Shown here: in pieces, positions 1-64,000 of the stretch
Numbering within the stretch: position 1 is the stretch's first letter
How the letters are laid out: every line of letters starts with the position of its first letter
Source: Monodelphis domestica
Lineage: Eukaryota
Length of the DNA stretch: 64,000 nucleotides
NCBI RefSeq assembly: GCF_027887165.1
Contig: NC_077227.1
Location: forward strand, 173,162,324-173,226,323
Reading direction: 5' to 3'
Made by a program: the position numbers and the translations under genes
Notes under the pieces: generated by a model
Told to the model about the DNA's origin: nothing
Seen by the model: only the letters and a program-made list of their open reading frames with translations
Databases searched by the model: none

Positions 1-1164
1 ATAAGTCTTCCCATTTTTCAGCTTATGACAGAAAGGTTTTTATTTATTAATGGTGTTTTCAATGGACTGAATTAGAAGTGAACAGTCAGAAATAGATATA
101 CTGGTCAAAATTTGCATCAGAAGAAAATTCAATTTGGGAGAGTTTATATTTTTTTCATCGGTAGAAGAAAATCTAGCACTGATGAAGAAAAGAATGGTTA
201 AAAAGGGTGTACTTTGATATTTTCAAGGTCCCTTCAATTTCTACTTCATATAATATAATGTAATATTTGTACTTTCTTAAAAAAACTGATAAACGTGTAC
301 ATTTGGGTAAGATTCAACCATCAACTGTGTACAGACACTGTTAAACATAAGAACATACATAGCTAGAATATATATAATTAGGTAAGTTGGAGCTAGTTTC
401 AAATCAGTTCAGGAATCTATAAATCTGTGCTTGATTTATTGTTTGGTGATTGTCTAGACTTAAATGATGGAGAAAATATTAATAAAACAGATTAAGCTTG
501 TGTATATTGTTGTTCCCCTCCCTAACAATAAATCCTCAAATACCCTATACAGGATTAGCAGATATTCATAATTTAAAATTTTTTTCAAATAAAAAAGTAA
601 AAAATAATAACAAATTAAAAAAAAGAAAAGGATATTGTTTGTTCATGTTGACTAATAGTTTGATTGTATGCACTGAGAACTGTAGGCCTATTTTCCTACA
701 TTTCCCTTGCCCTAGTTAGTACCAGAAAATGTAAATCAGCATTAAGCCTGAAGTGTCCCTTTCACTAGTCCCACTTCTACCCTGGAAACGGACTATATGT
801 TCCATCTTATGTTGGGTCCTGAAGCTCCACCTTCTGTTACACCTGGATCACATTTGCTAACTGTTCCTTCGACCACTTCCTCTCTTCCATGGAAAAAATG
901 AGTAGTAAGTTAAGTCAAAAATGAACTAATAAAGAATTTTTGTAACAAAAAGACTGTAACAAAATACTTGCAGCAGTACAGGTTAAACTTTTTCATATTA
1001 TAGAAATGAACACAGGATACACAAGGGGGCATATCTTGGAGATAGTGTTTCTTTTCTAGACTGTGGCAATAAAGCAAATAATGTAAATTTTTTTGTTTCC
1101 CAGTACATATAAAACTGATGTTTACACTATGTTGTTGAGTCCTCTCAGACCTAATTTTTGGGAT

Positions 1165-1360
1165 TTGCTAGGCAAAGATACAGGAATAGTTTGCCATTTC
1201 CTAATCCAGCTCATTTTAGAGATGAAGAAACTGAGGTAAATACAGTTAAGTGACTTGCCCAGGGTCACATAGCTGCTAAATGTCTGAGGGCAGATTTGAA
1301 TTCCAGAAGATAAATCTTACTTATTCTAGACTTGGCATTCTATCCTCTATGCTACCAAAT
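1165..1360 (+). mobile_element. MIR-like SINE fragment.
   Basis: ctcattttagagatgaagaaactgaggtaaatacagttaagtgacttgcccagggtcacatagctgctaaatgtctgagggcagatttgaa. Confidence 0.7.
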
Positions 1361-1454
1361 TGCCCATGTTTACTCTATACTGTAGTCTATTAAGTGTTCA
1401 ATAGTATTAGCTCTAAAAAAAATGTATATACCTTCATTTAAAAATACTTTGCTA

Positions 1455-2330
1455 CTAAAACCTCTAACAAAGGTCTAATTACTCAAATATATAAGGAGCT
1501 AAATCAATTGTACAAAAAAATCAAGCCATTCCCAATTGATAAATGTGCAAGGGACATGAATAAGTAATTTTCAGTTAAAGAAATCAAAACTATTAATAAG
1601 CACATGAAAAAGTGTTCTAAATCTCTTATAATCAGAGAGATGCAAATCAAAATAACTCTGAGGTATCACCTCACACCTAGCAGATTGGCTAACATGACAG
1701 CAAAGGAAAGTAATGAGTGCTGGAGAGCATGTGACAAAGTGGGGACATTAATTCATTGCTGGTGGAGTTGTGAATTGATCCAACCATTCTGGAGGGCAAT
1801 TTGGAACTATGCCCAAAGGGCACTAAAATACTGCCTGCCCTTTGATCCAGCCATAGCACTGCTGGGTTTGTACCCCAAAGAGACAATAAGGAAAAAAACT
1901 TGTACAAGAATATTCATAGCCACACTGTTTGTGGTGGCAAAAAATTGGAAAATGAGGGTGGTATATGTTGGTGGTTTGTGGTATATGTTGGTGATGGAAT
2001 ACTATTGTGCTCAAAGGACTAATGAACTGGAGGAATTCCATGGGAACTGGAACGACCTCCAGGAATTGATGCAGAGTGAGAGGAACAGAACTGATACATT
2101 GTGGTACAATCCAATGTAATGGACTTCTCCATTAGTGGCAATGCTGTGATCCTAGTCAACCTGGAGGGATCTACAAGAAAGAACACTATCCACATTCACA
2201 GAGGAAAAACTGTGGGAGTAGAAACACAGAAGAAAAACAACTGCTTGATTACATGGGTTGAAGGGATATGGCTGGGGATGTAGACTGTAATTGATCATCC
2301 TAGTGCAAACATCAACAACGTGGAAACAGG
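1455..2330 (+). mobile_element. L1 3' fragment (ORF2 C-terminus and start of 3'UTR).
   Basis: The ORF at 1604-2119 translates to [63 protein letters not shown], an L1 ORF2 C-terminal domain. Confidence 0.85.
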
Positions 2331-3000
2331 TTCTGATCTACATGTGGTAGAGACATGAAGAGAGAGAAGTTTTGCAGGACAAGCCAAAATACAAGAAACA
2401 AGGCTGGAGACCTGTCTGTCAATCAAGAAGAAGGTTCCAAACCGAATGTTCCCAGGTGTTGGCAGTTGAAGCTGGCTTAAGGACCCTTGGGGGGGGGGCT
2501 GCCTTGGCTTTGGGCTCTCTGACCAAAGGAGGATCTGATTCTGTCTCTCTCTCTGAGATTTTACTGACCAAGAGTTGGAGGAAAGCCAGGCTGAAGGAGA
2601 GACTTTTCTTGGTGGCTGGTTGTAGGTGGAAGAAGCTGAACTGATCCTTGTAGCTTCTGTCCCAGGCTGAAGGACCCTTGGGGGGAGGGGGTGGGCTTAT
2701 AAAATTAGGTTGAGAGACGTTGGTGGCTTTGTGGAGAAGAAAAGAAGACTTAACAGTTGTCTTCCATCTCTCTAACTGTCCCTGAGTCACAACTGTGACA
2801 AGACTGACTATTTCCATAACCCTCCTAAATTCTCCTTAGAGATTAGGGAAACCCTCATCCCTCTTTCTTCAGTTTCCCATCCTGCTGTTTTCCAATAAAC
2901 CCCTTAACTGAGAAAGAAAACTAGAGTATTTTATAGTCCACTCAGGGGGGGAGGGAGGAAGCCAAAGGCTTCAAGAAGTGGGTGGTTAAGGGAGGGAGTG
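2330..3000 (+). repeat. Repeat of uncertain identity downstream of the L1 fragment. It is either L1 3'UTR sequence or an LTR-like segment with TATA and AATAAA.
   Basis: Internal duplication of ggctgaaggacccttgggggg at 2471-2498 and 2661-2695. cttataaaatt at 2697. ccaataaacccc at 2892. Confidence 0.2.
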
Positions 3001-3929
3001 AGGGAGGAGATTAGGAAAATATTGATTCATCAGCTTCAAATAGGGATCAATAGGCAAACTCCAGAGCATTCCCCTGCAACAGCATCCCTCTATCTGCAGC
3101 AGCATCTCTCAGCATCTCTATCTCTGTAGTACTTCTATTTGCACCATTGTAACTAGGCAATCCTTGGGCGTGTACCCATACTAGTAGCAGCCCTCTAGTC
3201 TCAAGCTAGAGTACTATCAGTCACTGCAAAAAGAAATAGTCACACAGATTAACATTTTCTATTACAGACACAAGTAATACCCAGTGAAATTGCTGCAGGA
3301 AGGGGAAGGGGAGGGGAGGGAGGGAAATAATGTAATTCTTGTAACCAAGGAATAATGTTCTAAATTGACTAAATAAATTAATCTTAAAAAATACTTTTAT
3401 ACTAAAAATGCTAACCATTACCTGGGCCTTTGTTGCATCATAATCTCCTTGCTGGTAGAGAATCTTGCCTTGATGTTGATGGAATCTGACTGAGCAGGTG
3501 GTGGCTGCTGAAAACTTTTTAAGAAAAATAAATCCAAAATGCTATCTAACAGAGAGGTGATGGAATCAAAGCAAACAATGAGACATTCTTGAACATGGTC
3601 AATGTAAGAATTTTTGCACATATATTATATATATAATATATTTATAATAAAGGTTTGTTTTTGCTTTATTTACAAAGATAAGAAGAGGTGGGGGAGACAA
3701 AATATATTTTTGGTAATAGAAAAATTAAAATTTAAAAGAAATGCAAATTGAAATATCAGTGGGTAAGATGAAAGAAATACCAAATGATAGATTTAATTAG
3801 ATATATTCAAGAACATAAAAGGTGAATTTAATTCAGTTTTTTTTAAAGAAAGGAGGAGCAACTAGAGAAATTACAGTTGTGACATTATAAAATGTCAAAG
3901 TGACATTAAATGACTTTCAAAACAACAAT

Positions 3930-4135
3930 GGGGGTGGGCAGCTGGATAGCTCAGTGGATTGAGAGCCAGGCCTAGAGATGGGAGGTCCTGGGTTCCAATC
4001 TGGCCTGAGACACTTCCCAGCTGTGTGACCCTGGGCAAGTCACTTAACCCCCATGGCCTAGCCCTTACCACTCTTCTGCCTTGGAACCAATACACAGTAT
4101 TGATTCCAAGATGGCGGAAGGTAAGGGTTTTTAAA
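3930..4135 (+). mobile_element. Marsupial tRNA-derived SINE (SINE1/MAR1-like) with a (CAA)n tail.
   Basis: gggcagctggatagctcagtggattgagagccaggcctagagatgggaggtcctgggttccaatctggcc...gtgaccctgggcaagtcacttaacc. It carries pol III A and B boxes. The CAA repeat spans 4131-4158. Confidence 0.9.
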
Positions 4136-4779
4136 CAACAACAACAACAAAAAACCCCATTGGTATTGCCAAATAAAATCTAGTATTCATATTACACTTT
4201 ACATGTATATGTATACATATATACATATATATCTTCAGGACAACACTAGAAGTTAGATGCTATCATTATACCCATTTTACAGAGGAGGAAACTTAGGCAG
4301 AGGGTTTAAGTGGCTTTCCCAAGGTCACAAGTAGCAGAATAGATGATACTGAACAAAGATCAATAGATAATAAAACTGAAGATTAGACCCAAGCTGTAGT
4401 AAAAATGAAAAATAAACTAATATATATGAAGAATAAAGTAACAGATTTTAGGGGGTGGGGCAACAGATGAAGTACAGATGTAAGAAAAATTGGTATTCCA
4501 TAAGACACTGAAAATATTTTAAAAACTAGCTTCTATAGTAAAATGAAAAAACTTCCCAGAATGGACAATATCGGGCAATATTCTGCAGAGAGAATATTCA
4601 TATATATATAAATAATTTAGTAAAAGGAGAAAAAATAAATGCTTGTTATTTGAAAAAAATTTAATGAGAAAACAAAGTTTATATATAAATACATATAAAG
4701 AAATCTAAACTGTGAACATTCAATGAATACAACTGTTGAACCATAAAATGATAAATTCTCTAAGTGTCAAGAAAAATAA

Positions 4780-4822
4780 TTAGATTACATTTAAATATAT
4801 ATATATTTAGATTACATTTAAA

Positions 4823-4853
<31 letters not shown>

Positions 4854-4858
4854 TTTAA
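4780..4858. repeat. A 26-bp tandem duplication (ttagattacatttaaatatatatata) followed by (TA)n and a poly-T run.
   Basis: ttagattacatttaaatatatatatatttagattacatttaaatatatatatatatatatatatatttttttttttt. Confidence 0.9.
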
Positions 4859-5050
4859 CTCTTATCTTCTGTCTTAGAATCAATACTGTGGATTGGTTCC
4901 AAGGCAGAAGAGTGGTAAGGGCTAGGCAATGGGGGTAAAGTGACTTGCCCAGGGTCACACAGTTAGGAATTGTCTGAGGTCAGATTTAAACCTAGGACCT
5001 CCTGTCTCTAGGCCTGGCTTTCAATTCACTGACCTACCCAGCTGCCCCCA
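4845..5050 (-). mobile_element. Marsupial tRNA-derived SINE (same family), reverse orientation.
   Basis: Reverse complement of the SINE consensus, with a poly-T head at 4845-4856. Confidence 0.9.
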
Positions 5051-6261
5051 TAAAAAATAATTTTTGATGTTTCTTAACTTGACAAACTTCAAAACACATT
5101 GTTATGGGGGTCGATGTGTACCCTTGGGGTTTTCCTCTTTCTTCTGGGCGCCAAAATGTTATGGGCAGGAAGGATCCCTTTGGGGTTCTGGAAGGATACC
5201 TTTTGCAAGAATGCAAGACTCCAAAACTTAGCTTAAAAACAAAAAGAGAAATTTATTAATTTAGAAAGTAATGTTGAGAATGGCCAGAAGGATAGCAAGG
5301 TGGGACAGCAAGATGGAGAGCAGTTCCTGGGAGGACAGCATGGATGGAAAGGCTATCCCCCAGAGGACATCAGTTCTGGGGTTTATATACTCTTTAGATG
5401 CTATGTCCTGGTGTGGATGTGACCTAGAGTATTAGTTCCTCAGGCATTTGGTGGGATGAGGTGGTCATCTGACTGGGGTCTGCCTGGAGGCATAAAGATC
5501 CATCTCTTTGTCCATTTTAAGTCAAAGGTAGATAGTCATCTCAGGACCCTAGGTGGGGTCATTGGGTGTTTCTAGGTTAAGAGTCACAAGGATACAAAGG
5601 CAAGGGAGTTTCCCTGATAATAGTTCCCCTGAATTTCTGGGGGTACAGTGCCCATGTCAACATGAACATTTCCACATACGAAGAAGAGAAAAAAGAATAT
5701 ACTTGGGGAATTCTTTCACGATGATGAGGTTTGGCAGTGGGAAATGGTGCTTTAAAATGCTATAAGTGCTTTGAAATCCTTTTCCATAGTAATGCTTTTA
5801 GATCTTGTGGTTTTTACTAGTGAGCAGATACTAGAATCTCTGAGTTTCTCCAGCTACTTCCAGCAGAAGAGCTTGCTGGGTGAAGGAGGGGACAGCATCA
5901 GAGTTAACCTATAAATCATTATAAACTTTTGATAAGGGTTTGAAGGTGAAACAATTTTGAATATTTTCCAGATAACAAGTTATGGGAGGAATTTTTACCC
6001 AGGTAAACTGGATATCTTCTGCCCCCTTCCTCTGGAATTCAATCCAAATTGAATCCAAAGGGGAGGAACTCACAGAAGAGGAAGAGAACAATACCCTAGA
6101 CCCATAATAAAAATGCAAAAACCAAAATCCCAGGAAAATGGGGTTATTTCCATCACCCTGATCTTCCCCGTTGACCAGGTCACAAAATTTATAAAATTAC
6201 TAGCTAAATGCTTTCATACCTTCTGATGATAGGGTCTGACTTTTTTTTTAATTTAATTCTT

Positions 6262-6473
6262 TTTTTTTAAACCCTCACCTTCAGTCTTAGAATCAGTATT
6301 GTCTATTGGTTCTAAGGCAAAAGAACATAAGGGCTAGGCAATGGGGGGGTTTGGGGGAGGTCAAGTGATTTGCCTAGGGTCACATAGCTAGGAAGTGTCT
6401 GAAGACACATTTGAACCCAAGACCTCCTTTATCTGGGCCTTGCTCTCAGTCTACTGAGCCACCTAGTTGCCCC
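6262..6473 (-). mobile_element. Marsupial tRNA-derived SINE, reverse orientation.
   Basis: tttttttaaaccctcaccttcagtcttagaatcagtattgtctattggttctaaggc...ctactgagccacctagttgcccc. Confidence 0.9.
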
Positions 6474-7043
6474 AGAACTTTAATTCTTTAAGCAAGAATC
6501 AGCATTTGCTCTTCCCCCCAAAACTGAAAACTCATTAACCCACAACAAGATTACATATTTAAATTTTTTAATTAAAGTAACAACTGTTTTCAAAAAATAC
6601 AAAGAAAAGTACTATTATTGAACAAAACCACACAAAAGCATTTTAGAAATAGGACTGCAATACCAAATCATACCTTAGAAACAGGATTGTATCAATTAAA
6701 ATTTTTTTAAATTATTTTTTTAAACCTGGCAGAATTTAAAAGCAAGAATCAATAACTAAAGAAATGCCTTACAAGTTGCAGAAGAGGAGTTCCAAATTAC
6801 CCCAAGTGACAAATTTATAACAAAAATAATAGTGTGCTTTGCCTGTGCCAAATTATAATTATGATTTGGGGAATGTATGCATCGATACAGAAAAATGTGT
6901 ATAGAGAAAGGATGGAAAAGAACATGGAACCACGCATATACATTATTCTTGAGTACATAATACTGATCACACAAGATTAAATCATTTTAAAACTATACAA
7001 AAACATTAGGAGACAAAATTTATACAGGTTGTACAACAAGGAA

Positions 7044-7310
7044 GGAGCAGCTAGGTGGCACAATGGATAGAGCCTCTGGCCTGGAGTCAGAAAGACTTAT
7101 CTTCCTGAGTTCAAATATGGCCTCAAGACATTTACTAGTTGTGTGATCCAGAGCAAGTCACTTAACCCTGTGTGGCCAAGTTTGCTCATTTGTAAATGAG
7201 CTGGAAAAAAGAAATGGCAAACTACTCCAGTATCTTTGCCAGGAAAACTTCAAATGAGGTCAGGCATAACAGGTATAACTCATAAGAGTCAGGCATAATG
7301 AAATGATTAA
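7044..7310 (+). mobile_element. Second marsupial SINE family: tRNA-like head plus a tail of the form ...tctttgccaggaaaacttcaaatgaggtc.
   Basis: ggagcagctaggtggcacaatggatagagcctctggcctggagtcagaaagacttatcttcctgagttcaaatatggcctcaagaca...aaatggcaaactactccagtatctttgccagg. Confidence 0.85.
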
Positions 7311-9390
7311 ACAACAACAAATGACAATGAAGATAGATAACTAAATAAAATTGGCATTACATTACAACAACATGAATCAGTTATAAAACTACCAAGAATA
7401 TAGTTTCTAACACAGTTAGCTAAGTAAACTTCTTTGATAGCTAATTAATATCCCACAAACTAATCTTCCTATTAGACTAAGGCAGTGCTGAGCCACAACA
7501 AAGTATAACAAATAAATCATCAAAATTTTAATTAAAACAGCAATGTTGGTAAAGCTCTATATTAACAGGCACATGTCCATTGCTAATAGATTGGGGAACT
7601 TAAAGTTCAGAGGGCAGGATGTGGTAAAAATTAAAAAATAATCATGCCCTTTGAGTCAATATTTCCATTATTGGGATCATTCTATGAAATTTTTTTCAGC
7701 TTACTGGTTCTAAGATTTCTATCACAAAATTATCTGTAACTGGAAAAGCAACAGCAATATCCAACAACTGAAAAATGTTTGAACAAATAATATGATGCAA
7801 CGAAGAAAGACAATTATGCAATGGATAGAAATATTAAAAGAATGCATCAAAATGTGTTCATTAAATACAAGTGATTGTAAAGAAAGGAAATTAGGTAATG
7901 TTTAATATTGAGAGTAAAATGAATCACCTGATAAAAATAATGAAAATAATAGAGAGCACTGAAGACTTCTGATCATATAGTTATACCTGTGCTTTAGGAA
8001 TATAACTTTTGACAGCTGTGTATTTGATGGACCAGAGAGGGAAGAGACTAGAAGCAAGAAGATCAATTAGAAATCTATTGCAGTCATTAGGGAAGACTGA
8101 AATGATAGCCTGAACTAGGATGGTGGTTTTTTAAGTGGAAAAAAGGGAATGAATAAAAAAATATTGTGTAGACAGATCAACAAGACTTTGCATCTGAATG
8201 GCTATGGTGGATAAGCCTTATTACACACTCTCTATATGCCAGGCACTGGGCTAAATGCTGGGGATACAAAGACAGACAAAGATAAAGTCCTTACTCTCAA
8301 GGAGTTCATATTCCTATGAGGGAAGATTACATGAAAAAATAGTAATAAAATTATATATACACACAAAATATAATAAATGTAAATGAAAGGTTACCCAAAA
8401 GGAATGCACTAATGTGTGTTGAGTTGGAGGAAGGAGGAAAGGAGGGAGTGGCATGGATGGAAAAAAGGTCTTCCTAAAGAAAATGGGATTTTGAGCTGAG
8501 TCTTGCAGGAAGTCAGGAAGTAGATATGAGGATGAAGAGCATTCTAGGCCTGGGAGATGACCACTGAAAAAGGACAGAGTCAGGAGGTGTGTCCTGTGCA
8601 GGGAATGGCAAGAAGGCCATTATTAATGATCACAGGGTTCATGGCATAAAGTATGGGCCAGGTTGTGAAGGACTTTAAAAGCCAGAAAGAGAACTTTACA
8701 TTTGATCCTCGAGATAACAGGAAGTAATTGGGGTTAGTGATTAGAAGGATGTGCTTTAGGAAAATCACTTTGGCAGATTAGTGGCAAATGAATTGGAGTA
8801 GGAAAAAATTAAGGTAAGAAGAACCACCAGAAGATTGTTGAAGTAGGCCAGGTATGAGATGCCAAGGGCCTGCTCCAGGAAGGCCACTATGTGAGTGGAA
8901 AGAAGGGAAATATACAAGAAATGTAGAAATAACAAGACTTGGCAACAGATTAGATATGGGGGACAAATGTGTGAAAAATTAAGGATGACATCAAAGTTGT
9001 GAGTCTAGGTAGGATTGAGAGAAGATTATTGCCCTAGAGACGCTGGGTAGAGGGAAGATTTTGGGGAAACAGTGATATGTTCTGTTTTTGTTTATACATA
9101 CTGAGTTTGAGATGTCTATAGAACATTTAGTTTGACATGTCCAAATTGGTAAGGGAGAAAGGAAGAGAGATGGGGACAGACTGTTAGTATATATGAATTC
9201 AATAAAGATCCAGCAAAGGAGACTGAGGAGGAACTGTCAGACAGGTTGCAGGAAACAATAGTGTCACAAAACCCTGGAGAAGAGAGTATCCCAGAGAAAA
9301 GGGGGATGAAGAGTGTCAAAAACCTGAGAATTCAAAATGGCCATTAGAGTTGGTGACCTGAAGGAAGAATCAAAGATGACTCCTAGGTTA

Positions 9391-9600
9391 TTTTTTGTTT
9401 GTTTGTTTTTATAAAAACCCTTACCTTCTGTTGTCTTGGAATCAATACTGTGTATTGGCTCCAAGGCAGAAGAATGGTAAGGGCTAGGCAATGGGGGTCA
9501 AGTGACTTGCCCAGGTCACATAGCTGGGAAGTGTTTAAGACCCCTAGGACCTCCCATCTCTAGGCCTAGCTCTCAATCCACTGAGCTACCCAGCTGCCCC
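9391..9600 (-). mobile_element. Marsupial tRNA-derived SINE with a 13-bp target-site duplication.
   Basis: Target-site duplication tgactcctaggtt at 9378-9390 and 9601-9613. Confidence 0.9.
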
Positions 9601-10303
9601 TGACTCCTAGGTTTTAAAGCTGAGGGACTGGAAGAATGATGGTATCCTCAATAAAATAAAAATATGGAATTTGGGAAGTTCCTGGGAAAGAATGTGAATT
9701 TTCTTTGGGAAATGTGGAATTTGAGATGTTTAAAGGATATTCCAGAAGGCAACTGATTTGAGATTAGAGTTCCAAAAAAAGTCATTAGGGCTACCTATGT
9801 GGGTATGGGAGTTTTTTGTATAGAGCTAACAAATTTGACCCTTTGTAACTTATGAGCTTCCTGAGAGTGCAAAAAAGAGAAAAAAGTCCAGGATAGCTTT
9901 CGTGAAAACTCCATTGAGGGGACAGATGAGCTACCAAAAGAGACTAAGAAGAAGTGATTTAACTAGTAAGAGAAGAACCAAAGAGATCAATATCATGGAA
10001 AGTAGGAGAGGAGTGAAGCCTGAGAAAATACCACTGTAACAACTTAATATCTTTTTTCCTGAACCTAACATTTGGTGGTGTTTTAGTTTGTGATTACATC
10101 TAGTTTATATTGTCCTAGAATGCAACATGGTTTGGACCAACACTCCAACATGCAAAACAGATGGAAATTGCCAGATGTACAATCTTGGATGCTAGAACTT
10201 CTGTTTTTCCTGTCCTGTTCTATACTCCCTTGCAGCCACCGGCGGGAAGAGCTATTTTAGAGATTCTCTGGCTTACTCAGAGTCTAGACAAAACCATACA
10301 GGA

Positions 10304-10569
10304 TCATTTGTATGTGATTAAATACTCTGGGTATGAGTGGTCATCAAAAAAAGTTACAAATATCTTTGGCATGCCCACTGAATCAACTAAACTATCATAT
10401 CTCCCTCCTCCTGGCTTTTCCGGAGGAAATGTTATTGACACATCACCTTTAGAGTACTCTCCAGTAAGGACACGGACCTGGAACATAAGCTTGTATCTTT
10501 GGTGGCCACAATACTGGGAGGACATATATGCCTCCTTTGCAAAGTAGATCCCTTGGCCATACATTCCAT
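10304..10569 (-). CDS. PARP14: Terminal coding exon of a PARP14-like ADP-ribosyltransferase. It encodes the C-terminal half of the catalytic domain (GQGIYFA ... DSLVDSVGMPKIFVTFFDDHSYPEYLITYK, then stop).
   Basis: The minus-strand ORF reads MYGQGIYFAKEAYMSSQYCGHQRYKLMFQVRVLTGEYSKGDVSITFPPEKPGGGRYDSLVDSVGMPKIFVTFFDDHSYPEYLITYK. This matches the macro-PARP (PARP14/15) C-terminus. The human PARP14 end, recalled from memory, is ...YGKGTYFA...YVRVLTG...DTVTDN...SLFVAFYDYQAYPEYLITFRK. A polypyrimidine tract plus CAG acceptor (ttatttttacag|AT) lies at 10570-10581. Confidence 0.8.
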
Positions 10570-10879
10570 CTGTAAAAATAAGGATTTGTCATTAGACCTT
10601 GGACATATAACATGAGAAGTTAAATATCTCTTAGGATAAAGGAATATAGGATTAGCAGGAACCCAACTCCTACCTCAACACAATAGGATAGTTTTTCCTT
10701 AAAAGGTATTGGAGTCACCCTCAAGATATGATTGGCACAAAGGAACTAAAGGCTCAGGCTACTGACATCACTTTCTGGTTGCTGAGTACAAAGCAAACAA
10801 GAGGAGCTCTTGGTGACCTGATGCTTGGGTTGGTGGAGCACAAAGGACAATTCAGGCAAGGGAGCTTTGCTCAGCTGTA

Positions 10880-11074
10880 TCAATTAGGGGGATCCTCAGT
10901 GCCTATTCCTATTGAATATCCTTCTCTTGCTCTGGCTAAGTAAATTTCCTTGTTAACTACTGAATGATCCACAAAATCATTTTGTTCCATTACACAGTAC
11001 CAGGGGATTGGTGTGGTCAAGTCAGCCCAGGAATCAGAAAAAATAAACCTATATTTCTGGCTTTTCAATAGCAT
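10880..11074 (-). pseudogene. Relic of the first catalytic-domain exon of the PARP14-like gene. The frame is broken and no intact LFHGT (H-G-S) motif is recoverable downstream.
   Basis: The ORF segment FIFSDSWADLTTPIPWYCVMEQNDFVDHSVVNKEIY...YSIGIGTE resembles the start of PARP14/15 catalytic domains (P.HW.DM...F.VV.L....EY..V...F....YAIEKIERIQN). It is followed by an in-frame TGA. The -1 frame continues IQLSKAPLPELSFVLHQPKHQ, in which only a His aligns where LFHGT would be. Confidence 0.35.
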
Positions 11075-11595
11075 TAAGCCCTACCCTCTCTCGGTTGTGG
11101 CAAACTTACTTTTCCTACAGGTACTCTTTAGCCCATGTTCAGTGATGGATAAACAGTTCTGTGGTGGTGTTCCATGAAAGAGGACTTTTTCATTCTGTAC
11201 TCCTGGAGGATTCTTTTTCTCCATCCAGTTCCGCTTGTAAATGTAAGAGGTCCAGAGGTATGGGTTTTGTATTCTCTCTATCTAAGTAACAAAATCAGAG
11301 AGGGTCTGGTCATAACTCAAATGATAATAACTCAAAGACAAAAGGACATATGTCATAATATTATATCTTGTTTTCACATCTATATTTCCAAATGAGATTT
11401 AATTGAATGAGCAAGTAATTCCTAATATAGACTAAAATTTTCCATATCTACTTTTAAAGCTAGGAAGCTCTAACATCTCTCTCCTTTAATGGTGACTATA
11501 TAATGAGAGACTAGGAATGGGAGATCAATTCCAAAGTCCTTTTCCCCCCATTTTTGATTATTATTATTATTATTTTGATTATTTCAGACATGAAA

Positions 11596-11775
11596 TCTGG
11601 TTTAGTAGAAACAGTAGATATTGGACTAGGAATCAGAAGATCTAAGTTCTAGTCCTGGCTCTACCAGCTGTATGATGCTGAGCAAGTCACTTCCTCTCTC
11701 CTGCAGGGCTTCAGTTTTCCCATTTGTAAAATAAGGTATTTGGATTAGATGTCTAAAGCCCCTTCCAGATTCACT
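11596..11775 (+). mobile_element. MIR-like SINE.
   Basis: gaatcagaagatctaagttctagtcctggctctaccagctgtatgatgctgagcaagtcacttcctctctcctgcagggcttcagttttcccatttgtaaaataaggtatttggattagatg. Confidence 0.7.
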
Positions 11776-14647
11776 CTAAAATGACACACTGTCTTCAAAA
11801 AGATTATTCAAAATTAGCTTAAGAGAAAGAAGAGAAACAATAATAAATGTGAAAGAGACATTAAAGAATGTTTTTAGGAATAATGGTGCCTATCACATGT
11901 CTACAAGATTGGAATATTGTTCTATTCAACAGTTTCATTGTGTATTGATTTAATGAGTATAATCACCCATTCATTCAACAGAATTCACCTTATTGATGGT
12001 ATTCTTGACCATTGAGCACATGAATTTTCTGGCTACTTCCTGATATTCCTTCAGATTTGGTGAGAGAGTCACAGTCTTCACTGTATTATCATCCATTGGT
12101 TCCCAATGTTGAGGGATACTCATCTCTATAAAAAGTTGGAAGTATCTTTAGAATCTTAAGTGAAATTTGTAAGCTTTATTATTTTATACTGAAATGCTTT
12201 ACTTTTTTGTTTTTCTAATGCATTTATGTTCTATTTCATATTATAGTTATTTGTATGTGCAGCCTAATTTTGGCCATACCCACAGGGAACAGACACATTT
12301 GGGTGAAGGAACCTATTACCCAGATTCCCAAGTCCTACCTCAATACTGACCATAATCTTCAGGTTGAAGGGGTGGAAAAAGGGAACAAGAAGCCATCACA
12401 AGTACGAAGATGCAACATTCCAGAAAGGCACACCTGGAGCAATTTGCCAGGAGGAGCTAGTTCAAGTTGCCAGAGTTGAACCGAAATGAATGGCAGTGAT
12501 GGATGAGAGAAGGAGGCAGAAATGATCAAAGAGAAATCTGAATTGCTGTTGAAGTGTGAGCAAGGAAGAAAGACTGTGACATCCTTTTCTCTCTTCTCTT
12601 TCCCTGTCTCTAGGAGGGGTTCCAAATGTATTGTAGATAATTAAGACAAGTCATTCCTGCCAGGCTATTTGAAAGACTAGAAGAGGAGGGAACAAAGGGA
12701 GTGTATGGAGTGAACATTAGTGTATTATTCTCAATGTATTTCTGGCTAGTAGTAGAAAGTCCAAGTAGATGTTAAGTTTAATTAGCTTAATTAAATAGAT
12801 ACAGTTTCGCTCTCCCTTGACCCTTCCCCTTCCCAGTCTCTCACATAAGCCTTTGGTTGGTACTCTTTTGCACAGGTGGAGGGTATTGTATTAGTCTCCT
12901 ATGAATTGGGGAATTCATTTGTATCTTTGGGTCTCTGACTTAAGCACAATGTCCCTGTCCTTTGTACCATACACAATGAAGCTGTAACTGTTTGCATCTT
13001 ATCCTGGCCTCTCTAATTATTTGAGTGATTGAAGAGGCTGTCTTGACTTATCAAGACCCCACAAAATTCCCACTCCACGAAGGAGGGACTCGGGAAGTTC
13101 TAGTCTTTTTCTTAAATGTTCATTTTTATTTCTAAGTCGTTGATTATGATTTTTTTAAAAAAAGTTGACCAATAAACACCAAAATTGTTTATGTTTTATT
13201 TCATGTCCAAATATAGATAAGACCAAGGAGGAGTTTCTCTTTTACTAGACAACATCTGGTTTAATTAGGCTGAATTTAGAGATTGGAACTGGGAAAGAAG
13301 GTAAAGACAGAGACTGGTGTTAGATTTTCACAAGCCTTTATAATAGTATCCAAGACCAACATATCGCCAAATTGTTTTTTCTTGGGGAGGGAAAGGAGGC
13401 AGCAAGCCAGAAGCAATGAAAAGTAGGGAAATAAAATCACCTTTGCAGGGATTATAACTCAAGGCTCTCCTGCCATAGTTCAAGATGACTACTAGCTAAG
13501 AAGGGAGAGAGCCTCATCTGTTGTACATGTGCCTTAGACTAGTACCACCATAACAACTTAACTAAATTACTAGTGCCTACCCTTGCTCATGAGTACTCCT
13601 TGGTATGTATGTCACATCTCCCTACTTGAACAGGTGAAGTGAATTTCCCCCCCCCCCCAGCACCTAACACTGTGTTCTACACATATTTTGTGCTTAAAAA
13701 ACATTTCTTGAAAGATATCACCCCATGATGGCATTGATCCCCTCTGAAAATGAAGGACTAACAAGGACAATGGAATTGGTCAGCTGCCATTTTGTTCCCA
13801 AGATCCAAGGAGAATATTTTGTTACTGGAGTTATTCATTCCTAAACTCAAGAAGGCAATGGAAAAATGCGCAGGATAGTTTATCCGCATACTTGCCTTCA
13901 TGATATGCATTTGACTGATTTTATTACTTAGAGGAGTTTTATTTACCTTTGAGTTTCGGAAGCAGTCTGTTATCTGGAAGCACTCTATGTACAAAAGGTA
14001 TGGCCCTGGATATAACAAGCACTTGAGTAAATGTTTGTATAACTGAGTGACCACATTTATTTCTGAATTCTTAACAACTTAAAGGCAGAGTATTCTTTTA
14101 ATTATTCTTTTTTTTAGCCAGTTAATTGATTATTGGTGAAGAGGAAGTGCTTTATTAGACATCTTTGTTCAGAATTCTGATAAAAGACTAAGTGAGAAAA
14201 AAAGGTAATATTATTAACACAGCCTTCCTGTCTGTTAGTGATTGGTAAACTACAAATGTAAAAATCTATGCTACTATTAGTTGCAGTTTTGTTTCACTAT
14301 TCAGAGAATGTCCAGGGGGTAAAGGAGGGGAGTTGGTTGCTTTATTTAGGTATTTGAGGGAAAATGTTCAAATACAATGTGTTAGTAAAAATAAAACAAA
14401 ATAAAGAGGTTAAAATGATTGGCTAAAGTAAGTGCCTTGTGAAATATGAGTGTCCTTCAAATATTTATGTTTGTTCTCCCTTTATTAGCAATTAGAAAAT
14501 TGACTAGACAGAGCACTTTTGTGAAAAAATAGTATAGGATAAGCTAACAACTACCACCTCAACTTTATGATGTTCTAAGTTCCATAAACATCATCCAGTA
14601 TTCATATCAACTTACATAAATTACCATCTCTCCCCCCCACCCCCTAC

Positions 14648-14885
14648 CATGTGGTGCAGTGGATATAGTGCCCATGCTGGAGTCAGGAAGATGTGGGTTT
14701 AAATATTGTCCCAGATATTTACTAGTTGTATGACCCTGGGCAAGTCACTTAATGTCCATTTGCTTCAGTTTCTTCATCTGTAAAATGAGCTGGAGAAAGA
14801 AATGGCAAACCATTCTAGTATCTTTGCCAAGAAAAACCCAAAAGGGGTCACAAATCAGATGTGACTAAATGAACTTAACTCATTC
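14648..14885 (+). mobile_element. SINE of the second family (same as 7044-7310).
   Basis: catgtggtgcagtggatatagtgcccatgctggagtcaggaagatgtgggtttaaatattgtccc...aaatggcaaaccattctagtatctttgccaagaaaaacccaaaaggggtcacaaatcagatgtgactaaatgaact. Confidence 0.85.
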
Positions 14886-15011
14886 CTATTTAAGAGGAAT
14901 TCATTGAGGATAATAAAATTTGGGAAGGAATAAGAACCTAAAGAGAGAGAGACAAAGTTAAGTAACCCTGCTTAAGTAAGAAATAACAATTAAAAGGAAG
15001 ACAAACTTACC

Positions 15012-15535
15012 CCATATGCAGATGTTACGCTTTATATTAAATATTTTTCCGGTGTCTGGCACCAAACCTTTCCTCTTCTTCAAGGAAACTTGGGCTCTTC
15101 TAGAATCCAACATGATTTCAGCAGTCTCCTCTTCCTTCCTATAGGCTTCTTCCAGCTTTAGGTTTGTGGTTTTGTCAAATGGGGAAAGTTCTGTGTTCCC
15201 AAAGTCATACTGCCACTGAACCACTGATTTCAGGGCTTCTGCTCTATCTGTGTCCTGAGCTTCCTGGATGAGAGCTTGGACAGCAGTGGCAGCTTTCCTC
15301 ACATCTTCCTGGAAGCCCTGGATCTGTAAGAGTTTCCCATGTCGCTGCAGATTGAGGGGGAAATAGTACGCCCGATCCAAGACCTCTTGAAGGCAGTCTT
15401 CACTGAGAGTGACTATTTTATCACTATTGAATGTTTCACTATAATATCCATTTATAAAGTCATCAAAAACTTCCTGAAATTTGTTTAAATTCACCTCCCT
15501 ACCCAATACCTGAACTAGTCCTATTGAAGTGTCAC
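15012..15535 (-). CDS. PARP14: WWE-domain exon of the PARP14-like gene, including the linker just upstream of the WWE domain.
   Basis: The translation contains ...DRAEALKSVVQWQYDFGNTELSPFDKTTNLKLEEAYRKEEETAEIMLDSRRAQVSLKKRKGLVPDTGKIFNIKRN. The WWE signature WQY...TNLKLE matches the human PARP14 WWE (EFIEWQYNDNN...MTNLKLEDARREKK). The acceptor is tctcttttctctgttctcag|GT at 15536-15555. The donor is TGGG|GTAAGT at 15006-15014. Confidence 0.75.
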
Positions 15536-15799
15536 CTGAGAACAGAGAAAAGAGATTCATGAGTCAGATACCTCTGATTCTTGAAAAGGAACCTAACTCC
15601 ACGCTGCCTGTCAAGGGACTGGAATAATGGGATATATAAAGAAAAATCAAAAGAAATGAAATTGCTTAGTCTGAAAAAGGTTGAATAATTACCTCCAATT
15701 TCTGAAGAACTAGCATATAGAAAATGGGGAGTAACTATTTTCTCATTTAATTTATATCAGAAAAGCAATGAATTATACTAGAACTTTAGCAAAAAACTA

Positions 15800-16520
15800 G
15801 TCATATCAGAAACAAAAGGAGAATTTTTGTAGTTCTCAGAAAGAGGTCTCATATCTAAAACATACAGAGAACTTTATCAAATTTATAAGAATATGAGCCA
15901 TTACCCAATTGATAAATGTTAAAAAAATATGAACAGTTTTTGGATGAAGAAATCGAAGCTACATATACCTATGAAAAAATTCTCTAAATCATTATTAATT
16001 AGAGAAATGCACATCAAAACAACTCTGATATATCTCACACCTACCAGATTGATTAAAATGATAAAAGGGCAAAACAACAGATGTTGGGGGTTGGGGGGGG
16101 AATGAGGCAATTAATATACTATTGGTAGAACTATGAAGTGATCCAACCATTTTGGAGAATAATCTGGAGTTATGCCCAATGAGTTATAAAACTGTGTAAA
16201 CCTTTTAACTTTGCAATACTATTAGATTTATTTCCTAAAGTGATCAGGGAAAAAAGGAAAAGAACCTATATATTCTAAAATATTATATGGCAGCTCTCTT
16301 TGTGGTGGCAAAGACCTGGAAATTGAAGAAATGCCTATCAACTGGGAAATGGTCAAACAAGTTGAGGCATATATGATTGTGATGGAATACTACAGTACCA
16401 AAAAAAAAAGAAATGATGGAAAAGTTAATTTTAAAAAACATGGAAAGACCAACATGGAATTTTGAAGAGTAAAATGAGCAGAACCAAGAGAACATTATAT
16501 ACAGCAACAGAAATGTTGTT
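15800..16520 (+). mobile_element. Old decayed L1 ORF2 C-terminal fragment.
   Basis: Sense-strand similarity to ...HMKKFSKSLLIREMHIKTTLIYLTPTRLIKMIKGQNNRCWGLGGE...ELWSDPTILENNLELCPMSYKTV. Confidence 0.7.
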
Positions 16521-16536
16521 TGAAGAATGACTTGTG

Positions 16537-16753
16537 GGGGGCAGCTAGGTGGCTCAGTGGATTGAGAGCCAAGCCCAGGGATTAGAAGCCCTGGGTTCCA
16601 ATGTGGCCTCAGACACTTCCTAGCTTTGTGACCCTGGGCAAGTCACTTAACCCCTCATTGCTTAGCCTTTACCAATTTTCTGCCTTAGAATCAATACATA
16701 GTATTGTACATAGTATTGATTCAAAAGTAGAAGGTAAGGGTTTAAAAAGAAAA
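16537..16753 (+). mobile_element. Marsupial tRNA-derived SINE with a target-site duplication.
   Basis: Target-site duplication aagaatgacttgtg at 16523-16536 and 16754-16767. Internal duplication acatagtattgtacatagtattgat. Confidence 0.9.
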
Positions 16754-18909
16754 AAGAATGACTTGTGTATGTCCATCTTCAGGGAAGGAACTGATAAAAT
16801 AGAAATAAGGCATAGTTTTATATATACATATATCTTTCTCTCAAATGCCACACCTTCTCTAATGCAGGGAGGAGAGATGAGGGAGCAAGCTACCTGGGAG
16901 TTTTAATATAATAAACAAATAGATAAATACATTTTTTAAAAGGAGGATTAAAAGACTAGATCTCTATTTTCCCCCATTTCCTCCTCCTTTTCTGTTCACA
17001 TACTGGGCTTCTAATAGTACCCATGGATATTGCCTACTACTACTAATGGCATTCTACTTAGCCTACCTAAGACAAGATGACTTGTAGAAGTCCTCAACTT
17101 TATTACTTTTTAAAAAATGACATTAAATGAACATATGGAGAATTATGGAGGGATGATAGTAAGGAAATGCTATAAAAGGTTGTTGTATTTTTTTAACTTT
17201 TTAAAAAAATTGACAAGATGGGATTTCTACTTATTCAAAAACTTCTTATACACAAAATTGCTATATGCAAGAATTTCCATGTGCTCAAGGAACCCTAGGA
17301 ATAGTTATGGAACATATCTATAAGATATTGCTATCTGGCATATTTATCAATAAGTTACTTGTTTGAATAAGACTGAGGACATAGGAATTGAACTAGATGA
17401 CATCTAAGATCCTTACAGCAATAGTGATAAAAATGTGAAATCTAATTTGGAGACTACTACTTGCTCTCTCTTTCCACTAATATCGCTGCCTGATGAAGCA
17501 TCAGTTAGCATGACTAGTCATCAATAGCTTAATTAAAAGCAGCTGGTGATAAGATTAGCTAGGGTGCAGGGCCTGGAGACAGAAAAACCTAATTCAAATA
17601 TGACCTCAGATCTGTGTTCCTGGGCAACTCACATAACCTCTGTTTCAGTTTTTTCAACTACAAACTATAAAATGGGACAAATAATAACATTTAGTTTGCA
17701 GAGTTGTTGAAAGGATCAAATGAGATAATATTTATAAAAAGTATTTAACATAGTGTCTGGCACACAGTTAGCACTATATAAATGCTTATTCCCTTCTCTG
17801 CTTGTTATATCATGACTCATTGGCTTGATTGACAGCTCAGTCAGCTAATAATAATGATCCTCCTCTTCCTTCTCCCCTTTCTGTCTCTCCTATTCTTTGG
17901 TTCCTTCTACTGTTTCAACACTAAAAGAAGTCACAGAGCAATATTCAAAGGATAATGTGTATCACTGCTCTGAAAATATTGAGCAACCACAAACACTACA
18001 GTATCTTGAAACTGCTGTTTAATATGTCTCTTGCTATTTTGACAGTAATAGGGAAGAAGATACTTATAGCTAGAGTACTGGTATCTCTGAATGGGACAAT
18101 GTCCTCAAATCCTTGGGCATCTGAAGACAAAAGAAAAATAATTCAGCTATTCAATGGAGATCCCAGGGAACAGGACAAGCATCTCCTCACCCTTACCAAG
18201 AGTAAAATGCTCTTTTCTGTATCTTCTGAGAACCCTCAGGAGTTCATGGGCAGATGCCTAATAAAAAGAAAGAATAAGAAACCTACTAAATACAATAGTA
18301 TATGACATCCCTCAGAGGACTCTGAGAAGATCTTTCTTTTGACTACTTCATATGATTCTGAATTTCAGAATCCTATAAACTATTCCTCCATTTTCCATTT
18401 AGAAAGCTCATTTTTTTTCCCTTCTCTAATGTAAAAGGAAAGCTAATTCAATTAAAAGATGAAGAAATTAAAGGATATTTGAATAGAATGCCGACATATT
18501 ACCAATAATGCAGTCTAGATAGATTGGGATTAGATAGGGATAGATTGGGATCCTTCCCCTAGAGGGAAGATGGGGAATAGGAACATAAAAACAGAATGAC
18601 TGATGAATCCATTAAGAGCAATCTTTAACTGCTGCTCACCTTTATGTTTATCCCTATTTGGTGATAATTAGTGTATTAAAAAGTAGCTAGGTTCTGCTTA
18701 TCCCAATTTGTAGGTTTCTGCTCCCTCTGTCTACCTAGTACTTTAAAAAATTATTCAACCTAACTACCAGGGCATTCAGAATCAGTCTGTACAACTTTGG
18801 GGAGAATTGGTGATCTCAGATTATTTCATGTTCTACTTTCCTTCCTGGAGCCAAAGCCAAGATTGAAGTCCAGTCCAATCACTTATCAGGATCAAAAATA
18901 TCTATTTAA

Positions 18910-19084
18910 GGGGGCAGCTGGGTGGCTCAGTGGATTGAGAGCCAGGCCTAGAGACGGGAGATCGTAGGTTCAAATCTGGCCTCAGACACTTCCTAGCTGT
19001 GTGACCCTGGGCAAGTCACTTGACCCCCAACCATTGCCTAGCCCTTACTTGACTCCAAGATGGAAGGTAAGGGTTTAAAAAAAA
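18910..19084 (+). mobile_element. Marsupial tRNA-derived SINE with a target-site duplication.
   Basis: Flanked by atctatttaa on both sides (18899-18909 and 19085-19094). Confidence 0.85.
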
Positions 19085-20340
19085 TCTATTTAAAAATATA
19101 ATTGGAGAAACACTAGAATATGTTTCAATAATATCAAAGGTAAGGCAAAGGTATCTGAAGTTTCTATTATTATTTTATAGAAAGCTAGAAATTTTATCTA
19201 TAAGAATTAGACAAGAAAACAAAATCAAAAGAATAAACAGATATAGAAGAAGCTAAACTATCTATATTCACAAAAATATATATGATCATCAAATTAGAGA
19301 ACCTTGGTTATTGAGAATTTTTAAATTATCTGAAACAATAGCATCAATTAAGTAGCAGGTTTTAAAATATATTAATAATAAACCCCATTACTAGTTAGCC
19401 GAGTTTGAAGCAGTCCCCATATCTTAAAATTCTGGACTAGCCTAGTAGAACCACTAAATGGCATCTAAATAAGTATTATCACATAGAAGATACCATTCAG
19501 GGTCCATTGAAAAGAGCAAAAATAAGTGGACCAAAAATGTGGTGGTTAGATATCAGGAAGAATATTTTTATAGTGACTGCATTGGGTGACTCTTATGAAA
19601 TGGATAGGCAATGGATATATAGATCTATACAAAGAAACTATACTCAAACATGGGAAAATCATCCCAAGAACAGATGAGAAAAGTTAGAAGGATAAAGGAA
19701 GATTGTTAAGCCAATGAGAGATAAATAGGTCAGTGAAGATTGTTTCCCAGTATGTCAACAAGTAGGACATAAACTCAAAATCCAGGACATTCTGTTATAA
19801 TGTAGGACTTGATCATAGAATCTTTAAAGTAAAAGCAACTTTAGGAATAATTTATTCTAACTTTCTTCCTAATACTTCAACATTGAAAGTTATTCAATAT
19901 CAACATTTGTATTATTATTTGCATATAGGTATGCCCTACTTTATTGTACTTTGATTTACAGCACTTTGCAGATATTATGTTTTTTGCAAAGTGAAGGTAT
20001 GCAAATAAAAAGTTGCATTGAGCAAGTCTATCAGTACTATTTCCCCAACAATATATGTTCACATCATGCCTGTGTCACATTTTGGTAATTCTTGCCAATA
20101 TTTCAAACTTTTCCATTATTATTAGGTCTGTTATGGTGATCCATGATCAGTGATCTTTGATGTTACTATTATAATTATTTTGGGGTGCCACAAACTAGGC
20201 CCGTATAAGACAGCAAATCTAATCAACAAATATGTATTCTGACTATTCCTCCAACCTTTTGTTCCCTATCTTTCTCCCTCTCTTCATGACTCCCTATTCC
20301 CTGAGATAGAACAATACTGAAATTAGACCAGTTTATAACC

Positions 20341-20486
20341 CTACAATGGCATCTAAGTGTTCAAGTAAAAGGAAGACTCAACTGATGAGGCAAACTTCAT
20401 TGTTGTCTTATTTTAAGAAAATGTCACAGCAACCTCAGTCTTCAGCAACCACCATCCCAATCAGAGAGCAGCCATCAACATCTAGG
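20341..20486 (+). other. Exon-like short ORF with a good Kozak context and a consensus splice donor. It encodes a basic N-terminus with a PIP-box-like motif. It may be a chance ORF.
   Basis: acaATGGca. The ORF reads MASKCSSKRKTQLMRQTSLLSYFKKMSQQPQSSATTIPIREQPSTS. QTSLLSYF fits the PIP-box pattern Q-x-x-L-x-x-Y-F. It ends at CTAG|GTAAGA. Confidence 0.15.
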
Positions 20487-21007
20487 TAAGACCCTCTATC
20501 AGCAAAAAGATAATGACTCACTGAAGGCTCAGATAATAGTTAGCATTTTTTTTAGCAATAAAAGATTTTAAATTAAGCTATGTACATTGTTTTTAGACAT
20601 AATACTACTGTACGCTTAATAGATTACAACATAGTGTAAACATAACTTTTATATGCCCTGGAAAACCAAAAATTTCATGTGATTTGCTTTATTTCAAAGG
20701 TCTGGAACCAAACCTAAAATATCTCCAAGGCATGCCTGTACATGTATATATTTTACTAGATTATAATCTCCTTGAAGAAAAGGACCAGATTTGAATTTCC
20801 TCCATTCTTCAGAACAGTGTTATATGTATTAAGCATTTAAATGTTTAATGAATGAGTGAACCCTAAAAAGAGGATAAAGAAAGCTGAGTATCTACTTTAG
20901 AGTCCTCTTGGAAGAGGCATTTTTCTAGTCTTAGAATGAGGAGAAAAAAAAAGAGTCCTCAAGTTCCCTTTCAATTATATAATTTCATCAAGAATTAATG
21001 ACTCTTA

Positions 21008-22396
21008 CCAATTCACTCTCCTCTCTATAGGCTGAGACGTCAGAGAGCAAAGCATTTGTGGTTTCCTCTGGAACTTGCATCTTCACCAAACACTGGAGTT
21101 CTTTAGCAAATGTGAGAAGAACTGTAGCTCCAATCCTCGAAAGGTATTGTTGTACTTCTCTGTGCCTTATGGGGATGGTTCTCAAAACCAATGAATCTAA
21201 ATCAGTTTGAACAACTCCTCTGGCTTCTTTTACATATCTTCTTGGTCCTCTTAATATCAAGGTTAAAGTAGAATGGTTGGCCTCAATCCAAACATTCACT
21301 TTTAAGTCTCCCCAGTTCATTATCTGAAGCAGGTTTTCTCTGGCTTCAGCTAGCTCTGGTCGGGGGAAAATAACTCTGTCCTCAGCTGCTGAATAAGTCA
21401 TCAAATATTCCCTAATATTGGTCTCTGCCTCAGCTACTTCAACTTTAGTTCCTACTATGACCACAGAAGTCAAGATATTTTGCTGGGATTTGACACTATA
21501 AAAAGTGACTTTATTTTTACTTCTTGGTGCTATGAGTAGAGCCTTCCATTCTAAGCCACTGGCTGCCCACTGAACCTCTTCTGCTATATCAATCCTCCTT
21601 TCACAAACCAGATTCTTTAGTAATTCTTCTGCCTGTACCAATTCTCCACAGTCAAGCCCTAAAATCCTAACTCCGTCAGAAGTGCTCAGTACTGCTAAAA
21701 TATCTTGAGCAAGGAAAAAGTTTTCATTAAAGAATTCTTCACCCTGGCTCTGGATAAATTGTACTTGGAACGGAGAAAGCAGGACTGGCCAATCCTTAAA
21801 ACCACTCAAAAGACTATAAAATTGCCTCTCTACCTCAAGCACATTCTGTTGAGGCCCCTGAAAAGTGATCATGCCTAAAGGATCTTCTCCTAAGGCTATG
21901 GTCACTGGAGAGTGGGGAAGAAGTAGCTTGTTTATTGTTTTTTTGACCACTGTATATCTAGGCAGATGGAGAATGGGATGTTCCACACACACTAGTTTTT
22001 CATTAAAAGCCATTTCTTGAACACATTGTATAAACATCTTTACTTCCTCAGTTGGCCCCACAAAGCAAGGACCTTCATATTCTTGTATATTTGCAAATGA
22101 CTTCACTAGTGATTGCTGATTCTTCAGAACATTTAAAATATCCGAGTTGGACTCATAGTAGACAACATATCTCTTTTTATTTTTCTGAAAGGCATACTCT
22201 ACAGCTTTCTCCCAGTTAGATGGATATATGTTTCCTCCTTCTGCTATAAATTTAAGCACTCCCGAAGAAACACATGTTTGGAGAACACAGCCTATCTTCC
22301 TTAAATGACCTTCAAACTCTTGAAAAACAGCTGGGAAGTCATTGAGGTACCGGATGAAAGCACAATCTTCTTTCTGACAGAGACCAACGATGGCCT
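21008..22396 (-). CDS. PARP14: Large internal exon of the PARP14-like gene encoding the KH-like repeat region that lies upstream of the macrodomains in PARP14.
   Basis: The open frame is about 1.38 kb (about 460 codons with no stop) in an AT-rich genome. Segments FLAQDILAVLSTSDGVRILGLDCGELVQAEELL, VQFIQSQGEEFF and ELQCLVKMQVPEE align in order to the human PARP14 segments FIAQKILALYELEGTTVLLTSCSSEALLEAEKQM, FQFLQQVNWKEF and ELQENEV. The donor is GAATTG|GTAAGA at 21002-21010. The acceptor is either cctccttttttctag|AG at 22397 or tctctgtcag|AAA at 22374. Confidence 0.75.
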
Positions 22397-23435
22397 CTAG
22401 AAAAAAGGAGGACAGGGTTGATCAACAAGATTTAAGTAAAAATCTTTTCTAAGTCTTCTCCTTTCTCATTTATAATATTTTGTGGAGAAGTCAGTGGACC
22501 TGTGGACATGAAGCTAGGTGGTATGAAGGATGGAGTGCTAGACTTAGACCCAAAACAAACTTTGTTCAAATCCTGCCTCAGATACCTACTGTATAGAACG
22601 TCCTGAGCAAGTTGCTTCACTTTTCTCAGCTATGCTATACTTGTTTACAAAATAGTGATAGTACAACACAATATTATTTGATCTAAAGTGAAAAAATTTT
22701 TGCAAAGCCCTTAGCAGAGTATCTGAAACACAGTAGGTGCTAGTTATTCCCTTATCTACTTAATAGGGTTCTTGTGAAGATTAAATGAGTTAACAAAGGT
22801 GAAGCACTGTAAAAGTACTTTATAAAGCTTTAAAATGTTATATAAAGATAGCTATTATCATTATTATTATTAATAAATTGAGGGGGTTGGACTTGATAAT
22901 CTCTTGAAGTCTTTTCTATCTCAGAAATCTGTGATCCCCTGGACACCTTCCTTCTCCTTGATACTGTTGATGTCCTTGGCTTCCATGACACTACTCTTCT
23001 GAGCCTCCTCTTTTGTTGGTATTAATCTGTACCCTCTCCCTTGCTCATACTTTTTCTTCATTATGAAAACCAAATGTGGGTGCTCCTCAAGGCTTTGTCC
23101 ATAGTCCTCTTTTTAAATACTCTTTTTCTCTGAGAATTCATCTATTGCCACTGTCTTCAATGACTACCTCTTTGCAAAAGGCTTCCAAATCTATTTTCAC
23201 ACCTGTTCCAAACTTACCTGCAAACTTTTTAAAGCTCCTCATTTTCTGCTCCTATTTTGCCCATCCAACTAATTCCCAACCTGAATCCTCCTTTCTCATT
23301 AAGTACATCTCCCTGCCATATAAAGACACCATGATGATTTAAGGCCCTTTGTCTTTACCTTTCCATTAACCTACAATCTCCTATCTACAACTTCTTTGTT
23401 TGGTCAAATTCTACCCGATTAAAGACTCAAATCAG

Positions 23436-23580
23436 GCTTGGAGTAAGGAGGACTTGGGTTCAAATTTGGCCACAAACACTTCCCAACTGGGTGATTTTGG
23501 ACAAGTCACTTATTTCCAAGTGCTACTCTTTTGTCTTAGAACTGATACTAAGGCAGAAGCTAAGGGTTAAAAAAAAAAAC
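23436..23580 (+). mobile_element. Partial SINE (3' half with poly-A).
   Basis: ggacttgggttcaaatttggccacaaacacttcccaactgggtgattttggacaagtcacttatttcc...aagggttaaaaaaaaaaac. Confidence 0.6.
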
Positions 23581-24218
23581 TCAATCAAATATCAACTCTT
23601 CCATCGAACTCCCAATGATCTCTCTTCTCTGAATTGTACTTATTATCTATACCATGCCCTTAGCATTAATTTTAGATATACATTACTGAATATATATGAT
23701 TATATATATACACACATATATTTGTTTCTTTTTATGTGTATATATGCATATATATGTGCATACACAACAGAGACTAAGACTATGATTTCTCCTTTTCTTT
23801 TGATTTAATTTTACTATTTCCAATAACAAGCATTTATTTTCCCTTGTACTTTTGATTTCATTGGTATGAGGATACCAAGATAAGCAAACTCCCTTTACTG
23901 GTGGGATTAGGAAGAAGTAGGCTGTGAATGACTACAATGATAAATTTGTTATATCAGATAAAGACTTTTGAAGAATGGCAATGTTTGTGAATGAGAAGAT
24001 GCTTGAACTCTCTGGAAAGCTGGGTAACTTCAACTCTATGATATTCCTAGACAGTATATCTTACCAGGAGGAGTCTTGAAATTTTCAGTCATCTGAAACA
24101 GAAAGATGGACAAAACTTGACATATTTAAAAATATTGAGATCAAGCAAACAAAAGAAACCACACCATTTATAAACATGAAAGCACTGCAGCTTTGTACAT
24201 TTTTTTCTAGAAGGGTCC

Positions 24219-24420
24219 TTTAAAAAAAAAAACCCTTAGCTTTCATCTTAGAATCAACAGTGTGTATTGGTTCTAAGGCAGAGAGTGTAAAGGCTAGGTA
24301 GTGTGGGTTAAATGACTTGTCCAGGGTCACACAGCTAGGAAGTATCTGAAGCCAGATTTGAACCCAGAACCTCTCATCTATAGGCCTGGCTCTCAATCCA
24401 CTGAGATACCCAGCTGCCCT
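24219..24420 (-). mobile_element. Marsupial tRNA-derived SINE with a target-site duplication.
   Basis: Target-site duplication ctagaagggtc at 24207-24217 and 24421-24431. Confidence 0.9.
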
Positions 24421-24510
24421 CTAGAAGGGTCTAAGGATGTTTGAATTTGGCTGTTTTAGCACTTTACCTCTAAAGAGCAAAACAACCCCTACAACCCCAC
24501 CCCCTTTCCC

Positions 24511-24638
<128 letters not shown>

Positions 24639-25294
24639 ATCTCTATATCTTTCTCTCCATATAAATAAATAAATAAAAATCTATATATATATATATCTCC
24701 TCTCCTCACATTAACTTTTGAGAGTCCCTGAGCATTAGACCTATAATTACAAATCAATAATCTGAAGAACAAATGACAAAAATGTGCATCTGATGTCACT
24801 GATTTTCACTTTATTGTTGTTTCTGGTGGGGAAGACTTGCTGAAAATCTCAGTTGTCTCTGATCCACCTCCAACCAGGCAATCTATTGCAATTTTCGAGA
24901 AGAAAACCATCTCTTCCCAAAATATCTTGCTTAGATTTCCCCCCACCTAACCTCCCCCCACCCTGCATTAAAGATCTATTATTGGTATTAGTCAATTTTT
25001 GTGTTAAAGTGCAAATCTACATGAGAGAGGTAATGCATTCATCGAGGCAATCAAGTCACTCACACTTCAGGGTGAATTTATTGTACCAGGCTTAATCACT
25101 CAAGAAAGCTAAGTGAAAGTAGTTACCCTTGGGGAACTGAAAGTTTGATAGCATAGAAGGAGACAAAACTTAGGAGCAAGGGGTAAAATTTAGGGAGCAA
25201 AAGTGGAATGTGGCAACAAAATATTGGGGCTCCAAGGCATAAGCAGCAGAAGACATTAGGATCAGAGCAAAGGTGATATTAGAAGCATAAAAAA

Positions 25295-25484
25295 GGGGGC
25301 AGCTAGGTGGCTCAGTGGATTGAAAGCCAGGCCTAGAGACGAGAGGTCCTGGTTCAAATCTGACCTCAGACACCTCTTAGTTGTGTGACCCTGGGCAAGT
25401 CACTTGCCTAGCCCTTACTGCTCTTCTGCCTTGGAACCAATACATGATATTGATTCTAAGATGGAAGGTAGGGATTTAAAAAGA
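25295..25484 (+). mobile_element. Marsupial tRNA-derived SINE with a target-site duplication.
   Basis: Target-site duplication agaagcataaaa at 25281-25292 and 25486-25497. Confidence 0.9.
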
Positions 25485-27407
25485 AGAAGCATAAAAGAGC
25501 CAGGAAGGCGAGTAGAAGGATTCCATAGATATATTCTAATTACTTCACACTCTTGTCTAAGATACCTCTGTCTGTGATTGTTGATGCTGAATTCATTGAA
25601 ACTTTACCTTCTGAGTAGTAGCTGCTCTTGGGGGCTGAACTATCTGCACTAGTTTCATCCATGTGTTGGGTTTTTCCTTTAAGAAGTTATTGATTTCTTC
25701 CAACATAATACACAAGGGATTGGAATTCCCAGGATTCTTGAGGTCTAACATGGGAAAGGAGATGGATTCCAGGAAAGAACCAAGGAAATTGTTCAAGCAG
25801 CTCCAGACCACTTGCTGAATGACCTGCTGCAATGGATAAGAATCATTACAATTATAATAAATATAAATGTAATTAAAATTATAATCCTAATATAAGTATA
25901 ATTACATATTTATAGACCATCCCTGTAAAAATGCCTTGCTATTTGGTGGAAAGTGACAGAAGCTAGGGCAAAGGTTTATATGAGAAACAAGATAAAGCAT
26001 ACATGGTACATTTTGGTACTCTTCCCCCTTCCTCTTGATTCAATACACTTAAAATGAAGTAGGAAGGGATTGATAGGCTTGAAAACAGGCTGGAGATAAA
26101 TGGAGTGGGGAGTTGCCAAACTAGTGCAGCTCTCAGGAATAGGGCCACAGAGTACTTTTCAGGTTAGTCTGTTCTTGAGGTTCATGATATTTTTGTATGT
26201 TCCTTTATACTTTCAATTAATATATACTTATTGTGATACTTATTGTGTACTGACAAGATGTATGGGGGATGATGGTAGATAATGAAGATGACAAAAAGGC
26301 TAGACCAAAGTCCCTAGTCACATGGAGATACTAATCATCTTATTATCTAGTTGGATATATGAGATATGCACATGTAAAAAATTAACACTATAAGGACAAA
26401 TGTATAAATAAACATAATGTATATGAGGAGTTGTTTCCCCATTGTGGACTGGACCAAAAAAGGGAAAAAACAGGCTAAGAATGGACAGGGAACCCCAAAA
26501 AAAGGACTGTTCTATTTTCATCACCAATACCACTTCATTACCTACTATTAGAAAAAACATTATTCAAAACAATAAAAGAAGCTCCCAACTTTGTAGAACT
26601 TTGCAGTTTTAAAAAGTACATTTCACACAATATTCTTGTGAGGTAGAAAGGATAGTTCAGGGTTTATTATTTCCATTTAAAAAACTGAGAAATTGAGACT
26701 TAGAGAAGTGTGTCCACTTTCCCATGGTTGCACTGTTAGTAAATAGTTTGGAGTCAGGTCCTATGACTCCCAAGTCCAAAGAACCCACCATTACACCAGT
26801 CTTGAAGAGTAGGATCAGTATGTTTGAATCAACTGGAATGGGAAACATCTGAGAGGAATTATGGGCTAGTGGATAAATAGCCAAACTGAGAAAGCTTGTC
26901 AAGAAGACTGGGGTGTGAGACTCACTCTCAAGACCCAGTGATACATACCAAAGCTAGACAAATCATTGAGATTCTCCAATCTTCTGGCACACTGCTTTTC
27001 TCCATGTAGTCTATGATCTAGCTAAACTGGCCTCCTTAGGGTTCCAGATATAGAAGCAATAGAATCGTTATATCCTATCATTGCTCTTTTATTTTGCTAT
27101 CTCAAACTGTATGATTGAGGAAAAAACTGTAAGATTTAGTGAGTTAGAGACTGGTAGCTTTGTGGGGTTTTGTTTGGTTTTTGGATTTTTGGTAACTTTG
27201 GAGAGAACAGTTTCAGTTGAGTGATGAAGTCAGAAGCTAGATTGCAAAGTGCTGAGGAGTGAGTCAAGATGAAGTAGAGGCAATGCATGTAGAAAGCTTT
27301 TTCTAGGAGTTTGGTCAAAAAAGGAGGAATAATAAAAGGACTACAGATTGAGGGAATGGTAGGAAGGAATTGAAACAAATTTTAAAGGATGTTTGCAAAC
27401 AATAGGA

Positions 27408-27560
27408 AGGGGGAAGCTGGGTGTCTCTGGATTGAGAGCCAGGCATAGAAATGGGAGGTTCTGGGTTCACATCTGGCCTTCCGAGTACCTATTTCCTAGC
27501 TGCGTGACAATAAGCAAGTCATTTACCCCCATTGCCATTCCCCAGAAAATAGCAATCAGC
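27408..27560 (+). mobile_element. Diverged SINE copy of the same family.
   Basis: gggggaagctgggtgtctctggattgagagccaggcatagaaatgggaggttctgggttcacatctggcc. Confidence 0.7.
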
Positions 27561-29244
27561 CTGGAAGGGAGGGCAAAAAATCGTGAAATATCCTTTCCTA
27601 GTCCCACCTTAGAGTTGGAGTCCCCTCCCCCTCCACGTCCACGTCCCCCTACTCCCACCCCATCATTCTAACTGGTGTTTATCAACTGCAACTTTCAGAG
27701 GGAAACTTTTAGAAATTCCTTTCAATGGTTTAACTTATCCTGGACACATCCATCATCTTATAAGTTGAAGCAAATTATAACTATATAATGGTCTTTTTTT
27801 TTTTCAAGGAAAAGTGCTGATATAATTATAATGCAGAACCATGAATCAGCTAAAATACTAAGTCTAATCAAAAAAAGGAAGAAAAATAAGAAATGCATAA
27901 AATGAATAAAATAAAAATGAGAAACAAGAAAAGATAGCTCGTAAGAAATTAGTGGTAATTACTATAGATAGGTTAGAAATTTGAGAATATCAAAGAAATG
28001 GATGACAATCTCAAAACACATAAAATGCCTAAACTAAATAAAATACATTCTATTCATCTTTTAGTTCTTCCAGAGTTGAAAATATCAAGTCCTAGTGCTA
28101 AGGAGGAAAAACAAATAAAACAAAAAGTTCTCCTCTCTCTCCTAAAGTCACAGGACACAGAATAATCTGTTCTGCCATGGGTGAGTACAGAGGACTAGGA
28201 GGAGAGATGGCAAGCAAAACCCTCTCCCAAATACTTAAAAACAAAAAAACCTGTTCAACAGAAATTGATACCACTCATCTACCTTGGGACCACACACAGT
28301 ATTGATTCTAAGAAGGAAGGTAAGAATTTTTAAAGTTTTTTTTTTTTAATATATAAAAAGGAAAAGAAAACAATAGAGAAGGAACCAGTGGTTGGAAGGG
28401 GGAAGATGTTCATTGATTTGTTAATTCATCATTTTATACAATTTCAGAGAAACTAGAAGTAGCCCTGAATTAAGAGAGGCTTAAGACAGTCCATTTTGTA
28501 AGACTCCATCCATCTGACTCCACTGCACGAAGTGGAGAAGCTGAAGGGTATTCTCAAATGGAAAGATGCTGAGTTCTAGGATTCTAAGGCAATATGGGTT
28601 CATTTGGTCTCAGTCTTGGAAGGGTTGACATCTTTGTGCTACCTCTTCTGAATGACTGATGGTGGAATTACTCCTGCAACCACTAGACCACTGGGTAGAC
28701 CAATAGACTTTTCTGAATCAATCTATACTGGGAATGGCCCATGGACCAAATCTCAGGGTGTATTTATAATTATGTAATTCTTATTCTAAATCTGCCTTTA
28801 TCTCTGAGAAGCCATCACTGTCCATTTCTTTTTTCTTGGTCTTTCTGTTTTCCTCTATCTAATTCTTGCCTGCATCGATTTCTCTCATCTACCTAGACCA
28901 GACATGTGACTATGTAAGATTGTCTGGAGGCAGAAAAAGCCTCTGGGTGATGCCCTGGAAACCCTCAGGAGCAGCACTGGACAGTAACTGGTCCAGTGTA
29001 AGAGAAATCATATCCCAAGGTGCTGGGAGCCATCAGCCCATGATGCCTTCACAGAGCATGGTAGATGGGGACACCACAGAGTGGTCCTTGGCAAAATGTG
29101 ACTGCCCACTCTATCCCTTTTACATTACCTCTTTCATCAATGCTCCTTACCTATGAATTGACATGATTATTATTCCCCCTAGTCTTAAAAGAAATAATGC
29201 AAGAACAAAACACCTGTACCCTAATTCCTCAAAACATCACCAAG

Positions 29245-30295
29245 TAAATTAGGTGAACACAGAATAGTATACATGTCAGACCTTTGGGAAGAGAAAGATT
29301 TAAAAACCAAGCAAGATTTAGAAAGAGTCACAAAATGTAAAATAAATAATTTTGACTACATCAAATTAAAAAGTTTCTGTACAAACAAAACCAATGTAAC
29401 TAAAATTAGAAGGGAGGCAACAAATTAGGAAACAATCTTCATAACAAAAACCTCTGACAAAGGTCTAATTACTCAAATTTACAAAGAATTAAACCAGTTG
29501 TACAAAAAAATCAAGCCATTCTCCAATTGAAAAATGGGCAAGGGACATGAATAGGCAGTTTTCAGTTAAAGAAATCAAAACTATTAATAAGCACATGAAA
29601 AAATGTTCTAAATCTCTTATAATCAGAGAGATACAAATCAAAACAACTCTGAGGTATCACCTCACACCTAGCAGATTGGCTAACATGACAGCATGCAGAA
29701 AGTAACGAATGCTAGAAGGGATGTGGCAAAGTTGGAACATTAATGCATTGCTAGTGGAGTTGTGAATTGATCTAACCATTCTGGAAGACAGTTGGGAACT
29801 AGGCCCAAAGGGCGATAAAAGACTGTCTGCCCTTTGATCCAGCCATAGCACTGCTGGGTTTATACCCCAAAGAGATAATAAGGAAAAATTATTGTACAAG
29901 AATATTCATAGCCACACTCTTTGTGGTGGCCAAAAATTGGAAAATGAGGGGATACCCCTTAATTGGGGAATGGCTGAACAAACTATGGTATATGTTGGTG
30001 ATAGAATACTATTGTGCTAAAAGGAATAATAAGGTGGAGGAATTCCATGGATACTGGAACAACCTCCAGGAAGTGATGCAGAGTGAAGGAGCAGAACCAG
30101 GAGAACATTGTATACAGAGACTGATACACTGTGGTTCAATCGAACATAATGGACTTCTCCATTAATGGCAATACAATGTCCCTGAACAATCTGCAGGGAT
30201 CTATGAGGAAAAAAAAAAACTATTATCAAGCAGAGGACAAACTGTGGGAGTAAAAACACTGAGGAAAAGCAACTGTTTGACTACAGAGGTGGAGG
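29245..30295 (+). mobile_element. Older L1 3' fragment (ORF2 C-terminus plus 3'UTR), left part, split by the young L1 insertion.
   Basis: ORF2 C-terminal homology ([33 protein letters not shown]...). It ends at the target-site duplication of the nested L1. Confidence 0.85.
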
Positions 30296-30883
30296 GGATA
30301 TGATTAAGAGATGCTAAATGAGAGACTTCCGGGTAATCATGGCTGCAACCTAGACGCCGCACGCTTCCTCTCCCCAGCACCGAACGAAATAGACTACATC
30401 AAAGGAGCATAAAATCACCTTTGGAGGAACAGAAGGACTCCCCAGTACCCCACAGAGGCAAAGGTACGTGGGGCTTGAACATTTCCACACTAAAATAAGA
30501 AGGAAAAGCTTGCACAGAAAAGTGAACTGAGCCGCCCTTCCCCCACCCCACCTCCCCCACTAAACCAGAGTGAGCTACCTGAGCGCTCACCGGGACAGCG
30601 AGTGAGTGGGGAGCGTCTCTGTCTGGGGGGGCACTCCAGGGTCCTTGGGATCTGGGGACTGCCAGGAAAAAACGTCTCAGGGCGCTTTCACTGGAGAATC
30701 CAGCGGACCTGGACTTGGGGCGGGCTGCGCTGAACAACGCGCGCTGATTATCTGGGCGGAGCTGAATACCTGGGCTCGGAGGCTGGGAAGAACTAGTCTG
30801 AAGCAACCTAAATTCACAGAAAAACCGCTCTTATAACCCAGACCACAGACCAAAAAGGAAAGGGAAATAAAACCACCAAAGGG

Positions 30884-31867
30884 ATGGCTCACATGGCCCA
30901 AAATCAAGCCTCCAGGAAGAAAGGGAAAAAAGTGACTATTGAAAACTTTTATGGTGGAAGTACCCAAGGAAAAGAGGAGAATGAGGAGGAAATCCAAAAA
31001 AATTCAGAACACGCCTCCCAAAATGGAAACTATCAACAAGCTCTGGAAGATCTCAAACTGGAACTTATCCAAAAGATGGAAACCTTCTGGAAAGAAAAAT
31101 GGGAGAAAGAGATCAGCTGTCTGACAGATAAGACTGCTCAATTGGAAAAAGAACTCGAAGCATCCAATAGAAGGGCAGACAAGGCTGAAAAGCAAATCCA
31201 GTCCCTAATGACCAGAATTAAGCACCTCGAAGAAAGTGAGATGATAAAACAGCAAGAATCAATAAAGCAAACCCAAATAATTAATGAATTGGAAGAAAAC
31301 ATAAAATATCTCACTGAGAAGGTCACGGACCTGGAGAACAGAGGAAGACGAGAAAATCTCCGTATCATCGGTCTCCCAGAAAAACCAGAGGTAAACAACA
31401 AATTGGATATTATTCTAGAGGAGATTATAAAAGAAAATTGCCCCCACGTTCTGGAGCAAGGGGGCAAAATAGAAATAGAAAGGATTCATAGAACACCTTC
31501 TATACTAAATCCCCAAAAGACAACGCCCAGGAATGTAATTGCCATATTCAAGAGCTTCCAAGTAAAGGAGAAAATCCTACAAGAAGCCAAGAAGAAGAGC
31601 TTCAGATATAAGGGGGCTCCCATAAGGATCACACACGACTTAGCGGCTAATACACTAAGAGACCGCAAAGCATGGAACACGATATTTAGAAAGGCAAGAG
31701 AGCTGGGTCTCCAACCAAGAATCAACTACCCAGCAAAACTGACTATATACTTCCAGGGGAAAGTATGGGCATTCAACAAAATAGAAGATTTCCAAGCATT
31801 TGCTAAGAAAAGACCAGAGCTCTGTGGAAAGTTCGATATCCAAGCACAGAAAGCAAGAGAAACATGA
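30884..31867 (+). CDS. L1 ORF1 protein (327 aa), intact.
   Basis: Coiled-coil-rich translation (LEDLKLELIQKMETFWKEKWEKEI...) with the C-terminal RNA-binding region of L1 ORF1p. A second, diverged copy of the same protein begins at 63346. Confidence 0.9.
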   Translation: MAHMAQNQASRKKGKKVTIENFYGGSTQGKEENEEEIQKNSEHASQNGNYQQALEDLKLELIQKMETFWKEKWEKEISCLTDKTAQLEKELEASNRRADKAEKQIQSLMTRIKHLEESEMIKQQESIKQTQIINELEENIKYLTEKVTDLENRGRRENLRIIGLPEKPEVNNKLDIILEEIIKENCPHVLEQGGKIEIERIHRTPSILNPQKTTPRNVIAIFKSFQVKEKILQEAKKKSFRYKGAPIRITHDLAANTLRDRKAWNTIFRKARELGLQPRINYPAKLTIYFQGKVWAFNKIEDFQAFAKKRPELCGKFDIQAQKARET

Positions 31868-32553
31868 AAAGGTAAATATTAAAGAAAGGGAAAAGGAGAT
31901 AAATCTTATCTTTTTCTTTAAGTCAAACTCTCTTCTATAAGGACTACATTTACATCAAATTATATATATTAATATGTGGGGAAAATGTTTTGTGTAACTC
32001 TCATAAATTGTATCATCATAAGAGTAGTTAGAAGAAACATGCATAGGGAAAGATTGGGGAATTAAGAAGATTTGGGGAAAGTTGGGGCAAAAAAAGGAAA
32101 AGGGAGGGGGGAACCGTGATAATACTAAGATTAACTTCAAGAAATAGGGGGGGAATCAATAGAATAAACTTTCCCATATAAAGATACACATGGGAAGGGG
32201 AGGGGAAGAACTCTCATATGAGAAGGAGAGGAAGAGAGCGTGAAGTGGAATTACTTAAACCTTACTCTCAGTGAAATCAAATCTGAGAGGGAAGAACATC
32301 TAGATCCAGTGGGATCCTGAATTCTATCTTATCCATTAGGGCAAGAAAGAAAGGAAAATTAAGGAGGGGGAGGGGGGAGGGAGTACAAAAAGGGAGGGAA
32401 GGAGAAGGGGGAGGGGAAGGGAGCATAAAAAGGGAGGGGCTAGAAAGGGAAGCATCTCAAGGGAGGGGACTAGGGGGACTGACCTAAAGTAAATCACTGG
32501 TTCAAAAGGAGAAAGCTAAAGAAGAAAGGTCAGAACTAGGGGAAGACATCAAA

Positions 32554-35500
32554 ATGCCAGCGAATCCACAAATCACAATCATAACTTTGAACGTGAATGG
32601 GATGAACTCACCCATAAAATGCAGACAAATAGCAGATTGGATTAGAACACAAAACCCTACCATATGTTGTCTTCAAGAAACACATATGAGACGGGTTGAC
32701 ACTCACAAGGTTAGAATTAAAGGTTGGAGGAAGACCTTTTGGGCCTCAACCGATAGAAAGAAGGCAGGAGTTGCAATCATGATATCTGACAAAGCCAAAG
32801 TACAAATAGACCTGATCAAAAGGGACAGGGAAGGTAAATATATTCTGCTAAAAGGAAGTATAGACAATGAGGAAATATCACTAATCAATATGTATGCACC
32901 AAATGGTATAGCATCCAAATTTTTAATAGAGAAACTAGGAGAATTGAAGGAGGAATTAGACAGTAAAACCATATTAGTGGGAGACTTGAACCAACCACTA
33001 TCAAATTTAGATAAATCAAATCAAAAAATAAATAAGAAAGAGGTAAAAGAGGTGAATGAAATCTTAGAAAAATTAGAATTAATAGACATATAGAGAAAAA
33101 TAAATAGGGACAAAAAAGAATACACCTTCTTTTCAGCACCACATGGCACATTCACAAAAATAGATCATACACTAGATCATAGAAACATGGCACTTAAATG
33201 CAGAAAAGCAGAAATATTAACTGCAGCCTTTTCAGATCACAAGGCAATTAAAATATTGATCGGCAAGGGTACATGGAGACCCAAATCAAAAATTAATTGG
33301 AAATTAAATAACACGATACTCCAAAATCGGATAGTTAGAGAAGAAATCATAGAAACAATTAACAATTTCGTTGAAGAAAATGACAACGGCGAAACATCCT
33401 TTCAAACCTTATGGGATGCAGCCAAGGCAGTACCTAGAGGAAAATTCATATCCCTGAGTGCATATATTAACAAATTAGGGAGGACAGAGACCAAGGAATT
33501 GGAAATGCAAATAAAAAAACTTGAGAATGAACAAATTAAAAACCCCCAGAAGAAAACCATACTAGAGATTCTAAAAATTAAGGGAGAAATTAATAAAATA
33601 GAAAGTGACAGAACTATTGAGCTAATAAACAAGACTAGAAGCTGGTACTTTGAAAAAACAGACAAAATAGACAAAGTACTGGTTAATTTAATTAAAAAAA
33701 GGAAAGAAGAAAGGCAAATTAATAGCATCAAGGATGAAAAGGGGGATCTCACCTCAAATGAAGAGGAAATTAAGGCAATCATTAAAAACTACTTTGCCCA
33801 ACTATATGGCAATAAATATACCAACCTAGGTGATATGGATGAATATTTACAAAAATATAAATTGCCTAGACTAACAGAAGAAGAAATAGTTTTCTTAAAT
33901 AATCCCATATCAGAAATTGAAATCCATCAAGCCATCAAAGAACTGCCTAAGAAAAAATCCCCAGGGCCTGATGGATTCACCAGTGAATTCTATCAAACAT
34001 TCAGAGAACAGTTAACCCCAATATTATACAAACTATTTGACATAATAAGCAAAGAGGGAGTCCTATCAAACTCCTTTTATGACACAAGCATGGTACTAAT
34101 TCCAAAGCCAGGCAGGCCAAAAACAGAGAAAGAAAACTATAGGCCAATCTCCCTAATGAATATAGATGCAAAAATCTTAAATAGGATACTAGCAAAAAGA
34201 CTCCAGCAAGTGATTAGAAGGGTCATCCACCATGATCAAGTAGGATTCATACCAGGGATGCAGGGCTGGTTCAACATTAGGAAAACTATCCACATAATTG
34301 ACCACATCAACAAGCAAACCAACAAGAATCACATGATTATCTCAATAGATGCAGAAAAAGCCTTTGATAAAATACAACACCCATTCCTACTAAAAACACG
34401 AGAAAGCATAGGAATAGAAGGGTCATTCCTAAAAATAATAAACAGTATATATCTAAAACCATCAGCTAATATCATCTGCAATGGGGATAAACTAAATCCA
34501 TTCCCATTAAGATCAGGAGTGAAACAAGGATGCCCATTATCACCTCTATTATTTGACATTGTATTAGAAACACCAGCAGTAGCAATTAGAGAAGAAAAAG
34601 AAATTGAAGGCATCAAAATAGGCAAGGAGGAGACCAAATTATCACTCTTTGCAGATGACATGATGGTCTACTTAAAGAATCCTAGAGACTCAACCAAAAA
34701 GCTAATTGAAATAATCAACAACTTTAGCAAAGTTGCAGGATACAAAATAAACCCACATAAGTCATCAGCATTTCTATATAATTCCAACACAGCTCAGCAG
34801 CAAGAACTAGAAAGAGAAATCCCATTCAAAATTACCCAAGACAAAATAAAATACTTAGGAATCTATCTCCCGAGACAAACACAGGATCTATATGAACACA
34901 ACTACAAAACACTTTCCATACAACTAAAACTAGACTTGAACAATTGGAAGAACATTAACTGCTCATGGGTAGGACGAGCCAATATAATAAAAATGACCAT
35001 CCTACCCAAACTCATCTATCTATTTAGTGCCATACCCATGGAACTTCCAAAAATTTTTTTTACTGACTTAGAAAAAAACATAACAAAGTTCATTTGGAAG
35101 AACAAAAGATCAAGGATATCCAGGGAATTAATGAAAAAAAATACAAAGGAAGGGGGTCTTGCAGTCCCAGATCTCAGACTATATTATAAAGCAGCGGTCA
35201 TCAAAACAATTTGGTACTGGCTAAGAGACAGAAAGGAGGATCAGTGGAATAGACTGGGGGCAAGCAACCTCAGCAAGACAGTATATGACAAACCCAAAGA
35301 TCCCAGCTTTTGGGACAAAAATCCACTATTTCATAAAAACTGTTGGGAAAATTGGAGGACAGTGTGGGAAAGATTAGGCTTAGATCAACACCTCACACCC
35401 TACACCAAGATAAATTCAAAATGGATGAATGACTTGAACATAAAGAAGGAAACTATAAGAAAATTAGGCGAACACAGAATAGTATACATGTCAGACCTTT

Positions 35501-36360
35501 GGGAAGGGAAAGACTTCAAAACCAAGCAAGAATTAGAAAGAATTACAAAATGCAAAATAAATAATCTGGATTACATCAAATTAAAAAGTTTTTGTACAAA
35601 CAAAACCAATGTAACCAAAATCAGAAGGGTAGCAACAAATTGGGAAACAATCTTCATAAAAACCTCTGACAAGGGTTTAATTACTAAAATTTATAAAGAA
35701 CTAAATCAATTGTACAAAAAATCAAGCCATTCTCCAATTGACAAATGGGCAAGGGACATGAACAGGCAATTCTCAGCCAAAGAAATCAAAACTATTAATA
35801 AGCACATGAAAAAGTGCTCTACATCTCTTATAATCAGAGAGATGCAAATCAAAACAACTCTGAGGTATCATCTCACACCTAGCAGATTGGCTAACATGAC
35901 AGCTATGCAAAGTAATGAATGCTGGAGGGGATGTGGCAAAGTGGGGACATTAATTCATTGCTGGTGGAGTTGTGAATTGATCCAACCATTCTGGAGGGCA
36001 ATTTGGAACTATGTCCAAAGGGCGATAAAAGACTGTCTGCCCTTTGATCCAGCCATAGCACTGCTGGGCTTGTACCCCAAAGAGATAATGGACAAAAAGA
36101 CTTGTACAAAAATATTCATAGCTGCGCTCTTTGTGGTGGCCAAAAATTGGAAAATGAGGGGATGCCCCTCAATTGGGGAATGGCTGAACAAATTGTGGTA
36201 TATGTTGGTGATGGAATACTATTGTGCTAAAAGGAATAATAAAGTGGAGAAGTTCCATGGAGACTGGAACAACCTCCAGGAAGTAATGCAGAGCGAGAGG
36301 AGCAGAACCAGGAAAACATTGTACACAGAGACTGATACATTGTGGTACAATCGAAGGTGA
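32554..36360 (+). CDS. L1 ORF2 protein (endonuclease, reverse transcriptase, C-terminal domain), interrupted by a single in-frame TAG at 33091-33093.
   Basis: Endonuclease start [22 protein letters not shown]. The reverse-transcriptase motif FADDMMVY is present. Two ORFs (32554-33093 and 33187-36360) lie in the same frame and are separated only by one TAG. The minus-strand L1 copy has TGG (Trp) at the same position. Confidence 0.9.
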
Positions 36361-36629
36361 TGGACTTCTCCATTAGTATCAATGCAATCCCTGAACAATC
36401 TGCAGGGATCTAAAAAAAAAATACTACCCACAAGCAGAGGATAAACTGTGGGAGTAAAAACACCGCTGAAAAGCAACTGCTTGACTACAGGGTTGGAGGA
36501 GATAAGACTGAGGAGAGACTCTAAATGAACACTATAATGCAAACTCCAACAACAGGGAAATGGGTTCGAGTCAAGAACACATGTGATAACCAGTGGAATC
36601 ATTCGTCGGCTATGGGAGAGGGAAAGGCG

Positions 36630-36660
36630 GGGGGGGGGGGGGGGGGGGAGGGGGGGGGAG
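36630..36660 (+). repeat. G-tract in the 3'UTR of the full-length L1: (G)19 A (G)8 A (G)8.
   Basis: aggcgggggggggggggggggggagggggggggagg. Confidence 0.9.
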
Positions 36661-36737
36661 GAAAAGAAAACGATCTTTGTTTCCAGTGAATAATGTATGA
36701 AAACGACCAAATAAAATAATATTAAAATTAAAAAAAA

Positions 36738-36950
36738 AAAAGAGATGCTAAATGAGCACCCTAATGTAAATACCAACAAGGAAATGGGTCCGGAGCAAGG
36801 ACACATGTGATACACAGTGGAATCACTCGTTGGCTAGGGGAGGGTGGTGGGGGGATGGGGGAGGAAAAGAAAATGATCTGTTTCCAATTAATAATGTATG
36901 AAAATGACCAAATAAAATAATGTTTAAAAAAAAATCACCAAAAGATCAGA
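36738..36950 (+). mobile_element. Right part of the older L1 3'UTR with its poly-A tail. It resumes after the nested young L1.
   Basis: The sequence starts with the duplicated aagagatgctaaatgag and continues as an L1 3'UTR (gggatgggggaggaaaagaaaatgatctgtttcc...tttaaaaaaaaa). Confidence 0.8.
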
Positions 36951-37265
36951 CCCTTAAAACCAATCCCCAAAAGATTAGCATGAGTTAACTTTTATTTAGG
37001 TACATAATTCCCAGCAAAACTGCAGCTACAGGCCAAGCCCAAAACTTTCCCACTTACAGAAACCTATTCTCATGAAGCCAGTACACAAATCAATCATATA
37101 GGCCCAGACAATAAGTACATCAGGCTTCAGTATGCCTCAGTGACTCAATTACACAAATCAGTAATTCAGGAACTCCCTAGTAGAAAGCCTGAGAAATGAC
37201 CAGTCTAAATTTGAATTATGTTCCCGGTACCCCTCAACCTCAATAATATGATTGTTGAATTGTCT

Positions 37266-37469
37266 TTTTTTTTTTAAACCCTTACCTTCCGTCTTGGAGT
37301 CAATACTGTGTATTGGCTCCAAGGCAGAAGAGTGGTAAGGGATAGGTAATGGGGGTCAAGTGACTTGCCCAGGGTCACACAGCTAGGAAGTGGCTGAGGC
37401 CAGATTTGAACCTAGGACCTCCCATCTCTAGGCCTGGCTCTCAATCCACTGAGCTACCCAGCTGCCCCC
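37266..37469 (-). mobile_element. Marsupial tRNA-derived SINE with a target-site duplication.
   Basis: Target-site duplication tgaattgtctt at 37255-37265 and 37470-37480. Confidence 0.9.
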
Positions 37470-38989
37470 TGAATTGTCTTTTAAAAACTGCTGATTAATT
37501 ATTCCATTTTATTAAAAACAATGAGTAATTTTCCTTGATTGTTTGTAAGCTCAAAACTTCTCACAGGGTAATGAGAAAATTAAGCCACCTGTGATGAAAT
37601 AATTTATTTTGTATTCTGTCTGTAATCACAATACAAAAATATAAGAATGTTAATCAAGTGATTTGTTAAAAGTTAATGTATCACTTTTCCAATTATCTCT
37701 CTTTGAACATGTGTGTTAAGTAATGCAATCTGCATGCCAAGAAAATGGGTATAAAAATAAAAATCAAGCCTGGGAATGACGGAGCAGCTGTCAGATGCAA
37801 AGCAGTTCCATGGCCATAATGATTAAGCTCTCTTCTGTTTGTTATTTATTTGGACAGATCATTCGCCACCTTTCAGGAACCCTGAAGTCATAAGTGAGGC
37901 TGGACTCTGATTGCAGCACCAAGGATTCCCACCTGCACCTCAGACAACAGGAAAGCTCTAAGAGTTCTAAAGTGGAAACTTTATATTGGCCTTGAGGAGA
38001 TTTATTTTTAATATATATTGAATTATTTCTATATTTGTGTTTAGAATTAGAAGTTCAAATCAGTCCTTCAGTCTTAGTACTCAATTCCTTTATGAAACTC
38101 TCCCCCAAAGAATTACTCCCATCATAGAACAGATAGGAAATCGAGATGATGGGAGAAATATGAGATTTGCCTTACTCAGTAAACAAAACCAACTTAAGCT
38201 AGATGTAACCACATGAGGCCAAATGAGTCCTTCGTCTCTTACTGGAAATCACTACAGGGTCAGTTATGAATGGGTAGAACTGGACTTCTGGATAGCTGTG
38301 GAGCAGGAGACTTGCATATCACTAACCTGCCATCAACAGGGGAAGGGGAACAGGTGAGAATTTTGATGGATCAACTCCTCACTGGCAAGATTCTCTGAGG
38401 AAAAGACAGGAACCAGGCAAATCAAACCACTACCACTACCTCAATTTCTACCTCCCCTCAAAGCTCAATGAAGATAACCCCTAACCTAAACTCAAGCTCC
38501 TTGAGAATAGCTACTCCCCACCCAGAGCATTGCCTTATTTCCAGCGTCAGCCATCACTGGAAAAAGTAATTGTTATTAAAAAGGCTCCTCTTTCTCACAA
38601 CTCCTACCAACACTAACGGCTGACCAATTCCCAAGGACAAGCAGATAAGTCTATGACCCCTACTAAAATCAACACACACTACACCATGGTCTTGTTTCTA
38701 GTCTAGCCCCTATGGCCATTTTCCTGGGGAACAGCCCTATGGAGATGTTTTTACAGTTACTACAGCTTGGTCTTGGCACCCACAGGTACTGAAAACTTCA
38801 AGAAGAAAGTTCTTACCTCGAAAGCCCTTGGAATGATAAAAGAACTAAACATCAGAAATAGACATGATTTTATCAGTGGAAATGACATTAAAGAAAATGC
38901 ATTATCATTTGCTTTGTTGTGGTATTTTAAGGATTATGGGATCTTTCTATTTGACTTGCAGCTGAAACCTCCTAAATGTTTGATCTCCC

Positions 38990-39110
38990 CCATCAGAATG
39001 TGAGCTCCTCAAGAGCAGGGACTGTCCTGCTTTTCTGTTTATAACCCCAGCACCTAGTACAATGCTTTACACATAATAAATGCTTAGTAAAATGCTTCTT
39101 CATTCATTCA
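38990..39110 (+). mobile_element. 3' portion of a MIR-like SINE.
   Basis: atgtgagctcctcaagagcagggactgtcctgcttttctgtttataaccccagcacctagtacaatgctttacacataataaatgcttagtaaaatg. Confidence 0.6.
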
Positions 39111-39670
39111 TATTCAAACAAATGTTAGGTCCCACCTTGTCTTCTAGGTGCTGTTGAATTAATCTTATATCCAGGCAGATGATGTATAGGATCTGGCAAT
39201 GCAGACCAGGCAAGCTGGAAGCAGGAAGGGTGATGATATTTCCATGGAAGAGAGCCTGGGCATCAAGAATGATCTTCAGTGCTGCCTGGACCTGGGCAGA
39301 AGTCTCCCAGACCCCATTCCTATTGTGGGGCTTCAGAAACCAAGGTAAAACCACCACATCTGTCTGTGAACAAACAAGAAGCCCAAGAAGACAGAACAAA
39401 AATGAAGATGAACATCCTCTTAAAAAAAAAAAAACAAATGTTTCAATCAGGTAAAAGAATTCAAAGATATTTCCCTCAGCCTTAAAATTGCCAGAGCCCT
39501 CTATTCCTCCTTCCCTTGGCCCAAATAGGGATCCCCAGATCCCTTATGTGCTGAAAAATCCCCATGGAAATAAAGTCCAAAGTATTCCTAGATCACCAGT
39601 TCCAAGTATCAATCCTCACTGTCTAGATGGTCTTTCTTTTGTCCATCTTATTTTATTTTGTTCTACTTTT

Positions 39671-40006
39671 TTTTTTAAACCCTTACCTTCACTCTTGTAG
39701 TCAATATTGCGTATTGACTCCAAGGCAGAAGAGTGGTAAGGGCTAGGCAATGAGGATCAAGTGACTTGCCCAGGGTCACACAGCTAGGAAGTGGCTGAGG
39801 CCAGATTTGAACCTAGGACCTCTCATCTCTAGGCCTGGTTTCCAATCCACTGAGCTACCCAGCTGCCCCCTGAAAGGGCTAGGCAATGGGGATTAAGTGA
39901 CTTGCCCAGGGTCACCCAGCTAGGAAGTGTCAGAGTCCAGATTTGAACCTAGGACCTACCATCTCTAGGCCTGGTTCTCAATACACTGAGCCACCCAGCT
40001 GCCCCC
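39671..40006 (-). mobile_element. Tandem SINE dimer: one full copy plus one 5'-truncated copy, inside a single target-site duplication.
   Basis: The sequence ...ctgagctacccagctgccccc (39851-39871) is followed directly by ctgaaagggctaggcaatgggga..., a second copy. One target-site duplication, tgttctactttt, flanks the pair at 39659-39670 and 40007-40018. Confidence 0.85.
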
Positions 40007-40233
40007 TGTTCTACTTTTAAAGGAGATAGAAAATACATTGTTACATCTTCTGAATCCCTTAGACTAGTTAAGATCTGTTATTGCTCTCCTTTAGTTTTCT
40101 CTTTATTCGCAGTTCTTTGAGCTTTCCCTAGATCCCCACTGCCCAATTGATGATTCCTAATGATCACTCATAGATTCTCTCCAATTTGGACTACTGATCT
40201 AAGGGGAATGAGACTCAGTAAGTGATCACTTAC

Positions 40234-41292
40234 CTTCTGGTCAATGAGGCTTCCAACTACCACCTTCGTTTTTACAGCTTCCCAAGAGCTCAAGACATAG
40301 GGAAGGAGGACGTGGTGATCCTTTCCTCGGGGCCACCACCTGCAGCATTCTGCCTCACACTCAGCTACAAAGTCATTGTCATTTGCTGCAATTGTCAGGT
40401 TCCTCAGGCTGCTGCCTGGAGGCTGCTTGCTCTTAAATGCCTTGACTCCCAGAGTGATTCCCTTCGCTAGAGCTGCCAGGTCTGAGGGGTGGATCACCAC
40501 TGAAGCACTTTTCTCCTGGGATGCTGCTTGCAGTGCCAGAGTAACAGCATTGGCTATCAGCTCTTGGCTTTCAGCCTTAGAAGCCTGCCTCTTCCGTGAG
40601 CTGTGCCCAGACCAGGAAGATAAGAGTGTCACTTGTAGGAGTACTTGGGGAATACCTCGTTCATTCACTATATGCTGTCTCAGCACCCTTACCTTGGGGG
40701 CTGTTATGCCCATGCTGTGTCTATCCATTGGACTACTGCTAAGGCTTATGGTAACAGAGGCTCGAAAAGTGCAAGCTTCTCCTTTCCAGAGAAAGAGACT
40801 AAGGTCATCTCCTAGCTGGAAGAAACCACTCATCCTTCTACGCTCCTGAATCAGGCCAGGCCATAGGTTCATCCTCACAGTGGAATTGAGAAAGATCATC
40901 AGTTTACTGATGGCAGTCTTGGCCTCAGAGGCCACTTTCTGAGGACCAAAGAAGGAAATGATTGCAGAGTTCTCGATTAGTTGCCAGCCAACTTGCACCT
41001 TCCAGAGAGACAAATCCAGTGTTTCCTGTAGGACCATCCATAAGCAGAACTCCTCAGGGGTCACATAGAGCGTTTCATTTGTCCTGGGGTATCTCTGAAG
41101 GTGATCCTGTATCAACCAGATTTTATTGTCCCCAGAGGGGCCTTTTGGTTGTCTCCCCGAGATTCTCAGGAAAGGATCAGAAGGTTTGGCTCTGTCCCAG
41201 CTGAACCTGGGATCCCAAAGATCTTTATCATTTGAGACTTTTTTATAGCAGGCTTTTGGATGAGGTCCATTGCAGGTCAGAGACCCAGACAT
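40234..41292 (-). CDS. First coding exon (353 codons from the ATG) of an unidentified protein. It may be a lineage-specific 5' exon of the PARP14-like gene or a separate neighbouring gene.
   Basis: An ATG at 41292 is preceded by an acceptor-like T-rich tract, attttgatatag|AAG. The open frame is 1059 nt and ends at a consensus donor, CAGAAG|GTAAGT (40228-40236). GC content is higher than the flanks. I cannot assign a domain. Confidence 0.45.
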
Positions 41293-42235
41293 AGTTGATC
41301 GACCTTTTTACTTCTATATCAAAATTCAAAAGCCACCTGCCAGATTCCCCTACTTTTCTGGAAAAGGGTTAAAAAAGGATGTCATGTAAGAAAAATAATC
41401 ACAGCCTGGTATTGATAATAGTTAAGTATGATTAGCGACTTCTCTATGTACTCACCCCTGTGGGAGATGATACTCAGGAGAATTTACCAACTTGCATTCT
41501 GAAGGGAGTAGGGCTGGGCCAGGATAAAAATTTGATTTCTGTCTTTCTTTGCTTCTCTTTTTCATCCTATGTGTCTCTGTTCCCTATTAGTCAAGGTTAT
41601 GGGAGTGGAACTGGAGGAATAAAAGGAAAGAAAGACCACTTAAAGGAAGAGCTCCAGAAGTAGAGCTGTGTGAATGGAGCAAAATTATTTAAAACCCAAT
41701 GGCATAAGAAACAAACTAGGATGCAATTAAAATTAGGAGTGCTATCAGAGGATTTTCAAACCTATGTAGGAATATCAGGATTGTACCTTTGTATATATTC
41801 CTAAAACTAAATTGAGGCTATATTTTTCAGCTGTTTGTTCACTGTAATGCCCCTACTTATACTCTAGTTCTATCCTTCCTTCCCTTCCTCCCATTTACTT
41901 CCTTCTTATGTCAGGGTTGAAGGCATTTTTCCTACAGTAATTTTTTACTATAGCTCACTTGCAATCGTTATTCCATTTATGACCTATAAATATCATGATA
42001 TAATATTCTTTTAATTTTTCACTTTCAGTTTCAAATTCTCTCCATCCCTCCAACCTCTCTCCCATCTAATGAGAAAGCAAGAAATATGAAACCATTATAC
42101 ATATGAAGTCATGTAAAATATATTTCCATACTAGTCATGTTGTGAAAAAAAAAGCAAGAAAAATAAAGTGAAAAAAATATGCTCCAATCCACACTTAAGA
42201 GTCCATCAGTTCTCCCTGGAGGTAGATAGCATTTT

Positions 42236-42421
42236 TTTAAAACCTTAACCTTCCATCTTAGAATCAATACTGTGTATTGGTTCTAAGGCAGAAAAGTGGT
42301 AAGGGCTAGGCAATGGGGTGACTTTCCCAGAGTCACACAGCTAGGAAGAGTCTGAAGCCAGATTTGAACCTAGGACCTCTAGGCCTGGCTCTCAATCTAC
42401 TGAGCCACCCAGTTGCCCCTA
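42236..42421 (-). mobile_element. Marsupial tRNA-derived SINE with a target-site duplication.
   Basis: Target-site duplication gtagata(g/a)catttt at 42221-42235 and 42422-42436. Confidence 0.85.
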
Positions 42422-42429
42422 GTAGATAA

Positions 42430-44440
42430 CATTTTTAATAATGAGTCCCCTGAAACTGTTGTGGATCAGTTGTATTGATCAGGGTAGCCAAGTCTTTCAC
42501 AGCTAATTATCCTTATGATATTACTGTTACTGTAGACAATGATCTCCTAGTTCTGTTCACCTCACTTTGCATCAGCTCATATGTCTCCCCAGTCTTTTCT
42601 GAAATCATCCATTATTTCTTATAGTACATTTGTATTCCATCACAATTATACCACAACTTGATTAGCCATTCCCCAATTAATGAGCATCTCTCAGTTTCCA
42701 CTTCTTTGCCACCACAAAAAGAACCACTATAAACATTTTTGTACATATTGGGGCCTTTTGCTTTTGCTTTGATCTCTTTAGGATACAGTTCTGGTAGTGG
42801 AATGGCTGGGTCTGAGTATGTACGGTTTTATGGCCACTAGACCTAGTTCCAAATTATTCTCTTGAATGGTTGGGGAGCCAGCTAAACAAACAGTGAATGG
42901 GTTCAGATCCCATAATGAAGTAGAGATACCTGGAATGTCAATCACTAAAACTATTAGCCTGGCAAGGAAGTTACAGGAAAGGAGGCAGCTGGGCAATTCA
43001 GTCAGCAGGATGGTGGGGTACACACAAACACACACTAGTGATCAAGGAGCGAGGAAGTAGGTGGTGGTACTTAGAGGGGGGAAAGAGTTACACTCACTCT
43101 CACCTTGTTGCAAGAAGCCTTCTCTCATTACTATCAGCAATGAGCCATCTTCAGATGAAGAGCACCCGTGCTATTAGAGCATGGGCATTTTATTCTCTCA
43201 TAGTTTATCAGGAGAGGAGCAGTCCCAGAGCTCCCACCAGTGGGTTTCCAAAATGATTCCTGATAGCAGGATGTTTAAATGATGCTGGTGTTCCCACCAG
43301 TGGGCCCCTTTCAACAGGGAGAAGGGTCCAAACTGTTAGCACTGAGCTTGCTGCCCAATCAAATCAGTTTACAACTCTACTAATAGTGCATTAGTGTCCC
43401 TGTTTCTCCACATCCCCTCCAATATTTATCATTTTTCTTTTCTGTCATGTTAACCAGTCTGAGAGGTATGAGGTAGAACCTGAGTTGTTTTAAACTACAT
43501 TTCCCTAATTATTAGTGGTATCGAGCATTTTTCTTCTGAAAAAAGCTTTTCATATATGAAACCTGTTCATAATTTTTGACTATTTATTGAGGAATCGCTC
43601 TTTTTATAACTTTGGTTTGGTTTCTTACATAGTTGAGAAATGAAATCTTTGTTAGAGAAACTTCTATAAATATTTTCCCTCCAGTTTCTTGCCTTCCTTC
43701 TAATTTTGGTTATATTGGTTTTGTTTGTGCAAAACCTTTTTGATTTATTTCACTTCTCAGGATCCTCTCAATCTCTTATTTGGGTCATGAACTTTCTTCT
43801 CTCATCCATTGATCTGACAGGTAATTTTTTCCATGTCTTCCTAATTTTCTTATATCATCCTTCATGTCTAAATCATGCATGCATCTTGAGTTTATCTTAG
43901 TGTCATGAAGTACTGTAATACGCCTAGTTTCTGTCAGACTCTTTCCAGTTTTCCCAAATCATTCTATCAAATAATGAAATGATTTTTCAAATAATTCTTG
44001 CCCTAATACCTTGGTTTTTGGGTTTATCAAGCACTAAATTACAGTGGTCATTTATTTTGATATATTATATATCTAATCTGTTACACTGATCTATCACTCT
44101 ATTTGTTTTGATGCTTACCATTTGCTAGTATAATTTGAAATTTTGTAGTACTAGGCCATGTTCCTTCACATTTTTTCTTTGATTCCCTTAATATTCTTGA
44201 CTTTTCATCCCTCTAATAAATTTTATTATTTTTTCTAGTTTTACAAAGTAATTTTTGGTCATATGGGATGACATTTAATAAGTAAATTAATTTATGTAAG
44301 ATTCTGATTTTTATTACATTTGTTCAGCCTGCCCATCAGCAATTACTATTTCTCCATTTGTTTAAATTTGTCTTTATTTGTGTGAAAAGTGTTTTGTAAT
44401 AATTATTAATATTGTAGCAAGTCGATACACAAAGCAAATG
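42430..44440 (-). mobile_element. Old L1 3' fragment in reverse orientation.
   Basis: Reverse-complement similarity to the L1 ORF2 C-terminus and 3' region. Compare 42600-42900 and 43400-44300 with the minus-strand L1 at 47300-48300. Confidence 0.6.
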
Positions 44441-45544
44441 TATAGTACAAATATTTTGTATCACAGACACTTGGACTCCTGGCTATTCTCCAAAGTCAAT
44501 ATATTATCTACTGACTTGATATTAGCATGAATTATATCCCATGCTGTGAATGTATTTCTCAATTCTATCCTCAACTTCATTATCTTCCTTCGAAGCTCAC
44601 TTCAGATACTATCTCCTCAGTTATGCTTTCCACCATTCCCCCTCACACAGTTAATACTCCTTCCTTAATCAAACACTTTGTATTTATCTGTGATAGTATA
44701 GGTATGTGTGCACATTCATATATACATATATGCACACATGTGTGCCTAAACACATATAACATAAGTGTGTGTACACATACTTGGGCACATATATACACAG
44801 ATAGAGAGCTATACACATATGAATATATATCCCCAAGCAGAATATTGGTGCTTGAGGAACAAAATTCTTTTTTATCTTGGTACAGTGCCTTACATGAGGG
44901 AGGCACTTAAGCAGCTGTTGAATTAAATCAAGTATGGAAGACCCAGCCACCCAGAGGAAGTCATTTCTATAAACATCCAGTCACATAATCTTACTATTCT
45001 TTAAGTGGCTCTGAGGTTTTGAGCTCACTGGGAGGAATTTATTAAGCCGTAAACAGAGTTAAAACCAAACCAAACAAACAAACAAAAAAAACCCAAGTCT
45101 GCCACACATGTGACACTTTTATTTTAAACAATTTTTAACATTAAAAAAAAAAAAACATCCCACACTCACCTACCGAAGTGATACTGGCTCCATCATTCCT
45201 TTTTACCAAAAATCACTTTTTCCCAGCATAGATATCCCTGTGACTCTCCTCTGACCATCCAGTATATTCTGCCAAATGACTCTCTTCTTTTTATATAGGA
45301 TCGTTCCCACAATCAGCAATCAAAACGTCAAGCTCTCCAAAGACAATTATATTTCAGTTTCATTTCCTTGAAAATTTACCCAATCCCTTTACTCCAGAAG
45401 GTGGTGTTTAAAATGTATATGGGGTGTGGGGGTGAGGGGAGAGATTGACAAAGAGAGATATATATACGAGTTTATCAAACCTCAACACTTTCAGGATGAG
45501 CATATGAATAAAGATAGGTGAGGAGAAAATGGAGAAAATTTGAA

Positions 45545-45650
45545 GACTTTAAAGCTAGAATTGAACCCCACCCCCTCCGTCCCTCCGCCCCTCGCCCCTC
45601 TCAGTTTCCATTTCTGCAGCGATTTAAGTGCTCAAAACTGAAACTGAATT
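45545..45650 (-). promoter_or_regulatory. Interferon-responsive promoter-like module: two ISREs, a GC-box cluster and a TATA-like box, ordered for minus-strand transcription.
   Basis: AGTTTCCATTTC at 45603-45614 is an ISRE in reverse orientation. AAAACTGAAACTGAA at 45634-45648 carries GAAA half-sites at 6 bp spacing. The GC-rich block ccccaccccctccgtccctccgcccctcgcccctc spans 45567-45600. TTTAAAG lies at 45548-45554. A strong donor, cttcg|GTAGGTGAGT, sits about 350 nt downstream on the minus strand (45164-45174). Confidence 0.4.
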
Positions 45651-46832
45651 ATTTCCCACCCCTTTCCTCCCCTACAGCTCAGTAAGCAACAATCCAGCAG
45701 CAGCTGTTTCATCCATAAAGCAAGGGAAGATCTAGAGGAAACCGACCAAGTAATGAAAAAGATAGAACCTCCAGAGAAAAGATTAAAGGACTCTGAGGGC
45801 TTATTCAATCTGCAAAAGAGGAAAAAAGTAAGGGAAAACTGAATAACTACCTTCCAAACATTAATAGGTTCTACTACAGAAGATAGTAATCAGCGGTTGT
45901 CTTTTCACCCTCCGCCAAATGAGACTATGGATTGCAAGACAGCTAGAATGAAGTTCAGGTGACAGATTTATCCGGCAATCTTCCCTCCTCCACACCACCC
46001 CCAACCCGGAAGTGTCCTCCAGAGCACCAAGAAGGCACTACTGGTATAGTGGAAAGAGTACAGGCTCTGGAGGCAGGAGACTTCGGGTCAAATCTTACCT
46101 TTGTTAATTAATTACATTATCTGTGTGAACTTGGACAAATGACTTAATCTATTGGTGCCTCAAGTTTTTGTTTTTTTTTTAATCTGTTCAAAGAGGGTGT
46201 TAGCTTAGTTTCTCTCAGAACCCTTCCTGATCTAAATCTCCGATTCCTATGCACAGATCAGTCAGTGCATTTAAGCATTTGCTATGTGCCAAGCACTGTG
46301 CTAAGTGCTGACTTACAAAAAAGGCAAAAGGCAATCCCTGCTCTCAGAAAGCTTACAGTCTCCTGGAAAAATAATATGCAAACAACTATATCTAAATGAA
46401 CTATAAAAGGGATAGATTGGAAATAATCAAGAGAGGGAAGGCCTGGTCTTCTGTAAAAGAAAAGAGTTTAACTAGGTCTTTTAAAAAAGCCAAGGAAGCC
46501 AATGAGGAAGGTGAGCATTCCAGCTGAAAAATGGGGCTAATAGAACCTCCCTCTCAGTTGTAGGATGGATAAAATATTTGTAAAGCACTATATAAATGTT
46601 AGCTATTATTCTCCTCCCTGTTAAATCATTCTACATTTATTTAGATTATCATGCATCTCCTGCCCTCTAAGAATAGGTGTTTCTCAAGGCTCTAATGCTG
46701 AACCCTTTTTTCCTCTGTAAGCTTTCCTTTGGTGATCTCATCTGTCTCCTTGGTTCATTTGTCATTTTTATACAAGTAAAAAGCTGAGGCATGATCACAT
46801 CATAGAGGCTACAAGTGAGTACAATTCATTTT

Positions 46833-49800
46833 TTTTTAATTTTATATTTTATTTGATCATTTCCAAGCATTATTCATTAAAGAAAAAGATCATTTTCTTT
46901 TCCTCCCCCCCCACCCCCCATAGCCAACGCGTGATTCCACTGGGTATCACATGTGTTCTTGATTCGAACCCATTGCCATGTTGTTAATATTTGCATTAGA
47001 TTGTTCGTTTAGAGTCTTTCCTCTGTCATGTCCCCTCAACAGCTGTAGTCAGGCAGTTGCTTTTCCTCGGTGTTTCTAACCCCACAGTTTATCCTCTGCT
47101 TATGAATAGTGTTTTTTCTCCTAGATCCCTGCAAATTGTTCAGGGACATTACACCGCCACTAATGGAGAAGTCCATTACGTTCGATTATACCACAGTGTA
47201 TTAGTCTCTGTGTACAATGTTCTGGTTCTGCTCCTCTCGCTCTGCATCACTTCCTGTAGGTCGTTCCAGTCTCCATGGAATTCCTCCACTTTATTATTCC
47301 TTTTAGCACAATAGTATTCCATCACCAACATATACCACAATTTGTTCAGCCATTCCCCAATTGATGGGCATCCCCTCGTTTTCCAATTTTTGGCCACCAC
47401 AAAGAGTGAGGCTATGAATATTCTTGTACAAGAATTTTTCTCCATTATCTCTTTGGGGTACAGACCCAGCAACGCTATGGCTGGATCAAAGGGTAGACAT
47501 TCTTTTGTTGCCCTTTGGGCATAGTTCCAAATTGCCCTCCAGAATGGTTGGATCAGTTCACAACTCCACCAGCAATGAATTAATGTCCCTACTTTGCCAC
47601 ATCCCCTCCAGCATTCTTTATTTTCCTTAGTTGTCATGTTAGCCAATCTGCTAGGTGTGAGGTGATACCTCAGAGTTGTTTTGATTTGCATCTGTCTGAT
47701 TATAAGAGATTTAGAACATTTCTTCATGTGCTTATTAATAGTTTTGATTTCTTTATCTGAGAACTGCCTATCCATGTCCCTTGCCCATTTATCAATTGGA
47801 GAATGGCTTGATTTTTTTGTACAATTGATTTAGCTCTTTATAAATTTGAGTAATTAAACCTTTGTGGGAGGTTTCTATGAAGATTTTTTTCCCAATTTGT
47901 TGTTTCCCTTCTGATTTTAGTTACATTGGTTTTGTTTGTAGAAAAGCTTTTTAATTTGATGTAGTCAAAGTTATTTATTTTACATTTTGTGATTCTTTCT
48001 ATGTCTTGCTTGGTTTTAAAGTCTTTCCCTTCCCAAAGGTCTGACATATATACTATTCTGTGTTTACCCAATTTACTTATGGTTTCCTTCTTTATGTTTA
48101 AGTCATTCACTCATTTTGAATTTATCTTGGTGTAGGGTGTGAGGTGTTGATCTATTCCTAATCTCTCCCACACTGTCTTCCAATTTTCCCAACAGTTTTT
48201 ATCGAATAGTGGATTTTTGTCCCAAAAGCTGGGATCTTTGGGTTTATCGTATACTGTCTTGCTGAGGTCGCTTGCCCCCAGTCTATTCCACTGATCCTCC
48301 TTTCTGTCTCTTAGCCAGTACCAAATTGTTTTGATGACTGCTGCTTTGTAATATAGTTTGAGATCTGGGACTGCAAGGCCCCCATCATTTGTGGTTTTTT
48401 TTTCATTATTTCCTTGGATATCCTTGATCCTTTGTTATTCCAAATGAGTTTTGTTATGGTTTTTTCTAAATCAGTAAAGAAATTTTGGGGGAGTTCCATG
48501 GGTATGGCACTAAATAGATAAATAAGTTTGGGTAGGATGGTCATTTTTATTATATTGGCTCGTCCTATCCATGAGCAGTTAATGTTTTTCCAATTGCTCA
48601 AGTCTAGTTTTAGTTCTGTGGAGAGTGTTTTGTAGTTGTGTTCATATAGTTCCTGTGTTTGTCTCGGGAGATAGATTCCTAGGTATTTTATTTTGTCTAA
48701 GGTGATTTTGAATGGGATTTCTCTTTCTAGTTTTTGCTGCTGAGCTGTGTTGGAGATATATAGAAAAGCTGATGACTTATATGGGTTTATTTTGTATCCT
48801 GCAACTTTGCTAAAGTTGTTGGTTATTTCAATTGGCTTTTTGGTTGAATCTCTACGATTCTTTAAGTAGACCATCATGTCATCTGCAAAGAGTTATAACT
48901 TGGTCTCCTCCTTGCCTATTTTGATGCCTTCAATTTCTTTTTCTTCTCTAATTGCTACTGCTAGTGTTTCTAGTACAATGTCAAATAGTAGAGGTGATAA
49001 TGGGCATCCTTGTTTCACTCCTGATCTTATTGGGAATGCATCTAGTTTATCCCCATTGCAAATGATATTAGCTGATGGTTTTAGATATATACTGTTTATT
49101 ATTTTTAGGAACAACCCTTCTATTACTATGCTTTCTAGTGTTTTTAATAGGAATAGGTGTTGTATTTTATCAAAGGCTTTTTCTGCATCTATTGAGACAA
49201 TCATGTGGTTCTTGTTGGTTTGCTTATTGATGTGGTCAATTATGTGGACGGTTTTCCTAATATTGAACCAGCCCTGCATACCTGGTATAAATCCTACTTG
49301 GTCATGGTGGATGACCCTTCTGATCACTTGCTGGAGTCTTTTTGCTAGTATCCTATTTAAGATTTTTGCATCTATATTCATTAGGGAGATTGGTCTATAG
49401 TTTTCGTTCTCTGTTTTTGACCTGCCTGGTTTTGGAATCAGTACCATGTTTGTGTTGTAAAAGGAGTTTGGTAGAACTCCCTCTTTGCTTATTATGTCAA
49501 ATAGTTTGTATAGTATTGGGATTAACTGTTCTCTGAATGTTTGATAGAATTCACTGGTGAATCCATCAGGCCCTGGGGATTTTTTCTTAGGAAGTTCTTT
49601 GATGGCTTGTTGGATTTCATTTTCTGATATGGGATTATTTAAGAATTCTATTTCTTCTTCTGTTAGTCTAGGCAGTTTGTATTTTTGTATATATTCATCC
49701 ATATCACCTAAATTGGTGTATTTATTGCCATATAATTGGGCAAAGTAATTTTTAATGATTGCCTTAAATTCCTCTTCATCAGAGGTGATGTCCCCCTTTT

Positions 49801-51124
49801 CATCTTTGATGCTGTTAATTTGCTTTTCTTCCTTCCTTTTTTTAATTATACTGACCAGTACTTTTGTCTATTTTGTTTGTTTTTTCAAAGTACCAGCTTC
49901 TTGTCTTATTTATTAAATCAATAGTGCTATCACTTTCTATTTTATTAATTTCTCCCTTCATTTTTAGGATTTCTAGTTTGGTTTTCTGCTGGGAGTTTTT
50001 AATTTGATCGCTTTTGAGTTTTTTTATTTGCATTTCCAATTGATTGATCTCTGCTCTCCCTAGTTTGTTAATATATGCACTCAGGGATATGAATTTACCT
50101 CTGATTACCACTTTGGCTGCATCCCAAAAGGTTTGAAAGGATGCCTCGTCATTGTCATTTTCCTCGATGAAATTATTGTTTCTATGATTTCTTCTCTAAC
50201 TAAACGATTTTGGAATATCATATTGTTTAATTTCCAATTAGTTTTTGATTTGGTTTTCCATGTACCATTACTGATCATTATTTTTATTGCCTTGTGATCT
50301 GAGAAGGCTGCATTTATTATTTCTGCTTTTCTGCATTTGTGTGCTATGTTTCTGTGACCTAATGTATGGTCAATCTTTGTGAATGTGCCATGTGGTGCTG
50401 AGAAGGTGTATTCCTTTTTATCCCTATTTATTTTTCTCCATATGTCTATTAATTCTAATTTTTCTAAGATTTCATTCACTTCTTTTACCTCTTTCTTATT
50501 TATTTTTTGATTTGATTTATCTAAATTTGATAATGGTTGGTTCCAGTCTCCCACTAGTATGGTTTTACTGTCTATTTCTTCCTTCAATTCTCCTAGTTTC
50601 TCCATTAGAAATTTGGGTGCTATATTATTTGGTGCATACATGTTGATTAGTGATATTTCCTCATTATCTAAAGTCCCTTTTAACAAAATATAATTACCTT
50701 CCCTATCCCTTTTGATCAGGTCTATTTTTGCTTTGGCTTTATCAGATATCATGATTACCACTCCTGCCTTCTTTCTGTTAGTTGAGGCTCAGAAGGTCTT
50801 ACTCCATCCTTTAATTCTGACCTTGTGGGTGTCAACCCGCCTCATGTGTGTTTCTTGAAGACAACATATGGTAGGGTTTTGGATTCTAATCCATTCTGCT
50901 ATTCGTCTGCGTTTTATGGGTGAGTTCATCCCATTCACATTCAAAGTTATGACTGTCACTTGTGGACTCCCTGGCATTTTGATATCCTTCCCTAATTCTA
51001 ACCTTTCTTCTTCAGCTCTACCTTTTAGTCCAGTGATTTACTTTAAATCAGTCCCCCTTGTCCCTTCCCTTGATATGTTTCCCTTTCTAGTCCCTCCCTT
51101 TTTGTTCCCTCCCTCTCCCCCCTC
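46833..51124 (-). mobile_element. 5'-truncated L1 on the minus strand (3'UTR, ORF2 with several frameshifts, and an inter-ORF remnant), flanked by a target-site duplication.
   Basis: The reverse-complemented L1 3'UTR with poly-T begins at 46826. ORF2 pieces lie in reverse orientation. The target-site duplication gagtacaattcattttt sits at 46816-46832 and 51125-51141. Confidence 0.9.
47176..50977 (-). pseudogene. Degenerate L1 ORF2 broken into at least 7 ORF pieces by frameshifts and stop codons.
   Basis: Minus-strand ORFs at 50789-50977 (endonuclease start [22 protein letters not shown]), 50105-50761, 49842-50111, 48893-49702 (reverse transcriptase), 48311-48877, 47838-48110 and 47176-47775 (C-terminus). 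Confidence 0.85.
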
Positions 51125-51265
51125 GAGTACAATTCATTTTTATTCTTTGTAACCTACAAATGATTCTCAACTCAAAATCAGGGCCCTTATTTATAGATAA
51201 GGAAAGTAAAGCCCAGAGAGGTAAAATAACTTTTGCCATGTTGCATGAGAAGTAATTGCCAGAAT

Positions 51266-51455
51266 GGGGCAGCTGGGTAACTCAGTGGATTGAGAGTCAG
51301 GCCTAGAGACAGGAGATCCTAGGTTCAAATCTGGCCTCAGACACTTTCCAACTGTGTGACCCTGGGCAAGTCACTTAACCCCCATTGCCTAGCCTTTACT
51401 GTTCTTCTGCCCATATTGGTTCCAAGATGGTAGGTAAGGGTTTAAAAAAAAAAAG
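51266..51455 (+). mobile_element. Marsupial tRNA-derived SINE, inserted immediately next to the 5' edge of the minus-strand L1.
   Basis: ggggcagctgggtaactcagtggattgagagtcaggcctagagacaggagatcctaggttcaaatctggcc...aagggtttaaaaaaaaaaa. Confidence 0.9.
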
Positions 51456-52531
51456 TAAATGACAGAGGTGGGATTTGAACCCACTATCTCTAAATCCACT
51501 ACACCATGCCGGTATTGCTCCTATGCTAAAAATTCTTAAGTGGCTCCTTATTGCCTCTATGATAAAATGAAAATTTTTCATTCTGGAATTTAAAGGTCTC
51601 TATAATCTGGTTCCAATCTATTTTTCCTGATGTTTCCATTATAGTCCCCTTAATGTACTCTATAGTTCAGTCAAACTTGGCATTCTATTTTTCTTCCCTT
51701 TGCATAAACTTTTCTCTTTCCTTTCTCACCCATCTTTCCTGGAATGCCTTCTACCCTCTCATCCCTTCACTTTTAGAGTCCTTTTCCTTCTAAACTAAGC
51801 TCAGCTGCCATCTTTTATGAGAAACCTGACCTATTCCCCCAAATTGTCAGTGCTCTCGCCCTAAGATGATATCAAATTACCATGGATGGACAAAGGAAGA
51901 AAATGGAGATGGCTACACTGGGGAGGAATATGTATGTAATATTTTATTACAAATATATTATTATATAATATTAACAAGATTATATTATACATAAGGGTGA
52001 AGTAGAGTAAATAGGAGATGATAATTATTGGGAGATTATTGGAAGAGGTAGAACTAGTAGGGATGGAGGTTTGGGAGAGAAGAGGAGGAAGGGAGCTGAT
52101 AATGCTTTTTCTCCACTAACTGGAATACACTAAGGATGGGTAAAGTAAATCACAAAATCATAACAATTATTTCCACTGCAAATTCATGCTATTAAAGCTC
52201 ACAAAGTCTTCACTGTTACTCTGAAATCCTTCCTATTATTATTAATATGCTAGAATATAACTTGTATAGGGAAATGTTTTATATTTTTGGGAAAACCTTA
52301 CTAATAATGTTTGAACTTACCTTGACATGAAATTGACTGACCTGAGAGACATTTCCAGGGAAAAAAACAGATGGCTACAGGGAATGCTTGGATCCACCTA
52401 GGTCTGCTTGTTTTTTGGGTTCCCAAAATTCAAATATTTATATCTCTGTCAGTTGCTACATGCAACTTGTGTGTTGGTACCCTCCTCTAAAACCATATAT
52501 AATATAAACCCATAAAGACTGAGGTGGAAGC

Positions 52532-52622
52532 CTTTTTCTTTCTTTCTTTCCTTCCTTCCTTCCTTCCTTCCTTCCTTCCTTCCTTCCTTCCTTCCTTCCT
52601 TCCTTCCTTCCTTCCTTCCTTC
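52532..52622. repeat. (TTCC)n microsatellite.
   Basis: ctttctttctttccttccttccttcc... with more than 20 units. Confidence 0.95.
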
Positions 52623-52808
52623 CACTATCTTCTGTCTTGGAACCAATGCCGCGTATTGGTTCCAAGGCAGAAGAACAGTAAGGGCTAGGCAATGGGGCTT
52701 AAGTGACTTGCCCAGGGTCACACAGCTGGAAGGTGTCTGATGTCAGATTTGAATCTAGGACCTCCTGTCTCTAGGTCTGGCTGTCAATCAACCCAGCTAC
52801 TCAGCTGC
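52623..52808 (-). mobile_element. Marsupial tRNA-derived SINE whose tail has expanded into a (TTCC)n microsatellite.
   Basis: Reverse-complemented SINE body. The (TTCC)n run at 52532-52622 abuts its poly-A end. Confidence 0.85.
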
Positions 52809-53344
52809 CCTCACCTAATTTCTTTTTAAAAAGATTTCAGACTTTAGAGCTCATTCTTACAGCCAACACTAGCATTTATAAAACCCTTTAATGTTTGCAA
52901 TGCACTTTACAAGTGTTACCTCATTCTATCCTCACAATATTTTTTGGTAGATACAGTTATTCTCATTTTGCAGATAAGGAAACTGAGGCAAGACAAGGGT
53001 TAAGTGACTTGCCCAGCATCACACAGCTAATAAGTGTCTGAAGGAAGATTTAAACTGAAGTCTTCCTAACAGGAACAATATTCTACCCTTTCCCCACAAT
53101 GACTATATTTCAAGCTTTTTCTACTTTCCTTCAAGGTACCAGCTTAATTTAAAGCAGAGAGAGAGACACAGAGGAAAGGTAAAGGGATAGGGCAAAATCT
53201 ACTATGCTTTGGCTAAAGCTAAAATGTAAGGGTAGCAATCATGATCTCAGACAAAGTAAACATGAAAATTAGCCTAATTTGATAAGGAAGGAAATTGCAC
53301 ATTGATAAAAGGAACCACAAACAATAAAATAATATCTATATAAT

Positions 53345-53530
53345 AAAACCCTTATTTTCCATCTTAGAATGAACACTGTATATTGGTTCCAAGACAAAAG
53401 AATGGTATGGGCAAGGCAAGGATTAAGTCCAGGGCCACCTAGCTAGAAAGTGTCTGAGGCTAGATTTAAACCCAGGACCTTCCATCTCTATGCTTGGCTT
53501 TCAATTCATTGAACCACCTAGCTTCTCCCT
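53345..53530 (-). mobile_element. Marsupial tRNA-derived SINE, diverged.
   Basis: aaacccttattttccatcttagaatgaacactgtatattggttccaagac...ttcaattcattgaaccacctagcttctccc. Confidence 0.8.
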
Positions 53531-53744
53531 ATGTGATATCAATATTAAACCTATATATACCAAATGGCAGAACATCCAAATTTTTAAAGGAAAAATTAAA
53601 TGAATTGTAAGAGGAAATAAACAATAAAATGTTAGTAGAGGATATTAACCTTCCCTTCTCAGAATTAAATAAATCAAACCAAAAAATAACAAGAGAAATT
53701 GACGTAACAATTTTATTTTTTTTCCTCAACTACATGTGTGGAAA

Positions 53745-55060
53745 GGAAACAAGACTGACAGTTTGTGGGGGAAGGGCCCAACTGGGAGTGGCAGTGGGGT
53801 CTGGTGACTAGCACTTCCTTCCTGCCGGGTGGGACTTGCTTCCTGGTGTTGGAGGAGAGAGGAGCTTGTTTAGCCCAGTCTGGAGTGGCATGCTCTTCTT
53901 GGTTCAGCCCGAAGACACAGGCTTCTGAAGGTTAGAATTGTTCTTGGTTGCTTTCTGTCTACTGATAAGATTCTGAATTAGAACAACGAGAGTAGACAGG
54001 AGTGGGACAAACCCTCCGCCAGCCTCTTGTAAATCTTGAAATTTCTCAGACTTGTGAATGTTAAAAATTTCAACATTGAGGAATCCTCCATTGGAACAAA
54101 TTCCCTACTGGGAAACATTCTCCATTTTGATGTGAGAACTCACCAGGATCAGAAATGGGAGGATCTCTACTCCACCCGTACTTAAGACTGCTTTAGGGGA
54201 GAAAACTCCTTGCTAAACAATGAAAGTACTTGGATCCATGCTTATAATAAGGCAAGGAGTTCTTTGAGCCATGCCTGTTTTTTAGAATTGATACAATGAG
54301 CTGCTAGGTACCTAAAAGGGTCGGGGAAGTTTTCCCTTAATGAGATTAGTTGACTCAGCTGTGTTTTCACTGGTTCAGACATACTGAGGAGATTAGTCGA
54401 CACAGCAGCATTTTTTCTGGTTCAGACTTACTGAGGAGATTAGTCGACTTAGCAGGAATTCAGATGGGCAGTCCTTTGGAAAACGTCTACAGTGACTGAT
54501 AGATGTAAGGACTTAGGGGAGGTGACATAGGAGAAAAACCCCTATATAAGAAAAAGCAGAATCTCTTGAGAAAAAAAGATCCTTTTGGAGGATCTCTGAT
54601 GAGGATCGCTTGGGAAGAATCTCTTGAGAGAGGCTCTGGAGAAGGGAAGCTCTTGGAGGACAATCTCTAAGGAGGTCTCGCTGGAGCTCCTCTGAGGGGA
54701 CTCTGTCCCTCTGGAGGCTCTGGAGAGAGGCCCTTTGGAACAGTCTCTGGCTGGAAGGCTCTTTAAGGAGGACTCTGGCTGGAACTCTCTCTGGTGAAGT
54801 CAGCTGAGATGGAGCTGGCCTGGTGTCACTAGAATCCTTGCTTAGACAGACCTTGTGGTGAGTGATAAAAGGCTGACTGACTGATCTCTCTCTCTTAAGA
54901 CTCAGGTCGAGGCCATGTTGGCGTAAGGCCCTTCATACTTATTTCCTTTTTCTCTCTTTCTCTCTTTTCTTTAATTCCACATTTGTATTAAATAAAATCT
55001 CTATAAAACCCAGTTGACTTGAGTATTTGAATAATTGGGAATATTTCCCTGGTGACCACC
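53745..55060 (+). mobile_element. LTR-like repeat, possibly a solo LTR of an endogenous retrovirus: a U3-like region with tandem 47-bp repeats, a TATA box and an AATAAA signal.
   Basis: TATA box ctatataagaaaaag at 54543-54557. Polyadenylation signal AATAAA at 54992-54997. About 2.6 tandem copies of a 47-bp unit at 54343-54464. The 3' half is homologous to 57004-57690. Confidence 0.4.
54343..54464 (+). repeat. About 2.6 tandem copies of a 47-bp unit inside the LTR-like element.
   Basis: The unit is gagattagt(t/c)gac.cagc....ttt.ctggttcagac.tactgag. Confidence 0.8.
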
Positions 55061-55859
55061 TTATATTTGATTTAAAAACCAAGACACTGTAGTGAAACAT
55101 ATTTTCTGCGGTCAAATTTACTCACCCTCTCTTATATCTATCACAATTTGTATCTTCCACCATTTTAACTCACTACAGTTTACAACATCACTCTTTTAAC
55201 TGTTACAGTTTAAGGCCTTCAACCATTTTAAATCTAACACTCTAGGGCCTGGCCCTATACTCTGAAGCTAAGGAAAAACTCCAATTCCAACTGGATTATT
55301 AAACTTTATATTATTTGAATTTGCAGTCAGATAAGTGGACTATCTTTTCTGGTCCTAGAGGGAGCTGAACTTCAGTTCAGTCATCAAGGCAATAAAAGAC
55401 CTTATCGGACCCCTACTGTTTCCTCTCAGCAGGGGGCATCTCCCTCCTTTGCATTACCAAGCTATATACCCTCTCTTCCCTTAACTCCTCCTTACCCCTA
55501 TACAAACCTCCCATTATTCCCCACTTATCCCCATTTTTCCCAATCCTATTTCCTTTCCCAATAAATATTACACATGTAAAAACAGTTTCCAACATTTTTC
55601 AAAGAACACTGAGTCTTAAATTCTCTCCCTCCTTCCCTACCCTTCTACCCTTAACCCTTTTTGAGATGGTAAACAATTTCATAGAGATTTAAATACACAA
55701 TTATGTAAAACATTTTTTCCATATTAATCCTTTGCGGAAGGAAACTTGAACAGAAAAATGAGTGTGGAAAAAAAAGTTTGCTTTGATCTAGATTTAGACT
55801 TTATTGGTTCTATTTTACCTATTAGGAGTTATCTTGCCTATATTACCTATTTTGAGTAT

Positions 55860-57003
55860 TATTGGCCTACTTATATATCAATAAATCTGACAATCTAAGT
55901 GAAATAGATAGGTATTTAAAGAAATATAAATTACCCAGCTTAATAGAAAAGGAAATAGAAAAACAATGTCATCTCAGAAAAAGAAGTTGAACAAGTCATC
56001 AATGAATTCTCTAAGAAAAAAGTTCCAGGGCCAGATTGATTCACAAGTGAATTCTACCAAACATTTAAAGAACAATTAATTCCAATTCTATATAAATTAT
56101 TTGGAAAAACAGCTGAGGAAGAAATTCTACCAAATTCCTCTTATGACACAAATATGCTATTGATAACTAAGTCAGGAAGAACAAAAATAGAGAAAGAAAA
56201 CTACAAACCAATATTCCTAATGAATATTGATACAAAAATCTTAAGCAAAATACTAGCAAGGAAATTACAATAATATGTCACAAAGATCATATCCTATGAC
56301 CAAATGGATTTTATATCAGGAATGCAGAAAATGGTTCAATATTAGAAAAACTATAAGGGTAACTAACCATATCAATAACAAAACCAACAGAAACCATAAG
56401 ATTTATTTCAATAAATGCAGGAAAAACTTTTGACAAAATACAATATCAATTCCTATTAAAAACACTAAAGAATATTGGAATAAGTGGAACAATCCTCAAA
56501 ATGATAAATAACACCTATATAAAACCATCAGCAAACATCATCTATAATGGGAATAAGCTAGAAACCTTACCAATAATGCTCAACATCACTACTATTCAAT
56601 ACTGTACTAGAAATGCTATCTATAGCAATGAGAGAAGAAGAAATTGAAGGAATTAGACTAGGCAATGAGGAATAAAGTCAATCTTTTTGCAGATGATGTG
56701 ATAGTATACCTAGAGAATCAACCAAAAAACTAATTAAAACAATTAACAACTTGAACAAAGTCACAGGACATCAAATAAATCTGTATAGATTATCAGCATT
56801 TCTCTATACTACCAATAAAGCCCAACAGCAAGAAAGAGAAATCTCAATTAAAATAACTGTAGAAAATATAAACTGCCTGCCAAGACAAACCAAAGAATTA
56901 TATGACCACAACTACAACAAATGAAGTCAGATCTAAACAAGAGGAAAAACATTACTTATTCATGGATAGGCCAGGCCAACATAAAAAAAATGACAATTCT
57001 ACT
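55860..57003 (+). mobile_element. Old decayed L1 ORF2 (reverse-transcriptase region) fragment, interrupted at 57004 by an LTR-like insertion.
   Basis: Sense-strand remnants of reverse-transcriptase motifs ([28 protein letters not shown]..., KTFDKIQYQFLLKTL, FADDVIVYLEN). Confidence 0.7.
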
Positions 57004-57690
57004 GTGAAAATATGGAGATTTACCCATTTTTGGATTTAATCAAAAAAGGTACAAACACCCATTTCACACACTGAGTGGGAGGTTTGTGACCCACATGTGA
57101 AAGAGTGGGTGACAATCAGAAGCAAACTGACTGTCCTAGAGCAGAGCCTCTGACTGTGATTGGTAGACGTAAAGATTAAGGGAAGTGATACAAGAAAAAA
57201 AGGTCTTTAAAAGAGAGACCAAGGATCTGAAGTCAGTCCTTCAAGGAATTCTTCTGGAAGTTCAACTTGAACTTCCACTTCTGCTGGAGTTCTACTAGCA
57301 GTTCTACTGTAGTGAAGAATAATTCTTCATTCAGAAGAGTGCTGACTGGATCTCTTTTTCCTGGTGATCCTGTTCCTTTGAACTGACACGTGGTGAGTGT
57401 AAAGGCTGACTCACTTTCCCTTGGACTTTCTGGAGGTACCAACCTCTGGAGAGGCCCATCATCTTGAGATTCTTTTCCTTGGCTGGGGCCTCTGAACTCC
57501 TGCCTGGCTCAGAATAGGCTGAAGCAACTTTCTCTTTTTCCTTCTCTTTCTCTCTTCCTTAATATCTTCCCTCTTTATTGTAAAATAAACTACCATAAAT
57601 TCCATTCTGACTTTAGTAATTCATTTGGGATTTAGTAATTAAATCCCTGGCAACCAACTAAAATATTATTCAGTCCAAACATAAATTTAA
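57004..57690 (+). mobile_element. Shorter repeat related to 53745-55060 (LTR-like), inserted into an old L1.
   Basis: It shares ...tggtgagtg.aaaggctgactcac..., a CT-rich ctctttctctc tract, aaataaa and the terminal ccctggcaaccaac with the 3' half of the 53745-55060 element. It splits the L1 ORF2 remnant. Confidence 0.4.
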
Positions 57691-57699
57691 CACTAACTA

Positions 57700-57900
57700 A
57701 ATTCATTTACTTATTCAGTGCCATACCAAACTATCCAAAAATTATTACATAGAGCTAGAAAAAATCAAGATTATTAATGAAGGAAAGTGTCTTAGCTGTA
57801 CTGGACCTCAAACTAGATCATAAAGTGACAACCATAAAAACAATCTAGTACTGGCTAAAATGGACCAATGGAATATATTAGGCACTCAACACACAATGGT
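57700..57900 (+). mobile_element. Continuation of the old L1 ORF2 after the LTR-like insertion.
   Basis: The translation LFSAIPKLSKNYYIELEKIKIINEG resembles L1 ORF2 ([22 protein letters not shown]). Confidence 0.45.
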
Positions 57901-58544
57901 AAATGACTATAGTAACCTGATTTCAGACCTGGTGCACTATCTACTATACCACCTAAATCTTACACAACATCTATTCTCCTCATCTTAGCTTAAGACCACA
58001 GCACAATCCTTAGCCATTATACCTTCTTCATTATTACTGTATAAGTTAAAACTGTGAAAAGAGGAAACCCAGGTCATGGCAATTCCATCTTGTACATCAA
58101 ACATTTCGATATTCCCATTCCTATCCCAACTGGGTATGAAAGTTTCAAAGGGCTTTTACAAAATTGCCTGTGGCTATTACTGGACACCCCACCCCACCCC
58201 CAGCTTGTTGGTATTTTCAAATAGCCAGCAGTTGTGTTGATGAAGGATGACTTGGAGAGGGTACTAGACTTCTTTTAATACTTTCAGGATAACCAGTCTT
58301 CTCATGGATAGCATCCACAACTGAGGGCTAACTCATCATTCTGGTGGGTTTTAGCCTGTAATGACAATGGTGAGGAGGACAAGGTAGAAACCACTTGATT
58401 TGATCTTCTCTAACCAAAATACTTTTTCCTATATCAGAAGCTACCTGAACTATGTAATGAACTGGAAACCCAATGTTCCAGGGCCTCTGGGGATGACTGA
58501 ATCTGGTGGCTCTGGGGACAAGTTTGAAAAATTAAGGTCCAAGT

Positions 58545-58740
58545 AGAATAGATAGGGCAATGGACCTGGGATCAAGAAGACCCCATGTTTAAATCCCACT
58601 TAGACACTTACTAATTGTATGACTGTGAGAAAATCATAACATCTCTGCCTGTTTTCCTCATCCATAAAATAAGGAGATTGGAGTTACTGGTCTAAGTTCC
58701 CTTCCAACTCTAACTGTACAATCTTATGATTCTTTGGTTT
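58545..58740 (+). mobile_element. MIR-like SINE.
   Basis: gggcaatggacctgggatcaagaagaccccatgtttaaatcccacttagacacttactaattgtatgactgtgag...ttttcctcatccataaaataaggagattggag. Confidence 0.7.
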
Positions 58741-59094
58741 CTCAGTCACAAGGGGGCAAGGGAAAAGGCTGTCAAGTTGAAACAGGCAGGGCTTTGCACC
58801 TTTATAGTTAGGTCTATGCAGAAAACATGATTGAGACTTCTCTCTCTAAGTATATACTACCTCCCAAAGAAAAAGTATAGAAGAAAACAGGAAACCAGTA
58901 GAAAGAGTTAGGGAACTGCAGGCATAGTGCTGGGGACCAGAAAATATCATCAAGTTAGGTCTTCCCCAAAGTAGCTATAAGGCCATGTCAATTTTATGTT
59001 CCTAGGCCTAGGTGTACTTGGCACCTCCATAAAACAGGACTGGCAGTGACCCCAGAGAAATTTAGAAATGAAGTCTATTCTATCAAGAGATGGA

Positions 59095-60340
59095 ACTTTT
59101 TGCAAATTAAAAGAACTCTGAGGTACCATCTCACACTTAGCAGACTGGACAGTATGACAGTAAAGGAAAATAATAAATGTTGGAGGAGTTGTGGCAAAAT
59201 CAGGACAATAATGCATTGCTGGTAGAGTTGTGAATTAATTCAGCCATTCTGGAAGGCAATTTGGAATTATGTCCAAAGGGCTTTAAAAGAATGCATACCC
59301 TTTGATCCAGCAATATATTTTTATATCCCAAAGAGATAGTAATGAAAAATGTTTGTACAAAAATATTCATAGCCATGCTCTTTGTGTTGGCAAAAAATTG
59401 GAAAATAAAGAGGTGTACCTTGATTGGGGAATGGTTAAACAAATTATGGTATATGATGGTGATGGAATACTAATTGTGCTATAAGGAATGATGAACTGCT
59501 TGATTGCTATATGAACTGGAAAGACCTCCATGATCTGATGTGGAATGAAATGAAAAGAACCAGGAGAACATTGTGTATAGCATACCAGGCATATTAGCAT
59601 CTTGGAAGTATGATTGATATAGTAATATTGTATCTGATATGTTCATATACCAGACTCATGGTCATGTTACTTATTGATTATTGCATTTCTAAATCTTCAG
59701 TCCAAAGGACAAGCGAATTCCTGAGCAGGACATTATTTGCCACAGAGTCCTAGCTCACACCTTGGTAGACCACATTCCTTTCCAAGTCACATGTTGGACT
59801 AGTCCCTTCCTCTTTGACTTCCGTGATTGTCAATTCAAACAATGTTAATACCACATTCCTAAACTCTCCAATAACAGTTTGGGGACACCTGCAAGTCTTC
59901 CTCTTGCTCCTCTTGTGCTTCTTCCTCTTGCTCCTCTTGCCTCCCTTGCTCCTCTGGCTCTTTTGCATTCTTACTCCTTGCTTCTCTTGCTTTTGCTCTT
60001 GAAAAGCATCACCGGAGCTTGCTACACCCCTAGTGATTTAACTTCTTGTCTCTGAGTCTTTATTCCTGCGTTTCTCCCTCTATCTCTATTACCTCTTCAT
60101 CCATTTTCCTCCAGTCTCCATTCTCCTTCTCAGGTTACCACCCACAAGTAAATTGTATAGGAACTGCAGGCAGCTCCTACATTGTGGAATGATCAAATAT
60201 AATTGATTTTGTTACTAATAGCAATGCAATGATCCAGGACAACCCTGAGGGACTTATGAGAAAGAATGCAATTCAAATTGAGAGAAAGAACTGTGGGAGT
60301 AGAAACACAGAAGAAAAGCATCTGATTTATCACTTGTTTA
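59095..60340 (+). mobile_element. Old L1 3' fragment (ORF2 C-terminus and 3'UTR), interrupted around 59590-60150 by unrelated sequence.
   Basis: [67 protein letters not shown], then the L1 tail ...ctgcaggcagctcctacattgtggaatgatc...aatgcaatgatccaggacaaccctgagggac. Confidence 0.6.
59896..60000 (+). repeat. Degenerate (CTCCTCTTG)n-like CT-rich tandem repeat.
   Basis: cttcctcttgctcctcttgtgcttcttcctcttgctcctcttgcctcccttgctcctctggctc. Confidence 0.7.
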
Positions 60341-62334
60341 TATGGGCATATGATTTGGGGTTTTGGTTTTAAAAGATTACTCTATTACAAAAATGAATAT
60401 GGAAATAGGTATCAAGTGATAATGTAAAAGGGAATTCTTTGTTCTCTTTGAGTTTACACTTGTGAAAGGGAATCCTTTATTCACTTTGCCTAGTTGGAGC
60501 TAACACTTTGGTTAACAATAAATTTCTGACTCAAGGTATAATAAATATTGGCAATCACATAATTTCATAAAATTATCATCCAGCCATTAAATTTAACCCT
60601 TACAATAACACATGTATAAACCCAGTGGAATTGCTTGTCAGCTCCAGGAGGTGGGGAGGAAAGAGGGGAGGGAAAGAAAATTAGTCATGTAATAATGGAA
60701 AAAAATTTTTATAATTTTTTAAATAATTTTTTAAAAGAGATGGAATTTTTTCCAAGGGATATATTGTCTTTTTTATGATTCCTTATCAGTTCCATTTTTC
60801 TTCCCCCTTTATTCTTTCACATAGCATTCCAGTAATGTTTTCTAGACTTGGTTGGAAAGTGAAATTATCTTTTCTGTCAATGATGGGACAATTTTCTTAG
60901 AAAAAATACTGGGTCACTGGGTGAGTTTGGCATGGCAGAGAAGAGAAATTCAGTTTCCCTTCTTCCTGAAAAATCTTTAGAAAGTTATCATCTTCAGAAA
61001 GTCAATTCTCTCTTACTAGGAATTCCATCTGCTTATGGATTTTCCCCCTCCAGTCCTGTCTCTTCTAGTCAAAGTTCACTTCCCATTTTTGGTGCTCTGT
61101 TTTTTCATCAATAAAACGATGGCCTTGGATTAGATGACATAAAAGGTCCTTTCCAGCTCTAAATTTATGATACTGTAAGGATGGAGTCAAAATCACCCCA
61201 CCTCATTTTAAGTCTATACTTTAACAAGAAGAACATATGTTTTAATTATTCATAGACTTTAGACTGTGAGCATGGATAGATTTCAGGAGATTCATAAAGA
61301 ACCTGGGAAAGAATATTATATTAACCTCTAATATAATTGAGCATTTCTTTCAATTATTTGAAAATAGTATTTTAAGGCAGCTTCAAAGGGATCCTTAACA
61401 TATAGGTTATGAATCCTTTAGAGTAAGTGCTATAAAATACTTTTGAACTGATATGACAAGGACCAAGAATTATATCTGGATAGGCAGAAGAAACTTGGCC
61501 ATGTTTCAGGACTTGTCTATAAATTAACAGCTGAGGAGGAATCTAGGGGTGAAGTGGAATAAGAAAGGAGGGGAGGAAAGTCCTTGGATTCTGACTGGAG
61601 AATGATTCTGTGATCTTTGAAAGGTCCAAAGGTGTTGAAATTTCCCATCTTCTCACAGGTGTCTGAAAATCATCCCCTCCTTTATTCTTTCAGTGCAAAG
61701 GTAGCTCCCATTTTCCTTTTGATGGCTTAGTCACATTCCTGGATCAGATGGTGGCACTGTCTGCCTCAGGAGTCAAGGACTGGCTGGCTGAACAGTTCTA
61801 TGGGAACCCAGCAACGAGTGTACACGATAACTAAAAAAATATTCCACAAGTGGAAAAAAAAAGGACTTCCAGAATTCAGGAGCCATAAACTATCCCTTTG
61901 TCATCTCAGCTTTATTTCACTTTCCCTTGGACTCTATGTATTTGTGGAAAGAAAGTGTCATGGACTTTGGGATTTTGTACCAGCTACCTTTATTCTATCA
62001 TCTTAATAAATACTCCTCTCTAAAAACTACTTACTGGTGGCTGAATAAATTGACTGATAATCTGGGGATGGGGTACAACTTCAATCTTTTTTGTGTGTGG
62101 TAGGCCCTCTTTTGGAAGTCTGCAGATGACTTTGGACCCTCTTTTCAAAATTCAAAAATTACAAAGGAAACCAAATGTATTAAAATATAACTACCAAAAT
62201 ATTTTAAAAACAAATTCACAGACCCCATATTAAGAACTACTACTTTACAAGGAAACACCTTATTACCTCACTGGAGAAGAAAATGTCAAACCACACTAGT
62301 ATATTTGCCCAAAAAACTCCATAGACAGTATATG

Positions 62335-62560
62335 ATCAATCTTGTCACCGAAATTCAATTCCAATCTCAGACATACAGTGTGGCCTTGGGCAAGTCATTT
62401 AACCTCCACCTACCTGTTTCCTCAGTTGCAAAATAAGGACAATACCTACCCCCCTGGGTTGTTTGAGGATCCAATGAGATATTTGTAAAGTGCTTAGCAC
62501 GGTGCCTGGCACATGGTTCATAATGAATAAATATTTAATCACATCTAATATATAATCATA
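62335..62560 (+). mobile_element. MIR-like SINE with a diagnostic 3' tail.
   Basis: gtggccttgggcaagtcatttaacctcc...tttcctcagttgcaaaataaggacaatacc...tttgtaaagtgcttagcacggtgcctggcacatggttcataatgaataaatatttaatc. Confidence 0.7.
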
Positions 62561-63163
62561 ATAATTAATAATAAATGCTTAGCCCTTTGCTTTCCCTTTC
62601 CAGTCTCCTTTAAAAATCCTGATGGGGAGACTTCCGGTTAAGATGGCGGCTTAGAGAAAGCTAAAGTTCAGATCTCCGGAAAACCCTTCCCAACCTATCT
62701 CAAACTATAAGCTCCTAAGGTGCCGAAATTCAAAACGATCAACAGCACAGACCCTGGGAACCCTCCTCCTGGACCTGGACCCGGTTCAAAAGGTACGGCT
62801 CCCCTCAAAAGCCAGAACCCGAGATCACTCGGACTTCAGGGGTAGGAGCGCAGAGTCCAAGGCTCCCGGAAGCCGCAGCCCGGCAGGGCTCAGAGAGCAG
62901 GGTCCTCGGAACAACAACCCTCAGGGCCTTCTACCCGAGTCCCGGTGAAAGTTACTGCCTGGGGCTTCTGCTGCAGAGAGCTGGTCGAAACAACAGCAAC
63001 CTTCAGGGCGGGCAAGACAGCCTCACTGGCTGGATCCTGCTATCCAAGTCTCAGTGAAAGTCCTTGCCCTCGGAGCTTGGGGAAGCTGCAGCCCATCCCC
63101 CCCGCAGGCCGACGAAACAGCCTCACGGCCAGCGATTCTGAAGGCAACTTCCGGAAAGCGAGC

Positions 63164-63190
63164 GGGGGGGGGGGGGGGGGGGGGGGGGGG
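63164..63190 (+). repeat. Homopolymer (G)27 inside the L1 5'UTR.
   Basis: agcggggggggggggggggggggggggggggaagag. Confidence 0.9.
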
Positions 63191-63345
63191 AAGAGTGTGG
63201 CCTCCTGGTCCGACCCTTCCATTCCAGTTCCAGTGAGGCATATTCAGTTTAACCCAGGGAAAGCTCATAGAACCAACATCTGCCCAGGACTAAAGCCTCT
63301 GAACACCAGACAGAGATAAGAAAAGCTAATCCTCCACATTCAGAG

Positions 63346-64000
63346 ATGGCAAACTCCACAGAAGCACAGAAGCCCCAAAATACCAAGAAAAATAAGAAGA
63401 AAGGGGCGACTTTGGACACATTCTATGGAGCCAAAATACAAAATACAGAGCAGATAGAAGAAGATATACAAGAAAATTCTCCAAAATCTTCCAAAGGAAA
63501 TAGAAACTCTCCACAAACCCATGAAGAATTTGAATCAGAAATGACCAAAAAGATGGAAGCCCTCTGGGAGGAAAAGTGGGAAATAATGCAAAAGAAATTC
63601 ACGCATCTACAAAACCAGTTTGACCAAACTGTAAAAGAAAACCAGGCTTTAAAGCAAGAACTAATAAAGCAAAGCCAAAACACCAAGAAATTAGAAGAGA
63701 ACATAAAATATCTCACCGACAAGGTGATAGATCTGGAAAATAGAGGGAGAAGAGAAAATTTAAGAATAATTGGACTCCCAGAAAAGCCAGAAATAAACAC
63801 CAAACTGGACATGGTGATACAAGATATAATCAAAGAAAATTGCCCAGAGATTCTAGAACAAGGGGGCAATACAGCCACTGACAGAGCTCACAGAACACCT
63901 TCTACACTAAACCCCCAAAAGACAACTCCCAGGAATGTAATTGCCAAATTCCAAAGCTATCAAACAAAAGAAAAAATCCTACAGGAAGCCAGAAAAAGAC
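63346..64000 (+). CDS. L1 ORF1 protein, N-terminal 218 codons, truncated by the window edge.
   Basis: MANSTEAQKPQNTKKNKKKGATLDTFYGAKIQNTEQIEEDIQENSPKSS...MEALWEEKWEIMQKKFTHLQNQ...NIKYLTDKVIDLENRGRRENLRIIGLPEKPEINTKLD... It is open to position 64000 and homologous to the ORF1 at 30884. Confidence 0.8.
   Translation, partial: MANSTEAQKPQNTKKNKKKGATLDTFYGAKIQNTEQIEEDIQENSPKSSKGNRNSPQTHEEFESEMTKKMEALWEEKWEIMQKKFTHLQNQFDQTVKENQALKQELIKQSQNTKKLEENIKYLTDKVIDLENRGRRENLRIIGLPEKPEINTKLDMVIQDIIKENCPEILEQGGNTATDRAHRTPSTLNPQKTTPRNVIAKFQSYQTKEKILQEARKR

Follow-up and report, generated by a model that had tools for sequence, protein, structure and literature searches.

The window analysed here, a 64-kb stretch (64,000 nucleotides) of Monodelphis domestica DNA, is rich in L1 and SINE copies and contains the gene LOC103103755; no other gene was found inside it. 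The coding sequence of LOC103103755 spans positions 41292-10304 on the minus strand and is divided among 10 coding exons in ~31 kb. The features discussed below are, in window positions:

45350..45379, minus strand: candidate interferon-response element, GAS-like TTCAAGGAA plus ISRE-like GGAAATGAAACTGAAA
45160..45298, minus strand: from alignment with the sugar glider, a candidate TATA box (45298-45287), ~90 nt of conserved sequence, and GT donors
40234..41292, minus strand: coding exon 1 of LOC103103755, 1059 nt, 353 codons, phase-0 GTAAGT donor
41086..41292, minus strand: predicted disordered N-terminal tail, codons 1-69, the least conserved part of exon 1
40873..41085, minus strand: predicted KH-like domain, codons 70-140, beta-alpha-(short alpha)-beta-beta-alpha
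40273..40845, minus strand: predicted macro-like domain 1 and linker helix, codons ~150-340, a degenerate, truncated macrodomain
40234..40272, minus strand: predicted first beta-strand of macro-like domain 2, codons 341-353 (KTKVVVGSLIDQK), cut by intron 1
39136..39363, minus strand: coding exon 2, 228 nt, phase 0/0, TDVVVLPW...; middle of macro-like domain 2
25608..25826, minus strand: coding exon 3, end of macro-like domain 2 (...FLESISFP...WMKLVQI...)
24065..24092, minus strand: coding exon 4, a 28-nt mini-exon, MTENFKTPP plus 1 nt
21009..22396, minus strand: coding exon 5, predicted KH-like array, starting in phase 1
18197..18257, minus strand: coding exon 6, 61 nt
15011..15535, minus strand: coding exon 7, last KH-like domain and PARP14-type WWE
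11989..12125, minus strand: coding exon 8, linker and start of the ART domain
11110..11281, minus strand: coding exon 9, ART domain with the LFHGT histidine
10304..10569, minus strand: coding exon 10, ART domain (GIYFA tyrosine, KIFVTF isoleucine), TGA stop at 10306-10304

Exon 1 begins with an ATG at 41292-41290 and stays open for 353 codons to an AAG, which is followed after 40234 by GTAAGT; read through this donor, the frame would continue to a stop at 40168 and encode 374 aa. Going upstream from the ATG, the frame meets a TAA after 18 nt, and an A occupies position -3. The open segment holding the exon comprises 379 codons and ranks third in the window, behind L1 ORF2 and the KH exon. Among 200 sequences of 64 kb simulated with a first-order Markov model, the longest open segment had a mean of 143 codons and a maximum of 211, and with the composition of the exon itself 379 open codons have a probability of ~4e-9; the segment is far longer than chance would produce. 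By tblastn, exon 1 is single-copy within the window. An earlier note on this DNA had quoted the 353-aa translation correctly and had described the exon as richer in GC than its surroundings, as it is (0.47-0.52 along the exon versus 0.32-0.43 for most of the DNA around it); at 39500-40249, the initial ~750 nt of intron 1, the value is also 0.47. The acceptor-like tract that was reported 26 nt upstream of the ATG is present, but its AG (41315-41314) lies 21 nt upstream; the sugar glider has an AG at the equivalent place.

Residues 1-1364 of the sugar glider protein (P0001) are colinear by tblastn with nine minus-strand blocks running from 41292 to 10310, exon 1 corresponding to residues 1-357 (72% identity) and exon 2 to residues 351-429. 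The 10 exons join into an uninterrupted 4080-nt CDS in which every intron is GT-AG. Translation would begin at 41292, and the phase-0 donor after 40234 would join exon 2 at 39363. Exon 2 has a ttcacag acceptor and an AAG/gtggga donor and is 84% identical in nucleotides to the sugar glider, with a single 3-nt gap. The acceptor of exon 3 is a NAGNAG tandem (25826 / 25823), both members of which are used by sugar glider isoforms X1 and X2, and which accounts through one glutamine for the two lengths of the product (1359/1360 aa). The mini-exon, which is needed to restore the reading frame, came from a search for AG/GT-bounded candidates resembling VTEDFRTPL / MTEYFRTPL; the 24092-24065 candidate scored 30 and the next 9. 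All of these junctions are predicted from homology to RefSeq, Ensembl and UniProt proteins which are themselves predictions.

The resulting model is the same as the RefSeq "uncharacterized protein LOC103103755" of Monodelphis domestica (P0025) except for the one NAGNAG Q, with 100% identity over 1359 aa, the RefSeq protein taking acceptor 25826 and thereby gaining the extra residue. The translation of exon 1 is 100% identical to P0025 residues 1-353, and its end (...IDQK) runs on into TDVVVLPW... of exon 2 both in that model and in every orthologous protein. Since exon 1 is already part of the RefSeq model, it does not represent an undiscovered gene. It is the first coding exon of the gene holding the downstream KH/WWE/PARP exons, and of the two alternatives offered in the earlier note it is the first, that the exon shares a gene with the PARP14-like exons, that the splice chain and the RefSeq protein bear out. 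We hold it to be highly probable that the explanation as a whole is right, namely that exon 1 is real, that it is the first coding exon of the 10-coding-exon LOC103103755, and that it encodes the N-terminal module of a macro-PARP paralogue.

A direct junction from 40234 to 22373, as had been proposed, would use an AG at 22374 within the KH exon and yield a protein without macro-like domain 2. Both sites are phase 0, the AAA at 22373 agrees with the exon 5 reading frame, which would keep the junction in frame, and the tctctgtcag at 22374 resembles an acceptor. However, the proposed acceptor lies 22 nt inside exon 5, the KH exon, whose start is at 22396 in phase 1, and a stronger acceptor (ccttttttctag) is found 22 nt upstream of it, at the conserved start of that exon. 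Exons 2-4 are conserved and under constraint, and they are included in sugar glider isoforms X1-X3, in the 708-aa devil isoform and in the RefSeq protein of the opossum; none of the orthologous isoforms has the proposed junction. We therefore regard this splice as very unlikely.

The second alternative, in which the open frame would begin an undescribed gene of its own next to the PARP gene, is extremely unlikely. Exon 1 does lie 18 kb before the first exon that can be recognised as PARP14-like (the KH exon), and a near full-length L1 is situated between the two, but this element is intronic and antisense, exons 2-4 were found in the interval with the correct phases, and in more than 20 species single proteins, colinear with the window, link the exon 1 N-terminus to the KH/WWE/PARP part.

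The proteins which begin with exon 1 come from nine marsupials, 10 or more squamates, alligator, turtles and a caecilian. They were recovered by an exhaustive HMMER search and with a full-length protein query; a word index searched with a profile query returned only the devil protein and appears poor for short or diverged eukaryotic queries. No eutherian or bird orthologue was found in the protein searches, and the turtle models look fragmentary. The donor of exon 1 occupies a conserved position in all orthologues, including the read-through Logan ORFs P0003 and P0006. The suggestion that the exon is lineage-specific does not hold, as squamates, alligator, turtles and the caecilian have this N-terminal exon too, with the donor in the same position; the gene is conserved among tetrapods.

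Between opossum and sugar glider, exon 1 shows 83% nucleotide identity with gaps of only 3 nt and 9 nt, whereas in its flanks identity is 63-77% and the lengths of most gaps are not divisible by three. The exon has dN = 0.150 and dS = 0.362 (dN/dS = 0.41) in this comparison and the whole CDS a dN/dS of 0.39. Exon 1 is under purifying selection relative to the sugar glider, and a ratio of 0.4 denotes fairly relaxed constraint. The open frame, the donor, the orthologues, the RefSeq model and selection all agree with the earlier view of a real 5' coding exon.

It might still be argued that the frame is a decaying relic, either a pseudogenised exon or a chance ORF, kept in automated models perhaps because it is open. 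The eroded macrodomain motifs described below, the fragmentary look of the turtle models and the relatively high dN/dS, which reaches 0.61 in the tail, would suit such a reading. Against it, dS clearly exceeds dN, chance would not produce so long a frame, and the only indels of exon 1 relative to the sugar glider are multiples of three, those of the flanks being many and mostly not. The frame is intact in the nine marsupials, the squamates, alligator and caecilian, and hydrophobic and Trp positions are invariant over about 350 My. A relic is thus most improbable. That the frame is a captured transposon or retroviral coding sequence can be set aside almost entirely: despite the abundance of L1 and SINE copies around it, it has one copy in the window, matches no transposon family in Pfam, has as its only homologues the N-termini of syntenic PARP genes, and has the fold of a macrodomain. 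The earlier note had named a lack of conservation and a match to a transposon protein as grounds for doubt; the frame is kept in all nine marsupials, and no such match was found.

The note had been unable to place the exon in any family. When the 353-aa exon was searched alone, Pfam at E <= 10 returned nothing, phmmer against the PDB gave chance matches only (E ~ 1), and a word-indexed search of 5.8 billion proteins gave no matches. Structure prediction, Foldseek and profile comparison do permit a placement, in which the exon encodes a KH-like domain and a degenerate macrodomain. In the layout that we propose, a disordered tail (residues 1-69) would be followed by the KH-like domain (70-140), macro-like domain 1 (~150-335) and macro-like domain 2 (341-~495, exons 1-3), and then by a KH-like array, a PARP14-type WWE domain and a PARP14/15-type ART domain with an H-Y-I triad. 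Exon 1 would supply the tail, the KH-like domain and the truncated macrodomain, together with the opening strand of macro-like domain 2.

In the AF2 model the tail has pLDDT 28-40 and no secondary structure. It is 62% identical to that of the sugar glider, and no alignment was possible outside the marsupials. The domain that follows consists by DSSP of E71-77, H79-91, E100-106, E109-116 and H118-138, elements which the exon-only model reproduces at pLDDT 70-83. It is 83% identical to its sugar glider counterpart, and E73, E81, L84, W85, L88, W97 and V99 are invariant from caecilian to opossum. Pfam KH matches to this small domain are faint and were seen in orthologues only; the models indicate that residues 70-140 are KH-like in topology only.

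For the remainder of exon 1, the models demonstrate a macrodomain-like fold. The best Foldseek match of the AF2 model of residues 1-498 is to macrodomains 1 and 2 of PARP14 (4d86, E = 1.7e-15, 382 columns), followed by the macrodomains of macroH2A, PARP9 and PARP15; 128 PDB chains were matched at E <= 1e-3, and the top-ranked matches listed are almost all macrodomains. The best matches of the model of exon 1 alone are likewise essentially all macrodomains at E = 1e-4 to 1e-2, among them macroH2A (1.3e-4), PARP14 MD1-3, PARP9 MD1 and PARP15 MD2. Both models are of moderate confidence (mean pLDDT 63-66), with the N-terminal half of macro-like domain 1 at pLDDT 31-55. TM-scores do not exceed about 0.5-0.6, and those to single macrodomains about 0.5. 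The strand E341-346 of the AF2 model matches the start of PARP14 MD2 in a profile alignment. Among the profiles, A1 matched PARP14 MD1-2 at E = 2.5e-6, A2 matched five macrodomain chains at E < 1e-3, and exon-1-only profiles matched SauMacro, macroH2A and PARP15 MD2 at E = 2.7e-4 to 3.6e-3; with A4, all five matches at E < 0.1 were macrodomains, a weak but consistent signal. Pfam Macro (PF01661) matched neither the opossum exon 1 nor the full protein, and in the exon 1 regions of 10 orthologues its best E-value was 0.099, with no significant family. The caecilian orthologue reached E = 0.011 (16 bits), below the cut-off of 22.

In the alignments, macro-like domain 1 carries TISLSS at the position of VNAANS, lacks GGG, has VVIHPSDLAALAKG at the position of xIPAISSGxxG, and shows a deletion of about 39 residues relative to SauMacro, while macro-like domain 2 carries VVVLPW for VVVNSV and FPMLDLKNPGNS for FPAIGTGNLGF. 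Both would be pseudo-macrodomains. Since the asparagine and the glycine-loop motifs are lost in both, canonical ADP-ribose binding and hydrolysis are probably gone. Compared with the canonical macrodomains (macroH2A, Af1521, SauMacro and MACROD2), the overall alpha/beta fold is common, the first strand carries a W-x-G-D/E motif as theirs does, and the C-terminal beta-alpha-beta-alpha half superposes at 2.5-3.4 A, but the NAAN asparagine, the GGG loop, the GxxG phosphate loop and ~39 middle residues are missing.

The C-terminal part is more readily recognised. In the opossum protein, Pfam KH_PARP14_6 scored 25.6 bits (cut-off 27), KH_PARP14_8 18.1 and KH_PARP14_4 14.4, the KH_PARP14_4 and KH_PARP14_6 matches lying in exon 5 below the gathering score; in the sugar glider, KH_PARP14_8 scored 32.1 bits. 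The WWE domain of exon 7 (WWE_1, 28.8 bits, cut-off 27; WWE, 24.2 bits, cut-off 21.1) matches the Parp14 WWE structure 1x4r. The ART domain (Pfam PARP, 69 bits, cut-off 26.7) has as its closest PDB homologs PARP15 (2e-38), PARP14 (9e-31), PARP12 (2e-28) and PARP10 (9e-23). Its H-Y-I triad is intact, with the His in LFHGT, the Tyr in GIYFA and the Ile in KIFVTF, and judged by these residues the transferase domain looks active. The ART domain (~1170-1359) and the two macro-like domains (~150-495) stand in one CDS.

LOC103103755 is a paralogue of the PARP14/15 clade, separate from PARP14. PARP14 (ARTD8/BAL2) and PARP15 contain the closest solved relatives of its ART and macro-like domains, and with PARP14 it has in common putative PARP14-type KH-like repeats, a C-terminal KH8-WWE-ART block, tandem macrodomains and an active-type H-Y-hydrophobic triad, the third residue of which is I here and L in PARP14 (L1782). 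The PARP14 order of RRM - KH array - MD1-3 - KH8 - WWE - ART is not present, the KH8-WWE-ART block alone being common to both. LOC103103755 differs from PARP14 in having no RRMs; in macro-like domains which are two rather than three, lie N-terminal to the KH array instead of C-terminal to it, and lack ADP-ribose-binding motifs; and in a product of ~1360 aa versus ~1800 aa. The earlier note had rightly seen no resemblance of the exon to the RRM-containing N-terminus of PARP14, but its proposal that the exon replaces the RRM region of that gene fails, as the gene is a separate paralogue with another domain order and another genomic neighbourhood.

That neighbourhood is best seen in other species. 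In the sugar glider the orthologue lies outside the PARP9/DTX3L/PARP14 cluster, its head-to-head upstream neighbour being a 2626-aa TROVE/NACHT/WD40 (TEP1-like) gene, and in the alligator a WGR/PARP_reg/PARP gene adjoins upstream. TEP1 is absent from the 64-kb window; extrapolation from the sugar glider alignment would place it beyond the 64 kb. Because of the TEP1-like neighbour, LOC103103755 is not taken to be PARP14 itself. PARP9 (BAL1) MD1/MD2 and PARP15 (BAL3) MD2 are among its fold and profile matches and its ART is nearest to that of PARP15, but PARP9 has an inactive ART and no WWE, whereas here the ART motifs are intact and the macrodomains degenerate, and PARP15, which is restricted to eutherians (PMC4038475), lacks both the KH array and the WWE. 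A member of the PARP9/DTX3L/PARP14 cluster, or a PARP9- or PARP15-like gene, is rejected on account of the TEP1-like neighbour, the WWE domain and the intact ART motifs.

The RefSeq record of LOC103103755 describes the same gene, with automated annotation only, no name and no assignment of the N-terminal domains, and its precomputed Pfam list contains only PARP, WWE_1 and one KH family. The orthologues are LOC entries in marsupials and reptiles, and in UniProt A0A7N4UZA8 (Sarcophilus, "Poly [ADP-ribose] polymerase"). Literature searches returned nothing specific on this paralogue.

Upstream of exon 1, the candidate GAS/ISRE-like block lies ~4.06 kb from the ATG (45350 to 41292). Its 30 nt are identical in the sugar glider, where the distance to the ATG is ~0.65 kb, the opossum window having an insertion of ~3.3 kb between block and ATG in comparison. 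The region 45160..45298 may contain a non-coding first exon, predicted near 45.27-45.17 kb, which would splice to the AG at 41315-41314. From this single conserved motif block, LOC103103755 may be interferon-inducible, like PARP14 and PARP9.

Exon 1 itself is ordinary; the gene is a little-known PARP14 relative of moderate interest. This macro-PARP paralogue has no name, is conserved in tetrapods other than eutherians, and has a domain order unlike PARP14, PARP9 or PARP15; placental mammals appear to be without it. Its macrodomains are apparently disabled and its transferase domain active-looking. The pseudo-macrodomains may have a structural role, or mediate protein interactions, in the service of an active mono-ADP-ribosyltransferase.

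Macro-PARPs evolve rapidly and are antiviral genes linked to interferon (PMC4038475, PMC13224862). We suggest, tentatively and as a possibility that we consider rather doubtful, that LOC103103755 represents a distinct and ancient tetrapod macro-PARP lineage, extending from caecilians to marsupials, located near TEP1/PARP2, and lost by eutherians and perhaps by birds, whose macrodomains lost the ADP-ribose pocket >300 My ago and were kept under purifying selection in a new role, next to an ART that is active and possibly interferon-induced. If this were true, the macrodomains, placed before an H-Y-I mono-ADP-ribosyltransferase, could mediate protein interactions, have an autoregulatory function or act as decoys for viral factors, and the gene would in effect be an 18th PARP type which the human-centred PARP nomenclature has missed. 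A lineage missing in placentals could help to explain what macrodomain modules do besides ADP-ribose binding, and not all marsupial "PARP14-like" sequences are PARP14.

Exon 1 lies on the minus strand of the window, its ATG at 41292 opening 353 codons that end in AAG at 40234 and are followed directly by GTAAGT, which confirms the open frame described in the earlier note. Without splicing here, the ORF would reach a stop at 40168 and encode 374 aa. The ATG has an A at position -3 and an in-frame TAA 18 nt 5' of it; the acceptor-like T-rich tract reported upstream is present, with its AG 21 nt rather than 26 nt from the ATG. The 379-codon open stretch containing exon 1 ranks third in the window, behind L1 ORF2 and the KH exon (exon 5). 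Across 200 Markov simulations of 64 kb each, the longest open stretch had a mean length of 143 codons and a maximum of 211. The GC content of exon 1 is 0.47-0.52 versus 0.32-0.43 for most of the flanking sequence, the start of intron 1 (39500-40249) resembling the exon at 0.47.

The gene model was built by tblastn of the sugar glider protein (P0001) against the window, reading of boundaries, and a constrained search that recovered a mini-exon of 28 nt still lacking from the model. Nine colinear minus-strand blocks, from 41292 down to 10310, cover sugar glider residues 1-1364, and the model has ten coding exons with GT-AG introns throughout and consistent phases.

Coding exons of LOC103103755 in the window
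41292-40234, minus strand, exon 1
39363-39136, minus strand, exon 2
25823-25608, minus strand, exon 3 (alternative NAGNAG acceptor at 25826)
24092-24065, minus strand, exon 4, the 28-nt mini-exon found by constrained search
22396-21009, minus strand, exon 5, the KH exon
18257-18197, minus strand, exon 6
15535-15011, minus strand, exon 7
12125-11989, minus strand, exon 8
11281-11110, minus strand, exon 9
10569-10304, minus strand, exon 10

The assembled CDS runs for 4080 nt without interruption (1359 aa), and in a full-length search its product matched RefSeq 'uncharacterized protein LOC103103755 [Monodelphis domestica]' (1360 aa) with 100% identity, one glutamine being the sole difference. This residue stems from the upstream acceptor of a tandem NAGNAG at exon 3 (25823-25828, minus strand, cag/CAG/GTC); it occurs in the RefSeq protein of opossum and in isoform X1 of sugar glider, whose isoform X2 lacks it. 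Since the product matches RefSeq, exon 1 is already within an automated gene model. It does belong to the downstream PARP gene, in line with one proposal of the earlier note: it is an ordinary first coding exon, annotated already. The proposed junction with an acceptor at 22374 was not borne out, as this site lies 22 nt inside exon 5 and is used by no known isoform of any orthologue.

The 353-aa translation alone matched no Pfam family, gave only chance matches to PDB sequences and returned nothing in a word-indexed protein search. When 1.84 billion cluster representatives were searched exhaustively with HMMER, 10 matches emerged, nine with the similarity at their own N-terminus; the other (P0010) is a fragmentary model starting partway through the region. 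Among them are proteins of sugar glider (1365 aa, 73% identical across residues 1-353) and Tasmanian devil (708 aa, 71% identical) and more distant ones (1348-1723 aa) from a lizard, a rattlesnake, turtles and a caecilian, labelled at source as 'uncharacterized protein' or 'Poly [ADP-ribose] polymerase'. Orthologues starting with exon 1 occur in nine marsupials, many squamates, alligator, turtles and a caecilian, contrary to the suggestion that the exon might be lineage-specific. No eutherian or bird protein appeared in the HMMER and full-length protein searches, which do not in themselves prove absence of the gene there. Every orthologue keeps intron 1 at this position (...KVVVGSLIDQK/TDVVV...), read-through ORFs from short Logan contigs among them.

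Selection was assessed by the Nei-Gojobori method between opossum and sugar glider, using a CDS rebuilt from the sugar glider locus (L001) that matched P0001 exactly. For exon 1 as a whole dN/dS was 0.41 (dN 0.150, dS 0.362), with 0.61 in its disordered tail, 0.43 in its small domain and 0.34 in macro-like domain 1; the whole CDS gave 0.39. Exon 1 DNA is 83% identical to that of sugar glider, the only gaps being one of 3 nt and one of 9 nt; identity is 63% in the upstream flank and 77% in intron 1, and most gaps in these two are not multiples of three. Such a pattern marks exon 1 as translated and under moderate purifying selection.

The earlier note could place the exon 1 protein in no family; Foldseek and profile HMMs match it to macrodomains. 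An AlphaFold2 model of residues 1-498 (8-sequence alignment, mean pLDDT 62.8) contained the following parts.

Segments of the AlphaFold2 model
residues 1-69, disordered
residues 71-138, beta-alpha-beta-beta-alpha domain
residues ~153-320, alpha/beta domain (macro-like domain 1)
residues 341-492, second alpha/beta domain (macro-like domain 2)

In a Foldseek search of the PDB this model matched human PARP14 best, at tandem macrodomains 1+2 (4d86; E = 1.7e-15, 382 aligned columns), followed by macroH2A and by PARP9, PARP14 and PARP15 macrodomains. A second model lying wholly within exon 1 (residues 62-347, mean pLDDT 65.8) matched essentially macrodomains only, the best being macroH2A (1.3e-4), followed by PARP14 macrodomains (MD) 1, 2 and 3, PARP9 MD1, PARP15 MD2, Af1521 and MACROD2. 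A profile HMM of exons 1-4 matched PARP14 MD1-2 (2.5e-6), and exon-1-only profiles matched SauMacro, macroH2A and PARP15 MD2 at 2.7e-4 to 3.6e-3, their sub-threshold matches being nearly all macrodomains; the Pfam Macro model gave no match at its threshold. In alignments, macro-like domain 1 keeps W-K-G-E/D in the first strand, has TISLSS in place of 'VNAAN' and HPSDLAALAKG in place of the GxxG phosphate loop, and lacks the GGG loop, with ~39 residues deleted. Macro-like domain 2, after whose first strand exon 1 stops, has VVVLPW for VVVNSV and FPMLDLKNPGNS for FPAIGTGNLGF. Given these macrodomain matches and eroded motifs, we regard both as degenerate macrodomains (pseudo-macrodomains), and the missing motifs lead us to infer that both have lost ADP-ribose binding. 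The caecilian orthologue (P0005) has an additional N-terminal KH_PARP14_5-like domain (residues 40-102, E = 2.8e-4) where marsupials have a disordered tail only; by this comparison the marsupial tail may derive from a KH domain through erosion.

Pfam analysis of the full protein revealed a PARP catalytic domain (69 bits), a PARP14-type WWE (28.8 bits) and, below threshold, KH_PARP14_4, _6 and _8. The nearest relatives of the ADP-ribosyltransferase (ART) domain are in PARP15 (2e-38), ahead of PARP14 (9e-31), then PARP12 and PARP10. From its motifs LFHGT, GIYFA and KIFVTF, and given that L1782 of PARP14 is the L of SLFVAF, the predicted triad reads as H-Y-I, as in active mono-ADP-ribosyltransferases. 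From N- to C-terminus the protein consists of tail, KH-like, macro, macro, KH array, WWE and ART, whereas PARP14 has RRM, KH array, three macrodomains, KH8, WWE and ART, PARP9 has an inactive ART and no WWE, and PARP15 is without KH array or WWE (PMC13224862).

In sugar glider the gene lies head-to-head, at ~9.7 kb, with a TEP1-like gene (L001 1-286, minus strand) encoding a 2626-aa TROVE/NACHT/WD40 protein, and in alligator the upstream neighbour (L002 1-3871, minus strand) has WGR, PARP_reg and PARP domains. An unannotated 395-aa ORF is also among the alligator neighbours. PARP2 and TEP1 adjoin on human 14q11, and the sugar glider and alligator neighbours suggest that a PARP2/TEP1 neighbourhood of the gene is conserved; extrapolating from the sugar glider alignment, TEP1 is expected outside the window, past its 64-kb end. 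PARP14 is grouped with PARP9 and DTX3L on 3q21 (PMC13224862). Orthology to PARP14 was rejected, as domain order and genomic neighbours differ: LOC103103755 is a PARP14/15-clade paralogue distinct from PARP14.

The 708-aa Tasmanian devil isoform (P0002) joins exon 4 straight to exon 8, without KH array and WWE. Since the joining boundaries of exon 4 (24065-24092) and exon 8 (11989-12125) are phase 1 in the window also, a short macro-macro-ART isoform is possible in opossum. In sugar glider isoform X3 (P0011) macro-like domain 1 is lost through use of a donor within exon 1, located after ...GFFQ; the opossum counterpart of this site (~40815) reads CAG/CTA, without GT, so this isoform is unavailable in opossum.

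Upstream, a 30-nt block identical in opossum and sugar glider (45379-45350, minus strand; GTAAATTTTCAAGGAAATGAAACTGAAATA) comprises GAS-like TTCAAGGAA and ISRE-like GAAACTGAAA. On its 3' side are a TATA-like element (45298-45287), a conserved ~90-nt block and GT donors (45160-45298, minus strand). These may represent an interferon-responsive promoter and a non-coding first exon spliced to the AG at 41314. Between the conserved block and the ATG, ~3.3 kb of extra DNA (41665-45017) has no sugar glider counterpart (L001 9589-9641) and includes L1-derived ORF fragments (e.g. 43749-43570 and 42827-42615); its appearance is that of an insertion specific to the lineage, placed in the 5' intron or the promoter region.

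Four L1 copies were located in the window, at 30400-36400 (plus), 47179-51037 (minus), 62945-64000 (plus) and 1604-2119 (plus). Intron 2 contains the first of these, an almost full-length copy antisense to the gene; its ORF1 spans 30884-31867 (327 aa) and its ORF2 33187-36360 (1057 aa), and the endonuclease portion occupies another frame at 32554-33093. Intron 1 holds two tandem copies of a ~125-nt SINE-like dispersed repeat (40007-39882 and 39871-39746), further copies lying at about 37.4, 24.4, 9.5 and 5.0 kb, and the sugar glider locus has the repeat too; the tandem pair (39746-40007) is missing from sugar glider intron 1, where there is a 348-nt gap. Intron 3 contains a long (CT/GA)n microsatellite (24473-24700, minus strand) translating to SLSLSL...

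We found no paper describing this paralogue: Daugherty et al. 2014 have only 'marsupial PARP14-like sequences' within a tree, and neither a 2026 PARP14 review nor a 2026 DTX3L-PARP9 evolution preprint mentions it. As a macro-PARP paralogue the gene still has no name; its macrodomains are eroded, the present searches placed it only outside eutherians and birds, and it is of moderate interest to specialists.

Follow-up and report, generated by a model that had tools for sequence, protein, structure and literature searches.

A conserved GAS/ISRE composite and TATA box in a predicted interferon-responsive promoter of a marsupial PARP14/15-like gene

Promoters of interferon-stimulated genes such as ISG15, IFIT1/2, IFI6, OAS and MX1 carry an ISRE or IRF-E, in either orientation, ~100-400 bp from a CpG-poor TATA core, and individual ISRE/IRF-E sites turn over between lineages. 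Primate MER41 LTRs represent another source of such control, acting as transposon-derived interferon-inducible enhancers. Within the PARP family, PARP9/DTX3L has a bidirectional interferon-gamma-responsive promoter (Juszczynski et al. 2006, cited in PMC13224862) and is entered in Table S4 of PMC10287828 with an ISRE+GAS composite of 17-nt spacing. For human PARP14, the same table lists a composite ISRE+GAS site that was validated by mutagenesis (Sekrecka et al. 2023, PMC10287828).

Here we analysed a 64-kb stretch of DNA (the window), in which positions 45150-45660, read on the minus strand, probably form, judging from sequence, a promoter that is poor in CpG, contains a TATA box and responds to interferon; the gene that it would serve encodes an uncharacterised mono-ADP-ribosyltransferase of PARP14/15-like type. 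The original prediction had placed here an interferon promoter with tandem ISREs, a GC-box cluster and TTTAAAG as its core and a first exon of ~350 nt, and had drawn support from the PARP14/PARP9/DTX3L locus. All the motifs that it named are present: two ISREs (AGTTTCCATTTC and AAAACTGAAACTGAA), a GC box, TTTAAAG and a strong donor (Table 1). An interferon-type regulatory module oriented toward the minus-strand gene is likewise supported, both by the rarity of its motifs and by the conservation of some of them in Petaurus. The module and the gene unit are supported, the proposed core and the ~350-nt exon need revision, and the locus argument is weak; the conserved core differs from the part originally emphasised. 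The class of element is ordinary: that a PARP-family gene should have an ISRE/GAS promoter is expected rather than surprising.

Table 1. Coordinates of features in the window. A slash marks an exon-intron boundary; rows marked "scan" come from tblastn, Pfam and ORF scans.
Feature	Position	Strand	Remarks
Distal ISRE AAAACTGAAACTGAA	45634-45648	+	fits RAAANNGAAACT; kept in Petaurus
Canonical ISRE (ISRE1) GAAATGGAAACT	45603-45614	-	exact GAAANNGAAACT; plus strand AGTTTCCATTTC
G-rich micro-repeat, CGGAGGGG-type	45566-45600	-	period 8; lineage-specific
TTTAAAG, TATA-like box of the original prediction	45553-45547	-	aligned Petaurus sequence CTTCAAG
Composite element GTAAATTTTCAAGGAAATGAAACTGAAAT	45379-45351	-	29/29 identical to Petaurus
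GAS TTCAAGGAA	45372-45364	-	overlaps IRF-E/ISRE GGAAATGAAACTGAAA
IRF-E/ISRE GGAAATGAAACTGAAA	45368-45352	-	contains IRF-E GAAACTGAAA at 45361-45352
TATA box TATATAAAAA	45297-45288	-	perfect TATAWAWR, two registers
Initiator region AAAAGAAGAGAGTCATTTGGCAGAATAT	45291-45264	-	conserved island
Predicted non-coding exon 1, ~100 nt	45270-45171	-	from Petaurus alignment and sequence
Tandem 5' splice sites, CG/GTAGGTGAGT	45175-45164	-	two donors 4 nt apart
Candidate non-coding exon 2	41610-41457	-	from alignment and donor scores
ATG exon	41336-40234	-	start codon 41292, 353 codons; donor AAG/GTAAGT after 40234
Coding exon	39384-39142	-	scan
Coding exon	25826-25605	-	scan
Coding exon, KH	22385-21012	-	scan
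Coding exon	18254-18195	-	scan
Coding exon, KH8/WWE	15536-15012	-	scan
Coding exon	12126-11974	-	scan
Coding exon	11281-11108	-	scan
Last coding exon, ART then stop	10570-10310 (region to 10307)	-	scan

The clustering of these motifs is unusual. Of first-order Markov simulations, 0.3% produced at least three IRF/ISRE-type sites within 300 bp, and the sole further cluster of at least three such sites within the window lies inside an L1. Across the 64 kb, the strict pattern GAAANNGAAACT occurs twice (0.34 expected), a relaxed ISRE pattern nine times (2.5 expected) and GGGCGG five times (1.7 expected); GAS strings alone are found at chance frequency. The module is single-copy, neither the window nor the 112 kb of compared loci containing another copy, and an Rfam scan of 41000-47000 returned no RNA families.

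Alignment with Petaurus singles out the composite element: no other identical run in the aligned non-coding DNA that precedes the coding region is as long as its 29-nt block (100% identity vs 56% overall column identity, gap columns counted). Its GAS, of the form TTCNNNGAA, overlaps an ISRE-type element. The spacing of this proximal element (GAAA-T-GAAACT) misses that of a strict ISRE by one base, so that the IRF-E pattern describes the element better. In the comparison with this one close species, both the composite and the distal ISRE are conserved above their flanks, as under purifying selection. The module resembles classical interferon-stimulated promoters, as generally described, in having an ISRE/IRF-E near a predicted CpG-poor, TATA-containing core and in the turnover of individual sites; it differs from them in that the proximal element, known here from sequence, departs by one base from canonical spacing and is fused to a GAS.

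A close likeness is that to human PARP14. The site entered in Table S4 of PMC10287828 and the window element both consist of a GAS overlapping an ISRE of TTTC half-sites. On the plus strand, 45350-45373 reads TA-TTT-CAG-TTT-CA-TTTCC-TT-GAAA, with the same spacing as the human entry (TTTC-2-TTTC-1-TTTCC-2-GAAA); a manual count against the table entry alone gives 19 identical positions out of 24. The pattern TTTCNNTTTCNTTTCCNNGAAA, taken from that entry, has one match in the window and one, at the orthologous position, in the Petaurus locus. The window gene also has a PARP14/15-type catalytic domain, but it is another paralog, without detectable macrodomains, 1365 aa long in Petaurus and situated in a TEP1 neighbourhood. 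The likeness of the composites may reflect either common descent or convergence. The PARP9/DTX3L promoter is comparable, since it responds to interferon and belongs to a macro-PARP-family gene, but the window element is not bidirectional: the ~18 kb upstream of it contain no start of a plus-strand gene, and 46.9-51.1 kb is filled by L1 and other repeats with no adjoining plus-strand gene. We therefore rejected a bidirectional promoter of that type, the divergent gene not being nearby.

The TATA box lies ~55 nt downstream of the composite element, in registers TATATAAA (45297-45290) and TATAAAAA; its nearby Petaurus equivalent, ATATTAAAG, is imperfect. TATA-type strings are so common in the AT-rich window (122 matches to TATAWAWR) that they are uninformative alone. 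Four islands of the 1.1-kb Petaurus alignment reach at least 92% identity, among them the initiator region. This region includes an Inr-like GGCAGA with its A at 45270, 25-27 nt from the TATA box, a spacing to be read against the abundance of TATA strings, and in Petaurus TATTAAAG stands 29 nt from the same CA. Transcription is predicted to start at ~45265-45272. Downstream, 45286-45214 is 85% identical to Petaurus, a level usual where a core promoter adjoins an exon, while 45213-45173 is a window-specific 41-nt insertion with an 8-codon uORF (ATGATGGAGCCAGTATCACTTCGGTAG).

The donor CG/GTAGGTGAGT is present as originally described, and Petaurus has a donor, G/GTATGT, at the aligned position, the donors of both species directly preceding the same T-run. 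Scored with an approximate matrix, the originally proposed split TCG/GTAGGT (last exon base 45174) falls at the 96.6th percentile of minus-strand GT sites and TAG/GTGAGT (last exon base 45170) at the 99.65th; donors as strong as the window donor occur at ~0.4 per kb. Since the conserved core comprises the GAS/ISRE composite and the TATA box, the first exon would measure ~100 nt instead of ~350 nt. A coding first exon beginning at ATGATGG (45195) was rejected, as it lies in the window-specific insertion and meets an in-frame TAA before the ATG at 41292; use of the stronger donor would make it end in TAG. Neither the composite element nor this TATA box had been mentioned in the original prediction.

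A start near 45520, 25-30 nt past TTTAAAG, with tandem ISREs and GC boxes upstream and a ~350-nt exon running to 45174/45170, is an unlikely alternative. It accounts for the upstream-to-core order of ISRE1, ISRE2, GC box and TTTAAAG, and for the conservation of the distal ISRE: a relaxed-pattern scan places the match AAAACTGAAACT of the latter at 45634-45645, the stretch TTCAGTTTCAGTTTTGAG is identical to Petaurus at 17 of 18 positions, and it is the only relaxed-ISRE match across the 39-kb Petaurus locus. ISRE1 matches the consensus (A/G)NGAAANNGAAACT exactly near the predicted 5' end of the gene; its segment is 53% identical to Petaurus, where the motif is destroyed, making it specific to the window lineage. 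What had been called a GC-box cluster does correspond to a G-rich block, but this is a micro-repeat (unit CCCCTCCG, ~3.8 copies) with a single canonical GC box (GGGCGG, 45585-45590, minus strand), and it falls inside a 26-nt gap of the Petaurus alignment (21% identity). TTTAAAG is not kept either, so the entire proposed core is lineage-specific. Moreover, the best-conserved elements (GAS/ISRE composite, TATA and initiator) would then fall within the exon, which would also hold several ATGs. The window lineage may have gained a second promoter of its own, which could operate alongside the proximal one. Still further upstream, an acceptor-like island conserved in the Petaurus alignment (45826-45794) could point to additional upstream exons.

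Toward the coding region, candidate exon 2 has an acceptor, cctccag/ (AG 41612-41611), that is kept in Petaurus, implying that an upstream exon exists. Its candidate donors are TTG/GTAAAT (last base 41488, conserved) and GGG/GTGAGT (last base 41456, window only). Splicing to the ATG exon, as originally proposed, would use the conserved acceptor gcag/GTGGC (AG 41338-41337) rather than ttttccag/ (41359-41358), which reads ttttccaa in Petaurus; the latter site is our reading of the proposal, which named no acceptor coordinate. An in-frame TAA at 41310-41308 precludes any N-terminal extension upstream of the ATG.

The ~350 nt before the ATG exon (41660-41293) are 84% identical to Petaurus, more than the coding exon itself. 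The module is separated from the conserved pre-ATG stretch (~41400-41660) by 0.65 kb in Petaurus and by 4 kb in the window, the greater distance being due to L1/SINE insertions. This conservation and the transposon-enlarged intron would suit a module acting as an upstream interferon-responsive enhancer, with transcription starting in ~41400-41660, a reading to which we give little credence: that stretch has no conserved ISRE, TATA or Inr arrangement, its strong conserved acceptor (41611) and donors resemble an internal exon needing an upstream one, and a donor lies downstream of the module in both species. A strong IRF-E triplet at 42017-42039, considered as a proximal promoter element, was rejected because it belongs to the 3' tail of an old intronic L1 fragment; the Petaurus alignment contains nothing that corresponds to this stretch.

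It is very improbable that the motifs cluster by chance or neutrally, or belong to an old transposable element without regulatory role: the genome is AT-rich and transposon-rich and L1 sequence, too, contains IRF-like purine runs (30858-31020, 42017-42039), but the module exists as a single copy in the window and compared loci and is orthologous in Petaurus, its interferon elements are far better kept than their flanks, and such clustering is rare in simulations. In general outline, a compact non-coding STAT/IRF cluster near an immune gene in transposon-rich surroundings recalls elements of MER41 type; the window segment differs in being single-copy in the DNA examined and orthologous in a distant marsupial, and no LTR hallmarks were identified in it.

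The gene downstream of the predicted promoter comprises nine collinear coding exons on the minus strand, from 41292 to 10310, as mapped by tblastn with the annotated 1365-aa Petaurus protein, which begins at the same ATG. This collinearity bears out the proposal that the 353-codon exon and the PARP14-like exons belong to one transcription unit. Protein identity is 73% with Petaurus and 70% with Sarcophilus. Pfam and PDB searches identified KH, WWE and ART domains in the gene, no macrodomain or RRM, and no match in the first coding exon; the catalytic domain is nearest to PARP15, then PARP14. In Petaurus, the ortholog lies head-to-head with a TEP1-like gene whose start is ~9.7 kb away, and in a snake its neighbour is TTC5-like. 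The appeal to a PARP14/PARP9/DTX3L locus is weak here, as neither PARP9 nor DTX3L is present, no macrodomain is detected, and the neighbour in Petaurus is TEP1-like. PARP14 proper (~1800 aa, with RRMs, three macrodomains, KH, WWE and ART, adjacent to PARP9/DTX3L) has a different make-up, and by sequence the gene is a PARP14/15-like paralog; NCBI labels it 'uncharacterized protein'.

Given a promoter in 45150-45660, we infer the following scheme of induction, factor binding, initiation and splicing. An interferon signal would bring STAT1 dimers (GAF) to the GAS and ISGF3 or IRF1 to the overlapping IRF-E/ISRE, which lies ~85-100 nt before the predicted start. Additional input could come from the conserved distal ISRE and, in the window lineage only, from the canonical ISRE and GC box. 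TBP would then bind TATATAAA and direct initiation near 45270, yielding a non-coding first exon of ~100 nt that is spliced at 45174/45170 to the ATG exon, possibly via a small 5'UTR exon at ~41610-41488.

If confirmed, this promoter would add an unannotated interferon-inducible PARP paralog to the innate-immune repertoire of marsupials and sauropsids. It would also provide a compact case of regulatory evolution, in which a fused GAS-ISRE persists through deep marsupial divergence and the ISREs and GC boxes next to it turn over. In the window species, the gene would then begin ~4 kb before its annotated start codon. More speculatively, and less probably than not, the gene could represent an unrecognised interferon-stimulated macrodomain-less PARP of the TEP1/TTC5 neighbourhood whose fused ISRE-GAS switch was inherited from a PARP14 ancestor; if so, it would be an antiviral ADP-ribosyltransferase lineage lost in eutherians. 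The gene was found in marsupials, squamates, turtles and a caecilian, and a search with the fast-evolving N-terminal exon alone gave no placental-mammal match. Two distant orthologs bear on the promoter model. The turtle locus has a sole ISRE in 24 kb (GGAAAGTGAAACC), which stands 500 bp before the CDS and is followed by a donor ~105 nt on. In the rattlesnake, an IRF-E (GAAAGTGAAAG) is followed ~125 nt on by AAAAG/GTGAGT, 4.3 kb upstream of the CDS. Both arrangements are analogous to the promoter layout predicted for the window and speak in its favour.

The 45150-45660 region, judged by its motifs and their conservation, is very probably an interferon-type promoter of a minus-strand PARP14-like gene. 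Direct sequence check located every motif string of the original prediction in place between 45164 and 45648, confirming the underlying observation. The window is vertebrate DNA with many L1 and tRNA-derived SINE copies; in its 64 kb the ISRE core occurs twice against 0.34 expected, and at least three IRF/ISRE-type sites per 300 bp appeared in 0.3% of Markov simulations. The proposed "GC-box cluster" holds one canonical GC box and is otherwise a period-8 micro-repeat. The donor string contains two donors 4 nt apart, of which the stronger (TAG/GTGAGT, last exon base 45170) lies at the 99.65th percentile among minus-strand GT sites by an approximate matrix. A third interferon element (composite block) had gone unnoticed, and a TATA box follows it.

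Putative promoter and splice features upstream of the coding region
Feature	Sequence	Position	Strand	Remark
ISRE1	AGTTTCCATTTC	45603-45614	plus	minus strand GAAATGGAAACT, exact ISRE core
Distal ISRE	AAAACTGAAACTGAA	45634-45648		
G-rich block		45566-45600		single canonical GC box GGGCGG, 45585-45590
TTTAAAG	TTTAAAG	45553-45547	minus	
Composite block	GTAAATTTTCAAGGAAATGAAACTGAAAT	45379-45351	minus	
GAS	TTCAAGGAA	45372-45364		overlaps IRF-E/ISRE GGAAATGAAACTGAAA in composite block
TATA box	TATATAAAAAG	45297-45287		perfect TATAWAWR, 55 nt past composite block
Donor string	CG/GTAGGTGAGT	45175-45164		
Acceptor	cctccag/	AG at 41612-41611		strong, conserved
Donor	TTG/GTAAAT	last base 41488		conserved
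Donor	GGG/GTGAGT	last base 41456		strong, window only
Acceptor	gcag/GTGGC	AG at 41338-41337		conserved

The orthologous locus of the sugar glider Petaurus breviceps (L001) runs collinearly with the window: 8403-9459 of L001 corresponds to 46352-45214 and 9641-11303 to 41665-40007; the 3.8-kb window intron consists mostly of L1, SINE and other insertions absent in Petaurus. In a MAFFT alignment of the promoter (overall column identity 56%), the distal ISRE is conserved at 17 of 18 positions; in Petaurus ISRE1 is destroyed, a gap lies opposite the GC-rich repeat and TTTAAAG reads CTTCAAG. The composite block is identical at 29/29 positions; no other aligned non-coding DNA upstream of the coding region holds an identical run of this length, and across the 24.8 kb aligned the block ranks in the top 15 of all runs, most of them coding. 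A second conserved island (45291-45264) comes right after the TATA box and carries an Inr-like GGCAGA whose A is base 45270, and 45286-45214 is 85% identical. The Petaurus donor G/GTATGT follows the equivalent of 45214; at that point the window carries an extra 41 nt ahead of its tandem donors. Either species has its donor directly before the same T-run. Within 39 kb of Petaurus DNA the relaxed ISRE matched only at the orthologous site, and IRF-E matched six times, once at the orthologous site.

By this comparison, selection has probably maintained a core at 45379-45264 made up of the GAS/ISRE composite, the TATA box and the Inr-like motif, and the elements emphasised originally are mostly lineage-specific additions, the distal ISRE excepted. 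The original interpretation is partly supported: an interferon-type promoter of the minus-strand gene is very probable, and a core at 45379-45264 predicts a first exon of about 100 nt rather than the supposed 350 nt or so. The 41-nt window-specific insertion in this predicted exon carries an 8-codon upstream ORF, ATGATGGAGCCAGTATCACTTCGGTAG (45195-45171, minus strand), whose second ATG is in good Kozak context and whose end coincides with the stronger donor.

Read on the plus strand, the conserved block is TA-TTT-CAG-TTT-CA-TTTCC-TT-GAAA, with the same half-site spacing as the composite site of the human PARP14 switch, going by its entry in Table S4 of Sekrecka et al. 2023 (PMC10287828). Either common descent or convergence may account for this likeness. 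The derived pattern TTTCNNTTTCNTTTCCNNGAAA matches once in the window, still once with two mismatches allowed, and once in L001, at the orthologous position. Pattern-level evidence, weaker than the Petaurus alignment, came from distant orthologs in reptiles: 24 kb of the softshell-turtle locus contain a single ISRE (GGAAAGTGAAACC), which precedes the annotated CDS by 500 bp and has a GCAG/GTACCC donor ~105 nt past it, and the rattlesnake locus has an IRF-E (GAAAGTGAAAG) 4.3 kb upstream of the CDS, followed ~125 nt on by AAAAG/GTGAGT.

We infer the start site, factor binding and interferon induction; the module could possibly serve as an enhancer only, or transcription could possibly start more distally, as first modelled around ISRE1 and TTTAAAG. 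Splice signals near the ATG bear on the start site. Identity to Petaurus is 84% over the 350 nt that precede the ATG, and the acceptor at 41612-41611 with the donors whose last bases are 41488 and 41456 points to a small non-coding exon 2. For the ATG exon, the acceptor that seems to have been implied, ttttccag/ (41359-41358; our reading, as no coordinate had been stated), is ttttccaa in Petaurus, and gcag/GTGGC is kept instead. This conserved, internal-exon-like structure argues for an upstream first exon, in keeping with transcription starting at the module.

Several other stretches stood out. An island at 45826-45794 (minus strand), which matches Petaurus at 92% or more and precedes the distal ISRE by ~160-200 nt, resembles a strong 3' splice site (ttttttcctcttttgcag/ATTGAATAAGCCC); its plus strand carries a PU.1-like AAAGAGGAAAAA. 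Either an ETS site or one more exon upstream could explain the island, and it is followed by no conserved donor. Within "intron 1", GCTTAATAAATTCCTCCCAGTGAGCTCA (45047-45020, minus strand; L001 9551-9628) is ~88-96% identical to Petaurus; its Petaurus copy is flanked, cassette-exon-like, by tttccag/ and /gtaagat, and the window copy lacks both signals (acgg, and AATAGTAAG). Possible roles are a 5'UTR exon confined to one lineage or a regulatory element within the intron. The first intron also holds a very strong IRF-E/ISRE-like triplet, GAAACTGAAAGTGAAA (42017-42039, minus strand), ~0.7 kb before the ATG exon. It belongs to the 3' tail of an old L1 fragment and looks transposon-derived; nothing in the Petaurus alignment corresponds to this stretch.

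Neither Pfam nor PDB gave a match for the 374-aa ORF (41292-40168). An exhaustive HMMER search returned the "uncharacterized protein" XP_068953802.1 of Petaurus breviceps (1365 aa; 73% identical from residue 1), a Sarcophilus protein (70%) and more distant relatives in a lizard, snakes, turtles and a caecilian. The full Petaurus protein aligns collinearly with nine minus-strand exons, 41292 to 10310, which supports the proposed single transcription unit and makes the ATG at 41292 the start codon; an in-frame TAA precedes this ATG by six codons. The product has PARP14-type KH and WWE domains and an ART domain nearest PARP15, then PARP14; Pfam and PDB detected no macrodomain or RRM. By eye, the second coding exon (39384-39142, minus strand; TDVVVLPWFLKPH...ITLPASSLPGLHCQILYIICLD) resembles a degenerate macrodomain remnant, with no macrodomain match in Pfam or PDB. 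In this paralog, ADP-ribose binding or hydrolase activity may be gone.

We found no support for placing the locus in the PARP9/DTX3L/PARP14 cluster: the divergent, head-to-head upstream neighbour in Petaurus (L001 1-286; 2626 aa with TROVE, NACHT and WD40 domains) is TEP1-like, and the downstream one in the rattlesnake Crotalus (L002 45596-48626) is TTC5-like. Together with the domain set, these neighbours, which match the human 14q11 block TTC5-CCNB1IP1-PARP2-TEP1, identify a PARP14/15-like paralog. No relative from placental mammals came up when the N-terminal exon served as query, hinting that eutherians lost the gene. The putative promoter belongs to a well-known class; modest added interest lies in the uncharacterised paralog served and its PARP14-like composite switch.

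Two inverted L1 copies (30884-36360, plus; 46900-51100, minus), their arms 87-93% complementary, lie on either side of the gene's 5' part. The copy on the plus strand, inside an intron, is young, as its 327-aa ORF1 and a 1057-aa ORF2 segment are open. Also intronic are a long (CT)n/(GA)n microsatellite (24500-24690), seen as SLSLSL... in the ORF list, and a 34-nt run identical to Petaurus (TCTAGCTTCTGACTTCATCACTCAACTGAAACTG, 27241-27208), outside the exons matched by the Petaurus protein.
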